Positions 1 through 64,000 of a stretch of DNA of 64,000 nt are shown piece by piece (positions within the stretch are counted from its first letter, which is position 1; every line of letters starts with the position of its first letter). The position numbers and the translations under genes are program-made. This stretch comes from Octopus sinensis (taxonomy: Eukaryota). The stretch is taken from the NCBI RefSeq assembly GCF_006345805.1, contig NC_043005.1, forward strand, positions 102,672,001-102,736,000. The letters are read 5' to 3'. The notes beneath the pieces were generated by a model. It worked only from the letters and a program-made list of their open reading frames with translations, did no database searches and was not told where the DNA came from.

Positions 1-3000
1 ACTCCAGATGACAATGATTTTACATGTTGCTGATTGATACATTTTGCACCAGGACTGCCAGTTCTAACATAAGGCAGATGGTAAAATCTTTTATTATTTA
101 TACTACATATGATATCAGATATATTAGAGGTAGAACTTAATGGAATGGAGAATAAAAATCTTTCTGTACCAGCTAGAAATGGAAAGTGGTTTTTTATCTT
201 AGTAAAGATATATTAGAATCACTGCTCTGAATATTGAGGGCGAAGGGTGGTTGAATTCAAATTATCTGCCGTTGTATAATACGCTTCCAAGCCTTAATGA
301 ACTTAACGAATTCAGGGTTTCCAGCGATGGGTCCGGGTACATCACCGGTCGCTTGGCAGGCCTTATTTCATATGTTCAACTATGAGATTCACAGTGTGGA
401 TTTAATAGCTTTTCAACTTACCGTTAATACTGGGTAGGTCTACGAAAGTTAATACAGTTACATGTAGTCCACCGGAAGAATGTGTATGTGCATATGATGC
501 GGAAAACATGGCTTCATATTAGATGTGTTTGTCAGTGTCCAGGTTAATTGATAAGACATGCGGACAGTTGATAGTAAACCTAGAAGCCGTCTTTCCTTAC
601 CAGAATTAGATCAGTGGGGTAAAACGGTAAACAGTGCGAAATAGTGAGGGCTGTCCTAAATAAGTATATACTTGATTTTATGAGCATTCTCAGCTCTGGC
701 GAATGCATCTTTGTGGTAGTCCGTGTGCTAGTCGGAAAAACTCTGTTGGCTAATCATCTAGAGATACACTGTCGATTATCGAGTTGAAAACGGAACGAGG
801 TTGATTGAAATGAAAACTAAGATAATTGAGTTTCTCACACGTGTTGTGGTACTGGTGGATCAAGTTGTTGTGTTGTACCAATGTGATATCTAAGTCGGCG
901 TAGATTAAATATTTTGTTTCTCGCTCCATTTCATTTTATACTTAGTTCTAATTTTACTAGCCATGCCTTGATATTCAAGGCATCACTAGTAAGGTCTTTA
1001 ATATAAGGACTAGTGACTGCTAGATAGCACATATCATATTATATCATGTAATTAAGTCTCATAGACAAATTAATGAGAATACCCTGGGCTAATTCTAAAT
1101 AACGTTTGCAGAGGTTCTAACACGTTGTATATAATTGATAATGCTTACTTGCACCATTGATGAATTTTAATTCCGATATAGATACCTTTCTGGCTTTCTT
1201 GTAATATTTGCTATGACTATTTGTTATAATAGTTATAGATATATGGTTTGAGAGTGGGCCAGTAATTTAAATTAGCTAGAGACATTTTTTGTTTTTGGCT
1301 TTGCTGTGGCTCCAGCATTTGATTCTCATAAATGGCTCCCATAACGGTGGCTACTTCATTTCAAAGTTATTATTTACAGACGAAACAACTTGACTAATAT
1401 TTCCCACAAAACTGGGGGATAAAACTTCGTATTTATTTTCCCTATAAGTTGTGCAGTGTAATGGTTTTTAGTCTAGAGAGACGAATATTCATATCCATAT
1501 TTAAATGTATAATTTATACACAATAAACGAAGATCAGAGCACAGAAACGAAAGAAACATCGACGCCCGCGACGTCTTTGCGCACATTTGAATCTATTATC
1601 ATTCATTGAACGCGTTGATTTTATTGTCTGTGCCGAGAACGATTCTGGTGGATTGTAAACTTGAATGGCATATTTAGCATTTTTAAAAATCCATACGTTT
1701 TGCATTCAAATTTAAACAATGTCATTTCTAACACAAAGCATCAATCCAACATGCTCTATCTAGACATTTTCGACATAGTATTTAAATCTTCCTGTAGCCT
1801 CATCTTTTGGTTTTTGAAAAAGGAAGTTATATCGAGAAATGTGATATCAGATGAATCAGTAGAAAAGAAAAAGAAAAGATGAGATGGTCATGACTGGAAG
1901 ATCTTTGATCATAAGTCTTTTTGATATGGCCACATATTGATCGAAGCAACAACAACAACAACAACAGCAAAGTAAAAGATAACGATGACACCGACGATGG
2001 CTTTAAGACTATTAGTTCATCTAAAAGCCACACATCATACTTTCGTTATCTAATGCATTTTATGTCTTTGATAACATCGAAATATTTGTCCGTTTGTCCT
2101 ATTTCTCTAAAGGTGATATATCAATTGTTATATCTTTCCCTGATCTTTTCACTCGCCTTGCAATTGCGCATGTGTATTGTACTTTGGTTTCGGCAAAATT
2201 ATCAAATCAAAATATAAATACTTTATATCATCTCATTCATTGTTCCCCCGTTTTCTCCGATGGACACTTGCACAGAGAAGCGCACAAGCTACTAGACTAC
2301 GAGCATGTCACTACACGCAAATATGTACAAGCTCACACACACACAATACGCACACACACACACACACACACGAACACACATATATGCCTTTACCCATATG
2401 AACATGTATATATCTGTCTGTCTGTGTGTATGTGATTTAATAGATTGTGCAGTGTGTAAAATGATATAATATGATAGCTAAACCTAATATCATTCATTTA
2501 TTTTATATGATTCTTATTCAATTTCATAATCGTATTTATACATTTCCACATTCTCTTTTCTTTTTTGTATTTTCTGTTTATCTTATTACGTGAATATCAA
2601 AATAGCGATATATTTTCTAAATAAATTTCCTGTGACTAATCTGATTCTACACAATTTATTCCATGCTTTCAACTCTGGGATTGTTTCCACTATCACACTG
2701 TTTTCTTTTTCCCGTTTTCAAAATCATTTTGCTTTTATTATAAAGATACGCCTCGTCTCATTCGGTGTTTATCAGTCAGACTCCTTCTATATAGTTTCCA
2801 AATGCCATTTCAATGTATATAATGTTTATTCTGACCAAAGTCGATTAGTTTCTATAATAATTCAATTTCTGCGAGGATTTGTCCATTTGTTTACTTGTTG
2901 CCCTATATTACTTTGGTCCATCATTTAGTAGTTTTGTGATTTGTTATTACTTTTTTTCAGTTTTCCCAATATTAGTAGCTTGCATTTAATATGACTTTCA

Positions 3001-3540
3001 GGAATATTTGATGTGAATCTGAATTTTATATTTTTGTTCTCTTCTCATCCAATTCCAACTGTTATTTTTTTAATAATTTCTCAATAGAATATTCGATTCC
3101 TAATGAAGCTCAGTTTCCTATTTGGAAGCTGTTGCCAAATAGAAGCAGTGAGAGATTGAATTTCATGCAATTCAATAATTTTCTAAAGTCAAAATAATTC
3201 TCAGTAAATGAGACATTTTATACTCAGTGATAAAAATTTCTATTCCCACCGACTCATCTATTTTGTTGAACGACATCCCATCTCAGTTTCGATTCCAAGT
3301 ACAATTTTAGTAGGTTTACTCCCCGAAAGATGCTATAGAGAAAATACGAAAATTATCATTTAAATTTTTTTCTTAAGCCTAAAATGTAGAGCCTAGTCTA
3401 AACGTGAGCAATCATTCGACTAAATGGTTCTTGAGCTTCGGATACACTCGGAGATCTGAAAGCAACCTACTCATCATTCGTTTGTTGTCATTAGGATCAT
3501 TTATTGATCATGATTAGTAATCGGAGTTTTATGTTATATA

Positions 3541-3770
3541 TTTCGTTACTACCCACAAGGGGCTAAACGCAGAGGGGACAAACAAGGACAGACAAACGGA
3601 TTAAGTCGATTACATCGACTCCAGTGCATAACTGGTACTTATTTAATCGACCCCGAAAGGATGAAAAGCAAAGTCGACCTCGGCGGAATTTGAACTAAAA
3701 ATGTAACGACAGACGAAATACCGCTAAGCATTTCGCCTGAAGCGCTAACGTGTCTGCCAGGTCGCTGCCT
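3541..3770 (-). mobile_element. tRNA-derived SINE, family D (single unit)
   Basis: Reverse complement matches the plus-strand copies at 40186-40517, 41146-41320 and 17366-17650 (GGCAGAAACGTTAGC..., TTCAAATTCCGCCGAGGTCGACTTTGCCTTTCATCCTTTCGGGGTCGA..., tail CCTTGTGGGTAGTAA). Confidence 0.85.
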
Positions 3771-4019
3771 TTTTTCGGAGTTTTATGTTAGAGTCTTCAG
3801 ATTGGTTAAAGGGCTGCGTTAGGAAAGAAACCCAGTGACTTGAATTCGGTTGCGTTAAACTGAATAACGGATATAATTGTATAGCGTGTGATATTTTCAG
3901 TTTTATAAACGTTGGTGGTTGTTTCAATATAAAACACATATAGAGGTAAAACCAAGAAGATAGGCATATGTGGCCTGTTGTTTGTATTAGAAAAACTGAA
4001 GATTCGTGATTTATATATA

Positions 4020-5287
4020 CGAGGGGCGTTCAATAAGTAATGCCCCTGACCCACTTGAAATTGTTTGATCTAGATGAAATTTTGCATGTGCACTTATTTA
4101 TACATCTATAGATTAAGTGGCGAATTACAGCTCTGAACTAAATGTGGTTACAGATTTACAGGTGTTTGAACTGAGTCAAGTGTGAAATGGAGCCTGTTGA
4201 GTGTCGAGCAGTGATCTGGTTTTTGTATTTGAAAGGACGCACACCACGGGAGACTTGATGAAATGAAAGTAACTTATGGTGATGATGCCCCATCATATGA
4301 CTTTGTAAAACGCTGGCATTGTTAATTCAAACATAGTCGGAACTCTGTGGAAACAGCTCCCAGATCTGGTCGCCCCCTTCTGCCATTGATGAGACGTCAG
4401 TCCGTCAAGTTTAGGCTGCCGTTTTGGAAGGTCAATGCATAACTATTCGCCAAATAGCCCATAAGATCAAGATTAGTACCGGGTCTGTGGAAACTATCAT
4501 TCATGACCATTTGCATATGCAAAAGGTGTCTGCCAGATGGATTTCCAGGTTGCTCACACATTTCCAGAAGCAAGAACGCGTTGAGTGCTCGAGGATGAAT
4601 TTGGAGATGTGCCAAGAAGATGAGTCAAAATTTTTCAAAAGGCTGATCACACAGGATAAAACCTGGGTCCATCACTATGATCCATAGACCGAAGCCCAGT
4701 CAATGCAGTGAAAGCACCGTGACTCACCTCCTCCAAAGAAGGCAAGGGTGCAGCCCTCCGCTGACAAGGTTATGCTCACAGTCTTCTGGGACCAGGATGG
4801 AGTAGTGATGACAGATTTCCTGGCAAAGGGTACCACAATTACAGGAGCCTATTATGCTTCACTTTTGAGGAAATTAAGAGAAGCTATCAAAATCAAGAGG
4901 CAGGGCAAGATCAGCAAAGGCATCCTCCTCCTGCAGGACAACGCTCCGGTCCACAACTCGCGTGTCGCCAGATCAGAAGCACAGGCGTGCAGCTATGAAC
5001 TCCTCCCCTTGCACCCTCTGATTTTCACCTCTTCCCAGCCATGAAGTTGATTTTGAAAGGAAAGCGTTTCCCAGATGATGCAGCCTTGATTTCTGAAGTC
5101 ACGTCGTGGTTGGAGGACCAAGCTGGGGTCTTCTACAAAAACCGTCTCCAGAGCTGTGTCAAACGATGGGAGAAATGCATAACTCTGGGCAGTTCCTATG
5201 TAGGAAAAGACTAATAACTGTGCTAAGTGTCGTTGCTCTACTGCTATGGGAAGTGGGTCAGGGGCATTACTTATTGATCGCCCCTCC
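4020..5287 (+). mobile_element. Full-length mariner DNA transposon (irritans/Himar1-like), decayed
   Basis: 37-bp TIRs: CGAGGGGCGTTCAATAAGTAATGCCCCTGACCCACTT (4020-4056) and its reverse complement at 5251-5287 with 2 mismatches. TA dinucleotides flank both ends. 1268 bp long with an internal transposase remnant. Confidence 0.95.
4187..5214 (+). pseudogene. Mariner DD34D transposase pseudogene
   Basis: MEPVECRAVIWFLYLKG..., RSGRP, KVSARWISRLLT (WVPRxLT-like), LITQDKTWVHHYDP, KVMLTVFWD, LLQDNAPVH, LAPSDFHLF, ...KRWEKCITLGSSYVGKD*. Stops, frameshifts and a deletion removing HPPYSPD near 5008. Confidence 0.93.
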
Positions 5288-5307
5288 TATATATATATAT
5301 ATATATA

Positions 5308-5507
5308 TACTCTTTACTCTCTTACTTGTTTCAGTCATTTGACTGCGGCCATGCTGGAGTACCACCTTGATCGAGCAAATCGACACCAGGACTTATTCTT
5401 TGTTAGCCTAGTACTTATTCTATCGGTCTTTTTTGCCGAACCACTAAGTTACGGGGACGTAAACACACCAACATCGGTTGACAAGCGTTGTGGCGGGGAC
5501 AATCACA

Positions 5508-5557
<50 letters not shown>

Positions 5558-5784
5558 ATATATATATATACTCTTTACTCTCTTACTTGTTTCAGTCATT
5601 TGACTGCGGCCATGCTGGAGTACCACCTTGATCGAGCAAATCGACACCAGGACTTATTCTTTGTTAGCCTAGTACTTATTCTATCGGTCTTTTTTGCCGA
5701 ACCACTAAGTTACGGGGACGTAAACACACCAACATCGGTTGACAAGCGTTGTGGCGGGGACAATCACAGACACACACACACACA

Positions 5785-5829
<45 letters not shown>
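5308..5829. repeat. Direct tandem duplication, 261-bp period
   Basis: GACTGCGGCC at 5341 and 5602. The non-microsatellite portion appears identical in both copies. Confidence 0.9.
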
Positions 5830-5837
<8 letters not shown>

Positions 5838-6007
5838 CATAAATACGATGGGCTTCTTTCAGTTTCCGTCTACCAAATCCCCTCACAAGGCTTTGGTCAG
5901 TCCAAGGCTATAGTAGAAGACACCTGCCCAAAGTTCCACGCAGTGGGACTGAACCCGGAACCATGTGGTTGGTAAGAAGCTACTTACCACACAGCCACTT
6001 CTACGCC
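5308..6007 (-). mobile_element. tRNA-derived SINE, family A, with duplicated 3' half
   Basis: Head GGCGTAGAAGTGGCTGTGTGGTAAG...GGTTCAGTCCCAC on the minus strand, internal (TA)n(TG)n, tail ...CAGCATGGCCGCAGTCAAATGACTGAAACAAGTAAGAGAGTA. Homologous to 14099-14526, 41597-42020 and 44140-44616. Confidence 0.9.
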
Positions 6008-6083
6008 TATATATATATATATACGAATGCTTCTAATTTATAACGAAATACGTATCTTCCTAAGGATACCAATAGCAGTTTAA

Positions 6084-8562
6084 CCTGTCTACCAATGGGT
6101 CCAATGGAAACAATTTGACTTTTTTTATTTGCTTTTTCCTACTGTTTATATTATTTGATTCTGTTGATTTCTCGTGACTCTTATTTCTTTCTACCCTCCT
6201 TTAATTGTCAAATGGGAAATGCTCCCTACGGTTATAAAAGCTAGAAAATTCCACTGTATATATTAAATACCGTATAGGTGGATTGGACCCTTGAATTGAA
6301 TTCAGACAATTCTCTTGTCATTGTAAACAGAATAAAAGCAGTATAAATATCATTTTCCTAGATATTTATCAGATATAAAATAGATAAAATCGTATTCAAT
6401 TTATTTGCTAAATTTTAGATAAAATTGGAAACAATTACGAATATATTCCTATAAATTTGTGTGGCATTGCATCACCTTCATTCTCCTAAGTTGTGATGAC
6501 GCAATTCTAACAAAATATTGCATCATCTTTTAGGAGAGTACAGATATGTGAGCGAGAGCAATATCTACCTTTAGTCTGCAAGTTTCATATAGTTCAGTCG
6601 TGCTTTCCAATATGCCTAGATGCGAAAACTTGAGTGAAGACCAAATATCGAAATGGTTACTGGAATTAAATGAAGAATGGGAAGAAGATAGTAGTGATTC
6701 CTTCTATTGCTCTGAAGACTGTGGTGAAAGGGATTGTGTGCTGCACTGTTTAGGCTCTGTGTCAGCAGACGATGAAGATACTCAAAAATAATTATCTGCA
6801 AGCCACCTAATTGTGAATGAGCAATATGTTTCTAGAGACAGACAGGAAGTTTGGAATTTTAATCATCCCACTCAAGCAGCAGTATGAACTTCATCTTGCA
6901 GGATTGTGCGCCAAGAGGTGGACCCATCCGTTCTGATAAAAGGTGTCTCACCCTTTTACTGGGAAACATGTTTTACTATCTTTATGCACCAGAATCTTCT
7001 AGGAGTAATTGGTAAATGAATAAATGTTGAAGGCCAGGTTGTTTACGAAGATAAATGGAAGGAAATTGATCACTCTGAACTAAAGAGATTTATTTAACTG
7101 ATTATTCTTATAGGCGTTTATAAATCTAAACAGGAAAATGTCAAACTGTTGTGGAGATGGCCGCTCAATGTTCAACAAAATTATGATCCAGGGAAGGTTT
7201 CAACAAGTTTTACAAGTAGTGCGTTTTGATGATGCTAGTGCAAGAAGAAGAACGAGAAGTGATGATAAATTGGAGCCCATAAGAGAAGTATTTGAAATAT
7301 GGAATCAGAATTTGCAAGATGGATATGTTCGAAGTTCATGCATGACAGTTGATGAACAATTAGTTTCATTCAGAAGGCGCTGCCCATTCAGGGTATATAT
7401 TCCTTCAAAACCAGGAAAATATGGGATTAAGATGTGGGCAAAATGCGACAGTGAAACAGCTTATGCCCGCAAATGCAAATCTACACTGGAATGACCCAGT
7501 AAAAGGGAAAGAGACAAATCAATGTTCAAGAGTTGTTGAAGACCAGTAAAAGAACTTGAAAATACTGGTCGCAATATAACTTGTGATAATTTTTTTTTAA
7601 ATCTAGGATTGACTCGAAGGCTGCTTAGCAAGAACACACGTTCAGCTGGAGCAATTAGAAAGAGCAAAGTTGAACCTCCAAGTGCTTTCACAAATGGAAA
7701 AGAAAGAGAAATAAACAGCATAATATTTGGTTTCCAAATGGCTTCTATGGTCCTATGTTATTGTCCCAAGAAAAACTATGCACTCACACATATGAGTACA
7801 ATGTACTCCCAGCCTTCAATTGATTCAAAAAGTGCAGAAAAGAAACCTGAAGTTAATAGATGTTACAACAAAAGAAAAGGAGGAGTAGATACCGTAGATA
7901 AGATGGTAAGGATATACACTTGCAAAAGAATGACGCGATGTCCTATGTATATATTGTACAACATGATTGATATAAGTGCAGTGAATGCTTTCATTGTTGC
8001 TAAACAGTTTTACTTGCAAAGTTTCAAGGATAAAACAAGACAGTGTATAATTCAGTTAGGAATGGGATTTGCTCGAGGTAATACTAAACAAGAACATAAC
8101 TTACAATCATCTGGTTCCACTAACAACTCTCAACCGAACTAAAAAAGGTGACGATCTTCAACTTCATTTGGGATTCCTCAGCCAAAGCAAAAAGGAAGAT
8201 GTTCTTTGTGTGGTCAAAAATAAAAGAAAAGAAAAAAAAGATGCGAAAACTCGTACTACGTGTAAGAATTGTAATATCCATCTGTGCCAAGAACATTCCA
8301 ATGTTGTCTGCATTCACACCCACGAAGAGCTGTAAGTTTGTATTTTTGTAATCTTTTCAAATTTATAATATAATCTGCAAGCTGTATTTCTTTTATTATA
8401 ATTAGTGAGAAACAGTAATTCTTTATTCACCTGAGAGCATATATATATAATGTTGCTAAGAAATAACGGTAATTTGAATAAAATTTAATTAAAAGAAAAA
8501 TATTGGGTCCATTGGACCCTGTTTGTAGTTAGTGACATATATTTTCTCTGGTAGACAAAGGG
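6084..8562 (+). mobile_element. Full-length piggyBac-family DNA transposon, decayed
   Basis: TTAA at 6080-6083 and 8563-8566. Terminal IR CC-TGTCTACCA versus TGGTAGACAAAGGG. Subterminal IR GGGTCCAATGGA (from 6097) versus TCCATTGGACCC (8508-8519). Internal transposase remnant. Confidence 0.92.
6612..8335 (+). pseudogene. piggyBac (PGBD4-like) transposase pseudogene
   Basis: Acidic N-terminus; catalytic-triad motifs MTVDEQLVSF..RCPFRVYIPSKPGKYGIK, GRNITCDNFF and YNKRKGGVDTVD; C-terminal Cys-rich domain RCSLC...TCKNCNIHLCQEHSNVVC. Split across several frames. Confidence 0.92.
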
Positions 8563-11123
8563 TTAAAAACGTCACAGGAATGTTATGTATCTAACTGCTT
8601 GTGTGTAATTATAATTGCTTTAGATGCAAAGGTAATTAATATTCCTAACACCTACTTTGTTACGTATCCAATTTCCAAAATATGCGGTGTAAATATACTA
8701 TTTACTTTCATGCAAAGTAGAAATATCTTTTAAGCCTAAACGAAATACTCATTTATCTTCAGCCATTTCCTCATTCTAAAATGGATAAATTGTCTATTAA
8801 AAGAGTTCGATAATTAGAAAATGTCGAATAACTGACTATATCAATCCAGCTTTCCCGAAGAAAAGTTAAGATGAATGGATTTCCGTTCCAAATATTTTAT
8901 CAACCGAATTTCTCACTCATTGAATTCGTGTGTAAATTACAGAGTATTCCACTGACATTTGTGTGACAAGTCCAACTATTTGTGTAATATATAGAGTCTG
9001 CCCGATGTGACGCATTAATTTCTCTTTACACAACTTTATTCACTGTAACTTGGGTCTCACATAATCTATGATTACAGTCATTTCATTAAAATGCTACGAA
9101 GTAAGACTGAAGGCTTCATAGCTCTATCTCATGATTAAGAAACGAAATTTTGTACCACTCGTCTTTGCGTGGCGCAAATAGTTATCGAACCGTTGACACT
9201 GTCATAGAAGTAGTAGTTATGTTTTGACTAAATATGTAATGTCAGTGTATTACTATGGAAATAACACCGCAGGGCATTACAAACATTTCATCAGTATTTT
9301 TTACAAATGCTTGAAAACATAAGGAAGAAAAGCCGATGAAATGAAACCAGATTAGGCAAGCTACTAGAAATAACAGCTGAAATATCTTAAAGTATGTTCT
9401 TGCATAATAATAGTTACAATATATTTAAGTATTGGCTATATTCTTGCAAGATGTTCATCATTAAAAAATGGGGAGCACGTTCACATTGTACTCTTCGATA
9501 TGCAAGCAGGTGGGATAGTGAAGATTGGAAGATTGGAAGATTGGAACACGATATGCATTTAAACAACAGCAATATAAACATCATCATCAACATCATCATC
9601 GTTATCCTCCTCCTCCTCCTCCTCCTCCTCATCATCATCATCAAAAACAAGGACAACTTATTACAACAGATCAAATGTTAATTCCTACAAAACTTAATTG
9701 CTTCCAATTCTCTATTCCTGTTATTGTGTCATTAATCTATTCTAATTAGGATAAGTTTCTGCACCTACCTGATTACAAAGTTTTTTTCACCAATCATTTA
9801 TTTATTAGCCTTTGTCACTTTGTCTTGTCTCACAGATCAATCTCCATTACAATCCATATAACAATATTGTGCCTTTACCTTGTGTATGTGTGTACGTGTA
9901 CGTGAGTGCATGAGTGTGTGTCCGTGTCTCTGTGTCTATGTACCTACTGTGTATGCATGTATGACAAAGGTGTTCCGGTGGCATTGGAATTTACGGACTC
10001 TAGTATACAGACACATTGCTACATTAACAACTGTTGCTTGAGCACAAGTAATATAGCAGCGAGACTGCATTCAAATCTCACCCGTCCGTTTTGACAAAGA
10101 CAAACCATATTATGATGATATCAACACACTCGTGATATTCTACGCCTAAGAAGCGGGATGCTCGTTAGTGAAGCACCTTTCACCTACGTCTGGTCTATCA
10201 TGGCGCATCTGAGAATAATCACCGAGAATAACCAGAGTATGCATGTAAACAATTATTAGCGGGATGGCTGCATGATTAAATCTCCACCTCATTTATCAAA
10301 ATCTATATTTTAGGCTGTATCGTGTTCAAGCATTTGCCTTCAAATGACTGAACGGCAACAAAGAACACAAATTATCAATTCATTTCAGATAACATTTATA
10401 TGGTGCATAGATCGCTGAACAAATTCATGCTTTAAATATACAGAAGACAAGGATGTCCTTAACATATAGAGGAAATCTACTGAATAGAGGAGTTGATTAT
10501 GTATGTATACACACACAGACAAATACACATACATAGTACTAGACATAACATATGCATGTATGTGGTTATACTATTCTCTGACGTTTTCAAGCATGGCCTT
10601 GCTCAGTCATGTATATAAAATATCAATTTTATCCTAAATGATTTTTATAATAAGTTGATTGTTGACGCTCACTCATTGGAAAAAGTGAAACAAAAAATGC
10701 ATTGTGATGCATTTTAATTGGAATACGGAACAAATCTGAATGATTTAAGCGATCGTGAGTTATATATGCATTATATTAATTTGTCAAGTATTATGACGCT
10801 GAATACTTTATGAAATAATGTAACTGGATTGTCATGGATGGTAAAACACTGCAATATGTTCGTCAGTCTTTAGCTACGTACCTTGAAGATAATGAGTTCC
10901 AATCTCGGTCAGGTGAGCACTGCCTATGTTTTTTTCTCGAATTGATGAAATATCTTTCTGCCGATTTTTATAAGTAATCGCATGAATATGGTCACCTCTA
11001 TATAAGAAAATGTGACTAAATGTGACTAGGATATTGGGTGTTAGTAGTCTAAAACAAAGATGGAATAAAAATATTCGAATGATTTTGATAATAAAACAAA
11101 AACAGTAGCTATATATACCATAT

Positions 11124-11430
11124 GTGGAGGCGCAATGGCCCAGTGGTTAAGGCAACGGACTCGCGGTCGTAGGATCGCGGTTTCGATTCCCAGACCGGGC
11201 GTTGTGAGTGTTTATTGAGCGAAAACACCTAAAAGCTCCACAAAGCTCCGGCAGGGGGTGGTGATCCCTGCTGTACTCTTTCACCACTCTTTCTCCCACT
11301 CTTTCCTCTGTTGGCCTGCTCGCTTAGCCAGCGGGGTGGCGTCATTCGAAGGCTAAAACAATGCGAACGCATTGTGACCAGCGATGTGTAACTACATCTG
11401 ATAGACTGGTCGGTCACGTGATCACGTGAT
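11124..11430 (+). mobile_element. tRNA-derived SINE, family B, with TSD
   Basis: A box TGGCCCAGTGG, B-box-like GTTTCGATTCC, tail GGTCACGTGATCACGTGAT. 11-bp TSD ATATACCATAT at 11113-11123 and 11431-11441. Confidence 0.9.
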
Positions 11431-14098
11431 ATATACCATATTACTAGGTAAAATCTATAGAATATTTTATATTGTATATTTTGAATATTGAATATTTTAT
11501 ATTGTATATTTTATATTGTAGAGAACAAATTTGTGATGCTAATTTTTCAAAGACTATCTGTGTGCAAGATTACAAGATTTAGTGTAGATTCCTCTAAAGT
11601 GGTGACTTTCAGGAGGTTTGTTTTTGTCTTAGGAGGGTCATTGCACCAATAAAAAATAACACATGCACTGGTTCGATACACTCCTGTATTGTTAGTCTCT
11701 TGCTTAAATATATAACCAACTGTCTAATCGATCGTTCGTTTAATGTTCTGCGTAAACAATCGTTTGTTTGATTGTCAAAGTCCTTTCGTTACCTTATTAA
11801 TGACCTTTTAAAGGACTGCCTTCCGACTGTCCGTGAATTAGCCAAATGCCTACACGTATTTGCTGAGAAGGTAAAATTGAGAGTAAACGAGGATTTTCTG
11901 TGTATATGTGTGTGTATGAGTGTGCGTGTGTGAGTGTACACTCGTACTGTATGACTCTGTGTGTGAATGTGTGTGTGTGTGTGTGAATGTGTGTACATTA
12001 GGCATCCACGATCTCTTTAAGTGTTCGGCCTTTCCATTAAGGTCAGTTCTGTCACAGATCTGCTGTCATAGCGTAAGATTTACGGACGTAGTTCGTCATG
12101 CGGGTGGATTAGGGATAAGAGTAGCGAAGAACATAGTAGGCGTGTATGTGTGCAGGTGGACATTGTAGGTGTGCATTTGAACCTCCGCGCATGGTGTGTG
12201 TAGGTCTGTGCGCACACGCAAAAGTGGTCTAGAGTGCGTGTTTCTATGATTCAGCCAGTTATGACAATGATTTATGTGCTCGTATGTGTGTGCGTGTGTG
12301 TGTGGGTGTGTGAATTAGTGAGTATTTTCGTTCCAGTATGTGTGTGTGGGGGGGTGTGTGTGCATGCGGTGTGGTGGGCTATTTGAATAGGTAAGCATCT
12401 CTGTGTATGTCTACGTGTGTGCATTTTTATGCGTGTATGTATGGTGTATGTATGTGTGTGTTTCTGTATATATGTATTTGTGCTCCTATGCATCTGTATG
12501 TGTCTGTACAGGTGTACGCGTGTACGGGCGGTGTGTGCGTGCGTGGTTATGTGTATAGTTCTACTTTCGTATGTGTCTTTGTGTGTGCTTACGAGTACCT
12601 GTGTGGACATTAACGCCCGCTCGTGCGTAAAAAATATGTATAGTCGTATATTGGAATTATCCATAATTACACCAATTTATTTTTTGGGGATTTCCCCGTA
12701 TCCTGTTGTCATTCTAATCCTGCCCTATCTGTACCTACCTCTACCTGCGGGCCGTGCTCGTGCGCCTATGGGTGGATGTGTCTACTCGTGTATTGCAGTT
12801 GTGCATATATTACGTGTATTTATTTGAATGGATTTCTATTGTTCTAATCCTGCTCTATATACCTTTGCTTTTACCGTCACACACATGCCCAATTACCCAC
12901 ACGGACTCAACCCTCTATATCTGCATTGTGTCGTTGATAACAGTGGCATTGTAGGTCTAATAAATACTATATATACTTTCCGTTCGGTATTGGTATTGCA
13001 TCCCCCTAAACACACAAACACATACAAGAAGAACTACACTCGTAAATCCTAGCGGAATGACAAGCAAATTCCAGGAGATCTGAAACCAGACTAAACTTAA
13101 ACAAATGGTCAAACCGTTAAAGAGATCACTGATGGCTAAAGTACATACAAAACTACAGACACACATACAAGCAGTCGCACACGCGTGTGCACACGCACAT
13201 ACACACACGGAAACATACCCCCACAGAGACTCTTTGTTTGCTCTCACCCTTCCCTTCTCCTGTAAGCAAACACATATCACCGTACACACATACATGTATA
13301 TATACAGGGTCACAACACTAATTCTAAGACTGACTCAGTGCAGATCTTGACGAGAGGTGACAGATAAACAATCATCTGATTGTTTAACCAGTACATGAAG
13401 CAGACGACCGAATAGTTACGTGGTTATATATTTAACCAATTGACTAACAATAAAGAAGTGATATCGAACAAATTGGCGTGTTTATTATTAGCCGATGGCC
13501 CTCTCAAAACACTGGAAGGTTTCTTTCAACACAAATTCACATGAGTCTTGCAAATGAAATGTAAAAGTGAAGTATGCGAACACTAATTTATTAATAATTA
13601 TCTGATGAAGAAAATTCTTATGTTACAGCAAGTAAAGAAGACAATTTTGGACAGAATTCGATCATATCAAGTCAGTTTCCTCTTCAATAAAGTCTATGCT
13701 TTGTTCTATATATTAATTCAACAGACAGCGATATGGTCTACATACCTGGATAAGATCTTAGTTATATCGTATCAGAAAAAAAGATACCGGATAGTCATCA
13801 CAAAAATCATTTGATCGCATATCAGATAGAGCAGATTATAAACGACATCCAACCGTCTGAAAGTGTGTCTGTTTTTTAAGCATAATTTAGTAAGAACTTG
13901 TTTTGGTCTTGAAATGCAAATGAATTTACTAGACAATGGTGTTTGAGACATATTACTACAGATATTAGATTAATTCTGATAGTTTCAATGCTTCAGAACA
14001 TTTTATATAATTTCGTTTCCTTTAACTTTAAATCATTGATATATATTTCATAAATCGATGAGGATCAAAGCCGAAGATTATAAAACTTTACCTATATA

Positions 14099-14264
14099 GG
14101 CGCAGGAGTGGCTGTGTGGTAAGTAGCTTGCTTACCAACCACATTGTTCCGGGATTTATTCCCACTGCGTGGCACCTTGGGCAAGTGTCTCCTGCTATAG
14201 CCTCGGGCCGACCAAAGCCTTGTGAGTGGATTTGGTAGACGGAAACTGAAAGAAGCCCGTCGTA

Positions 14265-14323
<59 letters not shown>

Positions 14324-14526
14324 TTCTGTTTTTCTCCCCCAACATCGCTTGACAACCGATGCTGGTGTGTTTATGCCCCTGTAACTTAGCGGTTCGGCAA
14401 AAGAGACCGATAGAATATGTACTAGGCTTACAATGAATAAGTCCTGGAGTCGATTTTCTCGACTAAAAGCGGTGCTCCAGCATGGCCGCAGTCAAATGAC
14501 AGAAACAAGTAAAAGAGTAAAGAGTA
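14099..14526 (+). mobile_element. tRNA-derived SINE, family A (complete)
   Basis: GGCGCAGGAGTGGCTGTGTGGTAAG head, CCTTGGGCAAGTG (CORE-like start), internal (TA)n(TG)n, tail ending AAGAGTAAAGAGTA. Confidence 0.92.
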
Positions 14527-17211
14527 TATATGAATTTCTTTGATAAAAGACTTAATACTTCCTTTGTCTTAACATCCCCTCCAATTCGTTCGGTGTTTTT
14601 TACAGAATCCATTCTGTCACTAGTATTCTCCTCGAGTCTGAGACCTAATAATAGCTCAGTATTTTTATACTCTGCTTCCTACAACAGCAAGCCATGAATC
14701 ATGGATTTTCTGTCTTTTTATCCACCAATTCCCGACATCCCGCAGAGGAGGACATGAGAATTTCGCCTCCGCCTTTCAATACGCATCAAAACCAATTTAA
14801 ATTGATTTCAATTTTTGGCACAGGACCAGAAAGCTCATTGTAATTAAAATAGTATTCTAATTCAACAGGAAACCATTGTGAAAGATGTCTCCGAAGTAGC
14901 TTTTTCTTGGTGGGTAATAAAAGTAGAAATGTAATGAAATGCAATTTAGGCGTATATTTAAATCACATTAGGTTCACGTTTTGTTCAAAATTATTAAAGC
15001 ACGAACAAAAATATGGATTTTAGATATGACCGAAAATTAAAACTTTGACTATGAACTACTTCAACTGAATCGATTACCAATACTATTCTGGAAATCATTG
15101 CAACCTCTTGAAATGGATAACTGGCCAATATGGAACCTAGTTTGGAGATTTCAAGTCAAAATTTAGAGAGATGAAGATGAATGCTGAAAGATATTTAGAT
15201 TGATGATCTCTTGTTGTCTCGTTGTCTGTCACAATTTCTTGAATCAGCACTGAATGGAGGAGAAACATGACTAAAGGTGTTTCAACAGTGATAACACCAT
15301 CTTTGCCTGCGACGAAGAATCATCTATGCAATATCATTCTATTTCTAACCTTAGTAGATTGTGATTTGTGTGATTGGGTTGTTGTTTTCTGCAAGAAAAT
15401 GACCAGGTCACGTTTAATCAACATTCTTAACCCCATTCTAAAATGATCAAGTAAAAAAATGCAATATTGAATTTTAAGCAGCAGTTAAGAAGTGTTCATC
15501 ATTTCTAGATCGGAAACAGAAATCTGTGTTATTCTTAATAGTTCAGAAAAGTTCGGGGTCAAGTAGTGCCTTTCTAGGATTGAAACACATTCCATCATCG
15601 GTTTCTTTGAAGTTCATCTCTTGCTGAATTCATTTATCAAAAGTCATAAATCTTAAATTAAATACGTTTAAGAATTAAGGTTATGTGCATTGATACTTCA
15701 ATATATTTACTTACTTGTTTAGAAGTTGATGGAATATTCTAAATGCGTGATAGGAAATTGTGAATGTAAAGTTCTCTAACGACTTTTGCTGCGATAAAAA
15801 AGAAAAATCTCAAGAAAAAATAACATACATGAAAATATAGTTCATTGCTGTAAGCAACAGATTTCTGTTATAGAAGAATAAATGTGATTTTTCGAGGAAT
15901 GTTGGGAAGGAGTGAACATTCTCCGCCCAGAACTATGGAAATCTCACGAACTCTATAGAAATATGCTCATATTAATTTCATTTCATAAAGAAATTATTAT
16001 ATTGGCAATTGAATATTCTTCTAAAAGGTCATTGATTATTGGTACTAGATGGATAGGAGACGATGCTAATATATGAAAATGTTAACGTGATTAACGGAAA
16101 TTTATTAAAATAGGGTGTGTGTATGTGTATGTGTCTATGTGTCTATGTGTCTATGTGTGATGCAGTGTATAGGCTATGAATTAAATAAAACTAATATATT
16201 ATCGGTGAAAGTTCAAATCAATGCTCTTATTTTATTCGCCAATTCAAGCATCTACCTTAAATAGTAATTAAGTTAGCATTTACTAAACAGTTACAAGAAA
16301 TTTAAAGATACTACATGTTTGTTTCTTTTTCAAATAAATTATATTTTCCCATCACTCTGAGTGAGTTTTGTACAATAATTCTGAAATATTCTAGTTTCCT
16401 CACCTCGCAGTCACCGATATGAAAAAAATGTATCTGGGAAATCTTAAATCAGCTGCAACAATTACAATGGCGGCTTGTCGTTTCCGTTTCATTTATGAAA
16501 GCTGTGAATGCATTACAAATGCATTCATTATAAAAGGAAATGAGTTTTGAAAAGTTGTTCCCATTTTTTGTCAGCTTCAATGCAATATTTATAACACATC
16601 ACAAAAATTTGCTTCCCTGATATGATTAAAATATTATTTAGTAGTTGTTTTGCCTCTGAAGCAGTTTAAATTTCTAATGATACAATAAAAGGTTAGTTAA
16701 AATCCTTTGTTGTGTTGGAAACATGCTACACAGAGAAGTGTTTATTCTGAATATTTAATAACGACCACAAAATTACTATAAAAAGGAAGATCTTCGAAAA
16801 CACATTGTTTTTTTTTTTTACTTTGTTATGAATCAACGGAAATCTAAGGAATATTTCCTAAACAACACTTTTAGTGTATAATTAATAACTTACAACAAGT
16901 GTTTCTATCTTCATCTGGACTGCTAAGAAAGAACATTGATTTAGCATAATGATCCATCTTCCGTCAAATTTTACAGAGAATACATCGAATTTATGTTATA
17001 ATAATATTCACTGACATAAACAACTCGCAATAGGTTAACAAATCTAGAGTCATATATTTAAATGTAACATTTATCGCTACCGAGTTTATTCATAGTTAAT
17101 AGGGTGTATAACCTGGCATTGTTCATAAACTATGAAATATATATATATATATATATATTTATGTGTGTGTGTGTGTGAATGTGTACACATATATATATAT
17201 ATATGTATATA

Positions 17212-17254
<43 letters not shown>

Positions 17255-17365
17255 GTATATATGTATATAATATGTATATGTGTGTGTGTTGAGCAGGTGT
17301 ATATATAATGGTCGATAAAATGCTGCCACAAACCTAGTACAGATAATCATCAAGTAGTGTTGCAA

Positions 17366-17650
17366 GAGATAAATTAAGTACCAGTTACGCACTGGGGTCA
17401 ATATAACCGACTTAATCCGTAAGTCTGTCCTTGTTTGTCTCCTCTGTGTTTAGCCCCTGGTGTGTAGTAGAGAAATAGGTATTTCGTCTGCCGCTACGTT
17501 CTGATTTCAAATTCCACCGAGGTCAATTTTGTCTTTCGTCCTTTCGGTGTCGATGAAATAAGTACCAGTTACACAATGGAGTCAATATAATCGACTAGCC
17601 CCCTTCTCCCTAAAATTTGCAAGGCCTTGTGCCTACAGCAGAAATAATAA
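17366..17650 (+). mobile_element. SINE family D, head-less tandem dimer
   Basis: AAGTACCAGTTAC repeats at 17376 and 17560 (184-bp period). Junction GTAGTAGAGAAATAGGTATTTCGTCTG. Confidence 0.8.
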
Positions 17651-18419
17651 GGTGCTCTTCATGATGTAAAAAAATTGTGATGTTCGTCTATAAAGATCTG
17701 AATAAGTCATCCGAGAAATGGCAATTGAAATGATGGCGGCAGAGAGATTAACCCTGTGTGTCATTGGTTATCATAGAAGTGATGCTACCATATAGCGAAA
17801 ACTAAAAATTTTTTAAAATTCAGTTTATACATTTGTTTTGAAGGATTCTTGATGTGAAATCGCGTGTTGAAACAGATATTGTCATATTTCGGAATGTTCT
17901 TTTCTTGCCAGATGAAAGCACACACTGTGTCTTCATTCTTCACTTCGTCGTTTTCTCTTATGGAGAATTTCTATCATCAGCACATCTCCCACCCTTTGAC
18001 CAGGGGTAAGATCCTGAAACATTCAATATCACTTGTGGTGATAATCTGACGTTAAAATATTTTCCATATATACATACATACATACATATATATATACATA
18101 TATATATATATTTGCATTATCCTCAGTAATGTTAGTCCCTACATTATACCTGGACAGGTAAAACGAGGTTAATTAATGTTTTAGAAACCGAAGCACTGAG
18201 CAAACTGCTACACTGCCGTACGATATTCCAGAAATAACAGTCGAAATTTCCTGAAAGACTTCAAAAAGTTTTAAATACGAAAAAAACCACATTTTTTGTT
18301 CAACGTTTTATTGAGATGGTTTATATCATTGATTTACTTTCAGCTGGTCGATCGAGGGTTTTAAAAGAAGAAGTAAAAATATAACAACTTTAAAATTAAT
18401 CATATTTTAACAATGGATA

Positions 18420-18816
18420 TCTATATATATAAAAGTGAGGTTGTGTGTTGTCTGTCTCCTACGATTTAGATTCCTAACTACACCCACATTTTGCGGTGCA
18501 GTTTAACCAAAACCGGGTATCTTATAGACGTGATTCATATCGAGCCCTTCTGGGTATTAGCGCGCGTCTACGATGAGTCTACGATAAAAAAAAATTACCA
18601 TCAATTTTTCCCATTTGTAATGCATTTTTTTCGCTATTATATAAGAAAAGTAACTCTCTAAAATGGCTACGATGAGTCAACGATTAAAAAAAAAGTTACC
18701 ATAATTTTTTTCCATTTTTATTGCATTTTATTGCTATTTTTTGTCTATAACTCTCTAAAAATGCTTATATAGTTATTTCCCTTACAAACCCGAGCAACGC
18801 CGGGCGATACTGCTAG
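18420..18816 (+). mobile_element. Non-autonomous Helitron
   Basis: A|TC 5' end (TCTATATATATAAAAGTG), subterminal hairpin CCCG-AGCAACGC-CGGG (18789-18804), CTAG|T 3' end, no TSD. Internal ~100-bp duplication beginning CTACGATGAGTC. Homologous copies near 49051 and 50306. Confidence 0.85.
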
Positions 18817-19877
18817 TTAGAAATAAATTAACATATATTCTTCACAAAATAGTCATTCTGCAGTGAAAAAAAAACGAAATAAAACGCATTAACACATCGA
18901 CTTTTCAGTAAAGTTTCACAAATATATGTTTCATAGAATATTGGGATTTAATGAATGGTATCGAGACATTTTGCCTGTTTTTATATAAAATATGTATTAA
19001 TAGATTATTGTCCTACCCAGAAGTCCGACTTACCATAGCAACATTACTTGTTTGCTTGTAGGAAATGAAGAACTACCAAACTACAATGTACAAGGAATTA
19101 TTAAATGAAATATATATTTTATTTACGAGTAATAATTCTGAAATCTTCTGAAGTTTTGCAAAATATATATATATATATATTTAGATAGATAGATATAAAT
19201 ATATAGCTTAGGGGGATAAAGAACAGACAGAAAGATTTGTATGTAAGTATGCAAGTTAGGATTTACTTCATGATATAGTAAGTAAAATTTATTTTCTAGC
19301 CGAATAAATCTTGCCTTAAGTCAAAATAGTTTCAGAGGGAAATAATACGTCGTTCGGAATTCCGTGAGAAAATGAGAAAACTATTAGATAAAATCTAGAG
19401 ATATACTATAAGACATGATTACCTAAGATATTTATCATTGAATAACGATTGTAGTTTTCATAGATTTTTACAATTTTTATTTTCTTAATATTTCAAGAAT
19501 AGATTCTTAAGAGAGAAAATAATTTCCATGAAGTTAAAACCATCAACGCCCAAACAATCGAAGTATTTATATAAAGCCTCGTTTCATTAGGATTATTTGT
19601 TTCGTAAAATTCCACATTTTTAAGAGGTTTAGCTAAAACAATAGTAAATCGTGAAAACAAGAAAATAAGTAAATATCACAAATAAGACTCAAATGCGTAC
19701 ACAAAATCCCATACAGATGTCTGCAAATATAGCCACATATATACATTTAAATGGGAAGTAAACTTTCAAGCAATTATGAGGCATTATTTTGTTTATATCT
19801 TACTATTTTAATAGTACTCATCCACATATCCACAGACACGTGTGTGTGTCTGTCTATTTTTAGAGATGTAAAGTATA

Positions 19878-19908
<31 letters not shown>

Positions 19909-19947
19909 GTATCTATCTATCTATCTATCTATATATATATATATATG

Positions 19948-20245
19948 TAAATGGAATTGAACGCAGATGTTATTCAAATTCTTTTACTTTCGACATACGT
20001 TTCGAAGACAACATTGGTTTTATGCAAAGGAATATACGGTGTAAAATTCAATCCTCTCATCCAAAATTGTTATAATGTCTTGTTGTCTAGATAGGCTTTC
20101 TTTCTTTCCTGATGAGAAATATTTTCGGCATATTTGGCATTAGAATTTTTTCTTTTGCCCTTGTTTATAAATTTAACCTTTAAAGGTATATTTTAATATG
20201 CTGGCCATTGATAAATTTTTTTTCGAATCAATTTTATCCTATATT

Positions 20246-20292
<47 letters not shown>

Positions 20293-20629
20293 GGTGTATG
20301 TAGGCGGGTGTATGTGTGTGCTTGTATGTGTGTGTATATTTGTGTTTGTATAAATAATGCATATAAATATGTTGTGAATGACATAATTACCTTTAAAGGT
20401 TAAATTTATAAACAAGGGCAAAAGAAAAAATTCTAATGCCAAATATGCCGAAAATATTTCTCATCGGGAAAGAAAGAGAGCCTATCTGAATGACAAGACA
20501 TTATAACAATTTTGGATGAGAGGATTGCATTTTACACCGTTTATTCCTTTGGAATAAAACCAATGTTATCGTCGAAACATATGTCGAAAGTAAAAGAATT
20601 TGAATAGCATCTGCATTCAATTCCATTTA
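19948..20629. repeat. Long inverted repeat (foldback), ~241-bp arms with a 199-bp spacer
   Basis: 19948-20188 is the reverse complement of 20388-20629, with roughly 15 differences by manual alignment. Spacer is mostly (AT)n and (TG)n. Confidence 0.92.
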
Positions 20630-22815
20630 TTTACACACACATATATATATATATATATATAATATATATATATATATTATATATATATATATACACAATG
20701 TACCTTTTATTTATAGAAAGAAAACTAAAATCCAGCGTCAATTATTAGAGACTTTCGAAAGATGATATTCAAGAAGAAATTCATCAAAGATATGATTTTG
20801 CACTTTACACGGGGAAAATTGTACATTTCTCGTAGTTCAGATATACTGGAGAAAAGTGTTTATGCACTTTATATTACAACAGCAAAGTATAACAAACACA
20901 ATGCAGATTTGATTAATGTATATAGATATGACAAGTACATACAGTTCGACTTCGACTTTTATATGCGAGTAAATGTGCATATACTAATGATATGTATCTA
21001 AGTCAGGTAAAGAAGCGGTATGTACTGTGACGACGCCAAACATTTGCAATGAATTAGAAACTGAATCTGAAATGAAGAAGAAAGAAACAAATTGAATTTC
21101 TCAGTTATTATGAGAGCATTTCAAAGGTTAGATGAAACAGTGGGAAGAAAATAAAATTGAACTTTCATGCTTACCAAATTCCTTACAGACCAAAATCCTT
21201 TGTAAGTCATTTTTTACTTTTAAACTAAACAGATATGATCGCTGAAAACAGTGAGAAATGCCTGCCTCTATACAAACCAAAACATGTCTATTTGTATCAC
21301 GTCGTTATCAACCATGAAATCTTTTGCTTCATCTTAAACATTAAATTTCAAAAGAAGGGGTTAGAAATAATTTAATATAATTGCATTAGTTTGCTGCTTT
21401 GAAAGTATACGATCAGCCATTAGAATCGGAGTGTCAAGCTCAGAAATATTTCGTCATTATTAAACTTCATCAGCAGATTATGATAATCACAGCTCCAAAA
21501 TGTCAGGGAGCCTTGAATTTACAAGTAGGAAAATAATTATGAAGACTTTTGTAATTATTCATATAAAAGAAATATCTAGAAAATGCTTGTTACTTTTTCT
21601 GTCATTTGACAATCTCACTCTCTTCATCTCGTTAACTTGAGACGATGCTGCTCCGCTAGCGTGATTTAAAAACATCAGAACATGCTGTCTGTGCACTTAT
21701 ATTTTATGAATTATATATGCATGTAAGCATGTGGTCATATGCTAGTGCGTGTGATAAGGTCAAATGCGGTATCGTTTCCAAGAGAGTAATTGATATTAAT
21801 GTAACGCCAAAATAGTAGACTGGCGATGAAACTAATGAGGTCAATAACTACGGAGGTCAATGCGAACAAATATAGGCCTTGCAAGAGGCAATTGCTAATG
21901 TCCACGCAGTTCAATGACAACAATCTTAAAATGATACGAGAACAACCATATGGATGTCTTAAAGAGAGACAGAGGAGGGAGGTAGGAGAGGGGGAGGGGT
22001 TAGAGAGAGGAGGAGAGGGGGAGAGAGAGTGAACCTAATGCTGTACGAAGAGAATTTTCGATCACACACTCATATTTCCTTACCACGTATCGTAATTTCT
22101 TCATATTTTGGTTCATGTATCTTTTATTTTGTGCACTTAATCTTAAACTACAAAATTACAAATAAACGGATGATAAATTATTCCTGATGCTACTGCTGTT
22201 TTTTTTTTTTTGCAGCTCGGCTTTTCAGTCCAGTTCTAGATAAATAGAAAATTGTATTTTCTGTTTTTAAATTTCAGTGCAAGAAATTTTTGCTGTAAGC
22301 ATTTTCTTAATACACAATTCGAAATCATATTTGCGTTTTCTTTTATGAAACGTTATTATTCTGAGTACTCTTATCAATATTTTTGGCGGGGAACCAGTAT
22401 AACTAATCTCATATAATTTTTCTATTTTGAATTGAATACGGTATTTATGACCAGCATTGTGCTTTGTCTTGTATCTACTTTGCATTATAAAAATGAAATT
22501 AGAAATAGCTCATAAGGTATCGATTTCAAAAAACGCCTTTGTGTTTTCTTTTTCCATTGCACCTGTTGTAAAATATTTAAAAATACACAAAAATGCTCTA
22601 ATGAAAGAAATAAAATGGAATATGTCTTAATTGGAATCCTTCAAATTTCTTAAAATTATTCAGATTACCTAAAGTAATTTTTCTGTATCAAAATAAAAGC
22701 GTTACAAAATAAAATATGTAAAATAAGGCCAGGCGAAGGAAAGCAAATGCATTGAAATTATTGTAACAATGAGCACAAAACAATTTATATATATATATAT
22801 ATACATACATACATG

Positions 22816-22860
<45 letters not shown>

Positions 22861-22955
22861 CATATACATATGTATATATATACATATATATATATACATA
22901 TATATTATATATATATATACATATGTACATATATATATATATATATACGTACATA

Positions 22956-22997
<42 letters not shown>

Positions 22998-23327
22998 TGT
23001 ATGTATATATGTATTGACGTTGTTTATGCGGAGAGGGTACGTTCTCATTATATTAAGGACATTTGTCATAATAGTGTGAATTATTTATTTACACTACCCA
23101 TTCTTGCCGTGATGTATGTGTAAAGTATCGAGCATTTTAGGTCTCGCGGCTATGATTCGAAATCTAATTCTAATCAGGTTTCAATTAAGTATGTGGAACA
23201 TTTTCTGAATAATAAATTCTTCATTCATATTTCATATGAATAGCTATGTACGGATAATTTTATACTTGTAATTCTAAATATATATTTAGATACTTACATG
23301 TATACATACATACATACATACATATAT

Positions 23328-23412
<85 letters not shown>

Positions 23413-23443
23413 ATGTATATATATAATATATATATATATATAT

Positions 23444-23923
23444 CCGACGAAGAGCTCCGCTCGAAACGTTAAACCCTCCTTCTTCCCTTCTTTCCTGAGC
23501 GTCCAATTAAAAAAAAGACTCCGCCGGTTACGACGACGAGGGTCCCAGCTGATACGATCAACGGAACAGCTTGCTCGTGAAATTAACGTGCAAATGGCTG
23601 AGCATTCCACAGACACGTGTACCCTTAACGTAGTTCTCGGGGATAATCAGCGTGACACAGAGAGTGACAAGGCTGACCCTTTGAAATACAAGTACAACTC
23701 ATTTTTGCCAGCTGAGTGGACTGGAGCAACGTGAAATAAAGTGTCTTGCTCATGGACACAACGCGTCGCCGGGAATCGAACTCACAATCTTACGATCATG
23801 AACCGAATGCCCTAACCACTAAGCCACGCGCCCTCACTGAGCGTCCAATAATACTTTATTTGTTCTACGTCCTCGCGTTGCTGTGTTTTTTTTTTGTTTT
23901 TTTTTTGTGTTTTCTTGTTGGAT

Positions 23924-23927
<4 letters not shown>
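23444..23927 (+). mobile_element. Penelope-like terminal-repeat fragment with degenerate hammerhead, interrupted by a SINE
   Basis: CCGACGA-A-GAGC-TCC-GCTC-GAAAC-GTT at 23444-23470, followed by a pyrimidine/T-rich tail. Split by the SINE at 23508-23837. PLE assignment inferred from the hammerhead-like motif. Confidence 0.55.
23508..23837 (-). mobile_element. tRNA-derived CORE-type SINE, family C, with TSD
   Basis: Minus strand GTGAGGGCGCGTGGCTTAGTGG...GAGTTCGATTCC, then GTGTCCATGAGCAAGACACTTTATTTCACGTTGCTCCAGTCCACTCAGCTGG (CORE-like). 12-bp TSD TGAGCGTCCAAT at 23496-23507 and 23838-23849. Confidence 0.88.
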
Positions 23928-23986
<59 letters not shown>

Positions 23987-24753
23987 AGAAAGAGAAAGAT
24001 ACCTATATAATACATACATATATATATATATATATCGATAGATATAGACACACATAAACACATGTATGCTTAAAAAATCTACACATACTTACAAACATTT
24101 ACACATACACAGACACGTGCGCATATATATATGATGTATGAGTTTAAGAAAATTCCCATGTTAAAAGACAAATAGTGATCGTAACAAATACAAGCAAAAA
24201 TATTTAACATTAGCCTATAATTGGAAGCGGAGAACTAGGACAACGATAATTTAAAAGCACTATGTACACCTTAGCTGCAATGATATGACAATTCAATAAA
24301 GAAATTATGAGCGACAATCACTAGAATTTAATTAGTAAAAGCAATCCGATACAAGATAAGCTATATTACTGTGAAGACTTGATATCATCAAGACAATATT
24401 TTATTGGAAGTATATTTAACGCGGCTAGAAAGATTATTTTGTACAATTTGATGTCATCGCGTTTAATGAACTCACTAGTTTCTGTCACCTATACGCTGCA
24501 AAGAAATAATTCCAGAGAGGCTACAGAAATAGAACTTGGTAATTTGGAACGCTGTGATTGTTAAAGGTAAAGTTAATTAGCAAATTTAACTATATTTACC
24601 GAATTATTCGCAATCCAATATCAGAGGAGAGACTCATATCTTTCCATCATCACAATACAACGACACCTTACCGAATAAAACTCAATTCAGGTAAATTCAT
24701 GCATATACACCACACTCGCAATCTCTCTCGCTCTCTCTCTCTCTCTCTGTCTG

Positions 24754-24793
<40 letters not shown>

Positions 24794-24837
24794 ATATATA
24801 TATTTATATATATATATATTTATATATATATAATATA

Positions 24838-24959
<122 letters not shown>

Positions 24960-25214
24960 CATAGATGTATGAATACATATATATAAACACATGCATACAT
25001 ACATGCCTATATATTATAATATCTATGCATTTTCTGGATTCTAAAGAAGCAGGTACTTAATTAGTAAAAGCAGCAAGGCAGAGTTGGGAATAGCGCACCT
25101 GTGTATGGACAATGAATACTGACATATACATACTTAGTAAAGTAAATATAGATTTGTCCTTCCAGTTATGTATATATTCACACACACAAACACACACGAA
25201 TGCATATATATATA

Positions 25215-25411
25215 TCCCACCCTGTTGCACCACAGTTTTTCTCTCCGTTTTTCTTTCTTTCGTCATCTCCATTTTCCCCTCGTATTCCTTTCTATCGAGG
25301 AGCGTTTGCTCGAAACGTAAAAACACTGTTCTATTTTTCCTGAGCATGAAACTAATACACTAGTTTTTGCCTACGTTTGACTCGTCTTTTATTTTTTTAG
25401 CAAAATATGAC

Positions 25412-25412
<1 letters not shown>
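25215..25412 (+). mobile_element. Penelope-like terminal-repeat fragment with degenerate hammerhead
   Basis: CTATCGA-G-GAGC-GTTT-GCTC-GAAAC-GTA (25292-25319), then TTCCTGAGC, paralleling the 23444 fragment. Confidence 0.45.
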
Positions 25413-25456
<44 letters not shown>

Positions 25457-26349
25457 AGTATGTTTAGCAGGGTACGTGTTAGCGGGTATGTGTATACTTA
25501 TTTGAATGATGTGGAAAACGTTTTCCCTAGTTGTTTGTGTGCATGTAGACTGTGGCTTTCTTCAGTAATACCTTGACCATCGCGGGTGTTACGTTAAAAA
25601 ATCTCCCTCGATAGCTGAAACTACTGTATCCTTGCATATATTTATTTTATTATTTTTATACATTTAAGCTTTTATATAATCTCCCAACATTTTTAAGAGC
25701 ACCCGTGTCTTCTGTTTTTTTTTTTGCGGGTGAGGGACATAGTGGAGAGCAGTAGTTGGCGCTGCTTTTTCTTCTGTCTAAAGAGATTTTTTATAAACTT
25801 TCATGATACGACGGTTTCATTTCTTAACTGCAACGTATGAATCACCTAGGGTCCCAATCTTCCGCCATTCTTTGAAATTCTTTTGGTGGCTTACCTTCTC
25901 CCCTCCCGCATTCCTTCTCCCTTTCTTAAGCATGACGAGGAATCTCACCTCTAATGTAAGCATCTTCCTCTGGCGTTTAGATTCATTGCCAGAATCCTTA
26001 GAACGCTTGGACTACATTGTAGGGCTTGAAAGAAATTCACAATTTTACACGCAAATGCAAAACAACACCACACACATGCCTCCCAAGTTTCGCTTTCCAT
26101 ACAGTATGTGCGATTCTTCGTTTACTCATCTACGATACACTACGCATTTTCTTTTAATGTATTTTGATTAACGTGTCATACAGTGAAGTGCTGTACTATA
26201 TTTTTATTTCTTAATTTATAATTTTTAGGTGTGAATTAAAATCTAAAAATGTAAATATCTATCGGTCGCAGAAACTCATTATATACTGTGTAGTTCGCGA
26301 TATATATTTACATATACCAGCCAGAAAAATCCGTGATGTACTGAGGGCT

Positions 26350-26384
26350 CCACAGGTGAACCGCGAAATTGCGAGTGATTACTG
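26350..26384. mobile_element. Solo pogo/Tigger-like TIR relic
   Basis: Reverse complement reads TA|CAGTAATCACTCGCAATTTCGCGGTTCACCT, resembling pogo-type MITE ends. No partner TIR found. Confidence 0.3.
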
Positions 26385-26479
26385 TATATTTCTCGAAGAA
26401 GGTTTTAAGTTAAACATATATATACGTATCTGTGTTCAGTATTTTTATCCAGTGTGTTAGATGAGGATATCGAATTTAT

Positions 26480-27800
26480 ATTATAAATCCGAAAGTGGCT
26501 GTAAAAATAGAACACAAATATCTGTGAAGCTTAGATTTTGAAGGTCTATCAAATGCAGTAAGAATATCATCAAGAGTGATCCTTGGAATGTAAAACCGAA
26601 AGACACTAGTTTGGTTTCCTCGAAAGAAATCCTTGAATCGGTCACACAAAGGGCGGTCAGTTTGTTTTTTTAATGTTATATAAGACGGTGCAAAGGGAGA
26701 ATTTGAAGTCTTAGATGAGCCTGGGGGAGAGCAGTTAAAGGAATTCGAAATGATGAAAGTGTGATAGTTGGATCTTGAGAAGATATGATGATAATGAGGA
26801 AAGGATTGGTTTGACAACGAAGCCAGTAAGTGTAATGATCCAGGTAAGAGGGCGGAATATAGTAGAGAGAGCTACTGTAACAGTAACGCTTAAATGATTT
26901 AAAGGCAGCACTTGGAAAGAGGAAATGGTGGTAATTTCAGGCTGGAGGAGTTTGAATATCCAGAGGAAATTGAAATAGAGAGGAAGTGTGAAGAGTTAGA
27001 AAGAATTCTGGTTGAAGTTTTGAATGAGACCTGATCATAAAAAGAAAGCAGAGGTCGGGTCAATTTAAGGAGGTCCTGTTAAATCAGCTTGGACTAGGAT
27101 TCGGTTATTACAGTCGAATGAAGAAACAGGCATAACTTGTATAGTCGTAGATGCGGCTGCAAAAAAGGCAGGAACGAATAGAATGAGAGTAAGAGACGGC
27201 CCAACAATTTTTGTTGACGATTGAGGTGTAATCTTCGGTGTAGAAGTGCTGCTTGATGTGTTTATAGAGGGCAGTGATTGACAGTGAGAATTGTCTAGAA
27301 AGTTACTGTAGATTTCCTGGGTGATAGAATTGAAATGGCTGGAGAGATAAAAGTATTTCACAAATGACGTGAAATCGTTCTTTGTTCATCTGCACAACTG
27401 TACAAACCTGTGGAAAGTCTCGTATATTGCGAGAAGTAAAAAACGAAGAGTTTAACATATCAGGGACGAAGTCTCGTTTCTGTTGCAAATTCAGGTACAT
27501 CTAAGTATGCATAGAGATAGCAACCTAAGTATATTTCAGCTGGAGGGAAAAGGTTAGGGATAATAAGATGAAGGACTGTACAGGGTTTAAACAAACGTGG
27601 AAGCATCAGGAAACGGTCGATGAGGAGTTTGAGGAGTTTCAAGGTCTATGGTTATGAGGAGAAGTGAAGGTCCAGAAGAGAAAGAAACGTAGCTGCAGAA
27701 TCAAAGGACACGGTTAATGCTATGGCTGGGGAAACAGAAGAAAAACAACCACAATAAAATAATGAAGTCGAGTTAACATCAGTTGAGCTGTAGAAGGTTG
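26480..27800 (-). mobile_element. Degenerate Penelope-like element (RT plus GIY-YIG endonuclease remnant)
   Basis: Minus-strand fragments in PLE order: TDVNSTSLF (resembles xDVTSLYT), ATETRLRP*YVKLF (resembles AMGTRMGPSYANLF), then HTFIISNSFNCS...SYI..QTDRPLCDRF (resembles the GIY-YIG YIGQTxRxLxDRF). Heavily frameshifted. Confidence 0.6.
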
Positions 27801-27852
27801 TAGAATGGCTAGGATTGTAAACACACAGCGGCTTTCTTTCACTTCTCTTTAT

Positions 27853-27988
27853 CAATTCATTTCACAAGTCTTTGGTCGATCCATGGGCATAGTAGAAGGG
27901 ACTTGCCTATGGTGCTACGCAGCTAGAGTGAACCCGGAAGAGCGTGGTTAGGAAGCAATCGTTTTACCACAAAACTACGTTCGCGCGT
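27853..27988 (-). mobile_element. Diverged 5' half of SINE family A
   Basis: TCACAAGTCTTTGGTCG...ATAGTAGAAG..ACTTGCC...GAACCCGGAA...TTACCAC aligns to the reverse complement of the family A head. Confidence 0.6.
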
Positions 27989-28840
27989 ATATGTATGCGT
28001 AAATATATGTGTATAGATACGTAAATTAACTCGCACAAATTCCCATATACACGTATGGCAGCAGTGGAATGGAATATCCCCAATACTTTCTTCATTTATG
28101 TCGTCTACAGAACATTCTACGAGAATTTACAACTGAAAATTTTTTTTTTTCTTTCGAGTGAACAATTTATATTATATATCGAATACATTCTAATACTTTT
28201 GCGAGATAGGAACTTCTCTCATTCGGAAGATTTCGAATTTTGAAATACTTTAAATTTTAACTCAAATTAGCTTTTAATTGCGACTCAAACTAATAATGTG
28301 AATTTGCTTTTAGAAGAATATATTGTTAGTAATCGATTTGTCTATCTTAATATCTATCTGTATATATGTATATATATGTATATGTTTATTATATATATAT
28401 ATATATGCACACCAGTCACATGCATTATATCACGTCCAACGCTTTCCCTGTATTCCTATCTCTCTCTCTCTATCTCTCTCTAGCTCTGCATGTGTATGTA
28501 TATACATCTATTATTGCGTATGACTACGTATATTTTTTAACTGTATTAGCTGGAAGTTTTCTTATTTTTATTACATAAGTTCTGTTCTAAAGAAATAAAA
28601 TAAAAATAAAGTACTATATTTTCTTTCTTCCAACCATGAATGCATGGAGACTTACGGTGAATGAAAAAATATACATGTACTTCCTTAATAAAAGGACTCA
28701 ATTTAGTTGGCAAACGGAACTGGACAGAAGATTGCATTAGCAAATGTAAATGTAAATTCTTTCAATCGTAACCGACTAAATTACATTCTTTACATTCGTA
28801 TGAATCGTCAATTACACACAAATATATATATATATATATC

Positions 28841-28909
<69 letters not shown>

Positions 28910-28980
28910 CATATAAGTATTTATATTCATACATATACACATATATGAAGGAGCACATATTTATATGTATGTATGTATGC

Positions 28981-29012
<32 letters not shown>

Positions 29013-29652
29013 ATATATATATATATACATATATACACGCATATATTCATCTATGTTAGTATTGAAAAGTTAAGAATATTATATAGACCGGTTGGCACCG
29101 AGAATAGTTCCTTTGATAAAAGCAAAATCGCCTTTTAGGTAATCATTCGAAATTCTTTCAAAGACGGCGCCAGAAATACTAAATCTTGTCTTTATCGGTG
29201 ATTTTTCTTTGGAGACAGATGCAACATAAAATGGTGGAGCATTTTTAGATATTTATTTATTATTTTTATTCGAATCTAGGATAAAAACGACACCAAAACA
29301 CAAATAACAATGCAGTATGCACAAATAACAAATATATCACTATCTGTTATACACAACATCAACGTAACGGCAATCATCATAAGCAGAGGGAATAGTTGTA
29401 TCATATTCGAGACGAAGATACCGATCACAGAAACGAGTAGAAGAAGAAATAACATAAATAATATAAATGGTTTATACAGATAATGTTTATTAGGTGGCAA
29501 CTATTGGAAATCTTGTCGAGGTCATGATGAAAATCAAGAATCTTTTTGTTCTCATAGTTTTTAGTATTGTTTCTTTTTTTATCTTGTTCGGTAGAAGCAA
29601 TGGCAAAATATGTATTTCTCGCAGAAAGTAATATGAAGTTTTTTTGTTTGTC

Positions 29653-29712
<60 letters not shown>

Positions 29713-29959
29713 CTGTGTGTGTGTGTGTGTGCATATATATATATATATGCATATATATGTGTGTCCTTGTGTAGTTGTTCATGTGTGAATGTATTGTCTG
29801 CCTGCATGCGAGTGTAAATGTGTCAGTGAATGCCCATGCATATAAATGAACATATGTATATATATATATATATATTGTGAAAGAGAGAGAGAGGTGAAGG
29901 AGAGAGAGGGTAGAGAGAGGCAAATAGACGGACAACAGAGAAACAGACAGACTGACAAA

Positions 29960-30014
29960 GAGACAGACAGACAGATACATAGATTGATAGATAGATAGAC
30001 AGATAGATAGATAA

Positions 30015-30071
<57 letters not shown>

Positions 30072-30120
30072 CAGATAGATAGATAGATAGATAGACAGAT
30101 AGATAGATAGATAGATATAT

Positions 30121-30164
<44 letters not shown>

Positions 30165-30178
30165 TCAGACAGACAGAC

Positions 30179-30223
<45 letters not shown>

Positions 30224-30240
30224 AGAGAGAGATTAGATAG
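29960..30240. repeat. (GATA)n/(GA)n microsatellite
   Basis: Direct inspection. Confidence 0.95.
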
Positions 30241-31276
30241 ATTCATTCAGACGTACATGCATAGTGACTTCAAACAAAGATTCGCTCCATGTCGCTTCCT
30301 TAAACACATATGCATGTTTGTATGTACGTATGTATGAATGTATGTATATATGTATATATGTATCTCTCTGTCTATGTATGTATCCATCTATCTGTCTGTC
30401 AATCTATCCATCTATCTCTCGCTCTCTTTCTCTCTATATATATACATCTCACTCTCTCTATTAGTTTGTCTAACTATCTATCTCCTCATGTATCTATTCA
30501 CGTTTTAATCCGTGTGATACTCTCTTAGCTGCCTAACTAACCTATCACTAACCCTAATGTTCATATATCCACTGGTATCAACTCTAACATCACAATTCTC
30601 TCTCCGAAACCAAAACGAAACACAGCACCAAATTTGACCAAAATGGGAAAGGCCTTCAATTAAAATTAATCTTAATTCAGTTTGGGTTTCGCCCTACAAA
30701 AACCATTCCACAGCCCGCCAGCACTATGGTGACAAAGCTAATCGGAACCCAGTGCCATTTGACTTCCTCTGCTAACCACTCTGCCATTGAGGCATACACA
30801 CTAGTGTAGCCAGTTTCTGCAGTATAACAACACCAATATTTCTGGCTTCACATTTGCTCTCATTCAAAAGAGACAATAATTTCAGCAACTTTTTCTTCGG
30901 AAACCGTGTAGCAGGAAGGAATCTCAAACCAAGCCGAAAATATGCCAAGTATATCCTTACATTAATAACACTGCAGCTCCCACTGAAGTATATACCGCTA
31001 TCAAATCATTCATAAATTACGTATATGTTTGTGTGTGTGTGTGTGTGTGTATTCGTACCAGTGCGTGCACTCTCCCATTGCTATGCTTATCTTTAGAAAA
31101 GTGTAAGGTCAGGCTTATTCAGTTCCTACTTCTTGGATGTGGTAGCGAACATGTAATCAGAAGCTAACCAAAAGTAGAATTCTATACAGCTCATAAATAG
31201 ATACATAAATTACATGTGTGATGTTCGGTTAAATATCATTAGTGGTATCAAGTACACACACACTTGCAATGACTAT

Positions 31277-31328
<52 letters not shown>

Positions 31329-31615
31329 ACATACACACACACACAGATATATATATATATATATATATTACAAAATATCATATTTTACCACATTTCACTT
31401 TCTGTGTGTTCAATAAGTCTTTTTCAATATTGGAAGGTATGACTCTTTTTTTAATTATTCGATTTACACCCAATTATTCATTCTCGACATTCTGCTTAAC
31501 TATGAAATATATCTGAAATCGTAGACTTGTTCATCTAATTCAATTTCCATGTGAGATTACATTTTCACACTGAAACACATAAAATCTCACGCGATAAACA
31601 TACATACATATATAT

Positions 31616-31695
<80 letters not shown>

Positions 31696-32510
31696 TATAT
31701 ATAATACATACATATATATTTATACATATATGTATATATGTACATACATGTGTATGCGTGCATATATTTGTGTAGTTATACGTAAACATACGTATACATA
31801 TATATATATATAATATATATATATAATCCACAGATTAGATCCAGATATTCTCTGTATAGAAGGCAGTTCGTAGTGCTCAAAAGATTCAAACTTCGACTCT
31901 AATCTCTTTACGGTAGATCGATTGGGCAAGGTAATAAATGATTGTGTGAGGTATCATGCTGAGCGGACATAGAGGTAATCATGCGGATGAACAAATTAGA
32001 TACATAGAATATATTAAATATATTAAATATAATAATTTGGTTATTAAATTCACAATATGTGTACATGTATACATGCAATTCGAGAGAAAACAAAAGGTGG
32101 AAAATTTCAGATGTTGAATTTATATCTATAAATATAAAGACATTTTTTAGAAGGTCCAACTTACAAACGAATGAGAAAATGAAAGGGTTGGAAGGAAGGT
32201 GTTATAAGTCCAACAGCCATTTCTGTGGGGTCGGAATTAATATTGTTAGTTGTGGTTCATCACAATATGTACCAATCAGGGTAGAGAACGCCTTACATTT
32301 CCGAACTTAATGCACAGTTGTTCAGCTGCATGCAATGTAAAACCAAATCGGAAAAGTTCAGTTGCCACTAATCATGACCGAGGTTGTTGGGTACAACCTT
32401 TATTGCTAGAAATAAGAGCTAAATGTTTCATACACTAACAAAAGAGAAATCGCAATTATCTCCCTTGTCACTATGTAAATTTGTGGTTCTAACTGTATAT
32501 ATATATATAT

Positions 32511-32850
32511 ATAATACAAAATGGGTCAAGAACGCAAAACATCCGGAGAACTAGGTGATACAAAAAGGGACAATATCGTCTGTTTTTCCGTCCTCATTTT
32601 CATATACATTCAAAGCTTTTTTCCAGGAATCTAATGCACTTAGCTTAGTTTTTCCTTGGGGCTGGCCAGGTTGGAGCAATTTCAAGACTAATCAGCCGAA
32701 ATTGCGAGGATGATCCCGTTCTTGACAGAGTATCAAAAGCTTCGAATGACCCGTCCTTTATTTTGTATCGTGTATCTGGATGTTTTGTTTTCGCTTTTTG
32801 TATCACTCAGTTGTCCGGATGTTTTGCATTCTTTTCCCATTTTGTATTAT
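32511..32850. mobile_element. 340-bp element with 56-bp imperfect terminal inverted repeats (MITE-like or inverted PLE ends)
   Basis: ATAATACAAAATGGGTCAAGAACGCAAAACATCCGGAGAACTAGGTGATACAAAAA (32511-32566) versus the reverse complement of 32795-32850, about 7 mismatches. Embedded in (TA)n on both sides. Confidence 0.75.
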
Positions 32851-33335
32851 ATATATATATATTGCGGCGTACGTACATTTTTTCCCTTATATATATATAT
32901 ATATATATATATACAGATTTGGGGTTATATGTATGTGCATGTGTGCCGTGTTTGAGTGCATATGTATAGTTTATTATATTTTCCCCGCCATCGCAAGCTG
33001 TCATATTGGGCAGCGACTTATAATTTGAATTCTGAGTGGAAGCATAACTGATCTCTGCACGCAAAAAAACTTTACGTGCAAGGGAATGTGTAAAAATCTG
33101 AATAGATATTCACAATTCGGCGACTTGCATGTTCCAGGTCAGATCCCATGCTTGAGAAGTTGGGCAAGTGTTTTATTGAGTTGATCAGCAACTTATGAGT
33201 GGAATATGTATATGAGGAAGAAATGTGTAGCAGCACAACTTATATTTCTATGCTTCCATGTTTGTATACGTCACATATGTATTGACCATGCAAATATATA
33301 TACATACATAAATGTATATATATATATAATATATA

Positions 33336-33367
<32 letters not shown>

Positions 33368-34174
33368 CACACAACATCTATATATATTTATATATGGACA
33401 GATAGGTTAGACAGATAGAGATAGATAGATAGATAGACAGAAAGCTGTAAAGTGTATATATGGTCATATAAATAGCAAATTCCTTCTCTCTTTTTACACA
33501 CACGTATGCTTACACGCAAACATATACACACACTCACAAACACACACACATATACATATATAGACTCATATGGTGTGAGTAAGGGTTTGAACATACATAG
33601 ACCTTTATACACTTTTGTAACACTTTCTATATTGTGACCCATGGGATATAGGAAGTACTGTCTTGAAGAATCATTTGACAGATTGATGGTGTTCTATTTA
33701 TGCACGGGCAACATAAGACTGAATCTCAGTGGATCAGGTTAGATTAAATTCTACAGAATAGATATTCGGACGTCCTTCAGTTATACAACGCAGCAACTCC
33801 GTCACTGACGAATGGAGGGCAGTTAGTTTATTATTCTACACAAATGAGCATATTTCTTATTTCTTTCTCTCTCGCTTTCTTATATTCTCTCTAACACTAT
33901 CTCCGTATCTCCTGCTTTCCTTCCATATTTCTATTGCTATTTATCTGGAATCATTCATATTTTCTTTCATTTCTCCTCCGCCTTCCCCTTTGCTTTAGAG
34001 TGTACATGTGTATATGTATGCATTTATGGAAGAATGCATGCCTGCCTCTATAGATACAAATGTATACAATCACACGAGCATACATATTATGCATGCATGC
34101 ATATGTATGGTAGCATATATATATGTGTGTGTATATATATATATGTATATATATATATACACACATACACACAC

Positions 34175-34213
<39 letters not shown>

Positions 34214-34224
34214 CATATATACAT

Positions 34225-34284
<60 letters not shown>

Positions 34285-34786
34285 GCCTACAGATGCATAC
34301 ATACATATAAATGAAGTGCTGGTAGATGTAGAGGTGTTGCTATGTGTCAAATAAACGATTTGTTTACCGTACGTGTTCGTGCGTCTGTGTGTGTATACAT
34401 ATATATATGTAGTCTGATGTATGTGTGTGTGCATGCGTGTGCGTATACACACACATAAATACTTTCACATACACATATATGTATGCCAGTACGTATGTAT
34501 ACTTACTTTCGCATATGTAAGTATATATTCTTTTATGTCTGTTTGTCTGTTTTTTTTATTCCACTTTACACGTTTTATCTTGTAATTCAATGCATGCCGT
34601 TTTGTATTTCGCAATGGGCATTTTTCATATTACAAATCTTATTGTATTTTCTCAAGAATTCCTTCCATCACTCTCTGACACATATCCTATCCTTCTTCCA
34701 CATATCTTTTGTGGATACATACATTCAAGCATACAAACCTACGTATGCTTCCCTGTTTCTCACCCTTGCCATATATATAACATACA

Positions 34787-34844
<58 letters not shown>

Positions 34845-35888
34845 GATATGCACTTTATTTACATTAGAGCCTATGTGTGTTTATAAGATAAGCGAGAAGT
34901 TTCTGCTGAAGCGATGGGTATTTTGTAACCAGCAAATGGCTACGATCGGGAAGATCATTATAGACGCCATTCTGGTTGCAACGCAGAAAATGCATTCATG
35001 GAATTCATTCACTGGCAATGGGAGAAAAGCCAAAGCAAATTAAATCCGTTGAAAAATTGCTGCGATGGTACACAGAATGGTACGTAGTTTACATTCATTT
35101 TACACACCTACACACACATACACACCCACGTATATATTTATATATGCATATATATATATGTATATAAATATATATATATATATATATATACATACACGCG
35201 CATTTATAAATACATATATATATATATGTATATATTTATATAATATATATATATTATATTTATAGCTTTATAGTTATGTGTGTGCGAGTATGTATGTATA
35301 AATGCTTCATGTTATATGCACCTATGCATACTTACATACTAGTATACTAAGAATGTGTTAACTAATAGAAGAGAAAGACTGAAATAAAATATAATATCAT
35401 TTCATTGGAGCCGTACTTTTCTGTGTGTGTTCTGGAATGATCGAACGAAAAACTCCTGATATAGAAAGGTCCAAGCTACGGTGTTGACCGAACTCATCCA
35501 TCAAACATTTAATTTCCGCTTGTCAGCACTAACAACCAATGTGTTAAAAGTAAGATAATTCAAGATGCTTTCACTATATCTCCCTTTCTAGTCGATTCTC
35601 TGGAAAACACCCATATCCGTCTGTTTTTAATCGATTCTCAAGAAACCAACCTATTCTCCTCTTTCATTCTTTCTCTCTTTCTATTTCTTTTTCTTTACTT
35701 GTTAGTCTTTAAATTCAATGCAATTTTTCTTTCCCTTTTTTCATTCGCTCTTTCTTTCTTTCTTTCTTTCTTTTTCTAGTTTCATGTTTCTTTCAACACT
35801 ATACTCTTACGAGTTTTGGAGGTGGAAGTTTTATACCAACACTTTTATTTGGCAAGTTTCTATACTGCTGCTTCAGCTGCTGCTGCTG

Positions 35889-35944
<56 letters not shown>

Positions 35945-36524
35945 GGTATCATTAGCACTCAGCATGAAATATATGTTATCATGAAATTTGGGAGAGATTT
36001 ATTCATTTCAATACAATAACATTCCATTTCTGCAAACAAAAATTTAAAACTACATTTTAATGTTAATTTTAGTTGTTGGTGCACTCTTTGGAAAAGTTTT
36101 CTACAAGAACAATAAATACTGGGTACATTTGCGACTTGATACTTCGAATAATTCCATGAAACCCGGCTTTCTAAAAACCTGTTAAAAGTATTTCTATTCC
36201 ATCGCTGCTAAGTCATCAGTATCTATATATTTTTGTGAATGATGCAAGTTTATAAATGCGATCTGTCTAAGAGAAGGTATCGAATAAATTATTTGTATTT
36301 CAATGCTTACTACATTTTCTGTTGAGGTTAGAAATGGTGTTTAAAAATTTTCAAGTTTTTCGAGTACTGGATAGTATCTACAGAAACTGATACTAGGATT
36401 TACAACAGGGGCCCTTGGACAGCAAATAAATTTTTCAGGGTAATCTACGTTCACAGAGTTTATGAAATTAATAACTTTCGTCGAGTAACGGAATTCAGGT
36501 TCAGTAAGAATAATTTGCCAGGAC

Positions 36525-36720
36525 ATAAACCGAATAAATCGATCCTGGTACTAATTCTATCGAACTCTTTTGCCGAATCGCTAAGTTACGGATACGTAAA
36601 TGCAACAACACCGGTTGTCGGGCGATGGTAGAAGACAAGCAGAAACACACACATACACACGCATACACATATACACACGTACAACACACACACGCACACA
36701 AATGCACACCCACACACATG
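36525..36720 (-). mobile_element. Diverged 3' part of SINE family A
   Basis: TTCTATCGAACTCTTTTGCCGAATCGCTAAGTTACGGATACGTAAA...CCGGTTGTCGGGCGATGG followed by (CA)n. Confidence 0.7.
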
Positions 36721-36884
36721 TGCAGACTGCCATTGCGAGAGAGCGAGTAATGACTTGATAACATGTACCACGTTTTCGCTGATTGCTTTAGGTGCCTATG
36801 TAGTCGCGAGCAGGCGTCGGTAACTTCTCATTTCTCTCACCCTTGACTCAACAGACTAACCAGGATGTGACAAACGCTTAATAG

Positions 36885-37010
36885 ACGCTTGGTACTCATT
36901 ACAGCTTAGTAGACACGAGCAAGATGAAATAAAGTGTCTGGCAACGGTCCAGAAATTGAATTTGTAACCTTATGCTATGAACAGAACATTCTAGCCTCTA
37001 GGCCAGATCC
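36885..37010 (-). mobile_element. Old CORE-type SINE relic
   Basis: TGGTACTCATTACAGCTTAGTAGAC..GAGCAAGATGAAATAAAGTGTCT resembles the family C core. Confidence 0.45.
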
Positions 37011-37344
37011 TTTCACCTGCATATTTCTGGAAACTCCTTCCCACCAAAATACGCTAGTAAATATTATACAATAAACTATTAAATTATCAGAGAAATAATT
37101 CGTTTTGTTAGACACTACTTACGTAAACGGAGCTGGTTAGTGATATTCTGATTTGGAGGGCGATCTGCACGTAACGACATGGGGACCCTGCAAAGATAGT
37201 AAATGGTTATCGGCTGAGAGTCGTTGTCATTAAAAAGAACCTTGATATGCAATGGAAGATAAAGTTGAGGGCACGATCAATGTAAAGAGAATCCAAACAA
37301 ATTGAAGCAGATAAATTATTTCAATATGTAGGTACATTTGATCT

Positions 37345-37563
37345 TCAAGGGTATCATCATTTCAGATTACAATGAGGTGCTTGAAAGTTCTTAGCTTTTA
37401 GGGAGTCGCGAAAAGCCTGGTTCTTTTACAGGGCTTAGAAAAACTGAAGTACCGCTGTGATAAATGTGTGAATCGGAGAGAGGAATATGTTGAAGAAATC
37501 ATAACTAACTGATACTATTGTATTTTATTTTACACAAAGCCAGAAAACTTTCAGCAACTCCTG
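37345..37563 (+). mobile_element. Mariner 3'-end relic
   Basis: GLEKLKYRCDKCVNRREEYVEEII* resembles the mariner C-terminus (GIxKLxxRWxKCxxxxGxYVE), followed by TIR-like AAGCCAGAAAACTTTCAGCAACTCC. Confidence 0.5.
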
Positions 37564-37749
37564 TTGCATGTCATGATATCAATAATCAGAACGGTGAGAT
37601 TGGAATATTGTTAACATGCCGGACGAAATGTTGAAACCGTATTTCTTCGGTAGGTGAGTGCATATTCTGTTGCAGATTTAATTTTAAACCTTGGGGGTCG
37701 ATAGAATATGGAGTAGTTGATCAACGTAACTGAATAACCCACTATCAGA

Positions 37750-39200
37750 AATCTTGGGTAGGCAGTGGTCTTTCATCCTGTCGACGTGCTCATCCCAACG
37801 CAGTTGTGTCTTAAGTAAAATGGCTTCTAGGCGGGTGACCTTTGCTTGCTCAAGTTTTGGTGATGTAGTCGCTCCAGTAAATGTTGAAGATGGTACGAAG
37901 GCAGCGATGGCGGAAAGGTTCGAGGAGCCTGAGATGATAGCATTAGGGGGCCCAGGACTCAGAGCCATACCGGAGCGTAATGGAAACGACGGCCCTGTAG
38001 ACGCTGACTTTTGTGTTGATCCTGTTGTTTCACATACACTTGTTAATCTGCCAAATGCTTTGTTTACCTTTGCAAGGCTGTTGTCAATTTCCTTGACGAT
38101 ACTCGCACCCAAGATAAATAAATTGCTGTTCCGACTTCAGTTGAGTTCTTTTTCAGCAATGGTCATGTGGGGAGGGATGCACTCTTCTTGGGGAGCTGGT
38201 TGGTGTAGGACTTCAGCCTTTTTCAAGCTTACTTCCAGTCCGAAATACTGATCGGCCTCTACGAAGCAGGATGTGATTCGCTGCTGCGCTCTTTCTGTGT
38301 GTGCGACAAGTGTGACATCATCTGCAAAGAGGATCCTGGATCAATTACTCTTGGATCTTGGTGTGGGCCTCTAGGCGCCGGAGGTTGAAAAGACCGCCTT
38401 CCAGACTGTATCTGATGTAAACGGTATCTTCAGCCTCGAGATCTGCAGTAACCTGCTTGAGCCTCATGCTGAAGAAAATTCTAAAAAGAGTTGGTGCCAG
38501 GATACAGTGCTGCTTCACACCGATGTTGATGAGGAATGGCTCTGATATGTCGCTGATCTTGTTGGTCATCGTGAAGCACGATGTTCATGGTTAGAAATTT
38601 TTGGGGCCGGCCGAGTTGGTTTAGGATCTGCCACAGACCTCACCTGCTCGGAGTATAGAATGATTTTGTCAGATCGACAAATGTTGCGTAAAGTGTTTTG
38701 TTTCCCTCTCGGTACTTTCTTGGAGATGTCTGAGAACGGAAACGATATTTGATGCGCCCCTGTTGGCTCTGAAACCACATTGGCTTTCTGTGAGGTGATT
38801 TTCGGCGATGGACAGAACACGTCTTTTGAGGAGTTATCTTGCTCGTACTTTTCCTACAAGGGAAAGCAGGGTGATCTCCCGGCCGTTTAAGCAGTCTGAC
38901 ATTTCCTCTTTGTTTTGCACAGTGTAATAATGACAGCATCGCGGAGATCGCATGGAAGCTTGTTCTGTTCCCAGCATGCAATCAGGGTCTCGTGGCGTTT
39001 AGCATGTAGGACAGGACTCCCATGCTGCTATATCTCTGGTGGTATGCAAACGACTCCTACTGCCTTTCTACTCTCCAGCCGACCTGTATCAAATGTGGTC
39101 TCTTACAAGTTTGAAGGCTCATCTAGTTCATTCTGACTGGCTGTTGCTGGATGTGGAGGACTGCGTTGTCCTGGACAACTCAGTTTGCACTGAAGAGGGC
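37750..39200 (-). mobile_element. RTE-clade LINE reverse-transcriptase fragment, decayed
   Basis: CWEQNKLPCDLRDAVIITL, LYATFVDLTK, GVKQHCILAPTLFRIFFSM, YIRYSLEGGLFNLRRLEAHTK, LFADD, KEIDNSLAKVNKAFGRL, LLKTQLRWDEHVDRMKDHCLPKI. Stops, frameshifts and deletions. Confidence 0.92.
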
Positions 39201-39329
39201 CTAAAATATCAGGCCTTTTACCCAACTTAGAAAGGATTATATTAATCATGTTTTGAATTCTTTTTTGTCAATTTGATTGAAATCGGTGCTTATAATTTTC
39301 TGTAGTGTAATGTGTTTGTAATTGCAAAG

Positions 39330-39392
<63 letters not shown>

Positions 39393-40185
39393 TTATGTAT
39401 AAAAACAACATCTTAAACGTTAGGGACGAAGCCTTCTCTCCCTGCATATATAAGCAATACTTTGTACACAAATACATTAAAGAGGGCCCCCTATTAATCA
39501 GAGTAACTATAAACGAGAGCTACCCTATAAGGATGGCTCCTGCATAAACGTGAACACGCATGGCACACATACTTCACCCAAATTAGAAATAGGATAATTG
39601 TAAATAGCTGGAAAAATATGGGTCTACAAATACAGTATTCAAGGTTCATTTGAAAAAACAATAGTTGGATTGAGTTTAGAAAATTGGGAACACGACCTGC
39701 AATATGCACTTAAGGAACCCAAGGAATTAGAATATGATACTGATACTTTTAGTGAACTAAAAATTTATGAAACTAGAGAATTCTCAGTTCAAAGGTTTGC
39801 CCTGTGAGTTTAGAGCATATATTTTCAGCAGAAGAAGATATTAACAGCCTAGTTAACAGGAGAAAGAGGCAAAAAAATCTTTGAATTTATGACACCTGCA
39901 AAGAAGAATTGAGCATGCTAGATAAAAACACGATTAAATCTTTTCATTTTCATTTTTACGTCTTTAGTTTTTTCATTGTTTTCTTTTTGTATTTGATAAT
40001 GTCAGAATAACTAGCTTTCTTTTACAAATGTTGTTAAACAACATAATTCCTAACTCTAAATGCAACATATATTCCTAAATTTTTTTGTCAAAAAAAAGAA
40101 AAAATAGTTCACTATTTACAGATATTTATATTAAAATCTTAGGAACGAATTTTCAAAAGTTTCCTGAAACAAAAATTTTGTTGCT

Positions 40186-40517
40186 GAGCTGGCAGAAACG
40201 TTAGCACGCCGGGCGAAATGCTTAGCTGTATTTCGTCTGTCGCTACGTTCTGAGTTCAAATTCCGCCGAGGTCGACTTTGCCTTTCATCCTTTTGGGGTC
40301 GATTAAATAAGTACCACTTACGCATTGGAGTCGATATAATCGACTTAATCCGTTTGTCTGTCCTTGTTTAGCCCCTTGTGGGTAGTAAAGAAATAGGTAT
40401 TTCGTCTGTCGTTGTGTTCTGAGTTCAAATTCCGCCGAGGTCAATTTTGTCTTTTATCCGTTTGTCTGTCCTTGTTTGTTCCCTCTATGTTTAGCCCCCT
40501 GTGGGCAATAAAGAAAT
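40186..40517 (+). mobile_element. SINE family D with tandem second unit
   Basis: Head GAGCTGGCAGAAACGTTAGCACGCC. GTATTTCGTCTG at 40228 and 40397. Junction GTAGTAAAGAAATAGGTATTTCG. Confidence 0.88.
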
Positions 40518-40859
40518 ATATATTTTGCTTCATGCTATATACAAACGTATGTTTTAAAATGGATGTTATTTTCCCTCTTGGACTACTAACGAAGACAGTG
40601 TCCAGGCACAAATGTTTTCCTTCGGCAATCATATACAATGTTGTACTTTAGTCTAACGATTATTTTATGACAACATCGACAAATAATCTGCAAATAATGA
40701 TTCCCTAATGTATCATAATAAGCGACGACTTGTTCACAGTTGGCATTTGAGTATTCCAAAATATTTACGATATTTTTCATTGCAAGTCACATTATTACAT
40801 CCAATCACTTTATTACCTATGTTAATTTTTTACCCATTTATTTTTAAGCGTAAGTATAT

Positions 40860-40914
40860 GTCCATCTATCTTTCTTTCTATCTATCTATCTACCTGTCTG
40901 TCTATCTATCTATC

Positions 40915-40976
<62 letters not shown>

Positions 40977-40990
40977 TTATTTGTTTATCT
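40860..40990. repeat. (ATCT)n microsatellite
   Basis: Direct inspection. Confidence 0.95.
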
Positions 40991-41145
40991 GTCTGTGCGT
41001 CCATCCATATCTATGTAGTGCACCACATTCATTCGTATTACTGTCTTTATGTGTGTGTTATGTGTTTGTGTGTGTGTACATTAATTCAGAAATAGCATAT
41101 AACTCAATATTAGGGTTTTTTTTTTTTTTTATATTTCGTTAAAGG

Positions 41146-41320
41146 TAAAGGCGGCAATCTGGCGGAATCGTTACCACGCCGGTTTTAATGTTTAGCGGCA
41201 TTTCGTCCGTCTTTAATTTCAGATTTCAAATTCCGCCGAGGTCTACTTTGTCTTCTATCCGTTCTCGGTCGATAGAATAAGTAGCAGTTCAACACTGAGG
41301 TTGATATAAATGACTTGTTC
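41146..41320 (+). mobile_element. Diverged SINE family D copy
   Basis: GGCGGAATCGTTACCACGCCGG...TTCAAATTCCGCCGAGGTCTACTTTG...AATAAGTAGCAG. Confidence 0.75.
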
Positions 41321-41596
41321 GCAACGAGAAGGTAAATGTTTTTCATTTCCAAATTTATTCCTGTTCGAATTTTATCCGCTATTTTTGTGGTTCTATAATG
41401 TGTTGAATCTCACCCTAAGTGGATTCCTTATGTGTATAAATATGCACTATATCGTATAAATAATATATAGTCTTCATGACTAATTTTTTTGCACGTTAGA
41501 CCACTGGAAATGTAAATTTTGATTGAATATTTTAAATTTAATTAAATTCCATTTCCCTCTGATATGATTAAACATTATATATATATATATACATAT

Positions 41597-42020
41597 ACTC
41601 TTACTCATTTCTTGTTTAATTCATTTGACTGCGGCCATGCTGGAGCACCACCTTTAGTCTACCAAATCGACCCCAGGTTTTATTTTTTGTAAGCCTAGTA
41701 CCTATTCTATCGGTCTCTTTTACCGAACCGCTAAGTAACGGGGACATAAACACATTACCATCGGTTATCAAGTGATGTTGGGGGGACAAACACAGACGCA
41801 CGAACATACACACACACACATGTATATATATATATACATATAAATATATATATATATCCGACGGGCTTCTTTCAGATTCTGTCTACCAAATCCACTCACA
41901 AATCTTCACTCGGCCCGAGGCTATAATAGAATACACTTGCCCAAGTTGCCACGCAGAGGGACTGGACCGGGAACCATGTGGTTCGTAAGCAAGTAACTTA
42001 CCACACAGCCACTCCTACGC
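41597..42020 (-). mobile_element. SINE family A (complete)
   Basis: Collinear reverse complement of 14099-14526. Confidence 0.9.
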
Positions 42021-42036
42021 ATATGTATATATATAT

Positions 42037-42145
42037 TTCATTTCATCTAGTTTCATCTCACGAGCTGTGGCCATGGTGGGTCACCGCCATTCATATTTTA
42101 AAAATATGGAATGCTTCACGAATTTGCGTGTCACCTTTGCGCAGG
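42037..42145 (-). mobile_element. U6 snRNA 3' half fused to a CR1-type LINE 3' tail (chimeric retrocopy)
   Basis: Minus strand CCTGCGCAAAGGTGACACGCAAATTCGTGAAGCATTCCATATTTTT (U6), then AAAATATGA, then ATGGCGGTGACCCACCATGGCCACAGCTCGTGAGATGAAACTAGATGAAATGAAAT (matches 43040-43095). Candidate TSD ATATGTATATATATAT at 42021-42036 and 42148-42163. Confidence 0.8.
42100..42145 (-). ncRNA. U6: U6 snRNA 3' fragment (about nt 62-107), pseudogenic
   Basis: 46 nt matching canonical metazoan U6 CCTGCGCAAGGATGACACGCAAATTCGTGAAGCGTTCCATATTTTT with 3 substitutions. The 5' half, including ACAGAGA, is absent. Confidence 0.9.
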
Positions 42146-42163
42146 ATATATGTATATATATAT

Positions 42164-42264
<101 letters not shown>

Positions 42265-42589
42265 TCAAAGAGTAAGACAGAGAGAGGGAGATTCATCCCT
42301 GCATACATACATATTTTAAACTGTTTTGTACCCATTAGTCAATGCCATTCAAGGTTATGATTAGCTCTGTTAATGCAACATTATGATCGAAAGGTTTACT
42401 TAACATCATGCACATTCAGTCTTTTATTCCTTGGTAGGTTATTCTCAGATTACTTTATCTGACATGTATGCAGGCATTATAGTGTGGTTATAGGGAGATT
42501 TAGTGGCTATTCTATGAACTAAATGAAGCGATTTAGTTCCTCCATGTTTGTTCTTATCAATACTATTTTTTTTATTAAAACCGTACTAT

Positions 42590-43105
42590 ATAAGCTATTG
42601 GGAAAGACTCAAGAGATTGAGACTCTATTCCTTAGAGCGTAGGCGAGAAAGATATGCCATAATATACATCTGGAAGATCCTAGAAGGACTTGTCCCAAAC
42701 TTTGGCATCGAGAGTTACACAAATGCCAGAACTGGGCGCCACTGCATAGTGCCAAGGACTCCAAATTTGCCATCAGGATGTAGGACAGGATACTGTGATA
42801 GCCTGGGCTTCCGAGGCCCACAGCTCTTCAATATCCTTCCGAAGAACCTAAGAGACATGCATGGGGGGGGGGGCGCAGATGTCTTAAAAATGAAACTGGA
42901 TCTCTTCTTGTCAGGTATCCGAGATGAACCAACTTCACGGCAGGAGGTACAGATGAGGGCAGCTGCATCGAACTCTCTCATGCACCAAATGGCAATTGCT
43001 AAAAAGCACTCGTGAAGTAAAATCATGTAGCAACACCAAATGGCGGTGCCCCAGCATGGCCACAGCTTGTGAGCTGAAACTAGATAAATAAAAATAAATA
43101 AAAAT
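42590..43105 (+). mobile_element. 5'-truncated CR1-type LINE: ORF2 C-terminus plus 3' UTR
   Basis: YWERLKRLRLYSLERRRERYAIIYIWKILEGLVPNFGI...GFRGPQLFNILPKNLRDM...KMKLDLFLSGIRDEP...RAAASNSLMHQM, stop at 43015, short 3' UTR ending in (TAAAA/TAAA)n. The clade call rests on the LxSLExRR-type motif. Confidence 0.8.
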
Positions 43106-44139
43106 GTATATTCATGAATAAATCTCGAAATAAGTAATATGTTGGTGCATGACACATGTAATAATATAGAAAACTGTTTCATCCCCATTATAATTCTAAG
43201 ATGATATATGTAAGAGCTTTGTTCGATATCTTGTTGCCTTGCTTTTGATATATTCTGTATTGGTGAATATCTTCTACAGTAGTCACTGGAGTTAAGATGG
43301 AAGATACAGCCAGTGGAATATTATATTACAAACGTTACACCCATAACACTGCCAATATACAATACACATAATTACCGTATTTGTGAAAGTACTGCAAAAC
43401 TGATATTGATAGAATGAAGTGTCCGTCTTAAATATATAGTACAGCCATAATAATTGTATTAGGCGATATATTTGGAGCACTAATGAAAAAAAAGAGAGGA
43501 ATTAAAAAAACCTGCGTGCAGAATCTCTTTTTGTTCTATGGTAGTAATTATTCTAAATAAGAGGCTATCCGTCTCACGTGTTTTACACTGGTTTCATATT
43601 AGTAGTTGCTATTTGTAATGTTTGCCGTCGTTACGTGCTCTTGTCTCGTTATTGCTCTTATTTTTTTCTTTTTTACATTTCCAAGAAAATGTTCGCATCA
43701 GTACCAATTCATCAAAGTTGGAAAATGGTCATTTTCATTAACATAAAACCCGGAATGAATTACAAATTCGTTGCTGGTGATGAATAATTGTTAAGAACAT
43801 TATGACTAGAAAGAAAATGCCGAATAAGAAATCTTGCAAAGAAGATAAGTAAAAATTCAAGAAACTCGCGAGTGAAAATACGATTTATGGTTATTGTTTC
43901 GAAGTAGAATAGAGTAGCCATAGTCTTGGCACTGCAGATGGAAAAAAAGATGAGGAACACAAGATAAATTACGATATTCGTTTCAACATTTGGTACTTGT
44001 AGTATCCATAACGGCTGGGAGTAATATATTTAATTAACTAGAATGATGATAATATAAGTTTGTGGAAATGCTATTTGCATTTTTTCTATGGTATTCCCAA
44101 CGATACACAAAGGCTCATGCACTCTTTGGAATATGTATA

Positions 44140-44344
44140 TACTCTTTTACTCTTTTACTCTTTTACTTGTTTCAGTCATTTGACTGCGGCCATGCTGGAG
44201 CACCGCCTTTAATCGAGCAACTCGACCCCGGGACTTATTTCTTTTTGTAAGCCCAGTACTTATTTTATCGGTCCCTTTTGCCGAACCGCTAAGTAACGGG
44301 GACATAAACACACCAGCATCGGTTGTCAAGCAATGCTAGGGGCA

Positions 44345-44409
<65 letters not shown>

Positions 44410-44616
44410 TATTATATATATATATAATATATATATATATATATACATATATACGATGTGCTTCTTTCAGTTTCCGTCTACCAAATCCACTCACAAGGCA
44501 TTGGTCAGCCCGGGGCTATAGCAGAAGACACTTCCCCAAGATGCCACGCAGTGGGACTGAAGCCGGAATCATGTGGTTGGTTAACAAACTACTTACCACA
44601 CAGCCACTCCTGCGCC
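44140..44616 (-). mobile_element. SINE family A (complete)
   Basis: Collinear with the other copies, with tail (TAAAAGAG)n and intact head GGCGCAGGAGTGGCTGTGTGG. Confidence 0.92.
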
Positions 44617-44834
44617 TATATATATATATATATATCGTAGAGGGATAAATTACAAGTTTGTGTATGTGTGACGACACCTGGTTCTTAAAGATCAAATATT
44701 CTTGGGAAAGCAAGCCAACTAAGCTGTAGTTCTTAATGTTGTTAAGGTAGTATTACCTGTGTTAACCGTAAAATGTACTGGATAATTTCAACAAACCACA
44801 AACATAAGCACAATCATATATACACATACACAGA

Positions 44835-44983
44835 TCATATCTATTTATGTATCTACCTATCTATCCATCTATCTATCTATCTATCTATCTATCTCTCTAT
44901 CTATCTATCTATCTATCTATCTATTTATTTATCTATCCATCTATCTATCTATCTATCTCTCTATCTATCTATCTATCTCTCTC

Positions 44984-45034
<51 letters not shown>

Positions 45035-45093
45035 GTCTATTTATTTATCTATCCATCTATCTATCTATCTATCTATCTATCTATATATCTATA

Positions 45094-45125
<32 letters not shown>

Positions 45126-45260
45126 CAGCTATCTATCTATCTATCCATATATCTATCTATCTATCTATCTATCTATCATCTATCTATCTATCTATATATA
45201 TATCTATATATCTATCTATCTATCTATCTATCTATCCAGCTATCTATCTATCTATCCATA

Positions 45261-45320
<60 letters not shown>

Positions 45321-45359
45321 CATCTATCTATCTATCTATCTGTCTGTCTGTCTGTCTAT

Positions 45360-45392
<33 letters not shown>

Positions 45393-45400
45393 CATCCATC

Positions 45401-45440
<40 letters not shown>

Positions 45441-45460
45441 CTCTCTCTCTCTCCCTCTCT

Positions 45461-45495
<35 letters not shown>

Positions 45496-45515
45496 TAGAT
45501 AGATAGATAGATAGA
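44835..45515. repeat. Long compound (ATCT)n/(CT)n/(AT)n/(GATA)n microsatellite
   Basis: Direct inspection; source of the two IYLS-repeat ORFs. Confidence 0.95.
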
Positions 45516-45525
45516 TATACAGACA

Positions 45526-45720
45526 GTCGAGGCGCAATGGCCCAGTGGTTAGGGCAACAGACTCGCGGTTGTAGGATCGCGTTTTAGATTCCCAGACCGG
45601 GAGTTGTGAGTGCTTATTGAGCGGACACATCTAAAGCTCCACTTGAAGGCTAAAACAATGCAAAGCGCATCGTGACCAGCGATGTGTAGCAACATCTGAT
45701 AGCCTGGTCGGTCACGATCG
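45526..45720 (+). mobile_element. SINE family B with internal deletion
   Basis: Head and tail match 11124-11430. AGCTCCAC is joined directly to TTGAAGGCTAAAAC, with roughly 110 bp missing. Confidence 0.85.
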
Positions 45721-46831
45721 TTATATACATACACATGCAAACATGCATACTCACACATTCACAGACGCAAACGCATATAGTAAAGCAATGAGGATAAACT
45801 AGATCTTGGGAAATCAAGTCTGAAGCATCTGCCAGTATAGCTAGCTAACACGTTACTCCGTTTGAGTAGTCAGTATTGCGATACATTCAGAGTTAAACAG
45901 AGCTTTCGAGTCACGGCTATCCTGCTAATCCGAGTATCACGCATTGTACCATTTAGTAAACAATAACGAATTGATTGTTTACAACAACATTGCACGGAAT
46001 TTATTTCCCTCATTATTTATTACGAATACGATGTACATCGCATAATATATTACATGACATTTTGAGAATCCACATAGTTGCTTAGCCATTCCTTTCCTTC
46101 TGGAGAATTCAGTCATCGTTCGGCAAAATGCAATTTGTCTATTGATGTAGGGACAAACAGAATGAAATTGGAATTTGTGAGTGGAGCTATTAAAGTCGGT
46201 GACCAGTGAGTTTCTTTTTTATGGGTAGTTTATGTTTTGCAATAAACGATACAGTTACATTGAAAGCAAGTCAATCACCCTTCAAAATGACAAGGTTTTC
46301 AAATATGACGTTAAGACGTATTCCCCACTTATCTGTTGTTAAGATAATTGATGACAAGTACAATTCTACTAGAGCGACAAGATATAATTATACTTAATGC
46401 TTAAACGTAATTTTTCAAATTTGTCGATAGCATTATTCTTACATGTCAAGATCTCAAGGTTGTCCGTGAAATATAATGAACTGCCGCCGTTATATGAGTA
46501 TGGCTTGGTGTTTCCTATAATAGAACAGGCTGGAATATTGTGTATTCTAGTGACTACACTGTCATTTTATTTTCTAGATTCTAAATACCAATAATTTTGA
46601 ATTGGGTTTATTCACTCTCCTAAAGAAGCGTGTGAAGAATTACGAGTTCAAGATTTGAAACCAGTATCTGTAACGCTATACATACATTCATACATACATA
46701 TATATACGAGTGTTGGTGTGCCTGTGAATATACAGATATTGATAAGGGATTATTGATCCTGATAAGATTCTTCTTAAGCTCACTGCAAATACTAACGCAC
46801 TACATTAAAAGGTTTTCTGATTGGTATAGAA

Positions 46832-47200
46832 CTCTGGATAATCCTAAGGCAAAATCGGAAGTTAAAATCCATCACCAGTTGACTTTCTAATTCCATGGTT
46901 GCATTCACCAGTTAATATGGTATGGCAACACAGAGTCATATACAAGAAAAAGCAAAAAATAATGGTCTTTAAAAAATCATGAATTTGTGCACTTACATCT
47001 GTTTCTGATATGCATCTCAACAAAGTAAATAGTTTCGTTTCCGCTAGGTGAATCGAAAAGAAAAGAAAAATGAACCGATCATTCGACCGATCGGTTGCGA
47101 TTCGGCGCATTGTAGATGACTCTCTCAAAGAGCCGGTCTTTGCATCTATTTATATATAGTTACGGGCGGTCTATTCAATTTGCCTTAGAATTGGTCCGGG
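46832..47200. mobile_element. Possible old MITE with ~20-bp imperfect TIRs
   Basis: CTGGATAATCCTAAGGCAAA (from 46834) versus the reverse complement of TTTGCCTTAGAATTGGTCCGG (from 47179). Confidence 0.3.
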
Positions 47201-47705
47201 TACGTGATGTTGATAAATCACAAAAGTGACGAAACATCGTGCTTTATCTATTCTGAACCATGAGGTGAAATGTCTCACCTGATCATGATAAATCTCCAGG
47301 TGTTTTAACATCCAGAACTTTGTGAGCGTCATCTCCAATATATCGAAAAGAATTGTTGTAGGGAATTAAAAATAAAGGTACGCCACTCCCACGTGATGAA
47401 TGGAATAACATAGTCATTATAAGTAAAGAAAAATACGTGAAGTACCAGAGTACGTAGTATGCGATCAGAGATAGTAGTACCTTTACTGGCTTTACTAAGT
47501 GTATTGTATACCGAAGTGGGCGTTATAACAATCCAACATTCTAAGGATATAACAGTGGCGACGAGGATTTAAAGAATTTACGTGTAATTAATAAACTCGC
47601 GATGGATTACCAACCCACGATGAATTAACAACTCATGAGGACATTATTTACATTATTTATATTATTTACATTTGAAGGATATTTGTCTTCATCATGTTTG
47701 TTTTT

Positions 47706-47750
47706 AACACAACGTTCGGCTGATATACCCTCCAGCCTTCTTCAGGTGTC
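47706..47750 (-). ncRNA. Minimal type I hammerhead ribozyme motif (one A of GAAA missing)
   Basis: GACAC-CTGAAGA-A-GGCTG-gagggtatat-CAGCC-GAAC-GTT-GTGTT. Confidence 0.65.
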
Positions 47751-47843
47751 TTGGGAAAATTTCGAACCTGGGTTCTCATTCCTAAGGTATTGTTTCGATG
47801 TTATTATTATTATTATTATTATTATTGTTATTGTTCAGGTCAC

Positions 47844-47978
47844 TGCTTGGACTCGAACTCGGAATCTTGGGTTAAGTAGCCCGCGCTCGTAACCACAACG
47901 CCATATGCCCGTGGGCGTAGTGGTTAAGAGCACGGGCTACTAACCCCAAGATTCCGAGTTCGATACCAAGCAGTGACC
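47844..47978. promoter_or_regulatory. Back-to-back tRNA-like Pol III internal promoters
   Basis: Plus strand: A box GGGCGTAGTGG (47913-47923) and B box GTTCGATACC (47958-47967). Minus strand: GGGCATA-TGGCGTTGTGG...GAGTTCGAGTCC. Confidence 0.7.
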
Positions 47979-48028
47979 TGAACAATAACAACAAAAACAG
48001 CAACAACATCAACAACAACAACAAAAAC

Positions 48029-48067
<39 letters not shown>

Positions 48068-48080
48068 TAATAATAATAAT

Positions 48081-48123
<43 letters not shown>

Positions 48124-48137
48124 CTAATAATAATAGC

Positions 48138-48178
<41 letters not shown>

Positions 48179-48256
48179 TAATAATAATGATAATAACAAC
48201 AACAACATCGAAAAAATACCTTAGGAATTAGAACCCAGGTTCGAAATTTCCCCCAA

Positions 48257-48302
48257 GACACCTGAAGAAGGCTGGAGGGTGTATCAGCAGAAACGTTGTG
48301 TT
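48257..48302 (+). ncRNA. Minimal type I hammerhead ribozyme motif (C11.1 changed to A)
   Basis: GACAC-CTGAAGA-A-GGCTG-gagggtgtat-CAGCA-GAAAC-GTT-GTGTT. Stem I GACAC/GTGTT, palindromic stem III AACGTT, predicted cleavage after 48297. Confidence 0.72.
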
Positions 48303-48962
48303 AACAGCAAACAAGATGAGGACAAATATGCGTCGAATATAAATAATGTAAATAATGTAAATAATGTACATAATTCCTCATCTCTTAAAAATAGAACTGA
48401 ACTCACGAGGAGTTAACAAACCCCCCAAAATCGTTGTTGTTCGAATTTTTCGAAAATATCGTACAATCATGGAAAATTCATTGGTCACTTTGCTCGAGTC
48501 ACAAAAACAGTAACAACAGCAACTGAAAGAACAACAACTGTAGCAGCAGCAACTAAAGGGACAACAAGAGCAGCATCTTCAATTTCAAGAACAACAGCTG
48601 AAGCAACGACACTACCAACATGAAGTCGGTCGGAGGTGGGGCCGAACGGCTTCATTTCATTTATCATTCTATCTAATTCATTCTTTCCATCTATGTTTTA
48701 CTGTCCCCAACATGTGCTATCCCCTCAGTGTTTGGCCTTGTGTGGCCAATAAAAGAAAGGGCGGTGAGAAATAGTCGTGTATTTACTGGTTTTACTAAGG
48801 ATACCGTATACGGAAGTCGGTGTTACGACAATCCAACATTTTATGGATTATAACAGAAGCGTAGGTGAAATAGCAAAGCACATATAGAGAGTTTGTGTGT
48901 GTGTTCGATATTGTTTATAACACGTTTCCTGCTTCTAATTCATCTCTGAACACACACACACG

Positions 48963-49263
<301 letters not shown>

Positions 49264-49794
49264 CGTGTGTCGATGGCGGTGGAGTTGGCGTCCATACTCA
49301 CACCTGCACCTGTGTTGCTTCTCCCCCTTCTTCCCTCCCTCGTGAAGCTGTGGGGAAGGGAGTGTAAGGAAATCAACGTCGTAAAGCGTTGTCAAGGAGA
49401 CCAGCATTCTTTTAGAACAACGACTTCATGGCTTGAAGACACCAAAACAGAAATGGCTAAGAAAGCCCGAAAGCAAATTCTACAGAATCGGGAAACACGC
49501 CACACAGGGAAGGACTCCCGTGCAAAGAATTTGCACAACCGAATGTTATAGTTGTTGCACAAATTTTACTTTAAAAATATTATCCAAACACAAACTTTTG
49601 AAGGCAATATTGTATGGCGATGGTACTTGTGAAGTATGGTAATGGATTTAGTAGCCAAAAGGAGAGAGCAGAGGCATAGTATTGTGGTGGTGGTGGTGGA
49701 GGCAGTGGTAGTAGCACGGTGGTGCTGGTAGTGGTGATGGTGGTCGTGGTCGTGGTGGTCGTCGTGTTTGTGGTGCTGGTGGTGGTGGTGGTGG

Positions 49795-49825
<31 letters not shown>

Positions 49826-50305
49826 GGGGGGTGATGGTAGTGGTGGTGGTCGTGGTGATGATGGTGGTCGTGGTCGTGGTCGTGGTGGTATTCGTGATGG
49901 TGGTGGTGATGGTCATGGGCGTAGTGGTGGTGGTGGTCATGGTGGTAGTGGTGATGGTGTTGGTCGTGGTGGTGGTGGCTGAAGCTGTCGTCTGGGTTCT
50001 TCCAATTTTTTCGTGTGTCGGTGGCGGCGTTGGCGTTCATGTTCGCACTTGCACCTGTGTAGCTCCTCCCCTTCTTCCCTCCCTCGTGAAGCTGTGGGGA
50101 AGGCAGGGTAGGGAAATCAACGTCGTAAAGCGTTGTCAAGGAGACCAGCCTTCTTTTAGAACAACGACTTCATGGCTTGAAGTCGCCAAAACAGAAATCG
50201 CTAAAAAAGCTGAAACAGATCCACAAAAACGGCAAAAACCGCCACACAGAGCAGGTTTCCTGTGCAAACAATTTGCACAACCGAATGTTTTAGTTGTTGC
50301 ACAAA
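49264..50305 (+). repeat. Two diverged direct copies of a ~300-bp segment (49264-49564, 50012-50305) separated by a (GTG)n tract
   Basis: Shared CGTGTGTCG..GGCG, CTTCTTCCCTCCCTCGTGAAGCTGTGGGGAAGG, GGAAATCAACGTCGTAAAGCGTTGTCAAGGAGACCAGC, TTTAGAACAACGACTTCATGGCTTGAAG and TTTGCACAACCGAATGTT.TAGTTGTTGCACAAAT. Confidence 0.88.
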
Positions 50306-50559
50306 TCTTTATATATAAAAGTGAAGTAGTGTGTCTGTCTCCTACGATTTAGATTCCTAACTACTCTCACATTTGCGGTGCAGTTTAACCAAAGCCGGGT
50401 ATCTTATAGTCGTGATTCATATCCAGCCCTTCTGGGTATTAGCGCGCGTCTACGATGAGTCTACGATTTTAAAAAGAAATTACCATCATTTTCTCCATTT
50501 TAATGTATTTTTTCGCTATTATATAAGGGAAGTAACTCTCTAAAAATATATACTGCTAG
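50306..50559 (+). mobile_element. Internally deleted non-autonomous Helitron
   Basis: A|TC start and CTGCTAG|T end. The second internal repeat and the 3' hairpin present in the 18420 copy are missing. Confidence 0.82.
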
Positions 50560-50666
50560 TATATATATATATACGCAGTGAAACTATACATTAGCGTCGT
50601 ATTTATTATGTTCGCTATTTTCCAATAAATATCGGTGCTTCGTGGTGCCATTTATTTACTTTTATA

Positions 50667-50794
<128 letters not shown>

Positions 50795-50829
50795 CTGCCT
50801 TTCAACCTATTAACATATATATATATATA

Positions 50830-51380
50830 CACTGCCCTTCAAACTATTAACGCTGTAATTTGTCTTTTATTGAAAACCCACTCGTTGAAATTCAACGAAG
50901 TTTTCCCAGAATGGCGGTAACAGTTATCTGTGTGTTGCATGTGAAAAACTTGAGGTTACGTAAAGCAACACAGAAACTATGACCATTTACCAAATTTATT
51001 TTAACTTTCACTTTCTCAAATTATTACTGAGGTTTAATTAAAACTCATGCACTAAAAAAATACCGATTTAATTGCTTGGTGTATATACTGAAATGAATAA
51101 ATAGAGGCATAACCGAAGAAGAAATAAGAATAAAGAAATAAACAGTGTTCGAAAAATATATACGTGAACTGGTTAGTAAGGGAAATATGAGGGTTTGTCG
51201 AGATATGTTGGAAAAGGCACTGTTCCAAGGAACATGCTACCTTCTGGGTCTAATCTGATGTTATACCACGGGTTACATCTACCATTGCCATCCACAGTTC
51301 ATCCTTGATCCTAAATCGGCGTCCATTCTCGTAAATTTGTCGCTTTAGATTACACCACAAGCTTGTAATGATTGAGGTGT
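50830..51380 (-). mobile_element. Tc1/mariner-superfamily 3'-end relic
   Basis: TA|CACTGCCCTTCAAACTATTAACGC TIR-like end at 50830. Minus-strand peptide NLKRQIYENGRRFRIKDELWMAMVD resembles the LKxxVYxxGRQFxxKxEL C-terminus. Confidence 0.45.
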
Positions 51381-52211
51381 GTGTGCTGGGGGGTGGGGGT
51401 TAATTACTCTATAAATATAAATGTCTATGCTTCCGATTACTCAATCGGTCGACTGATATTATATATACACAAAAAACGAGAGCAATAGAATGCGATGTTC
51501 TGGATTTTCTGAGCATTTCCATATCAGTTGACTTGGCCATAATTCCCTCTGTCACAGTTCTAACCTCTATCTTGTTGAAAAAATTTGTCTACATCTCCAT
51601 CTTTCGTTGCCAACACTTCCTGCGCTTTTACTTCCAAGCCCATCATCAGTTTCACCCGCTATTTGCCCTACTGTAAGCATATTTCTTTCTCTAGTATCAA
51701 TATATCAACCTCTTACACCACTCCTTTTATAGCCGAAGTGATCGCACTTGTATATATTACCTCTCTTACAGGCGTTTCTTTAAATCTTCAGCTCATTTTT
51801 TTACTTCGACGTACTAATCAATATTGTTGTCATTCGCCACCGCCTAGTGACCGATATATTGCTAACCTTAGCCACAATTTCAAAACTTGGTAATAATTTA
51901 TAAGTCAGTTTCATATTGGGCGTATTTTTTCCGCAAAGAATATTTCAAAGTGATACGTAAAACAGAAATTAAAGAAAATAATGTGCATCGTAAGAAATGA
52001 AACAGAGAGCAGAATTCTATGGAAATAATACTAATATATATGAAGAGAACTGCACATTAAACCGTAAATATAATAAATAAACAGGAAATGGAATAAATAG
52101 ACTCGAGTGGAATTCATTTCCATTCAACAAACCTGTTTTACAAATAGACTTTAGTATCAAAATTAAACTACTACAATATTCAGCATACATGACATGAAAA
52201 TTCAACATACA

Positions 52212-52285
<74 letters not shown>

Positions 52286-52307
52286 TTATATAATATACAT
52301 ATATATA

Positions 52308-52366
<59 letters not shown>

Positions 52367-52619
52367 GGGAGAGAGACAGAGAGCGTGCACATGGAAGAAT
52401 TGCATCTGACGTTGATAAACAACCTCAGAAGTTAAAGCAACGAAAATAATATCTTTAAAAGTATAAACATCGAGAAAACAAATCAGAGAAATGAAGTTGT
52501 AACAATCAAGCAAACTCAATAAACAATGAAACAACAAAACAGTCCCAGCATTCATACAATATATTCATAAAAAAAAAGAAGTTGAGCGTAATGTATAGAA
52601 ACGCAAATATGAACAGAGA

Positions 52620-53190
52620 GAAAATGCAAAAAATCTAGGAGTAGAAATATCTAAAGTGAAATAATAAAATACGACAAGAATATAAACAGGGAAACCGTTA
52701 AAGATTTTAAATCAATAGAATATCTTACGACGGATCAACGAAAGACATTCAGAAAGATCAAAGTTAATGATGAAATAGCAAAAAGTAAAAGCAAAGCAAA
52801 CTAGGTCATCATACATATAGTGGAAATATATGCGGAGATTAATATCGTCAAGATAAATCAGATATTCTATGCAGCCGGCTCAGTAATCACAGAGGGAAAT
52901 CGATAGTCTCACAAAAGGTCTCATATTAGAAACTCTAAACCCAAAGGAAAACGTGAAGAATCGAAGTACAAATAAATATTTAAAATAAAATACAATGATT
53001 CTCGTATCTTCAAGAAAAAGACACACCGATAAACAAAGGGAGATAAAAGAAGCACAGAAATAGAAGATATCCAAGCACTCAATATCAAATAGGTTTTGAG
53101 ACAAGAAGCTTACATTAAATTGTAAAGAATCTCTCACTACAAAAACATTACAACACCCCAGCCTATTCAATAAAGAACCATATAAAAATA
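52620..53190 (+). mobile_element. R4/Dong-like non-LTR element, pre-RT region relic
   Basis: Degenerate peptides (INQIFYAAGSVITE, W/KTRIEVQINILK) and loose similarity to the 5' part of the minus-strand copy at 55230-55430. Confidence 0.45.
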
Positions 53191-53589
53191 GGTAACAGTC
53201 AATGCAGTATCAGCATGAAAAAATAAGAGAATATCTTATAGAGTTCTATGGACTGCGAAAGGATTATCGCGGGCGAAAATATGAATGAAACAATGACAAT
53301 AAGAGTAAGTTTTCCTGAAAATAGTGGTATTTAGAATGGCATTGATGAGATTCGTCTGTGTTAGATCTATATTATATTTGTGTATATCATGTTGGTGCAG
53401 TGTGGTCATTTAAATTTGTGTTGAACAAACGCTGTTTCCTTATCATCATATCAACCTATCACAAAAACATTGAAGTACAATTTTGTTTTTATCAAAGCCA
53501 CATTGATTGACGTTAAATTGCAATCAACGACGAAGGCTGATGTTCTGTTTACAACAGAAAGGAAAACTGAAAGACATAACTGGAGCTCA

Positions 53590-55430
53590 AACTAACGAAA
53601 ACTTTTTCATTCGTTAACCCAAAGGTTTTTCTTGCCATCATTTCCTCGTGATCTCTTGCTGTTCCAGTGTGGGTTTGGATTTCAGTTGTTTTACAGCGTT
53701 TGCTGTTTCTTCTTTTTCTTCATAGTTGTTAGGTACCATGGCTTTATTTTTGAAATTGTCAGCTTCCTTAAAGACAAAAGCAATTTTTCTGTTTTGTTTG
53801 TGGCTATTTCTATTAGCTTTGTTTGATTCTGAAGTAGGTATTTCTGTAGTCCTATGGTGGGTTTTTTTTCAATAGTTTTCTAGCTGCATAAGGCCTCTAC
53901 CCTTCCTTCCATACGTTTTATATATAACACCTTTCTATGTCAGATTTTGTGTGTTGTAACATAAAACCTGTCATTATGTTCCTTGCTTTCCTTTCTATTT
54001 TGATTAGATCATTTATATTCCAGTTAAGAATATTGTAGCTGTAACTTATAACTGGCACGGCTGGAGTGTCAATACCTAGCATTGAGCTCTGTTTCCAGTA
54101 TTACTCTAACTCGTCTATAGTGTATTTTTCTTATCTTTCATTTGCGTGCGTTGTATCTAGTTCATTGATTCCAAAATATTTGTACGTTTAGCTTTGGTCT
54201 AATTCTGTTAGTTCCTTTGCTTTTTCTAGTGCAATGTTGCTACTCTTAACTAGTTTTCCTCTTTTCACGGTTGCTTTGGCGCATTTTTCTAAGCCAAATT
54301 TTATGTTTATTTCTTTGGCATATATATGTACGGCCTGTAATAAATTTTCCAGCTGTTTATCATTCGTAACGTACAGTTTTAGATCATCCATGTACAAGGA
54401 ATGGCTGATTGTTTTGTCGCAAAAGTCGTATCCACATCCAGTTTTGTTTAGCATATCAGCTGAAGGTGTCAGTGTCAATCAGAAAAGGAGAGGAAACGGC
54501 GTGTCTCCCTGGAAGATTCCTCTTCTAATGGGGATGGCTTTGGTTTTAATTATCTGGAGCTGTTTGCGATTTATTCATGGAATGTTTTATATATTTTATG
54601 ATTATTGGTGCTACCTTATTCATGCCTAGTATATCTAGGATCCATCTTTGGAGAATATTATAAAAATCTTTTCGGTAATCGATCCAGGCCATACGTAGAT
54701 CCTTCATCTCTCTGCGGCTGACTTCATTTATGGCTAATTGATCAGTAGCTGATCTTTACAACCGTTCGAACCCTTGAAGTACCCCTTTCCCTCTTCTGTT
54801 TTTTCCCAGTCGTTTGCCCATTCTCTGCGATATTATTGCAGTAAAAGCTTTGTAAATTGTAGTTAAACAAGCTATCGGTCTTTAATTTTGTGGGTTTACC
54901 GATTCGGTGTATTTGGGAATTAGGACCATTTTCCCTTCCGTGAGCCATACAAGCAATGTCTCTGACTTTGCTAGTATTTCATTAAAACTCTTAGCCAGGT
55001 TTTTATGTGTTATTGTTAGATATTTAAAATAGAAGCTGGGAATCTTGTCATGCCCGGATGCCTTCCAGTTATTTGTTTTTTGCAGTGTATGGGTAATCTC
55101 TCCAGTTGTTCAGGTGCTGTGTTCGTTGTATAAATATATCTTTTCTGAGGTTGTTCCTTCACCGACCATATTTTTTTCCACTTCTATTGTTGGTGCTGTA
55201 TTGATTTCTATTATATTTTTGCCGAGTTCTTGGGAGAATCGATTGGGGGTTTCAGTTGAACTGTTTGTATTGTTCAAAGAAACGTTGACGTTTCTCATAC
55301 CGGTGGATTCTTTGTGCTTTGGTGAGGATATCTTGCTTTAGCTATTCCTTTACCTCTGGTATTCCTTGTTATGTGATTTTGTATTTACGTAGTACGTTTC
55401 TTCTCTTTTTGTTGTCAAGCGTCAGAAGCT
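53590..55430 (-). mobile_element. Restriction-like-endonuclease-class non-LTR retrotransposon RT fragment (R4/Dong-like), decayed
   Basis: KQDILTKAQRIHRYEKRQRFF, GCKDQLLIN, AWIDY, GIFQGD, ISHSLYMDDLKLY...FGLEKCAKATVKRGKL. The YMDD RT motif is clear; the clade is inferred from motif style. Confidence 0.8.
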
Positions 55431-55439
55431 GTGAAAAGG

Positions 55440-55482
55440 CAATAATAATAATAATAATAATAATAGTAGTAGTAGTAGTAGT

Positions 55483-55552
<70 letters not shown>

Positions 55553-55556
55553 ATAA
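55440..55556. repeat. (AAT)n-(TAG)n-(CAG)n compound microsatellite
   Basis: Direct inspection. Confidence 0.95.
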
Positions 55557-55716
55557 TACGTCTTTACGTTCTATTGTTTAAATTCCACCGGCTTCGCATT
55601 TGCCTTTCATCCTTTCGGGAGTTTATCAAATTAGTACTAGCAGAGTACTGAATGGATGCAATCGACATACTCCCTTGCTCGAAATTGCTGACCTTGTGCC
55701 AAAATGTGAAACCATT
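55557..55716 (+). mobile_element. Diverged SINE family D copy
   Basis: CGTCTTTACGTTCT...AAATTCCACCGG...TTTGCCTTTCATCCTTTCGGG...AATCGAC...CCTTGTGCCAAAA. Confidence 0.65.
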
Positions 55717-56962
55717 TTCATTCTTCCGAAGTTGATAGAATAAAGTAACAGTCATGTTCTGGGTCTGATATAATCAACTTTCGACTCCAAAATTGCTGCA
55801 TCTGTGTCAAAATCTGGCACAGTTATTATTTTTATTAGGATCGTAATTTTACAGATTCATTAGAACCTCTGATATAGTATCTCGATTTATTTGCTTCAGT
55901 TCTATACTTTCAGAGTTCTCATCTTTTAGCTATAACATTTATCCTTGTAGAGTCGATAACATGAGGCGCCAGTTAAGAATTAAGATCGATATAATTGACG
56001 TTTTCAACATCTAAATTTCTGACCGTGTGCCCTACATAAAATATTATTATTTATTTAATTTCTAATAGGGTTGTGTTTTGGTAGAATCATTATAGAAAAT
56101 AACAGAATATCAGATGATATATATTCTTGTTTTGAAGTTTCATTCACCCTTCAGAAGTCAAGAAAAATACCAGATATATACGAGGACGATTTAATTCACT
56201 ATCACCACCACGAATATTTTTGAACTCATGTCTCTGTAAGAAATCACTTATATATTTCATTTATGGAATAATAGGTATTAATATTTGAAAATATATGCTT
56301 TACTTTCCGAAAGATTTGTTGAAATGAAAATTATTTGTTGTTTTTGAAATTATATTATTTGGGAAATGCATTTACTCCTAAACGTAAATAAATTTAATAA
56401 AGGCATAAATATAGAATAATAAAAGGCAAAGAAGTTAAATAGTCGTGCTTCGAATTAATAATTATTATTTTATGATCATTCAAATTGAAGCTCTTGTCAG
56501 AATCGCAAAACCGGAAATAAAATTTAAATGCATGATTGTCACGTGTTCGTTTAATTCCGCTTCGTTATTTGCAATGAACAGGATGATGTTAACACAATTG
56601 TCAATAACAACAATACAATTTAGAAATGCGTGACAGATAATGAGTGGAGATAACAGATGAGCAAGTATTTATCGATGTATTAAATAATGATTTACGGTCA
56701 ATTGTGATGTTTAATTTAGAGCTTGCAATAAAAGTCAAAGAATTGAAGGTAAAAAGACAGGAAAAATGGTAATAAAATATAAGCGGAAAACACACAGGTA
56801 CGAAGCAACACATTCAAACATACAATGAATGTCATTTGAGCAAACATCTAATATAAATAAATAAAGATATACGCTATACATTCATGAATGAATACATACG
56901 TTGGAATATCTATATATCTATCTGTCAATGTCGATCTTTCTTTGTATATCTATATTTGTGTA

Positions 56963-56993
<31 letters not shown>

Positions 56994-58261
56994 GTATCTA
57001 CATCTATCTATCAATATGTATTTATACACAAATATGAATATATGTATATATTCCTATCTCAGTATTTACACATCTATGGATACGCGTGAAAGTTATATGC
57101 GAACAGGGACAGATGCATGCAGATTATGTCATCCTGTAATTTTTGTGAGTATAACTCTGTTCATATATGTTCGTATACATTTTGCATATCTAATGGTAAA
57201 TGAGCTTGGGAAATTTAAGGATTAATATATAGGCATTATATAAGAAACATTTACATCTAATAAAAAGCAACATATATTCAGAATTTCCACTGGAATTGTA
57301 ATTTTATATATAAACTTATCCAAAATCTCTGCTTCATAAACAGTGCTAATTTTGAAATATTTTTATTAGCGCCGTAATTGTGATGAAGTATTATATAACT
57401 CGGATTATATTGACCTGGATACATTCGACCTTTAGGAGAACCAGGCGAGAATGAAAGGTGATTTGTGTGGTATTTCTAGAAGATGAAATGATCAATTTGA
57501 GCCTTTTTTGAAAGTGTTTTACACATAGTTAGTTTCACAATATTCTGCTTTTGTTTCTCGTATAATATATTCCCTTCAGCAATATGGTTGGGAAAAAAGC
57601 ATCTTACCACACAGCCATGCCCGGGCAACACGTGGAACCACTAATCCCAACAGCTGTTTCTGTTTTGGTTTTCTGTGTCTGTTTTATGTAAACTCTCTCC
57701 GCTCTGTTTCTCTTCGTCTTCTCTTAAACAGCATAAACTGGAAAGGTCAAAGGCTTTGCCATTTTTTCCCGAGCGTCAAACTAATTCACTTGCTTTTTGT
57801 TCCCTCACTCGTCTTTTCAACCAACTTGTATATGCAATTGCTACCACCTGAAACCACCGGTCACCGGATACATGCCTGTATATGGGATCATCAAAAGAAA
57901 AAATATTGTGCACCGTTTGGGAGCCTTCCCCTCAACGGCTTTACTGCGCACCGTACTCCTTCATTGAGATGGGGGTTTTCTTCTAGATCAAATGTTTCTC
58001 TGCCAACGCTGTTTTCAGCGGTAGTTCATGGAACATTCATAAGTGAAAATTGAGGTAATATTTGTGGTCTTAAATATTTGATTGGCAGTTCCTCCGTTCT
58101 GCATCAAAAGTGCGCTCTCGAATTTTGTAACTGTCAGACATTTTGTTTTGCTTGTATCGAGGAGAAACACAAAATAAATACAGATGAAAACTTAAACTGA
58201 GAATGTATTCCAATTGAAATAAACGAAACGGAGATTAGGGAAGTATGTATCTTTCGCAATC

Positions 58262-58292
58262 CAACTGACGAGGTAATTTTTACCGAATGTTG
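58262..58292 (+). ncRNA. Degenerate hammerhead-like relic
   Basis: CTGACGA-GGTAA-TTT-TTACC-GAA-TGTTG: intact 5' core and perfect stem II, but defective GAAAC/stem III. Confidence 0.3.
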
Positions 58293-58479
58293 CATTACAA
58301 CTCTTTATACATAATCGCATCCCTGAGATTACGATGCACTAAGGGTCGAAACGATCGTAGTGATTAATAAAGAATCTCGTGAATTCCATTTTTTTCTGTT
58401 TCTCTCAAATATAGATATATATATATATATGTATATCTATATAAGTTATATAGATATACATAGATGTAAATAGACAGAC

Positions 58480-58685
<206 letters not shown>

Positions 58686-60611
58686 GGAAATGGACAAAAT
58701 GTACTAGTAGTACTAAAATGGTTTGAATTTATACCCCGAAGTCTTAACGAGGCTACTAGGGAAATCCAGGTGAGGTAGTGGCTGATATTTCCATTCTGAC
58801 GATGGAGGCCAGTACTACACTAATCTTTATATACATCAACTTCTTTCTGTCTCTCTTTATATATACGTATATATATGTGCTTGTGTGTGTGTGTAGTTAT
58901 ATAGGCATATATATGTGCGTGTGTTTGTATGTGTGTGTGTATATGTGTATATGTGTGTGTGGGTGCGTGGGTGTGTCTCTATGCGCACAACAACAATACA
59001 CGATAGACATACACATAGAACTTATTTTGAATTCACAAAGAATGGATGATGTACAGTTTAGCAGTCAAATATTCCATTTGCCCACAAACTATAATACTTC
59101 ATATTATAATGCATTATATTCTCCCCGCCAGACTGTTGCTAATTTCACAATCAGTGAGCAAGCCTTTCCTCCATCTTTCAAATTATTTTTTATTTAGCTT
59201 TTCTTTCGGTTTTCGATTTTTTTACGTTGTTACAGCTTTTCTATAGGTTGATGTTTTTTTTCTCTTTTGTAATATTTGGAAGTTTAAATAACGTTTTTAC
59301 TATATTGACATTTTAGTAAATGATAGGAAATGATTTGTCCGAACAATTCCAGCAGATTCATGGAAATTTCTGTAGATAAAATAGTTGGCTTTTATTAAAA
59401 TCCCAAGTACTTGCAAACAGTGACGCCAAATTCCGGATGCCAATAAAAGATGGACTAAAATAAAACGCATACACACAGCCACTCAAATATACACACATAC
59501 ACCCAAACTCACAAACACAAAGAATTCTTCATCATAGATTGCCAAAAGGAATGAAATAATGTTTTAGTTCGGTTTATTTAGACAGTACAATGCTGCCAAT
59601 GAGAAACACCATTTCTGTTGACAATTGTTATAACTACAACAGTAGAAATGGTTCGAAGGTGAGATTAAAGGAATTGCTTTTTTTATGAGGCACAGTAAAT
59701 TGGTTTAAAACGGTGAGTGTAAATATTGTGTAGCTGATTATTACAAAGGCCGTCAACTACACGAATACAACAATACATACATTATAAGTACATGCTCTAA
59801 AATGATTGGAATTTGCGTGTGTGTGTATGTGTGTGTATACATACATACATGTGTATGAATGTATATGTATGAATGCATATGTGTATGAATGTATATGTAG
59901 TTATTTATATGTGTGTGCATGCACATATGCGTGATTTGTGTGCTTGGATGAATAGGTTCGGTCTTGTTAATCTAATTAAATAATTTAATTGATGGTGGTC
60001 CGTTGTTTTATTTACTCTGATCATCACTAAACATAAAGAAACTAATGTATTTGATTTCAAAACTTGATACATGTTATGTGTCCTTTACATTCTTATTTAG
60101 TTTAATCATGATACGACTTCATGTTGTTTGTAGATATTCAAACCTCGTACAAATTACGATTTCATATGCAATTCTGGCGGAAATATAACTTAAGCGTTGC
60201 TGTCAAGACCTAATACCACGCTGATGGCAGAGCCCAATAATTAAAATCTTTCCTTGATGTTAAAGCCCTATAATCAAAGACTTTCCCGCCATGGCCATCC
60301 AATAAGTGAATTTTTAGTTATCTATGCATTAATACACGTCGTAATAGCTTGAATTATATTATCCAATAAGCGCTTTCCGTTTTTAACTCGTCAGAGTGTT
60401 GTTTGAAGGGAAGCGCGTCCTTCCGAGGATTTCCCGTCAGCTTTTTAAGACTCAAATGCTTTGGGCTCTGCAGTGTTACATTATCATGGTGTATACATTT
60501 GAAGTCATTTTGTTCCCTTGTTTTTCTCACAATCTCCACCATCTTTCATCATTGCTCAATTCATAGAAAAAGAAGTCTCTGTTATTATACATATGTTCAT
60601 AATTTCACTGT

Positions 60612-60612
60612 T

Positions 60613-60686
<74 letters not shown>

Positions 60687-60875
60687 GATGCTGCTGCTAC
60701 TGCTGCTGCTTCGGCTTCTACTGCTGCTGCTGCTACTACTAATACTACTGCTGCTGCTACTACTACTATTACTACTACTACTACCACCACCACCGCTACT
60801 ACTACTACTACTACTACTACTACCATTGCTGCTACTACTACTACTACTACAATACTACTACTACTACTACAACAA

Positions 60876-60907
<32 letters not shown>

Positions 60908-61030
60908 TTGCTGCTACTACTACTACTACTACAACAATACTACTACTATTACTACTACTACTACTACTACTACTACAATACTACTACTACTACTACTACA
61001 ATACTACTACTACTACTACTACTACTACAA

Positions 61031-61092
<62 letters not shown>
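60612..61092. repeat. (CTA)n/(CTG)n compound microsatellite
   Basis: Direct inspection; source of the poly-Leu/Thr/Tyr ORFs. Confidence 0.95.
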
Positions 61093-61103
<11 letters not shown>

Positions 61104-62862
61104 ACTGCTGTAGTAATATAATACATTGAAACTGTGCTGTATTTTTCTGCTTTATAGCACAGCCAAACTTCTTTCAACAGAGCTCCCATCAGATTTATTC
61201 GTCTTGACCATCCACGTTTTGTATATTCATCGATAAACAAGATACGAATTTTTGGCTATTTCAATACTATAAGGAGTTTTGCTGTTATTTAGGAAGTTCG
61301 ATAATCGATTTGAAATTTTCAACGTCTTTAGACTTATAGTCATACGAAACCATTGCCCTTTCAGGGAAGGAATATCATCGGTAGAGTTAAGTCAAGCAGA
61401 TACCTGCTACGTAATCCCTTAAAATAATTTCATTCCTAACTACACAGAACGTGGTTTTATGTATCATTAAGATCTTCTCTTCCGAGATGTGTGGTATCTT
61501 GGGAAATGTTCATTCGACTCTAATACTGTGTTGATCAGAACCTTGTGAATGAAATCTGGACGACGGAAAGGACGGCTTTGAAACTAGACAGAGAGAAACC
61601 AAACTTCTTTTGGGTGACATACTAAATAGAAAACTACTCGATACTTACGTAACTTTAGTAGACATGGCTATGTAGCAATCATTCTACATCTCTTTTCAGA
61701 ATACCTATCTCAATTTCCCTTCTTTCTTGAGTGTGGGGGCAAGGCCTCCAACATAGATCTTCTCTGAATAATTGGTAAAAATCGTTCATCAGTCTTCAGG
61801 AAATAACGTGTTTTTTACCACTTTGTACAACGTGTATTAAATTTTAATTGGGAAATGTAACGGGAATTAGAAATTGAAAATAAACAGCTACAATACGCCT
61901 TCCTAAGCAATACGCCTTCCTGTGTTCGCTAGTTGCTTCAGTAATGGCAGGCGCAAGTTCTAGTTCGTGTTTCAGCATTAGGGATTAAAAAATATGGTTA
62001 TTATCTAGATGGGATTTGAAGGATAATTAGCACTAATTGTTCGCAAATAAAATGACACCTAAATTTTGCATAGCCTTTTCCTTAAACCATTGTAATTATT
62101 AAATGACACGTTACTGCGTCTAAAACTTAAAATTGGTTCATGCTCTGACGTCCATTCTTTCACCAAGAGTATTTTCGCGTAAAAAGATTTTAAAAGGCAT
62201 CGGCCAAGAATCGAAATGTTGACGACTTCTCATCTCACAAGGAATATAATTTTCGCCACTTTAAGAAATAATTATGTTAGAACTATATAGGAAAAATGAG
62301 ACAATTTCTTCTTCGATATGTTAATTAACTAATTCATCACGTGAATTTTAAATCGATCTTTATTGTGTGTGATAATCAATCACCTAATTTTATGAACGGC
62401 TTAAAGTGAAAGTAAAAGTCATTGAACAAAGGAAATCGATATGTTACAACAAAGAAGAACATTAGTTGAGTTTCTAAAATATTGTTTTTGTGGGGAATAT
62501 CATACATAGCAATGTAAAATAATTAAACTAGTTTAGGTAACAAAGTGAGTTTATGCATTCATCAAAGATAGTCCTTGACCCGGTATAAGCCCTGCATTTC
62601 GGGAAAGTGGGATGCTTTAATGGGAATGCCATATTTTACCAAGTTCTATATCGATCGTTATTGTAAGCGATAATCAATCGTTTGCTTATGTGAACGGTGG
62701 CTAAAAGTGCAAGTAAGAGATCGATGAAAATAGATACGCTTGGAAATTAAAGAATGTTTGGGCCTTAAGAAAATGTATATTTGGTAGGAGTGTTGGAGTT
62801 AAATCTAGTCTACGTTGATCAACGTGTCGATTGAACACGGATGAATTCACACCTAAAAATTT

Positions 62863-63160
62863 GTGGAGGCACATGGCCTAGTGGTTAGAGTATCGGACTC
62901 GCGATCGAGGGATCACGGGTTCGAATCTCAGACCGGACGATGTGTGTGTTTATGAGCGAGACACCTAAGCTCCACGCGGCTCTGCAACAGGTAATGGCGA
63001 AACCTCTGCTGATTCTTTCGCCACAACTTTCTCTCACTCTTCCCTCCTGCATCTTGCAGTTCACCTGCGATGAACCGGCGTCCCGTCCAGGTGGGGAACC
63101 TATACGCCGGGAAACCGGCCCTTATGAGCCGGGCATAGCTCGAGAAGGAACAAACAAAAA
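62863..63160 (+). mobile_element. tRNA-derived SINE with family-B-like 5' half and a different 3' tail
   Basis: A box TGGCCTAGTGG, B box GGTTCGAATCTC, shared CACCTAA(A)GCTCCAC and CTCTC(C/A)CACTCTT. Tail GGCATAGCTCGAGAAGGAACAAACAAAA. Candidate TSD ACCTAAAAAT (62851-62860) and ACCTTAAAAT (63160-63169). Confidence 0.85.
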
Positions 63161-64000
63161 CCTTAAAATGTACTCACAATATGTTTAGATGATGACAACT
63201 GAGGTGTGTTATAATACTTTTTCCCACTGCATTAGTTAGTTAAAGACATGTAGATGAATCCCAATTGTAAGTTCGAATTATTACATTATAAAAGTCTGCA
63301 TAGCTGTATATTTATATACATTTATATGGGTACGTAGGTAATGGAAAATCGAGAATGCTATGGTAATTTTCTAAAATATTTATACTACTTCTCAGGAAGG
63401 TGTTTAATGAAAGTACTATACGATCATGAAACAACGTTCTGTCTCTTTCTTTCTTTCTATATCTCTCGCGTTCTCTCTATCTCTCTTTCTTCTCTCATTC
63501 TTACTTGAAAAACTATTATCCGTGTTTTCCCATATTTCACAAGCTTTTGCATATTCATCAGGTATAGAAAGCAAAAGTATGTTGCACCGAGCTCCAAGCA
63601 TACCTACTTCGGGGACTAGTTCTATGCTCTCTCTCTCACACACACACACGCATACACATACATACACACACACACATGCACACACACATACATACACACA
63701 CACACATACATACACACACTCGCACGCTCATGCAGACAAGCATAAACCTAGTGAGATGAATTAGTTAATTCAATAACCTCACCTTTAGATATCAATGGTA
63801 TATTGTACACATCAAAGGGATATCATCCTAATTAATCTGAGATGATGAGGTGAAATATATTCGATGTTGTTTCTCAATGTTATTAGTGTAATATTTGAAT
63901 TACTTAAACACGATATTTAAAGATGTGTAGCAGTCAGCATTTGCCTGGCAGTATGTACTATGGACACTACCAGGAAGCTCAACGTTTGTATAACTTCTCT

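What the first reader, a model, noticed from the sequence alone, without database searches (positions are those of the whole stretch)
42037..42145. U6 snRNA 3' half fused to a CR1-type LINE tail: a U6 chimera or U6-headed SINE outside the L1 system
Seen in sequence: 46 nt of U6 (3 substitutions) running to the U6 terminal U-tract, a 9-nt linker, then about 55 nt matching the 3' end of the CR1-type LINE at 43040-43095, flanked by a candidate low-complexity 16-bp TSD. Established knowledge: U6/L1 chimeric retrocopies occur in mammals, and U1/U2-derived SINEU elements occur in crocodilians. CR1-type LINEs recognise their own 3' tail stringently, so a U6 RNA carrying that tail could be mobilised repeatedly. 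Inference: if the junction recurs, this is a 5'-truncated member of a U6-derived SINE family rather than a one-off.
Basis: partly seen in the sequence, partly recalled or inferred. Interest (0 to 1): 0.78.

Follow-up and report, generated by a model that had tools for sequence, protein, structure and literature searches.

The report
U6 fragment fused to LINE tail
An octopus-type genome carries a dead retrocopy in which the last 46 bases of U6 spliceosomal RNA are joined to the 3' recognition tail of a CR1-like LINE; this by-product of LINE reverse transcription is already known from vertebrates, so it is a real but fairly ordinary find.

Summary
- 42145-42100 is U6 nt 62-107 (43/46 identical to human U6) and ends in U6's own T5.
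- 42099-42091 is a 9-nt stretch I could not assign.
- 42090-42037 is the 3' tail of the same LINE subfamily as the fragment at about 42580-43100 (43/47 identical).
- A 16-nt direct repeat flanks the composite, but it is (TA)-rich and weak as evidence.

The tail is a two-hairpin module supported by covariation. Six LINE subfamilies and the abundant local tRNA-SINE share it, and the chimera's LINE part starts exactly at its base.

The best reading is one retrotransposition event by a CR1/L2-group LINE. The reverse transcriptase copied the tail and then continued on mature U6 RNA, either by template switching or on a pre-ligated RNA. The product was 5'-truncated.

Doucet et al. 2015 describe this architecture for platypus L2: 40 chimeras, almost all a 5'-truncated U6 plus a short tail.

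The U6-headed SINE idea could not be tested, because no collection here holds this genome. This copy argues against it: it has no head, U6 has no reported internal promoter, and an intact Pol III terminator sits before the tail.

Verdict: a new member of a known kind. Interest 0.3.

The parts
42148..42163 (-). Upstream copy of the 16-nt direct repeat ATATATATATACATAT (candidate target-site duplication). It ends 2 nt before the U6 part and lies at the edge of a ~115-bp (TA)n microsatellite (42146-42262).
   Evidence: (longest common substring of the flanks) and the sequence. Low complexity: 19 occurrences of the 16-mer in the window.
42100..42145 (-). U6 snRNA nt 62-107 (3' half), 5'-truncated. 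It ends with the native T5 tract and differs from human U6 at 3 positions, one of them a CpG-to-CpA change.
   Evidence: Rfam RF00026, 34.9 bits, E 1e-6; 93.5% over 46 nt, E 2e-14.
42091..42099 (-). 9-nt junction stretch AAAATATGA of unassigned origin. It could be LINE 3' UTR of an unsampled subfamily, untemplated or filler bases, or an oligo(A) start on U6.
   Evidence: LINE subfamilies lose similarity immediately 5' of the tail module, so 9 nt cannot be assigned.
42037..42090 (-). LINE 3' tail: two-hairpin module (ATGGCGGTGACCCACCATGGCCA + CAGCTCGTGAGATG), then GAAAC, then the terminal short repeats TAGATGAAATGAA. Three of its four differences from the neighbouring LINE copy break stem pairs, which indicates decay.
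   Evidence: (LINE variant, not SINE variant).
42021..42036 (-). Downstream copy of the 16-nt direct repeat. It starts right after the tail end and abuts the head of the tRNA-derived SINE.
41591..42020 (-). Neighbouring tRNA-derived SINE (~430 bp) with an internal (TA)n(TG)n stretch. Its own tail is a diverged copy of the same two-hairpin module. It is a separate insertion, not part of the chimera.
   Evidence: four other copies in the window, 78-85% identical; 5' end GGCGYAGGAGTGG, always preceded by (TA)n.
42580..43100 (+). 5'-truncated copy of the partner LINE. It has the C-terminal ORF2 domain (protein homology from 42587, stop codon 43013-43015), a ~24-nt variable 3' UTR, the tail module at 43040-43081 and terminal A-rich repeats to about 43100. 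It is the closest available relative of the chimera's tail.
   Evidence: the domain is contiguous with RVT_1 in relatives; tblastn limits; fold.

Best explanation
This is a single-event chimeric retropseudogene made by the retrotransposition machinery of a CR1/L2-group ('stringent') LINE in an octopod genome.

Proposed steps:
1. The LINE endonuclease nicked a (TA)n-rich site.
2. Reverse transcription was primed on the 3' end of a LINE RNA and copied the roughly 54-63 nt of tail that the enzyme recognises: terminal short repeats, GAAAC and two hairpins.
3. The enzyme then left the LINE template and continued at the very 3' end of a mature U6 snRNA (UUUUU). I favour template switching, but a U6-LINE RNA joined by ligation before reverse transcription would give the same DNA.
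4. It stopped, or the 5' end was joined, after 46 nt of U6.

The product has no promoter and has been decaying since insertion. It is a by-product, not a working SINE copy.

Shown:
- the parts, their order, orientation and exact boundaries;
- the native U6 3' end;
- the structured, co-varying tail shared by the LINE and the local SINE;
- the (TA)n target context shared with the local SINEs.

Inferred: the single event, the template switch, and the order of events relative to the adjacent SINE.
For: (a) Architecture.
- Sense U6 lies 5' of the extreme 3' end of a LINE, 9 nt apart.
- U6 ends at its natural T5.

(b) Tail source.
- The tail follows the LINE variant (CCACAGCTyGTGAGmTGAAACTAGAT), not the tRNA-SINE variant.
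- It belongs to the subfamily of the LINE copy 1 kb away (91.5% identity).

(c) Boundary of the LINE part.
- It begins at the base of a two-hairpin module conserved in six LINE subfamily tails and in the SINE.
- Covariation: 6 of 13 pairs have changes on both sides; 88.5% of cells pair, against 20-40% when partners are slid; 0/500 shuffles reach the observed score.
- This is the minimal unit a stringent reverse transcriptase would need.

(d) Flanks and target context.
- A 16-nt direct repeat flanks the composite at offsets of 0 and 2 nt.
- All four full-length SINE copies are also preceded by (TA)n, so the target context is the same.

(e) Precedent (PMC4476161).
- Platypus has 40 U6-L2 chimeras, almost all a 5'-truncated U6 upstream of a short L2 tail.
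- Chimeras are the only U6 retrocopy type made by stringent LINEs.

(f) Decay.
- U6 differs at 3/46 positions, one a CpG transition.
- The tail differs at 4/47, and 3 of these break stem pairs.
Against: - The flanking repeat is low-complexity, with about a 7% chance of a 12-nt-or-longer match in TA-microsatellite context. So a single event is not proven.
- The 9-nt linker is unexplained.
- Only one copy could be examined, so independent recurrence or family membership is unknown.
- The octopus U6 gene was not available, so the three 'substitutions' could partly be lineage-specific U6 sequence.
- The LINE clade (CR1 or L2) rests on a C-terminal motif I recall from memory and on tail architecture, not on a reverse-transcriptase phylogeny.
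Confidence: 0.72

Rival explanations
1. It is a 5'-truncated member of a U6-headed SINE family (SINEU-like). Such a family would be repeatedly mobilised by the CR1-like LINE through the shared tail, from one or more master copies with a full U6 head.
For: - The chimera carries the complete recognition module that the successful tRNA-SINE also carries.
- snRNA-headed SINEs exist: U1/U2 SINEU (PMC4494074).
- A curated O. vulgaris repeat annotation lists SINE classes 'U' (1 family, 369 kb) and 'U-L1' (1 family, 53 kb; 2 recent insertions averaging about 176 bp). It does not say which snRNA (PMC13282606).
- One copy turned up in a single 64-kb window.
Against: - U6's intact T5 Pol III terminator lies between head and tail, so a Pol III transcript would end before the tail.
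- The local Pol III SINE avoids T>=4 in 4 of 5 copies, although 82-96% of composition-matched shuffles contain such a run.
- No internal promoter is reported for snRNA genes (PMC4494074), and this copy lacks the 5' 61 nt.
- Platypus shows that dozens of look-alike chimeras arise independently without being a family.
- A partner LINE with the same 3' end is present, which by Kojima's criterion favours independent chimeras.
- No second U6 fragment was found in the window or in 89 kb of related loci, though this test has little power.
Confidence: 0.12
2. The outcome is the same (a single-event chimera), but the junction was made at the RNA level. An RtcB-type ligase joined the 2',3'-cyclic-phosphate 3' end of U6 to a 5'-OH fragment of LINE RNA. 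The chimeric RNA, which carries the LINE tail, was then reverse-transcribed in one pass. This differs from the best explanation only in one step.
For: - The mechanism is established for human U6/L1 chimeras (Moldovan et al. 2019, as cited in PMC11838501).
- U6 ends exactly at its mature U-tract.
- The 9-nt linker could simply be LINE 3' UTR of the source subfamily. The neighbouring LINE has AAAATCATGTA 12 nt upstream of the module, so no untemplated bases would be needed.
Against: - Nothing in the DNA separates ligation from template switching.
- The linker does not match any of the six sampled LINE 3' UTRs.
- Ligation has not been shown outside L1 and human cells.
Confidence: 0.2
3. There were two unrelated events: a severely 5'-truncated LINE (or tail-only) insertion landed by chance next to a pre-existing U6 fragment or decayed U6 gene. 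Alternatively, the arrangement arose by local rearrangement within the microsatellite.
For: - The region is a dense pile of insertions into (TA)n: a SINE abuts the element and a LINE fragment lies 400 bp away.
- The TSD evidence is weak.
Against: - There is only one U6 match and only two LINE-variant tails in 64 kb. Even so, they sit 9 nt apart, in the same orientation, with U6 ending at its native 3' end.
- A stringent LINE system has no route to a tail-less U6 retrocopy.
- No 5' half of U6 is present.
- No separate direct repeats bracket either part.
Confidence: 0.06

Closest known systems
U6-L2 chimeric retropseudogenes of platypus, and the U6-L2 / U6-RTE / U6-AnolisSINE2 chimeras of Anolis (Doucet et al. 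2015, PMC4476161)
   Same: - Sense U6 ends at its U-tract and is fused to a short extreme-3' fragment of a stringent LINE.
- U6 is usually 5'-truncated.
- The LINE ends in short tandem repeats, not poly(A).
- The composite is flanked by direct repeats.
- No tail-less or poly(A) U6 retrocopies are expected.
   Different: - The host is a cephalopod mollusc, not a vertebrate.
- The partner is a different LINE family (CR1/L2 group, two-hairpin tail).
- The candidate TSD is 16 nt, against 1-9 bp in platypus.
- A 9-nt unassigned linker is present.
U6/L1 chimeras of mammals (Buzdin 2002; Garcia-Perez 2007; Moldovan 2019)
   Same: - U6 lies 5', in sense orientation, joined at its mature 3' end to a 5'-truncated LINE 3' end.
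- It is made in one TPRT event.
- The two candidate mechanisms, template switch and RNA ligation, are the same.
   Different: - In L1 chimeras U6 is almost always full length and the L1 part ends in poly(A).
- L1 is a 'relaxed' LINE.
- Here U6 is cut to 46 nt and the LINE part is a structured recognition tail.
SINEU (U1/U2 snRNA-headed SINEs of crocodilians; Kojima 2015, PMC4494074)
   Same: An snRNA-derived 5' part is joined to a 3' part used for mobilisation by a non-LTR retrotransposon. Template switching onto an snRNA is the proposed origin.
   Different: - SINEU are demonstrated families, with shared internal deletions, subfamilies and master copies with 5' extensions, and with no LINE family sharing the SINEU-1 3' end.
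- Here there is a single truncated copy, U6 rather than U1/U2, a partner LINE with the same tail is present, and a Pol III terminator sits inside.
The local tRNA-derived octopus SINE and its partner LINE (common-tail SINE/LINE pair in the sense of Ohshima and Okada)
   Same: The U6 chimera carries the same LINE-derived two-hairpin module, starting at the same position, and sits in the same (TA)n target context as the SINE copies.
   Different: The SINE has a tRNA head and no T>=4 runs, and it is abundant (5 copies in 64 kb). Its tail is a diverged variant (CCGCAGTCAAATGACTG), not the LINE variant carried by the chimera.

Membership tests
U6/LINE chimeric retrocopy (template-switch class) | U6 sequence in sense orientation immediately 5' of a LINE 3'-terminal fragment | tested here: met
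   U6 nt 62-107, 9 nt, then the LINE tail, all on the minus strand.
U6/LINE chimeric retrocopy (template-switch class) | The U6 part ends at the mature 3' end (U-tract), not internally | tested here: met
   the alignment runs to model position 105/105 and human nt 107, ending TTTTT.
U6/LINE chimeric retrocopy (template-switch class) | The LINE part reaches the extreme 3' end of the LINE (the site where TPRT is primed) | tested here: met
   hairpins, GAAAC and terminal short repeats are all present, and the match to the LINE copy runs to its end.
U6/LINE chimeric retrocopy (template-switch class) | One target-site duplication brackets the whole composite | tested here: inconclusive
   a 16-nt direct repeat lies at offsets 0 and 2 nt, but it is (TA)-rich. 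The background rate is about 7% in TA-microsatellite context.
U6/LINE chimeric retrocopy (template-switch class) | Empty orthologous or allelic site showing that both parts arrived together | not testable with these tools
   No cephalopod genome is searchable by DNA. Control scans for the LINE tail were empty.
SINE family with U6 head (SINEU-like) | Many copies sharing the same head-tail junction and diagnostic mutations | not testable with these tools
   The junction pattern gave 0 hits, but the controls also gave 0. The junction peptides gave no candidates. There was no second U6 hit in the window or in 89 kb of loci, which has low power.
SINE family with U6 head (SINEU-like) | Head able to drive its own transcription (intact 5' end or internal promoter) | tested here: not met
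   This copy lacks U6 nt 1-61. No internal promoter has been reported for snRNA genes (PMC4494074).
SINE family with U6 head (SINEU-like) | No Pol III terminator between head and LINE-derived tail | tested here: not met
   T5 at element position 42-46, directly 5' of the tail. The local tRNA-SINE has no T>=4 in 4 of 5 copies, although 82-96% of shuffles contain one.
SINE family with U6 head (SINEU-like) | 3' tail shared with a partner LINE | tested here: met
CR1-clade LINE (partner element) | ORF2 with a reverse transcriptase followed by the CR1/L2-type C-terminal domain (…LEYCxQxWSP…LSLExRRxR…YKIL…) | tested here: inconclusive
   - The window ORF has YSLERRRERYAIIYIWKILEG.
- The domain is contiguous with PF00078 RVT_1 in relatives.
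- That the motif is CR1/L2-specific is my recollection, not a test; it does not separate CR1 from L2.
- The O. vulgaris annotation lists CR1 but no L2.
CR1-clade LINE (partner element) | 3' end with a hairpin structure plus short tandem repeats and no poly(A) (stringent type) | tested here: met
   One search shows the Argonauta copy ending in (CATTAAAA)n.
CR1-clade LINE (partner element) | Placement of the RT domain within the CR1 clade in a non-LTR phylogeny | not tested
   No reference set of clade-labelled RT sequences is available in these tools.
Functional U6 snRNA gene | Full-length ~107-nt U6 reaching the Rfam gathering score | tested here: not met
   no hit at the gathering threshold; 34.9 bits against 44. 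The 5' half is replaced by (TA)n.

The most novel reading that the evidence does not exclude
The copy is a truncated member of a genuine U6-derived SINE family of octopuses, mobilised through the CR1-like two-hairpin tail. That family may be what the O. vulgaris repeat annotation labels SINE 'U' or 'U-L1'. It would be the first SINE with a U6 head, and its masters would have to be transcribed past, or despite, U6's own terminator.
Probability: 0.12. Interest if true: 0.6.

Novelty: new member of a known kind. Interest (0 to 1): 0.3.

Why it matters
- It extends U6/LINE chimera formation, known from L1, L2 and RTE in vertebrates, to a CR1/L2-group LINE in a cephalopod. Doucet et al. could not settle a CR1-like case in turkey.
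- This supports the view that capture of U6 during LINE reverse transcription is an ancient, general property of non-LTR retrotransposons.
- It also shows the event thought to create new SINEs: a small Pol III RNA acquires exactly the minimal structured tail that the local tRNA-SINE also carries.
- In practice, such chimeras could date CR1-like LINE activity in octopus genomes.
- The two-hairpin tail defined here is a usable signature for pairing octopus SINEs with their LINE partner.
- The locus itself has no likely cellular function.

Tried and rejected
(1) Junction recurrence by DNA pattern.
- AAATTCGTGAAGCNTTCCATATTTTT-N(0-30)-ATGGCGGTG gave 0 hits in metagenome contigs and genome contigs.
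- Tail-only control patterns also gave 0 there and in viral contigs.
- So these collections hold no DNA of this LINE family, and the negatives mean nothing.

(2) Junction recurrence through predicted proteins.
- Three junction-spanning reading frames gave no candidate in the 5.8-billion-protein collection.
- The window's own small ORFs are evidently absent too, so this is also uninformative.

(3) Sampling related genomes.
- Ten look-ups yielded 89 kb. Only about 42 kb is octopod (O. vulgaris L003, Argonauta hians L007).
- No U6 fragment was found. There is no power for anything rarer than about 1 copy per 50 kb.

(4) Origin of the 9-nt linker. It is not matched in the six sampled LINE 3' UTRs, and the UTRs diverge immediately 5' of the module.

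(5) Shared 8-mer TCGTGAAG in U6 and in the LINE at 43011-43018. I considered it as a microhomology or recombination point and rejected it. The flanks are not similar by my manual comparison, the observed junction is elsewhere, and I estimate about a 7% chance of such a match.

(6) Triple chimera with the downstream tRNA-SINE, or twin priming with the head-to-head LINE fragment. Neither is supported. The SINE has its own normal 5' end preceded by (TA)n, like the other copies. About 400 bp separate the chimera from the LINE fragment, and I found no LINE homology in them.

(7) Clade assignment from Pfam or source names. Pfam gave no hit for the C-terminal domain, and no source name was informative.

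Full report
**What is there**

The element reads on the minus strand. From 5' to 3':
- a ~115-bp (TA)n microsatellite, 42262-42146;
- 46 nt identical at 43 positions to human U6 nt 62-107, ending in U6's own TTTTT, 42145-42100;
- nine bases AAAATATGA, 42099-42091;
- 54 nt, 42090-42037, matching the 3' end of the LINE fragment that ends near 43100 on the plus strand;
- then, after a 16-nt TA-rich stretch, the head of a tRNA-derived SINE (42020-41591).

Rfam's U6 model aligns the 46 nt to model positions about 60-105 with near-certain posterior probability. It scores 34.9 bits (E 1e-6), below the gathering score of 44, because the 5' half is missing and replaced by (TA)n. At the gathering threshold the window has no RNA-family hit at all. 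BLAST finds no other U6 fragment in the window.

A 28-nt tail pattern with up to 3 mismatches hits only the chimera and the LINE copy, with zero hits expected from shuffles. The two tails are 91.5% identical over 47 nt.

**The flanking repeat**

The 16-mer ATATATATATACATAT lies directly after the tail end (42021-42036) and 2 nt before the U6 part (42148-42163). It is low-complexity:
- The 16-mer occurs 19 times in the window.
- Flank matches of 12 nt or more at this spacing occur at 1.0% of all positions.
- They occur at 7.3% of positions whose left flank looks like a TA microsatellite.

I treat it as compatible with a target-site duplication, not as proof.

**Host and partner LINE**

The window has 34.7% G+C and is full of microsatellites.

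The ORF at 42548-43015 has protein homology from 42587. Its closest relatives include a predicted protein on an Octopus vulgaris chromosome (P0009), found with the ORF alone, and one from the octopod Argonauta hians (P0121), found with a profile of the domain. The tRNA-SINE head is found at 77-80% identity in both of those loci. So the window comes from an octopod genome; I did not determine the species.

In many relatives this C-terminal domain directly follows a Pfam RVT_1 reverse-transcriptase domain. It contains YSLERRRERYAIIYIWKILEG. From my own knowledge, this motif is the signature C-terminal region of CR1/L2-group ORF2 proteins. That is a lead, not a test.

The curated O. vulgaris repeat annotation lists CR1 (62 Mb) and no L2 (PMC13282606). 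I therefore call the partner 'CR1-like (CR1/L2 group)', with the clade not formally resolved.

**The tail is a structured recognition module**

I recovered tails from six LINE subfamilies (window, L001, L002, L004, L005, L006), an Argonauta copy (L007) and the tRNA-SINE copies. All share UGGC.GUGC-loop-GCAU.GCCA followed at once by CAGCU-loop-AGCUG, then GAAAC and a few short tandem repeats, with no poly(A).

The arms co-vary:
- CAGCU/AGCUG, CAGCC/GGCUG and CAGUC/GACUG in the second hairpin;
- UGGC/GCCA, UGGU/ACCA and GGGC/GCCU in the first.

On a 12-sequence alignment:
- 88.5% of cells pair, against 20-40% when partners are slid by 1-3 columns.
- 6 of 13 pairs show changes on both sides.
- No shuffle out of 500 reaches the observed covariation score.

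Similarity among LINE subfamilies stops immediately 5' of this module. This is the signature of a 'stringent' LINE whose enzyme recognises its own 3' structure, and the abundant local SINE has borrowed the same module.

Two points matter for the finding:
- The chimera's tail follows the LINE variant, down to the post-hairpin GAAACTAGAT shared only with the neighbouring LINE copy. It does not follow the SINE variant.
- Its LINE-derived part begins exactly at the base of hairpin 1, the same boundary as in the tRNA-SINE.

Three of the four differences from the LINE copy break stem pairs, as expected for a dead copy drifting.

**How it most likely arose**

The architecture has these features:
- sense U6 ending at its mature U-tract;
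- joined to the extreme 3' end of a LINE;
- bracketed by one direct repeat;
- in the (TA)n context that also precedes all four full-length SINE copies in the window.

This is the architecture of U6/LINE chimeric retrocopies. Doucet et al. 2015 (PMC4476161) found 40 U6-L2 chimeras in platypus, 'almost all' with a 5'-truncated U6 upstream of a short L2 sequence. They also found U6 chimeras with L1, L2, RTE and AnolisSINE2 in Anolis, and one unresolved 5'-truncated U6 next to a CR1-like element in turkey. They concluded that stringent LINEs make only chimeras, by template switching.

I therefore read this locus as one target-primed reverse-transcription event. The enzyme copied the tail of a LINE RNA, switched to the 3' end of U6 snRNA, and the copy ended after 46 nt.

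A variant is equally compatible with the DNA: U6 and a LINE RNA fragment were ligated before reverse transcription. This is shown for human U6/L1 (cited in PMC11838501). The nine junction bases cannot be assigned. They could be 3' UTR of an unsampled LINE subfamily, added bases, or an oligo(A) start.

**Is it a U6-headed SINE?**

I could not run the decisive test, which is how many U6 hits in this genome carry this tail and whether the junction is identical.
- The junction pattern gave no hit in the metagenome or prokaryote-genome collections. Tail-only controls were also empty there and in the viral collection.
- The junction-spanning peptides had no candidate in the protein collection.
- Only about 42 kb of additional octopod DNA could be fetched, with no U6 fragment in it.

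These negatives carry no weight.

What the copy itself says is against a working SINE:
- It lacks U6 nt 1-61.
- No internal promoter is reported for snRNA genes (PMC4494074).
- U6's T5 terminator is intact between head and tail, so a Pol III transcript from a U6 promoter would stop before the tail.

As an internal control, the local tRNA-SINE has no sense-strand T>=4 run in 4 of 5 copies. By comparison, 82-96% of composition-matched shuffles contain one.

By Kojima's criteria, the presence of a LINE with the same 3' end favours independent chimeras. The platypus case shows that recurrence of 'U6 + tail' alone would not prove a family.

In favour of the SINE reading: the chimera carries the full recognition module. 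Also, a 2026 O. vulgaris annotation lists SINE classes 'U' (369 kb, one family) and 'U-L1' (53 kb, one family, recent insertions averaging about 176 bp) without saying which snRNA they derive from. I put the SINE-family reading at about 0.12.

**Comparison and novelty**

The kind of element is known: U6/L1 since 2002, and U6 with L2 and RTE since 2015. My literature searches found no report of U6 chimeras or U6-derived SINEs in cephalopods or other molluscs. A clean CR1-like example was left open in birds.

So this is a new member of a known kind. It is a useful illustration of how a Pol III RNA acquires a stringent LINE's minimal tail, but it would not surprise a specialist. Interest 0.3.

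Noticed in passing
window 41591-42020 (-), 14093-14529 (+), 5566-6018 (-), 44152-44627 (-), 5305-5570 (-): Five copies of a ~440-bp tRNA-derived SINE with an internal (TA)n(TG)n stretch, 78-85% identical to each other. Every full-length copy is preceded by (TA)n, which suggests a (TA)n target preference of the partner LINE. The sense strand avoids T>=4 runs in 4 of 5 copies.
   Followed up: partly
window 43040-43081 (+); L001 551-595; L002 1213-1258; L004 ~735-775; L005 ~530-580; L006 ~937-980; L007 ~11303-11350: The LINE/SINE common tail is a two-hairpin module followed by GAAAC and short tandem repeats. It has clear compensatory changes across subfamilies and across octopod genera (Octopus, Argonauta). 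It is a usable signature for pairing octopus SINEs with their LINE.
   Followed up: yes
window 43011-43018 (+) and 42114-42121 (-): The 8-mer TCGTGAAG occurs both at the end of the LINE ORF (spanning its stop codon) and inside the U6 fragment. The flanks are unrelated and I estimate about a 7% chance of such a match, so it is probably coincidence.
   Followed up: partly
window 7609-8142 (+): An ORF fragment matches the C-terminal part of a piggyBac-type transposase (Pfam DDE_Tnp_1_7, E 3e-13). It is a DNA-transposon remnant.
   Followed up: partly
window 37684-38981 (-): Several overlapping ORF fragments look like another decayed retrotransposon, but Pfam gave no hit, so it remains unclassified.
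   Followed up: partly
window 29579-30246, 40708-41142, 44773-45498, 49648-50352, 60403-61113: Long repetitive, low-complexity stretches translate into spurious ORFs of 130-240 aa ('YLSIYLSI', poly-H/P, poly-L/T). They are not genes.
   Followed up: no
protein P0004: A 94-aa fragment 75% identical to the octopod LINE C-terminal domain is deposited as 'hypothetical protein, partial [Escherichia coli]'. This is most likely cephalopod DNA contamination in a bacterial assembly. No encoding contig was on record.
   Followed up: partly
PMC13282606, Table 1 and supplementary table: The curated O. vulgaris repeat annotation lists SINE classes 'U' and 'U-L1' with no discussion. Which snRNA and which tail they contain should be checked against this element.
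   Followed up: partly
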